From contig JBHLKY010000010.1 of assembly GCA_048886185.1 (NCBI GenBank), positions 1 to 18,425 of the forward strand: a DNA stretch of 18,425 nucleotides, in the 5' to 3' direction. This DNA is from Candidatus Hermodarchaeota archaeon (lineage in GTDB: Archaea > Asgardarchaeota > Heimdallarchaeia > Hodarchaeales > Hodarchaeaceae). The notes under the pieces were generated by a model, which did not search any database, was not told the origin of the DNA, and was given only the letters and a program-made list of their open reading frames with translations. Below, one piece after another: positions 1 to 18,425 of the stretch. Both the position numbers and the translations under genes were made by a program. Positions within the stretch are counted from its first letter, which is position 1. The number at the start of each line of letters is the position of its first letter.

Positions 1-3000
1 TCTGCTTGGGTCAACCTAGTGACCATTGGAGCGGGGAACACTTCCAAGGGGGAGACCTGGCGGTTTGAGATTCGGGTGTATGATGGGGAAAATTATTCTG
101 CTTTGACCCCCCTCAATCCCCCTGTGGTGATTCTTAATTCCATACCAATCACGAGTAATGTGGAACTTAATCCTATGACTCCTGTCACCACAGATGGTCT
201 TATGGTGACTTGGGATTATACAGATGACGATAATGATCCTGAAGGGACACCTTTAATTAAATGGTATTTGGAAAATATGCATCAACCTGCTTACGATGGA
301 ATAAGCATATTACCAGCTAGTGCAACAACGAAAGGGGATAATTGGCATGTTGGTATTCAGGTGTTTGATGGAACGGCCTATTCAGAAGAAGTAAATTCCT
401 CTCAGGTTATTATTCAAAATACCCCTCCTGAGGTAAGTAATTTAGCCCTTACTGCTGCTCCCAAGACGACAACTAATCTTGTGGCGAGTTGGAGTGCTGC
501 TGATAATGATACAGGGGATTCCCTAACCTTTAATGTCACCTGGTATCTTGAGGGGGTGGTGAACTGTAGCTGGCTAACATCCGCCACTAGTGCGATACTA
601 GCTGCAGGGAATACCACCAAAGGTGATCGCTGGTCGTTTTCCATTCAGGCGTATGATGGGGAGGCATATTCTAGTGTTATCTCCCTCGGGTATAATCGGA
701 CTATTCTCAACACTGCTCCAGTGGTAACAAACCTTACACTTACCTCCACGCCGACGACTATGGATCCTTTAATGGCTACCTTTGATTATTCCGATGCAGA
801 TCTTGCAGATAATGCAAGTCTCATCTTTAATATCACCTGGTATCGAAATGGGTTAGAGCAAAGCGCTCTCGCCAATACCACCAGTATTGGGCCAGGAAAC
901 ACCACGAAATCCCAGTTCTGGTGGTTCACTGTTCAAGCCTATGACGGAGAAAGCTTCTCCTTGAAGCTTGAGTCGGTTCATGTGCAGATTCTCAATACTG
1001 CTCCTGAGGTTAGCAATGTTGTGATTACTCCGCTGAGTCCCTTGACCACCATGGTTCTCAGTGCCAGTTGGGATGAAGTGGATGCGGATGGTGATAGTCT
1101 AACCTACACCATTCGGTGGTATATCGTGGGAGTGGGATTGGAAGCTGCTTATAATGATTTACCGACTGTTCCTGCCAGTGCGACCTCCAAAGGCCAGACC
1201 TGGTACTACAACCTTACCGCCTTTGATGGGACCGCTTATTCCCCAGAAATAAGTTCCTCTCAGGTTATCATTCAAAACTCTTCTCCCGAGCTCGATTCCC
1301 TCGTGGTTACAACTAATCCGACCACGCTGGATGACCTGATTGCCAGTTGGGCTGCCACGGATAATGATACTGGAGACTCCCTAACCTTTAATGTTACCTG
1401 GTATCTGAATGGGGCCATAAATTGCAGCTGGTCAACTGCTGTTAATACTGCAACTTTGAGTACTGGGAATACAACTAAGAATCAGCTCTGGAATGTGACC
1501 GTGCGGGCATATGATGGAACATCTTATTCCAACACTATTACTTTAACAATGAATATCACTATCCTCAATTCTAAACCTACCGTAGAAAATCCTTCTTTCA
1601 ATAACACCTCTCCTGATGTAGGGGACGATTTTCAGATTACTTACACCTTTGTGGATGCGGATGCTGGAGATGTTGAAGATTCAGGGAAGATAATTGTCTA
1701 TTGGTTTATCAACTGGAAGTATAATGCGACTTTTCAGAATCAGACTACGATTTATGCTGCGAATACCACTGCCACTGAGGTGTGGTATTACATTCTCAGG
1801 GTGTTTGATGGCGAAGCTTATAGTGATAATGTCACCTCGGAACAGGGGGTCTATATTGGGGGTGGAGGTACTAACGTTCGTCCGATAGCTATCGATTTAA
1901 CATTAACTCCTGCTTCTCCTCATACGCATGAGGCGCTCATTGCGAATTATACTTTCTCTGATGGGGATCTTGACCCCCAAGTTGCGTATGAAATTCGTTG
2001 GTATAAGAATTCTGGTACGGGCTTCCAGCTCCAGTCTCAGTATAATAATTTGTTTGTGGTTCCGGCCAGTGCCACCTCCAAGGATCAAGAGTGGAATTTT
2101 ACGGTGAAAGTGTTTGATGGTATTCAATGGAGTGAGCTCAATGTTTCTACCACCATTACTATTGCAAATACAAACCCTGAGGTTAACACCGCTGAAATTA
2201 CCACGGATCCTCAAACAACTGATGATCTGGTAGCTAGTTGGATGTCCAGCGATAATGATAGCGATAGTTTAACTTTTATTCTTACCTGGTATGTCAATGG
2301 GATTGAAAATGTCACGTTTGCGAATAAGACGGTGATTGAAGCCATGAACACTAAAAAAGGGGAGGAGTGGTATTTCACTGTCCAAGCGTATGATGGGGAA
2401 GGATTCTCTAGTATTATTTCACTAACTGCAAATGTCACCATACTCAATACAGCCCCCTTGGCAAGTAATCTGAATATAACAGCTAGTCCCTATACTTTTG
2501 ACGATTTGGTTGCAGACTGGAACTATTTTGACATTGATAATGATCCCAGAAATGATGGGCTAGCTCGGATTTGTTGGTTCAAGAATGGGTTGAATCAAAC
2601 CACCTTAGTTAATCAGAAAGTTGTTGGGGCGGGTAACACCTCCAAGAATCAGGTTTGGTGGTTTACAGTCCGTGTATTCGACGGAGAAGACTATTCTGGG
2701 CTTTATGAGTCAGCTCATATACAAGTCTTGAATAGTATTCCCGTGGTAGGAAATTTGGAAATTAGGATTTCAAACCCCAAGACGACAGATGAGTTAGAGG
2801 CCCAATGGGATGCTGTTGATAATGATAGCGACATTCTAAGCTACACCATCAAATGGTACAGAAATGCTGTCTATCAGCCAGCTTGGGATAATGAGATCAC
2901 AATTCCTGCCAGTGCCACCTCGAGGGGGGAAACCTGGTATTATACTTTGAAAGCGTTTGATGGAAATGATTATTCCTCAGAAGAGATCCTTAGTCCTGGT

Positions 3001-6000
3001 GTCCTCATTCTCAATACTGTTCCTGTGGTTGATAACTTAATACTAAGTATGGATCCTCAAACAACTGATGATCTGGTGGCTAGTTGGGTTGCCACTGATA
3101 ATGATACTAGTGATACATTAATCTTCAATATCACTTGGTATCTAGATGGGAATGTGAATTGTAGTTGGTTTACATCAACGAGTAGTGCGACATTGGACGC
3201 TGGGAACACCACTAAAGGGGAGGAGTGGTATTTTACTGTTCAAGCGTACGATGGAGAAGGGTTCTCCAGTGTGATATCACTCGCTTTAAATGTCACTATT
3301 TTGAATAGCGCCCCGACAGCGAGTAATTTAACGATTACGACCAATCCCACTACACTTGACGATCTAGTTGTAGAGTGGGATTATTTCGACATTGATAACG
3401 ATCCCCGAGATGATGCATTGGCTCGGGTTTGTTGGTTCAAGAATGGGTTGAATCAAACCACCTTAGTTAATCAGAAAATTGTTGGGGCGGGTAATACCTC
3501 CAAGAATCAGGTCTGGTGGTTCACCCTCCGTGTTTTTGACGGGGAGAACTATTCTCTTGGTATCTACGAGTCAGCTCACATTTCTATTCAGAACTCTCTA
3601 CCCTATAATTCCTCCACTCTGCCCCTTCCCGTGAATCCTACCAAAGCGAATGGCTTAGTGTTGACTCTGTCTACACTGCTTGCTGTGCTCTCGGACCCTG
3701 ATCCGAGTGATGATATTGAAGTTGTCAGGATTCGCTGGTATAAAGAAGGTGTGCTGCAGGGAACGTTAAATGACTCATTAATCGTCCCTGGAACCCGATT
3801 AACCAAAGGGGAGAGGTGGAATTATTCGATTGTGCCTTTCGATGGGAGTGGCTATGGGGCAGTGTGTATATCCGCGGAGATAGTTATCTTAAACTCTCGG
3901 CCGACCATCATTAACACTTATTTCACTGAACTAGCTGTTACTACCATTAACAACCTCGTGATCAGCTATCAAGCGGAGGATGCGGACGGGGATCCTATTG
4001 TTATCTCGGGGGTACGCTGGTATCGGTATGATGCGGGGATTCCTGGGTGGGTGTATAATGCCACTTATGATGATTATGTGACTCTTCCTGCTATGGCTAC
4101 TACCAAAGGAGAGAGCTGGAAATATGAGCTTGAGGTCTCTGATGGGACCGAGTCATCTTTATGGAGAGAGGCTGCGAAAGAGGCGGATATCATTAATAGC
4201 TACCCTCGCGTTGATCCCTTCAGTATCACGCTGACAGGGGGCATGACCACCTCTGATCCTCTGCAGGTGAGTTATGCCTGGTATGACGATGATCCTGGGG
4301 ATAGCAATACCCAGACGATCATTACCTGGGAGAACAGTGGGGACTATCTCGTCGATACCTATAGCACGAGTTTGTCGGCGGATGAGACCACGGCGGGTGA
4401 GCGCTGGTGGGTGACGATCACTCCCTATGATGGTGAGGATTATGGGGATTCCATCAACAGTAAGCGTTATGGCATAAGTATCATCATTGGTAACACTCCT
4501 CCCAGTCTTCTCCCAGATGACATTGTGATCAACGGGGAATTTAATGGCACCGAATACCAAGGGACGAGTTTTGGTACCGTCTTCAATCTCAATCTTCACT
4601 ATACGGCATTTGATCTTGATGGGGCTCAAGGGGTTCCAGCATATGGGTTATCTCTCGTTGATGGGTTTGCGGTAGGATCCGAGTATCGGTGGTATCGCAA
4701 TCGTTCGGGGAGTGTAACACTTGTTTCCGCGTTGAACAATGAGATTATTGTTTCGTCCTATTATACTCAGAAAGGGGATGGTTGGTGGGTTCAGGTGCGT
4801 CCTCGAGACTTTTACGGTGATTTTGGAGCCCCTCAAAATTCTACTCAAATTACTATTGGGAATACCGCGCCTCAAATAATTGGATTACACTGGGTACGAC
4901 TCACTTATTATACAACCAATGATTTGTCGTTTGACTATATATTCTATGATTATGATACCAAGGATACCCAACGGGGAGTCTTTATCCGCTGGTATCGGAA
5001 TGGGACTCATTTACCAGGATTCGATAACAATACAGCGATTGCCTCTCAATTCACGAAAAAAGGGGAAGTATGGTATGCGAATCTGAGTGTGTTTGATGGC
5101 GAATCATACAGTGTGTGGTATTACTTACTTAATATCACTGTCCAGAATTCTGCCCCAATTGCAACAGGTATTCTGTTAATCCCAGTTTTCCCCAATACCA
5201 CTCAACCTCTGATGGCAACTTGGATCTTTAATGACGTTGATAATGATTCTGAAAACCAAGCTGCCGCCCTCATTCAATGGTACCGCAATGGGATCCGTGT
5301 GGACAACCTCACGAATAGCCAAACGGTCTCTTCTACTCTGACCAATCGGGGGGAAAGCTGGTACTTCATGGTGCGAGTCACTGATGGGTATAATTACTCC
5401 CTCACCATTTATAAGTCAAATACCATTACAATTATTAACTCGGCGCCAACTGCGGTCGACCTGCAGATCAACAACGGAGATGAGATTAATACCACTCATG
5501 ATCTGGTGCTAAGTTGGAATTTCTCTGATCCCGACAGCCTTGATATTCAGGATCCCGACTCTGTGTTAATCCTCTGGTATTTGAATGGGATCGAACAACC
5601 TATGTTCAGAAATCAATCGATAATTTTCGCGATTAATACTACGAAAAACCAACAATGGATGGTGGCAATCAAGGTCTGCGACAATGGCGGGTTATGGAGT
5701 GAGTTCTTGAATTCATCCCTGGTGGTGATCCTGAACTCTCGGCCCGAGATTATTATTCATGAGAGCGCCCATCCTGACTTTATTGTTGAGGATGAAGCAT
5801 TTGAAATTAATAGCAGCTTTTTCAGCTATTCCGATGCGGATGGAGATGAAGCTCAATCTGTGATCAGATGGTATTGTAATGGGGAGTTGATGTTCCAAAA
5901 CCTCTGGCGTCTCTCAGCTACTGACACCGTTCCTGGTGATGTCTGGAATTACACCATTCAGCCATTCGACGGGACTGACTTTGGGGAGGAACGTTCCTCA

Positions 6001-7431
6001 CCAGTCATCTTCATTGAGAGTCGGCCTGTGATTCATAGTTTTGTGGCGACTGCCCTCCCCGACACTGAGGGGCACTATGAGGTGGAGATCAATGTCACGG
6101 ACTCTCGGAATGAGATTCTTCGCGTAGAATTTTGCTTAGCTCTCAACACCACCACTGAACTCCCTCTTTTTGTGATCACCTCTCCCAAGGCTCCGGAGTC
6201 ATCTCTTTGGCTTCTAGATTATACCCTCGACAGTTACTCCTATCTTGAGACCCCAACCCATGTCACGGTGACTGTGGTGACTGCAGTCGTCTATCCTAGT
6301 GTCTCTGAAATCCACTTAAGCCAGATGTTTAACTTTACACTCGAGGATAAAGCACCTCCGCGGGTTCTCAATGCCTATTTTGAGAGGGATGATGAGCTCA
6401 ATCCCACCAACCTCACTTTCTATGCGGAGGTGCAGGACTTTGGGTCAGGGATCGCTGAGGTCATTCTCTCCTATTGTTTCCAAGCGAGTGAGGGACTCAA
6501 TCAGACAGGCGGAAAGGGTGCCACTTTCCTTCAAGACGATCTGGAATGGCTAGAGCTGCCTATGACGATTCAAGCTACCAATGAGAGCGGGAATTTCATC
6601 TTGTATGTGGTGACGGTGGAGTTTGTCCAAGCACCCTACAGTCTTGCCATTATCTATCGGGTCTCGACTGAGGATGTGGCGGGGAATAGCAATCCCGTGG
6701 CCTTTGACATCCGTGACTATCCTGAACGACTTGACGCTGAACAAATCATCTATAATCCTCCAGGTCTGCCAGAGTGGGTTCTCCTCGTGGCTGGGCTTGC
6801 AGTTTTCGTCATCTTCATTGGGTCTATAGTTTATGTGAAATTCATCCGTAAACCCGAACTGGTCGGTTTGGATAAAGAATTGGTTATGGCCAAGGTCTCT
6901 GACATCCCTGATGCAGAGGTGATGGCCTCACTGGATGCTCATACCATTGGTGTGATTGTTAGCTTTTTCGACCAGAGACACGGCCCGATTCCGATTATCA
7001 TCATCCCTGAGATTCTGAAAGATAACTTTAATAAGCTGGTGGAACTCTCGGATCGCTCTTTCAGTGGCACTGGCTTCAGTGATGACTTTACTGTGGAAAT
7101 TCCCTCCAGTTATGACTTTGTGTTATCCCAAGGTATTCGTACTAGTGTGATGTCTTTTGGCTTTGCCCTAGAGCGGCCCGAAGCTAGAGGAGGCCAAGAG
7201 AACCTTACCTGTAACATTGTCATCCATCAAGATCTCTTTCCATTAGTTCAGTCTTTCCAAAAAGAGATTCAACAAAAAGTCCACACTCTCCACATGAGAA
7301 TGGATAAAAATCCTTCTGAGAAAGACAAGATCCGCTTACAAGTCTTTGAGCTCAGGAAATTAGTATCTAATATTATATTATCTTATGCGAGTATTTATGG
7401 TACCACTGAACTGATAGAAGAGGAAGGCTAA
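1..7431 (+). CDS. Giant single-pass surface glycoprotein (5'-truncated): about 20 tandem Ig/cadherin-like beta-sandwich repeats, TM helix, cytoplasmic uDENN/longin-like domain
   Basis: Frame is open from base 1 (SAWVNLVTIG...) and starts mid-repeat, so GTG19 is internal. Repeats of about 98 aa follow the pattern N-x-x-P...DxD(x)xD...WY(x)NG...T.KG..W...(F/Y)DG..S and carry many N-x-S/T sequons. Hydrophobic helix WVLLVAGLAVFVIFIGSIVYV (6775-6837) is followed by KFIRK (positive-inside). The tail has VIVSFFDQRHGPIP and SVMSFGFALERPEARGGQENLTCNIVI. Confidence 0.9.
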   Translation, partial: SAWVNLVTIGAGNTSKGETWRFEIRVYDGENYSALTPLNPPVVILNSIPITSNVELNPMTPVTTDGLMVTWDYTDDDNDPEGTPLIKWYLENMHQPAYDGISILPASATTKGDNWHVGIQVFDGTAYSEEVNSSQVIIQNTPPEVSNLALTAAPKTTTNLVASWSAADNDTGDSLTFNVTWYLEGVVNCSWLTSATSAILAAGNTTKGDRWSFSIQAYDGEAYSSVISLGYNRTILNTAPVVTNLTLTSTPTTMDPLMATFDYSDADLADNASLIFNITWYRNGLEQSALANTTSIGPGNTTKSQFWWFTVQAYDGESFSLKLESVHVQILNTAPEVSNVVITPLSPLTTMVLSASWDEVDADGDSLTYTIRWYIVGVGLEAAYNDLPTVPASATSKGQTWYYNLTAFDGTAYSPEISSSQVIIQNSSPELDSLVVTTNPTTLDDLIASWAATDNDTGDSLTFNVTWYLNGAINCSWSTAVNTATLSTGNTTKNQLWNVTVRAYDGTSYSNTITLTMNITILNSKPTVENPSFNNTSPDVGDDFQITYTFVDADAGDVEDSGKIIVYWFINWKYNATFQNQTTIYAANTTATEVWYYILRVFDGEAYSDNVTSEQGVYIGGGGTNVRPIAIDLTLTPASPHTHEALIANYTFSDGDLDPQVAYEIRWYKNSGTGFQLQSQYNNLFVVPASATSKDQEWNFTVKVFDGIQWSELNVSTTITIANTNPEVNTAEITTDPQTTDDLVASWMSSDNDSDSLTFILTWYVNGIENVTFANKTVIEAMNTKKGEEWYFTVQAYDGEGFSSIISLTANVTILNTAPLASNLNITASPYTFDDLVADWNYFDIDNDPRNDGLARICWFKNGLNQTTLVNQKVVGAGNTSKNQVWWFTVRVFDGEDYSGLYESAHIQVLNSIPVVGNLEIRISNPKTTDELEAQWDAVDNDSDILSYTIKWYRNAVYQPAWDNEITIPASATSRGETWYYTLKAFDGNDYSSEEILSPGVLILNTVPVVDNLILSMDPQTTDDLVASWVATDNDTSDTLIFNITWYLDGNVNCSWFTSTSSATLDAGNTTKGEEWYFTVQAYDGEGFSSVISLALNVTILNSAPTASNLTITTNPTTLDDLVVEWDYFDIDNDPRDDALARVCWFKNGLNQTTLVNQKIVGAGNTSKNQVWWFTLRVFDGENYSLGIYESAHISIQNSLPYNSSTLPLPVNPTKANGLVLTLSTLLAVLSDPDPSDDIEVVRIRWYKEGVLQGTLNDSLIVPGTRLTKGERWNYSIVPFDGSGYGAVCISAEIVILNSRPTIINTYFTELAVTTINNLVISYQAEDADGDPIVISGVRWYRYDAGIPGWVYNATYDDYVTLPAMATTKGESWKYELEVSDGTESSLWREAAKEADIINSYPRVDPFSITLTGGMTTSDPLQVSYAWYDDDPGDSNTQTIITWENSGDYLVDTYSTSLSADETTAGERWWVTITPYDGEDYGDSINSKRYGISIIIGNTPPSLLPDDIVINGEFNGTEYQGTSFGTVFNLNLHYTAFDLDGAQGVPAYGLSLVDGFAVGSEYRWYRNRSGSVTLVSALNNEIIVSSYYTQKGDGWWVQVRPRDFYGDFGAPQNSTQITIGNTAPQIIGLHWVRLTYYTTNDLSFDYIFYDYDTKDTQRGVFIRWYRNGTHLPGFDNNTAIASQFTKKGEVWYANLSVFDGESYSVWYYLLNITVQNSAPIATGILLIPVFPNTTQPLMATWIFNDVDNDSENQAAALIQWYRNGIRVDNLTNSQTVSSTLTNRGESWYFMVRVTDGYNYSLTIYKSNTITIINSAPTAVDLQINNGDEINTTHDLVLSWNFSDPDSLDIQDPDSVLILWYLNGIEQPMFRNQSIIFAINTTKNQQWMVAIKVCDNGGLWSEFLNSSLVVILNSRPEIIIHESAHPDFIVEDEAFEINSSFFSYSDADGDEAQSVIRWYCNGELMFQNLWRLSATDTVPGDVWNYTIQPFDGTDFGEERSSPVIFIESRPVIHSFVATALPDTEGHYEVEINVTDSRNEILRVEFCLALNTTTELPLFVITSPKAPESSLWLLDYTLDSYSYLETPTHVTVTVVTAVVYPSVSEIHLSQMFNFTLEDKAPPRVLNAYFERDDELNPTNLTFYAEVQDFGSGIAEVILSYCFQASEGLNQTGGKGATFLQDDLEWLELPMTIQATNESGNFILYVVTVEFVQAPYSLAIIYRVSTEDVAGNSNPVAFDIRDYPERLDAEQIIYNPPGLPEWVLLVAGLAVFVIFIGSIVYVKFIRKPELVGLDKELVMAKVSDIPDAEVMASLDAHTIGVIVSFFDQRHGPIPIIIIPEILKDNFNKLVELSDRSFSGTGFSDDFTVEIPSSYDFVLSQGIRTSVMSFGFALERPEARGGQENLTCNIVIHQDLFPLVQSFQKEIQQKVHTLHMRMDKNPSEKDKIRLQVFELRKLVSNIILSYASIYGTTELIEEEG
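2570..2654 (+). repeat. 85-bp near-identical direct repeat, copy 1 (copy 2 at 3428-3512)
   Basis: 2570-2619 equals 3428-3477 exactly (50 bp). Identity is 83/85 over the extended block. The offset of 858 bp is 286 codons, or three repeat units. Confidence 0.95.
3428..3512 (+). repeat. 85-bp near-identical direct repeat, copy 2
   Basis: Matches 2570-2654 with two substitutions. Confidence 0.95.
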
Positions 7432-7454
7432 AGGTTATTTATGATAAGTATCAT
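7430..7454 (+). promoter_or_regulatory. Putative BRE/TATA (aaagg-TTATTTAT) overlapped by the 14-bp palindrome ATGATA-AG-TATCAT
   Basis: TATA-like box at 7435-7442 after a purine run. Perfect 6-bp inverted repeat at 7441-7454. Lies upstream of the phosphoesterase gene. Confidence 0.35.
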
Positions 7455-7522
7455 TGAATAGGCAAGTAGAATACTTCCAGTTTTTCTCAAAGATTATTTG
7501 TCAGAAAGTATTGGTGTTTGGT

Positions 7523-8254
7523 GTGTTTTCATTAGGAATTATTTCAGACATTCACAGTAATATTGAAGCACTTAAGGCAGTTTTTGCAGATATGAAGACT
7601 TTTTTCCCTGAAATTAAGGAGATTTACTGCATCGGGGATCTAGTTGGTTATGGTCCTGACCCTAAGGAATGTATTGAGCTTGTATTTAACCATGGTTTAG
7701 TTACAAGGGTAGTTAAAGGTAATCATGATCATTATGTTGATCAGACAGTCACTCCTCCACAAATAAATTATTTGGCAGAAGCCGCAATAAATTATCAGAT
7801 TAATAATATCCCCCTAGAACTCCGCTGGGAATTGGCTCAATTGCCTCAATTTGTTACCATTAAACATTTGAATTTTAGCTCAGAGATAACTCTTGTTCAT
7901 GGTTCTCCACAATATCCCCTTAACACTTATATTTATCCTGATACACCTAAACAAGAAAATTTATTTAACTATATGAGCAATACAAATGTCGATATTCTTA
8001 TTCTTGGACATACACACATCCCATTTGTAAGAAAAAGAAAAATCGATCAAAATAAAGAGCTATTGATGCTTAATCCAGGAGCTGTTGGTCAACCTCGTGA
8101 TGATGACCCAAGAGCTTCTTACGCAGTTGTTGATATCGAGAATATGGAAGCAGAAATTAGACGAGTAGAATATGATATTGACTCTGTAGCAAACCGAATA
8201 ATTTCAGCAAGTTTACCCGAATCATTAGCTACTCGTTTGTTCAAAGGAAAATAA
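7523..8254 (+). CDS. Calcineurin-like metallophosphoesterase (Metallophos_2 / MJ0912-like family)
   Basis: Complete metal-binding motif set: SDIHSN, GDLVGYG, GNHD, VHGSP, GHTH, plus NPGAVGQPRD. The start was moved from TTG7454 to GTG7523 because GGTG sits at 7513-7516 and family members begin a few residues before the DxH motif. Confidence 0.93.
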   Translation: MFSLGIISDIHSNIEALKAVFADMKTFFPEIKEIYCIGDLVGYGPDPKECIELVFNHGLVTRVVKGNHDHYVDQTVTPPQINYLAEAAINYQINNIPLELRWELAQLPQFVTIKHLNFSSEITLVHGSPQYPLNTYIYPDTPKQENLFNYMSNTNVDILILGHTHIPFVRKRKIDQNKELLMLNPGAVGQPRDDDPRASYAVVDIENMEAEIRRVEYDIDSVANRIISASLPESLATRLFKGK

Positions 8255-8422
8255 TCTGAGTAGTATATTAATAGATTGTTGATATTCTCTCTTGGAATGA
8301 TAATAAATCTTATAAATAATCTCCATATCAATTGAAGTTAAAAATCATTTAGCTGATATTAATAAAGTATGAAGAAATATAAACATATGCTGTTGAAGAG
8401 AATAGTTTAAAGGAAACTAGAA

Positions 8423-8437
8423 TAAAAGGTTTATACA
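8423..8437 (+). promoter_or_regulatory. Putative archaeal BRE + TATA box (taaaagg-TTTATAca)
   Basis: Purine-rich BRE-like run directly before TTTATA (8430-8435) in the AT-rich intergenic region upstream of ATG8561. Confidence 0.4.
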
Positions 8438-8560
8438 ACTAGAATATTTTAAAAGACTATTATCTTAATATAGATCATCATCTTATTACTTCAATCAGAT
8501 TCTACATCTAGAAAACATCTTAAGATAAAAAGGTTCTCGTATTAACTAAGATGAAGAAAA

Positions 8561-9496
8561 ATGTCACAATTTGTCACAGAAGAAGTTGAGGATCAAGTTC
8601 GTAGTTCTCGAATCGCTAAGCATGTTGTTATGCGATCCATCTTAAAGGAACACATGAAAGATGCAGACGAGAGCAGTTTGAATAATCTTTTGATGAGAAT
8701 ATACCAATTATTTTATGATTCTTCAATGGTTGATGCGTTATTCTCGGATATCCAAGATAGAGAAAAGCAAAAGCAAGAGCTTCAAGAAATGGATCTTGAA
8801 GATATTGCTAGTATGGCTTTTGGAGAAGTGGCTGGAAAAGCAGGAACAGCAGAATCAGACTTCACTTCACTATTAGAGGCTGATAGTGCCACTTTTGAAA
8901 GTATGGTAGCCATCTCGGAAACTATACCTTACGAAGAAGTGTATAACGTACTGAAAAAAGCCAATATTGACGTTATTATTGATTTTTTTTCAGCACTTCA
9001 AGGATCAACTTCAAGTCTCTGGGAGACAACCATTGAATTTACCGAGGTTGATAAAAAGCACATCATGGATGTTTTTTCGCTATTTGTTGAAAAACAAATT
9101 GAAGGTGTATCTTTGGATGAGAGAATTCTTGGTAGCGATTTGGGGTCTTCTGTGCTTAATATTGAAGTGGCGAATAAACCTTTTTCCATTTTCATTTATA
9201 CTCCTGCTAAATGGCTAGATAAAGGACAAATGCATCGCTTATCCCTAGGGCTTATGATTCAAGATGAATGGGCAAAATATGTCTCGATTATGTCTACACA
9301 CATATCCCAAAAGCTTAATGAGATCACAAAGTCAATTTTGGGAACTGTAGGTGAAGATTTATCTAATATTCCATTTCGTCTAGTTGATCTGACAATTCGT
9401 AAAAGGTTAAAAACTCAGATAAAAGGATTAGCTGAATATGTTGCACGATGTTCTCTAGCTTTAGAACAAATTCAATCTTCAACTCATGATCTTTAA
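8561..9496 (+). CDS. Hypothetical protein: acidic helical N-terminus plus a probable divergent uDENN/longin-like C-terminal domain (aa ~135-305)
   Basis: Clean 311-aa ORF. The C-terminal half aligns by eye, in order, to the giant protein's tail: NIDVIIDFFSALQGST vs TIGVIVSFFDQRHGPI; FSIFIYTPAKWLDKGQMHRLSLGLMIQDEW vs MSFGFALERPEARGGQENLTCNIVIHQDL; VSIMSTHISQKLNEI vs VQSFQKEIQQKVHTL. Confidence 0.7.
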   Translation: MSQFVTEEVEDQVRSSRIAKHVVMRSILKEHMKDADESSLNNLLMRIYQLFYDSSMVDALFSDIQDREKQKQELQEMDLEDIASMAFGEVAGKAGTAESDFTSLLEADSATFESMVAISETIPYEEVYNVLKKANIDVIIDFFSALQGSTSSLWETTIEFTEVDKKHIMDVFSLFVEKQIEGVSLDERILGSDLGSSVLNIEVANKPFSIFIYTPAKWLDKGQMHRLSLGLMIQDEWAKYVSIMSTHISQKLNEITKSILGTVGEDLSNIPFRLVDLTIRKRLKTQIKGLAEYVARCSLALEQIQSSTHDL

Positions 9497-9515
9497 TCAC
9501 GAATTCAGAATATTT

Positions 9516-9530
9516 GAAAAGTTATATAAA
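9516..9530 (+). promoter_or_regulatory. Putative archaeal BRE + TATA box (gaaaag-TTATATAAA)
   Basis: Near-consensus BRE/TATA with the box starting 37 nt before ATG9559, consistent with a short-leader transcript for the 1141-aa gene and the tubulin-family gene. Confidence 0.55.
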
Positions 9531-9558
9531 TGTCTGGTTTGACGGGAAATGATTATTA

Positions 9559-12500
9559 ATGTCTTCAGGTAACTTAAACTTAATTTCAGAAATTCTTACA
9601 AAACTTCATCGGCTTATCTCAAAACCTGTTTGCGCACCAGAACTTACCAAGTACTCCAAACTTGTTCAACAATATTCCCAGCTGACAACAGAAATTGATA
9701 GCGCAGGTAGACTTGCAAAAAGGGGATTAAAAAAGCAGCAGGAACAGCTTCAATCAGATATGTCAAAATCTGAAGAAGTTTGCATGCAATGCATCTTTGA
9801 TGCTTTAGTTAGAGATCTAAAACCTATTCTTGAAAATCAAACCCAAGCTCTGTCTGCAGTTGCACCTCAAGCTGCAAGCTTGTTACGAGATATTAGGTTT
9901 CCACTAACTTCAGAAATAAGAGCAGTAATAACCTTTATTGAAGATGTAGAGAAAGTACAAGCCAACACAACAATCCAAACAAAAAATCTTTGCAAAGGTC
10001 TGCTCAATGATAATCAATCCAAGATCAACAATTACAAAAATCTCATTTCTTTAAATGAGAGGTCATTTCCACAAACAAAAAACTTAACTGAGGAAGCACT
10101 TAATTCTCTTTCAGTTTCAGATCTATTGAAATCATATTCTACTCTTAAAGAAGAGGAAAAATACATTAATCAACAACTAGCTACTTCAACTGACACTGTT
10201 CAGCAAAAACTTTTGCAATCAGTTCACGAACTTAGTTATTCTATACAAGAGGGAGCTAAAAGAAATATCATTCCAAATATTGAGGTGTATCAAGAAGTTA
10301 ATGAACTATCGTCCCAAATTGAGCAAGCTAAAACAATTGATGAGCTAAATCAACTAAATACTAAAGTTACACAATACACCGCTAAATATAGTGCGGCTAT
10401 AAAATCAGAGATAGCACGAGTAAGAACAACTGGAAATAATCTGATTACACAAATCCGTGGTCTTTTCCCAACTCTTTCTGACAAATGGATGCCCTCCCCT
10501 CCTGATGCGTTACCTTCAAAAGCATCCATAACTGCCTTAACGAGCTATTCTGATGATTTAAAAAAATGGGAGAAAAGTATTCTTAATGTAATAAGGAAAA
10601 TTTGCTCTGTTGAGGAGTTGAAGCAAGTTACTGAAGCTTCCCTTCAGGAGGGGCTCAGTATCCCGAATACTCTCATAGCTAATGCTACGGAAGTTGCTAA
10701 TCAAGTCCAGAAAGAAACTATTACAATTGAAGAAGCCTTCAAAAGACTAGAGAATTTTCACCTTTATTATACTGAGTTTCTTAATATCCTACGCGATAAT
10801 ATTTCCAACAATTTAAGCTTAGATGTTACTGACTCTGACTCAAGTGCGTTAATCTCGCTCAAACCTCCTATCGTTAATATCCAATCAGATAGTCCTTCAG
10901 AGCTAATAAGCTATATTCGGGCTGTTAATATTTGGAAAAACAAGTTGGTTAATGTTTTACAAGAGACCAGACACGATATAAATGATACTATAGCAACTGT
11001 CAATCAATTAGAAAGAAAAGGGATTAACAGTTTTCCTCCTAATTTTCAGGCTGAACTCACAGCTCTTTATGAAAAAATGGCATTGGAAACTGAAGTACAT
11101 ACTCTTTTACTGTACCGTCGATCATATGACCGCTTATATAAACAATTTGTGACATTAACAGCTGCTTATATCAAAGACTTCTTGAAAAATGTCACTGTGA
11201 TTCAATTGCTCGAATCAGAATCAAATATTTCTCGTCCTCCTTTTGTTGAAGATGCAGGAGAATTAGATCTCTCTGAACTACTTAATAGAATTGAATCTGT
11301 TGAGGAATGGAAACGAAAAGCTCTTTCTTTCCTCAAGAATAAAATTGAAGGATTAAGTTTTCCACTAATACCTGGGGAAGTCCCAGTTGATCTAAGGAAA
11401 GAAAAAAGCACTCTATTAACTCAATTGACAGGAACTGCAGCTACTCGTAATTTTATCTCAACAATTCAAAGTTACTTCAAATTCATGAAAACAATGTCTT
11501 CTTCTAAGAACTTAATGATCGAGGAGACATTGAAACAAATTGAAATATCCGAGAAAATCGATCAATCCTCCATTCAATACTTTAAATCAGTAATTGGCCA
11601 AGCCCCTATTTTTGAGATCCCTAAAGACATTGAAGCTTTGGATTATTCTGAGCTCTTAGAATTGTGGTTCCGTTTAAATACGTATAATAGAAAGAAAACT
11701 GAACTTGTTCAGCTTAAATGTCGTGAACTTCTATCAGGTTGGTTGAAACAATATAAATCCCTACCAGATCATTATTTGAATATTTTTAATCCACTATTCT
11801 TGATAATTGAGCAAGCTTTGTCTGAGTTAAATCAGACCTTAGAGGCTGAGGAAACATTAAAGAAGTATGAATTCTTCTTAAATGGTGCAACCAGTAAAGC
11901 ACAAGAAGGCCTCGAGAAATTAAAAGCGTATTTCTATAATAAAGTGACCGTTAGTTTACCACGAATCACAGAAGTAATGGGAGAGGTTTCTCCAGAAATT
12001 CTTAAAGTCTATAATTTTTTAGAGGGTACAATTTCAACAAAAGATCAGACACTTGAATCAATACATCGATTAATTATTGAAACTATACATGACTACGAAT
12101 ATATTTTGTTAGCGAAGCTTATGGAGCTTTTAAGCATTTCAAGCAAAAATTTACTCATGCAGATAGCCGAACTTCAAAATTATGGAGTAAATCTCCAAAG
12201 GTTAGTGGGAGAACAAATCGAAGTTTTTACACAGTTAGTTCAAGCAGATTCTTCTGATATGATGTCTATAGAAATGCTTACTCAATCGTTTGTTGAGTTA
12301 GATAAGATATTAAAAAATGAGCAACTCCAAAAATCATTATTTGAGATTATTAATAAAAATAATGAAGTTGCCAGTAGAATATTGGACTTTATTCAAGTTT
12401 TAGGCTGGAAAAACACACAAACCTTATTAATGCCTCATGTTGTAGCAATAAAGCAGGCAAAAGGAGCAATAACCTTTTGGTCGTTTGATCTAATAGCAAA

Positions 12501-12984
12501 GTCCACTATTGAGGTTATAAAAAGATCAAAAGAATTAATTCATGCTATTAGATCATTAGAACAAGAGAATTATGAAGCATTCCTTTCTGAATTAGAAACT
12601 GATTCAGCGATATCTTATTATAATAGCATTCATGAAGTTTTTAAATTTAAATTGGAAGAATGCTCCAAAGAGATTTTTCCACTCAATGAATTATACGCTG
12701 CAAGAGAAAAAATGAAATCATCAGAAGATCTAATAGAAATAAATGATTTATTAACAACTGTTTCAAAATTAAAGACACAATGGAAGCAGGAATGGTTACC
12801 AGTGATTTCAAAATGGCACAGTGTTCTCTTTTTATTCATTAGTGATTATACACCAGCGATGAACCATGAAGATAAGATAACATACCTAGCAAATGCTAAA
12901 CGAGAAATTGAAGAAGCGTATAATCATCCACCGATGGTTCAATATCTATCCTCGGCTGTTGAGCTTTATATAACAAGTAGGTAA
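9559..12984 (+). CDS. Large all-alpha helical-repeat (rod-like) protein of unknown function
   Basis: 1141-aa ORF rich in L/E/K/Q/S, with no TM helix and no Walker motif. A recurring unit of Pro linker plus S(E/D)L(L/I)..Y...L..W has W337, W459, W584 and Y709 spaced 122-125 aa apart. Confidence 0.85.
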   Translation: MSSGNLNLISEILTKLHRLISKPVCAPELTKYSKLVQQYSQLTTEIDSAGRLAKRGLKKQQEQLQSDMSKSEEVCMQCIFDALVRDLKPILENQTQALSAVAPQAASLLRDIRFPLTSEIRAVITFIEDVEKVQANTTIQTKNLCKGLLNDNQSKINNYKNLISLNERSFPQTKNLTEEALNSLSVSDLLKSYSTLKEEEKYINQQLATSTDTVQQKLLQSVHELSYSIQEGAKRNIIPNIEVYQEVNELSSQIEQAKTIDELNQLNTKVTQYTAKYSAAIKSEIARVRTTGNNLITQIRGLFPTLSDKWMPSPPDALPSKASITALTSYSDDLKKWEKSILNVIRKICSVEELKQVTEASLQEGLSIPNTLIANATEVANQVQKETITIEEAFKRLENFHLYYTEFLNILRDNISNNLSLDVTDSDSSALISLKPPIVNIQSDSPSELISYIRAVNIWKNKLVNVLQETRHDINDTIATVNQLERKGINSFPPNFQAELTALYEKMALETEVHTLLLYRRSYDRLYKQFVTLTAAYIKDFLKNVTVIQLLESESNISRPPFVEDAGELDLSELLNRIESVEEWKRKALSFLKNKIEGLSFPLIPGEVPVDLRKEKSTLLTQLTGTAATRNFISTIQSYFKFMKTMSSSKNLMIEETLKQIEISEKIDQSSIQYFKSVIGQAPIFEIPKDIEALDYSELLELWFRLNTYNRKKTELVQLKCRELLSGWLKQYKSLPDHYLNIFNPLFLIIEQALSELNQTLEAEETLKKYEFFLNGATSKAQEGLEKLKAYFYNKVTVSLPRITEVMGEVSPEILKVYNFLEGTISTKDQTLESIHRLIIETIHDYEYILLAKLMELLSISSKNLLMQIAELQNYGVNLQRLVGEQIEVFTQLVQADSSDMMSIEMLTQSFVELDKILKNEQLQKSLFEIINKNNEVASRILDFIQVLGWKNTQTLLMPHVVAIKQAKGAITFWSFDLIAKSTIEVIKRSKELIHAIRSLEQENYEAFLSELETDSAISYYNSIHEVFKFKLEECSKEIFPLNELYAAREKMKSSEDLIEINDLLTTVSKLKTQWKQEWLPVISKWHSVLFLFISDYTPAMNHEDKITYLANAKREIEEAYNHPPMVQYLSSAVELYITSR

Positions 12985-12995
12985 GGGGTCTTATT

Positions 12996-14330
12996 ATGGC
13001 AAAAGCAAGTAGAGAAGCAGATGTTTTCATAATTGGTATGGGTGAATGTGGGTCAAATCTAGTGGGTTCCTATATCCAAAAAAGTAAGAAACAAACAGGA
13101 TCATCTCGTATTCGTGAATATCTCATAATGAACACCGATAAAACAGATCTTACTAAAACTCGTTCAGAGTATTCAATTCCTAATCAAAACACATTGATTT
13201 ATTCAGATGAGGAAATAGGTGTGGGAGGTAAGTTTAAAGAGGGGTATGATCTTGTTATGAAAAATCAGGATCTCATCCTTAACCAACTGAAAGGATTGGG
13301 ATATGAGGGAGTCTCTGGCTTCATAATTTTGACTAGTCTTGGTGGTGGTACTGGTTGTGGTGGTACTCCAGCGCTTGTAGAACTTCTTCATAAGCGATTT
13401 TCAGAAGAACGACGGATATTCATCTATGTATTTGGTGTTTTACCATTTGAAAATCAATCATCAGAGGCAATTAACTCCATTTGGTCATTGTCGACCTTGT
13501 TAAGAAATCAATTAGAACCAAACAAAGGGCCGAACTTAATCTTTTTATTGTCTAATAAAACTATGTTAAAAAGAGTAATGGGTTGGAGGGAAGGGCGTGC
13601 AAGTGCATTATTGGATCAATCCCTAGGAATTGATTCTGCTGACCTAGCTTCAGGTGAGGAGCAGCAACGAATGGAAACAGAGGTAGAATTTACTCAATTA
13701 GTAAATCCGTTAGCTTTACAAACAATAGAAGCAATTCTTTCTCCAAGCATTCAAGAACCAGGTAAGAAAGTCATGCCAACGACTGATTTAGCAGATTATT
13801 CAAGAAGACTAGATCCAGTTGTAGTTCCTTGTTATTTTGAAGATATGTACTTTCTACCTGAATATGGGAGGATAGAAAAACAAATGGCTCTGGCAGCAAG
13901 ATATGCTGTTAATCACTGTTCATTGACTGATATTGAAACAAAACCCATGGCAGGTTCTGTTTATTCCATTTTTACTGGAAACAGGGACATTGCTAAACTA
14001 GAGTATTCAGCTCATCTAAAAAAGATTCTCGCACCATATCTTGTAAAAGGTGGATCAATCCAACCGTCTTTTGTAGCTTATGACGATCCGAGTATAGAAA
14101 GGTCTTCTATTCTCTTACTTTTTGGTTTACCTCTTATCCCGGAATTACGTGATGTATATAATGACGCTACTAATTTGATAGCATATCATGATGACTCAAA
14201 ATCAACGATTAAACGCGGTTGGTTTGAAAGATCGAAGGGAGTGGGTCGGGATCAACTACAAATAGCAATGGATGATATTATGAATCTTTTTGGCAAGTAT
14301 ATGGTCATTAATGAGGCCAATAACCAGTAA
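12996..14330 (+). CDS. Divergent tubulin/FtsZ-superfamily GTPase
   Basis: T1 IGMGECGSNL; NTD; T3 GVGG; signature GFIILTSLGGGTGCGG (aa 108-123); VLPF; T6 LSN; H7 LVN; T7 TDLAD. SD-like GGGGT at 12985-12989; starts 11 bp after the upstream stop. Confidence 0.92.
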   Translation: MAKASREADVFIIGMGECGSNLVGSYIQKSKKQTGSSRIREYLIMNTDKTDLTKTRSEYSIPNQNTLIYSDEEIGVGGKFKEGYDLVMKNQDLILNQLKGLGYEGVSGFIILTSLGGGTGCGGTPALVELLHKRFSEERRIFIYVFGVLPFENQSSEAINSIWSLSTLLRNQLEPNKGPNLIFLLSNKTMLKRVMGWREGRASALLDQSLGIDSADLASGEEQQRMETEVEFTQLVNPLALQTIEAILSPSIQEPGKKVMPTTDLADYSRRLDPVVVPCYFEDMYFLPEYGRIEKQMALAARYAVNHCSLTDIETKPMAGSVYSIFTGNRDIAKLEYSAHLKKILAPYLVKGGSIQPSFVAYDDPSIERSSILLLFGLPLIPELRDVYNDATNLIAYHDDSKSTIKRGWFERSKGVGRDQLQIAMDDIMNLFGKYMVINEANNQ

Positions 14331-14377
14331 AAACTGATCTTATGTGAATATTCTTCCCTAATTGTAAGAACTTATAG

Positions 14378-16600
14378 TTATAATTTCTCTAAAAGTTCTA
14401 AGTAACTTCTTAGCTTTTCCGATGTCTCATCTTTTTGTTTTTCTTGAACAAGTTTTAATTCATGGGTGGGTTGGATTTCTTCTGATTTTGCTGGGATTAC
14501 TGCTTCTGTTGATTCGACATGGTTTTTTATAGCTGCATGAATAATGCGGCTAGCAAAATCAACTGCCCCTTCTGACTCGATGGGGATTTGCATTGCTTCT
14601 TTTAACAATTTTCTAATCTGAAAGATATTGATGGAATCTACGACATTCACCTGGCCAATGGGAAAACCTCGCTGGCTGAAATTTAATAGGATACCTCTCT
14701 TTCCCTTTCCTACTGTAAATGCAACTTTTTCACTATCAGGGATTAGAATGTAATTTCCTTCTACTTCAATTTCCATTGGAATAATGAAATCAATGGTTTC
14801 TGCTAGATATCCCTCCTCTTTGCGTACTTTCTTAGTTCTTACCTCAGAGGTGGAGCTTAGATCCTTTTCACGAATTTGTTGGATCGTCTCGTGAATCATT
14901 CTCGCAGCAAAGTTCATAGAGCCAATTCCATCCTCGAAAATACCCAAACCTGTCAAATTCATCTCATAGGCTAACAGGTAAAGGATTTCTTCACTTGAGA
15001 TCCTAGAAGAAACAATTGAACTACCAATAAGCTCTCGTTGGCCAGCAGGCCCTTGCAAATGAAGAGTTAAACGAGCATTTAACCCTTCTGGTTGAATTAT
15101 TTCTACTTTAAAGCCCATTCCATGAGTATCTGGTAAAGAAATAATACCCTCAACACTTTCAGTTTCAACTGGAATATCAATTTTTGTAAGTTCAGGATGT
15201 CCCTTTATTTTAATCTTTTTCTTCTTTTTTTCCTTCACTTCTGAGATTAAATATTTTTTGACTATGTCATTAATAGTCATTTCGGGTTTTTCAGTAATAT
15301 ATACAAGGCACTTGATAATATCTGTTTCCTTTAATTCCCCTTTTAGGTAAACATGAAATAATTCTAGCAATCTCTCTCGTGTTAATAGATTATATTTCTC
15401 CATGCCTTGTGATTTTTTAATAAAGGGTAAATATTTGAGGAGAACATCAGTGACGAGTGGTATTGGAATCCCTGAGGTAACTGCCATTTCAAATACATCA
15501 GAATACCCAGTATTGACAATTTCCATTGCCTCATTAGTTCCTATGCGGAAAAAGTCAACTAAATGGCTGATTTGTGGATTAATTTCTGTTGTTTCCTGAT
15601 TCAAGATTTGTTCTTCTTGAGTTTTGGGTGCAAATTGAGAGCTCACAGTTGGAATAGGTTTTTCCTCTGTCTGGACAGAATGAGAATGGATTTCTGTTTG
15701 TGAAGAAGGGGGTGTTTGTTCCATTATTGAGGATAAAAATGTTTCAGTAGAAGATTCTTCTGATGCAGCATTTCCAAGATATGCAGATCTTGGAGAAAAT
15801 TGAGTAGTGGTGCCATCTGCTGAAACCTCTGTTTTTACAGCTTGCCGTATCAAAAATTGTAATTTCTCTAATACTGCTGGATCACCAGCTATTTTGGGAG
15901 TGGAATATTCATGTTCTTGAACTGCTTCAACCTCAAGTCTTGGTTCTCGTATTGTCATACCTTTTTCATGATATTCTTCAATTTCACCGATTGTCCGAAA
16001 ATCAACAAACTCACTTTTTGCTATTTGGGGAATAGTAAGCTCAAAAATGCGTCCAAAACTATCTATAACCGTTTCTGGTTTGTAAATTGTTGTCCTAAAA
16101 AATCTAAGTTTATGAGGATATTCCAACTGAAATTGTTCTTTTAATTGTTCATGAATACTTTCATAGTTAGGTGAATCTCTTACTAAATCGTTTTTATGTA
16201 GGAAAACGAAGACTTCAGCGTTGGGAGAAAAAGTTGTGAGCTTTTCAAGACAGGCCGTAAAATATTGAATGGCATTATTTCTAGAAGTTTTATTTGCTAC
16301 ATCAATTAGAAAAATAAATGTTTTTACGCTACTGAATACAAATGGGCTAAATCCACTTAAGAAGCGTTTTAAAAATATCTTCTGTCCACCAAGATCTACG
16401 ATCGTAATCGGTGTATCATGGATCGTGAGTGACATCCTTTCATAATTGATTGTAGCTGAAAGACTGTCAACATCTTCTGTTTGCTGTTTGAGAAAGAAAA
16501 TTCTCTTGACTGCAGTCTTTCCAGCTTCACTTAAGCCAGCAATTAAGATTTTATAACCAAGTCGAGTGGTTATTTCAGATTCAGATACCCAATCAGACAT
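14378..16600 (-). CDS. RagA/Gtr1-like small GTPase (aa ~14-190) fused to a low-complexity linker, a helical domain and a tandem duplicated alpha/beta domain
   Basis: G1 GLSEAGKT, G2 SATINYE, G3 DLGGQ, Rag-type G4 LHKNDL and G5 RTTIY. FSPNAEVFVFLHKNDLV closely parallels RagA NSPDAKIFCLVHKMDLV (recalled). Confidence 0.9.
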   Translation of the reverse strand: MSDWVSESEITTRLGYKILIAGLSEAGKTAVKRIFFLKQQTEDVDSLSATINYERMSLTIHDTPITIVDLGGQKIFLKRFLSGFSPFVFSSVKTFIFLIDVANKTSRNNAIQYFTACLEKLTTFSPNAEVFVFLHKNDLVRDSPNYESIHEQLKEQFQLEYPHKLRFFRTTIYKPETVIDSFGRIFELTIPQIAKSEFVDFRTIGEIEEYHEKGMTIREPRLEVEAVQEHEYSTPKIAGDPAVLEKLQFLIRQAVKTEVSADGTTTQFSPRSAYLGNAASEESSTETFLSSIMEQTPPSSQTEIHSHSVQTEEKPIPTVSSQFAPKTQEEQILNQETTEINPQISHLVDFFRIGTNEAMEIVNTGYSDVFEMAVTSGIPIPLVTDVLLKYLPFIKKSQGMEKYNLLTRERLLELFHVYLKGELKETDIIKCLVYITEKPEMTINDIVKKYLISEVKEKKKKKIKIKGHPELTKIDIPVETESVEGIISLPDTHGMGFKVEIIQPEGLNARLTLHLQGPAGQRELIGSSIVSSRISSEEILYLLAYEMNLTGLGIFEDGIGSMNFAARMIHETIQQIREKDLSSTSEVRTKKVRKEEGYLAETIDFIIPMEIEVEGNYILIPDSEKVAFTVGKGKRGILLNFSQRGFPIGQVNVVDSINIFQIRKLLKEAMQIPIESEGAVDFASRIIHAAIKNHVESTEAVIPAKSEEIQPTHELKLVQEKQKDETSEKLRSYLELLEKL

Positions 16601-17199
16601 TTTCGATTAAACCTAGGGCCATTTGTAAGAGTGATATGGCGTGTTTTTGTAATGTTTAAGCTACCTATATCTCGATGTATTAAAAATGATACTAAAGAAT
16701 CTTTCCAGATATGTTACTATTAAATTACATCGTATATTAAATTGCTTCCATTTCAACTATATATTCGTGTTTAAATTATATTGTTGCTTATATTAATTTT
16801 CTTCATATTTTCTTTATAGATAAGCTTCTTATTTTTGAAGCAACCTTCAATTTTCCTAAATACTAATCCTGGTCAAGCTAAGAAATCTAAAAACTGTTCA
16901 TTTTTCTCCATGGGGAGCGTAACACATCATCCTCAAATGGAAAATCATTCATATTATATTCTTTCTTAAAATAACTATAGCGATGAGTCTCTCACAATTT
17001 TAAACTTTAATCTAAAATTTTAATATAAAAAAGGAGTCTCGATATCCTTACAAAGGAATTCTGAAATTTAATTCTAATTTTACTGAAGAAAAAAGTATTT
17101 TTATGATTCACCTTGAGATATCTGTAATTGTTTCTAGGTATCACAAAGTCTTGCTAATGTCTAATACAGTAAGTAACGATCTTTTAGATTTTAACTCCA

Positions 17200-18030
17200 A
17201 TGGTGGTCTTTTTGTTTTTGCCAAAATCTCCTCTTAATTTATCTATAAAGCCATTAATTGGCATGGTTCATGTTCCTCCGATTAACAACTCCTATTCTTC
17301 CTCTGATTCTTTTGATAATATCATAGAATATAGTATTCAGGATGCAATCGCATTAGAGAAAGCTGGATTCGATGCTGTATTAATCGAAAATTTTCATGAT
17401 ACTCCATTTCCTAAATATCGATTAGATGATACTAGGCTGTTGTTGATGAGTTCTTTGATAAGAAAAATCGTAGATAAGGTGAATATCCCTTGTGGAGTAA
17501 ACATTCTGAGAAATGCCTGCACTCAAGCTCTCATTATGGCAACTGTTAATCATGGAAGTTTCATCCGATGTAATATCTATGAAGGGGCTTATGTAACAGA
17601 TCAAGGCATAATTGAATCTGTTGCAAGTGAAGTTCAGCAAAAATATAAGGAAATTGGATCTAACGTGAAAATTTTAGCTGATATTCACGTTAAACATGCT
17701 TCCCCCATCGGTGATTTTACGTTAGAAGAAGCTGCAATTAATGCAATGAAACGTGCGGGTGCTGATGCCGTCATAGTCTCTGGAAGATCAACTGGAACTC
17801 TAGTTGACATTGAAAAATTAAGACAGTTCGTAAAAACAAGCAAAATTAACCCCATTTTGGGAAGTGGATTAACTCTTAATAACCTATCAGATGTTTTCCC
17901 TCTTATCTCTGGAGCAATAGTTGGTTCTTCGATCAAAATTACCGATCTTTCTTCTCCAATAGATATTGAAAAAGCTGGGGCATTAGCTAGGAAATGGAAT
18001 GTTGAAAAAGATTCAGGTGGAGGTGTGTGA
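17200..18030 (+). CDS. btpA: BtpA/SgcQ family TIM-barrel protein
   Basis: Family motifs IGMVH, ENFHDTPF, GVNILRN, FIRCN...TDQGIIE, ADIHVKHA, ADAVIVSG, GSG and GAIVGSSIK. The exact start codon is uncertain. Confidence 0.92.
   Translation: MVVFLFLPKSPLNLSIKPLIGMVHVPPINNSYSSSDSFDNIIEYSIQDAIALEKAGFDAVLIENFHDTPFPKYRLDDTRLLLMSSLIRKIVDKVNIPCGVNILRNACTQALIMATVNHGSFIRCNIYEGAYVTDQGIIESVASEVQQKYKEIGSNVKILADIHVKHASPIGDFTLEEAAINAMKRAGADAVIVSGRSTGTLVDIEKLRQFVKTSKINPILGSGLTLNNLSDVFPLISGAIVGSSIKITDLSSPIDIEKAGALARKWNVEKDSGGGV
18019..18025 (+). promoter_or_regulatory. Shine-Dalgarno site GGAGGTG for the GNAT gene, embedded in the btpA C-terminal codons
   Basis: Perfect GGAGGTG 8 nt upstream of TTG18034. Confidence 0.75.
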
Positions 18031-18033
18031 TCA

Positions 18034-18425
18034 TTGATTAAAAAATTGGGAATTGAAGACTATCCAAAAATTCAAGCCTTATGGGAATCAGCTGGTTTAT
18101 CTTGGAGAGCTGAAGGACGAGACCATCCTGATAGAATAAGAAGGCAAATTGAAAGCCAGAGTATTTTTCTCTTGGGAGAAGTGGAAAAAGAAGAATTACG
18201 TGGAGTAGTCCTTGTTTCACATGATTCTCGGAAAGGATGGTTAAATCGCTTAGCTGTTCATCCCCACTATCGCAATCAACAAATTGCTCAGCAGTTGATT
18301 AAAGCAGCAGAAGACCTACTGTATAATGAGAATGGTATTGAAGTTTTTTGTACACTGATATTTGATGACAATGTAGCAAGTACCTCATTGTTTGAGAAAG
18401 TTGGGTATGAGTCATGGTCCGAAGT
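18034..18425 (+). CDS. GNAT-family N-acetyltransferase (YpeA-like), 3'-truncated; absent from the ORF track
   Basis: Manual translation: MIKKLGIEDYPKIQALWESAGL...RGVVLVSHDSRKGWLNRLAVHPHYRNQQIAQQLIKAAE...NVASTSLFEKVGY. It has motif A (LAVHP..R...IA, with Gln in place of the usual Gly) and N..S..LF.K.GY, and runs off the window end. Confidence 0.9.
   Translation, partial: MIKKLGIEDYPKIQALWESAGLSWRAEGRDHPDRIRRQIESQSIFLLGEVEKEELRGVVLVSHDSRKGWLNRLAVHPHYRNQQIAQQLIKAAEDLLYNENGIEVFCTLIFDDNVASTSLFEKVGYESWSE

Follow-up and report, generated by a model that had tools for sequence, protein, structure and literature searches.

A folliculin/SMCR8-type longin tail with an invariant candidate arginine finger on a giant Asgard surface protein, and its recurrent Rag-like gene neighbours

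What is the short C-terminal tail of a giant archaeal surface protein for, and on which partner could it act? The question is raised by the first gene of the window (the whole stretch of 18,425 nucleotides analysed here), whose product an earlier note described as an adhesin-like ectodomain of more than 2,470 residues wired directly to a putative GAP domain. The open frame codes for 2,476 aa and lacks its 5′ end. Since the window begins at the contig start, the ORF is 5′-open and truncated, and the full protein is therefore longer than 2,476 aa; a 4,196-aa paralogue is 86% identical to it across 2,477 aa. The strings that the note quoted for the transmembrane (TM) helix, the first motif, and the arginine segment were all found where it had placed them. 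The features of the gene are as follows.

1..7431, + strand: giant surface-protein ORF (open frame; stop codon 7429-7431)
1..6774, + strand: ectodomain-coding part, 5′-truncated (open frame; repeat marks)
6775-6837, + strand: single TM helix WVLLVAGLAVFVIFIGSIVYV, aa 2259-2279 (acidic stretch outside, K-F-I-R-K inside)
6838..6885, + strand: juxtamembrane linker KFIRKPELVGLDKELV, aa 2280-2295 (conserved in paralogue tails)
6886..7428, + strand: FLCN/SMCR8-type longin domain of 181 aa, aa 2296-2476 (AF2 model, motifs)
6952-6993, + strand: first motif VIVSFFDQRHGPIP, aa 2318-2331 (read in translation)
6982..6993, + strand: GP motif G-P-I-P (G2328, P2329, P2331) in the beta1-beta2 turn (alignment of 66 tails)
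7144-7224, + strand: segment SVMSFGF...NIVI, aa 2382-2408 (read in translation)
7174..7203, + strand: beta4-beta5 loop R-P-E-A-R-G-G-Q-E-N with candidate arginine finger R2396 (alignment and model)

The ectodomain comprises about 20 beta-rich repeats, each of about 95 to 100 aa, with the pattern W-Y/F-x-N-G ... D-G-x-x-Y/F-S, and its membrane-proximal region is non-repeat. It contains 75 N-x-S/T sequons, compared to 32 expected from composition. Its only domain match was a weak one to fn3, and homologues of the giant protein carry LamG/DUF2341 domains. Sequence datasets matching positions 6000-9000 of the window were all sediment or estuary DNA runs, as contigs, with no RNA dataset among them. 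According to the positive-inside rule, the C terminus would lie in the cytoplasm. The first motif had been said to come right after the TM helix; in fact, 38 residues intervene, a short helix among them. The combination of a TM helix and a C-terminal longin domain is a family trait: in 156 of 164 homologues a TM segment precedes the domain at a distance of no more than about 75 aa, and the domain is C-terminal in every one, with a median of 3 aa between its end and the C terminus.

The AF2 model of the tail (pLDDT 94.9) has longin topology, with an N-terminal helix followed by the characteristic order of the longin fold, i.e., beta1, beta2, alpha1, beta3, beta4, beta5, alpha2, and alpha3. The model is longin only and stops at the C terminus, so that, given its C-terminal position in the family, no DENN module follows the longin. 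A fold search placed FLCN, Lst4, C9orf72, and NPRL2 as the closest solved structures, in agreement with the longin assignment of the note, with lower scores for DENND1B (9.2) and for SNARE and TRAPP longins (8 or less). GAP-type longins stood 4 to 6 Z units above GAF and LuxR-type matches, and LOV/PAS and GAF chains appeared further down the lists. Sequence identity to solved longins is 9 to 16%. The nearest Atlas clusters were Asgard longin-GTPase fusions, a Heimdall cluster with Pfam Folliculin, C9orf72, FLCN/SMCR8, and NPR2, and the most similar solved Asgard longin is 8yqg, deposited as a dimer. Thus, by fold, motifs, and conservation, the tail is a folliculin/SMCR8/NPRL2-type (“GAP-type”) longin.

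The motifs themselves were examined in an alignment of 66 homologous tails with identities down to 23%. A motif of the F-x4-GP type had been proposed after beta1; the GP turn does lie between model strands 20-29 and 33-40, and its G2328 is invariant (66/66), as are P2331, R2396, and E2400, while P2329, the first proline of G-P-I-P, is kept in at least 90% of the tails. R2396, counted from base 1, has the codon AGA at 7186-7188 and is the same residue as R2390 in the numbering of the earlier note, which starts from a GTG at position 19. In the model it sits in loop 97-103, ahead of strand 104-114. A2395-R2396-G2397 matches A163-R164-G165 of FLCN, and the E-A-R-G of the tail is E145-A146-R147-G148 of SMCR8, both read from PDB chain sequences, and in each of these proteins A-R-G precedes a strand, as it does in the tail. 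The beta4-beta5 context claimed for this arginine by analogy to FLCN R164 and SMCR8 R147 is hence upheld, and the residue is unchanged throughout the alignment. A GP motif together with an arginine finger is reported to mark GAP-type longins, and to occur in Asgard longins as well (PMC12290439).

Sequence searches placed the tail in a family. Among 1.84 billion entries, 152 cluster representatives match it, all named homologues are Asgard, and the tail is present 8 to 9 times in this genome. With the invariant residues, this recurrence goes beyond coincidence. The tail of the window matched no Pfam family at an E value of 1 or below and did not reach the gathering threshold of Pfam PF11704 Folliculin (23.3 bits); phmmer and profile searches against PDB sequences gave nothing but spurious matches, to antibody light chains and to designed helical bundles. 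Folliculin was nonetheless the only family matched repeatedly by its relatives, with sub-threshold matches in 19 of 66 (best E value, 2e-4), and the HMM also matches divergent tails on contig C13. A soluble 437-aa protein of the same genome (C6:93398-94711, - strand), for which phmmer found nothing relevant in the PDB, scores 27.8 bits for Folliculin versus the cut-off of 23.3. Its translation shows both GP and P-E-A-R-G, and the tail profile aligns to it across the arginine-finger segment with an E value of 3.6e-5. This protein is cytosolic, and its gene adjoins a roadblock-like gene.

Human FLCN with FNIP2 is a GAP for RagC/D (PDB 6NZD, 6ULG, and 8DHB), the yeast counterpart being Lst7-Lst4. 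NPRL2, a subunit of GATOR1 (yeast homologue, Npr2), uses Arg78 as the finger for RagA/B, and C9orf72-SMCR8-WDR41 is an Arf/Rab GAP (PDB 6LT0 and 7MGE). The FLCN longin shares with the tail the GP turn after beta1 and the A-R-G in the beta4-beta5 loop, and tail genes recurrently lie beside genes for Rag-family GTPases. However, the tail differs from FLCN in having no DENN domain and no established FNIP-like partner, an identity of about 16%, a score below the Pfam Folliculin threshold, and a TM helix that joins it to a giant ectodomain, predicted to be glycosylated. SMCR8 has the identical E-A-R-G and a GP motif (G68-P69; PMC12290439), but it is a soluble longin-DENN protein that forms a heterodimer with C9orf72. 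A Rag-like client is more likely for the tail than an Arf-like one. Unlike the tail, NPRL2 is one of three subunits of a soluble complex, the others being NPRL3 and DEPDC5, and PDB 8YQG, the longin of a Lokiarchaeota Roadblock-Longin protein, is part of a soluble fusion. Soluble Asgard longins of FLCN/SMCR8 type (PMC12290439, section 2.6), including the 437-aa protein, are cytosolic, whereas the longin studied here belongs to a TM-anchored protein of more than 2,476 aa. Ragulator (LAMTOR1-5) offers a functional likeness only, as a membrane-fixed module of the longin/roadblock class associated with Rag-family GTPases; it is built on roadblock domains, is anchored by a lipidated subunit, and lacks an arginine finger, compared to the TM anchor and longin fold of the giant protein.

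The link that had been proposed between the tail and a neighbouring Rag-like GTPase gained support from conserved gene pairing. The genes downstream of the tail in the window are as follows.

7454-8254, + strand: Metallophos phosphoesterase (Pfam)
8561-9496, + strand: p311 (ORF)
9559-12984, + strand: helical protein of 1,141 aa, p1141 (ORF)
12996-14330, + strand: tubulin/FtsZ-family GTPase (Pfam)
14378..16600, - strand: Rag/Gtr1-like GTPase of 740 aa, Rag740, with the G domain at aa 1-200 and a long C-terminal extension (Gtr1_RagA, 8e-30)

In nine genomes of the genus, 12 convergent pairs were found in which a long Rag-like gene lies 4 to 98 nt from a longin tail; the Rag-like genes of the pairs include orthologues as well as paralogues, the latter being 45 to 60% identical to Rag740. 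Two further Rag-tail pairs are in tandem. In another two, which are divergent, a short Rag gene lies in the middle, as observed directly on contig C9 of this genome. Rag-like genes also abut the giant gene at three loci of other assemblies (L013, L016, and L017). No Rag neighbour was detected at the homologous giant genes of loci L012, L014, L015, and L018 or at those on contigs C1, C37, C18, and C13 of this genome. Because the numbers of tails (8 to 9) and of clear Rag-like genes (about 11) in this genome are unequal, one-to-one matching is not established. In the window, the putative client of the tail is Rag740, whose gene lies about 7 kb away.

The two genes are parted here by the four-gene block at 7454..14330 (+ strand). 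Its portion from p311 to the tubulin gene stands between tail and Rag only in genomes G000, G003, G010, and G014, i.e., the window and three close relatives, and in the relative L012 a paralogous giant gene runs directly into BtpA-GNAT, the block being absent. We infer that the block was inserted into an ancestrally adjacent tail-Rag pair. We considered whether the 10 kb from phosphoesterase to Rag form a single conserved system and rejected this, since the inner block occurs in four close relatives only and L012 lacks it.

Physical association was addressed by a complex prediction in which the tail was combined with the G domain of Rag740, GTP, and Mg. The complex reached the mark with a score of 0.36, the best of three controls being at 0.00. 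Among reference cases, 58 of 80 solved complexes reached the same mark, against 2 of 110 mismatched pairs; those that did so with 0.60 or less were 7 of the 80 solved complexes and both mismatches. Agreement between the runs was 78% of contacts or more, and the partner pLDDT was 88 or higher. Given that FLCN-Rag and GATOR1-Rag complexes have already been solved, the pass may reflect structures known to the predictor. The prediction weakly supports binding of the tail to the Rag740 G domain.

Taken together, there is in our judgement an even chance that the GAP-type tail of this single-pass, giant surface protein docks a co-encoded Rag-like GTPase and switches it off. In such a mechanism, the N-glycosylated surface protein would keep its longin tail some 40 residues away from the cytoplasmic side of the membrane, where the tail would dock one or more Rag-like GTPases from adjoining genes, in this window Rag740. 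The invariant Arg2396 of the E-A-R-G loop would speed GTP hydrolysis with assistance from the adjacent GP turn, the tail would probably act as a longin dimer like eukaryotic longin GAP complexes, and the giant ectodomain would place or modulate GAP activity at the cell surface. GAP activity is a prediction, and we infer binding, catalysis, dimerisation, and coupling to outside events. Several observations speak against a GAP: eukaryotic longin GAPs need a second longin plus DENN or other modules that the tail does not have, most longin/roadblock platforms are GEFs or scaffolds, the tail of the window has neither a Pfam match (E value of 1 or below) nor a PDB sequence match, and the Rag gene is 7 kb off here, with several giant genes having no Rag neighbour at all.

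Some of these points would suit a non-catalytic membrane platform, a possibility that we place on the unlikely side. The tail would then be an anchor comparable to Ragulator (alternatively, a site for a GEF or effector function) that brings Rag-like GTPases devoid of a lipid anchor to the plasma membrane, and its invariant Arg and Glu would serve binding or loop structure. Dimers of longin or roadblock domains dock GTPases in general and act for the most part as GEFs or scaffolds (PMC10933270), the tail is tethered to the membrane in a manner comparable to LAMTOR1 tethering Ragulator, it has neither the DENN domain nor the partner modules that FLCN, SMCR8, and NPRL2 possess, and gene pairing points to interaction rather than to a particular activity. 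However, the invariant positions fall in the GP turn and the A-R-G loop, motifs that were reported as specific to the GAP type (PMC12290439), and the fold search ranks GAP-type longins over the DENN and TRAPP longins of GEF type.

A role unrelated to GTPases, such as dimerisation or clustering, sorting, or turnover of the giant proteins, or a cytoskeleton tether (for example to the downstream tubulin-family and helical proteins), seems improbable to us. It would fit the many family members that have no GTPase neighbour, the tubulin-family and long helical protein genes downstream in this window, and the dimeric deposition of the Asgard longin 8yqg; yet the p311-p1141-tubulin block is confined to four close genomes while Rag pairing spans many paralogue lineages, and a mere tether does not require invariant FLCN-type catalytic motifs. 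Least credible by far is that the tail is a generic alpha/beta sandwich (GAF/PAS/roadblock-like) with coincidental motif matches and no homology to FLCN-type longins. The low identity to solved longins, the LOV/PAS and GAF chains lower in the fold-search lists, and the missing Pfam match of the tail would allow for it, but the gap of 4 to 6 Z units, the Folliculin HMM matches recurring across the family, and the intermediate 437-aa sequence, which passes the Pfam cut-off and has P-E-A-R-G, all argue the other way.

A bolder version of the GAP reading, which we regard as rather unlikely, holds that these proteins are true receptors: binding or contact at the ectodomain would alter the oligomeric state or geometry of the tail, switching off or recruiting Rag-like GTPases at the plasma membrane, in this lineage possibly also with an input into a tubulin-family cytoskeleton whose gene lies between those of the tail and the Rag, and the eukaryotic Rag-FLCN/GATOR switch would have begun as Asgard cell-surface signalling. 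Should the tail prove to be a GAP, the Rag/longin-GAP logic by which eukaryotes signal nutrients would predate them and would have worked at the plasma membrane, in direct connection with the cell surface; to our knowledge, no eukaryotic longin GAP is wired in this way. Novelty, as claimed at the outset, holds in part. Asgard longins with GP and an arginine finger have been published (PMC12290439), but the membrane-anchored architecture with a giant ectodomain, of which we found no description in the open literature searched, and its pairing with Rag genes both appear undescribed. Asgard small GTPases have been described as hard to match to regulators because they rarely share operons (PMC10933270). 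Here, in several lineages of paralogues, an FLCN-type longin with an intact arginine-finger motif has kept a particular Rag-like gene as its neighbour, and the conserved pairs are defined proteins that can be expressed and assayed.

Within the block, one more protein bears on a second longin.

8915..9481, + strand: C-terminal half of p311, aa 119-307, possible divergent longin-like domain (hhalign, Longin_2, E value of 0.12)

This half has W-L-D-K-G-Q instead of the Arg motif and Q-G-S instead of GP. No usable match to p311 was obtained in the Atlas, and its AF2 model, built on a 4-row alignment, had a pLDDT of 32.8. With the same query, p311 was found in G003, G010, and G014, and not in G016 or G001. 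Comparison of the p311 and tail profiles by hhalign gave a P value of 5e-4 and a probability of 31% over 163 columns (13% in another run), which is suggestive of a divergent longin-like domain that might serve as a second longin partner.

The window spans bases 1-18,425 of contig C10, which belongs to an assembly of 4.84 Mb with a completeness of 96%. Frame 1 runs without interruption from the first base to a stop at 7429-7431, so the contig end truncates the giant gene. On contig C1, a paralogue that is 86% identical across 2477 residues encodes 4196 residues. Upstream of the transmembrane (TM) helix, the ectodomain contains some 20 beta-rich repeats, each 95-100 aa long; a Pfam scan of it returned a weak fn3 signal and nothing else, and homologues of the giant protein carry LamG and DUF2341 domains at the equivalent position. 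The ectodomain contains 75 N-x-S/T sequons versus 32 expected from composition, and the 197-aa tail contains one. An acidic stretch lies N-terminal to the TM helix and K-F-I-R-K lies C-terminal to it, from which the positive-inside rule predicts a cytoplasmic C-terminus. The strings quoted by the earlier note were each found in the window sequence where it had placed them:

Landmarks of the giant protein (+ strand)
aa 2259-2279, nt 6775-6837: TM helix
aa 2318-2331, nt 6952-6993: VIVSFFDQRHGPIP motif of the tail
codon AGA, nt 7186-7188: arginine of the EARG motif, R2396 when numbered from base 1, R2390 when the GTG at 19 is taken as the start

The tail had been proposed to be a longin domain of the FLCN/SMCR8 kind, a proposal that its predicted structure upholds. 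The AlphaFold2 model, built from an alignment of 66 tails with identities down to 23%, reached a pLDDT of 94.9 and a pTM of 0.90. Its elements (in domain numbering, to which 2295 is added for positions in the protein: helix 9-19, beta 20-29, beta 33-40, helix 42-62, beta 72-79, beta 85-96, beta 104-114, and helices 115-141 and 146-171) are, in the model, in longin order. FLCN, Lst4, and NPRL2 were among its top fold matches:

Fold-search scores of the tail (Z units)
14.0: 8yqg_B, Lokiarchaeota longin
13.2, 12.0, and 11.9: FLCN (8dhb_J, 6nzd_H, and 6ulg_L)
12.0: 4zy8_A, Lst4
11.7: 6lt0_C, a chain of the C9orf72-SMCR8-WDR41 entry
11.6: 9o5a_H, NPRL2
9.2: 3tw8_C, DENND1B
8 or less: several entries for VAMP7, Ykt6, TRAPP, and sedlin
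6-7: several GAF and LuxR-type structures

An ESM Atlas search agreed, with Asgard longin-GTPase fusions and a partly Folliculin-annotated Heimdall cluster nearest, followed by C9orf72, Avl9, FLCN/SMCR8, NPR2, and SMCR8.

Seven columns are invariant among the 66 aligned tails (G22, F28, G33, P36, R101, E105, and R157), of which G33, P36, R101, and E105 correspond to G2328, P2331, R2396, and E2400 of the protein. G33-P34 occupies the beta1-beta2 turn of the model and R101 the beta4-beta5 loop; the arginine of EARG, whose conservation the earlier note had wished to see examined, is thus present in every aligned tail. The local sequences that it had given around FLCN R164 and SMCR8 R147 also proved correct in the PDB chains. 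FLCN 156-179 reads FFIKDSLARGFQ..., in which A163-R164-G165 matches A2395-R2396-G2397 of the tail, and SMCR8 138-161 reads HLTLYDLEARGF..., in which E145-A146-R147-G148 is identical over four residues to E2394-A2395-R2396-G2397. In all three proteins the arginine loop is placed between one strand and the next.

A Pfam scan of the window's own tail gave no match, and among all 66 tails Folliculin was the sole family matched repeatedly (19 members, best E 2e-4). When the genome was searched with PF11704, two divergent tails on contig C13 scored 19 bits and a soluble 437-aa protein encoded on contig C6 scored 29 bits (27.8 bits in a direct Folliculin scan, against a cut-off of 23.3). This soluble protein carries the GP motif and P-E-A-R-G, and it aligns with the tail profile over exactly that segment (hhalign E 3.6e-5, probability 71%). 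Given the Folliculin matches within the family and this bridging protein, homology of the tail to FLCN-type longins appears well supported by sequence, and a mere resemblance of fold is very improbable. The tail lacks a DENN module and therefore does not count as an orthologue of folliculin. We are confident that the giant protein is a glycosylated surface protein that carries an FLCN/SMCR8-type longin on the inner side of the membrane. The domain type itself has already been published: GAP-type longins are reported to be marked by the GP motif together with the Arg finger, and Asgard longins annotated "Folliculin/SMCR8 longin domain-containing" are reported to have both (PMC12290439). No description of the membrane-anchored giant-ectodomain architecture, or of the pairing of tail genes with long Rag-like genes, was found in the searchable literature.

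The tail recurs as a module at the end of large proteins. This genome has eight tails by protein search and nine by profile, each ending a very long open frame, and a HMMER search of 1.84 billion cluster representatives matched 152 proteins. A TM-like segment lies within about 75 residues upstream of the domain in 156 of the 164 retrieved homologues with enough upstream sequence, and the C-terminus follows the domain by a median of 3 residues (maximum 15). Organism-named homologues come from Hodarchaeales and from Heimdall-, Thor-, Odin-, Hermod-, and Promethearchaeota-labelled assemblies. Their annotation is "hypothetical" or "DUF2341 domain-containing," so the tail is not recognized by public annotation. 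On contig C13, three giant genes (2227, 1563, and 1007 aa; G000:C13:1-14398, loci L007 and L008) stand in tandem, each ending in a divergent tail copy of 27-33% identity, the third detected only at E 1.4e-9; another assembly (L018) has the same threefold array.

The 740-aa protein encoded at 14378-16600 (- strand) is a Gtr1/RagA-family GTPase, and long Rag-like genes are present in 20 of the 21 genomes of the genus. Crossing their positions with those of the tails gave the following pairs, whose counts are reported without a P value because kin genomes are not independent:

Pairs of tail genes and long Rag-like genes (genome:contig)
Convergent, tail-coding end facing the Rag 3' end across 4-98 nt (n = 12): G016:C4, G016:C11, G002:C49, G013:C48, G020:C78, G004:C168, G006:C28, G006:C235, G001:C4, G001:C50, G021:C30, G017:C101
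Tandem (n = 2): G008:C28, G012:C350
Divergent, spaced widely enough for a short Rag gene to lie between them (n = 2): G000:C9, G018:C28

The paired Rag paralogues are just 45-60% identical to the window's, which indicates that the pairing survived duplication and divergence. At G017:C101 the tail is a remnant (14866-15129) interrupted by four in-frame stop codons and looks like a decayed giant gene; the long Rag-like gene 4 nt away is intact. At G000:C9:85875-95471 (L053, L006), a 564-aa long Rag-like gene (-) comes first, followed by a 300-aa Gtr1/RagA gene (+) and, 25 nt past the end of the latter, by a 2131-aa giant gene that carries a longin tail; the 300-aa gene and the giant gene probably form an operon. 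In other assemblies, a 738-aa Rag-like gene lies convergently 23 nt past the giant gene and is itself followed by a 302-aa Rag gene (L016), a 703-aa one lies 246 nt downstream with a 302-aa one upstream (L017), and a 300-aa one lies 57 nt downstream (L013). Most long-Rag loci also have a second, short Rag-like gene divergently upstream (350-450 nt away and ~30% identical in L020-L047), reminiscent of a RagA/RagC-type pair; the window has no such short gene. Residues 3-689 of the ESM Atlas model of the 740-aa protein align with a 334-aa Hodarchaeota Rag protein, so its long extension may have been inserted between the G domain and a roadblock-like domain at the C-terminus.

On the basis of this pairing, the tail probably works with the co-encoded Rag-like GTPases. 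No Rag neighbour was found for the giant genes of L012, L014, L015, and L018 in other assemblies; a role independent of GTPases is nonetheless improbable in our judgment. We infer, tentatively, that the invariant R2396 would speed GTP hydrolysis by these partners, and consider it rather unlikely that the tail is a non-catalytic docking platform.

Complex prediction with the tail, the G domain of the 740-aa Rag-like protein (24 alignment rows), GTP, and Mg gave weak support, scoring 0.36 against 0.00 for the best of 3 controls; among 80 solved complexes 58 reached the mark, as did 2 among 110 mismatched pairs, and passes at or below 0.60 comprised just 7 of the 80 plus both mismatches. Contact agreement between runs was at least 78% and partner pLDDT at least 88. 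As FLCN-Rag and GATOR1-Rag complexes have been solved, even so weak a pass may stem from similarity to them and not from binding.

In the window, 6.9 kb separate the giant gene from the Rag gene, compared with 4-98 nt in the 12 other pairs. The intervening block (7454-14330) encodes a Metallophos phosphoesterase, a 311-aa protein (p311), a 1141-aa helical protein, and a tubulin/FtsZ-family protein. Outside the window, the p311-to-tubulin arrangement was found in just three genomes, the closest relatives G003, G010, and G014, and p311 as query had no match in G016 and G001. In a complete relative genome (L012), a paralogous giant gene is followed by BtpA and a GNAT acetyltransferase (21818-23067), with neither block nor Rag gene; the same two genes lie downstream in the window (17200-18423), which supports local synteny around the presumed insertion. 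The block would have been inserted, in this lineage specifically, between giant and Rag genes that were ancestral neighbours; the block and the convergent long-Rag pairing counts are new findings. Residues 119-307 of p311 align with the whole tail domain (profile-profile P 5e-4, probability 31%; single-sequence P 0.002), with Q-G-S in place of G-P and W-L-D-K-G-Q in place of E-A-R-G-G-Q, which is suggestive of a second longin without the arginine; its AF2 model has low confidence (pLDDT 33). The block also looks to include a duplicated helical-protein/tubulin pair, whose paralogues on contig C6 (1175-aa helical protein and tubulin, G000:C6:79238-84170, -) are 23% and 55% identical to the window's. 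They lie ~9 kb from the soluble FLCN-like 437-aa gene (C6:93398-94711, -). A roadblock/LC7-like 158-aa gene is found two genes away from this 437-aa gene, whose immediate downstream neighbour encodes a 461-aa protein of no family.
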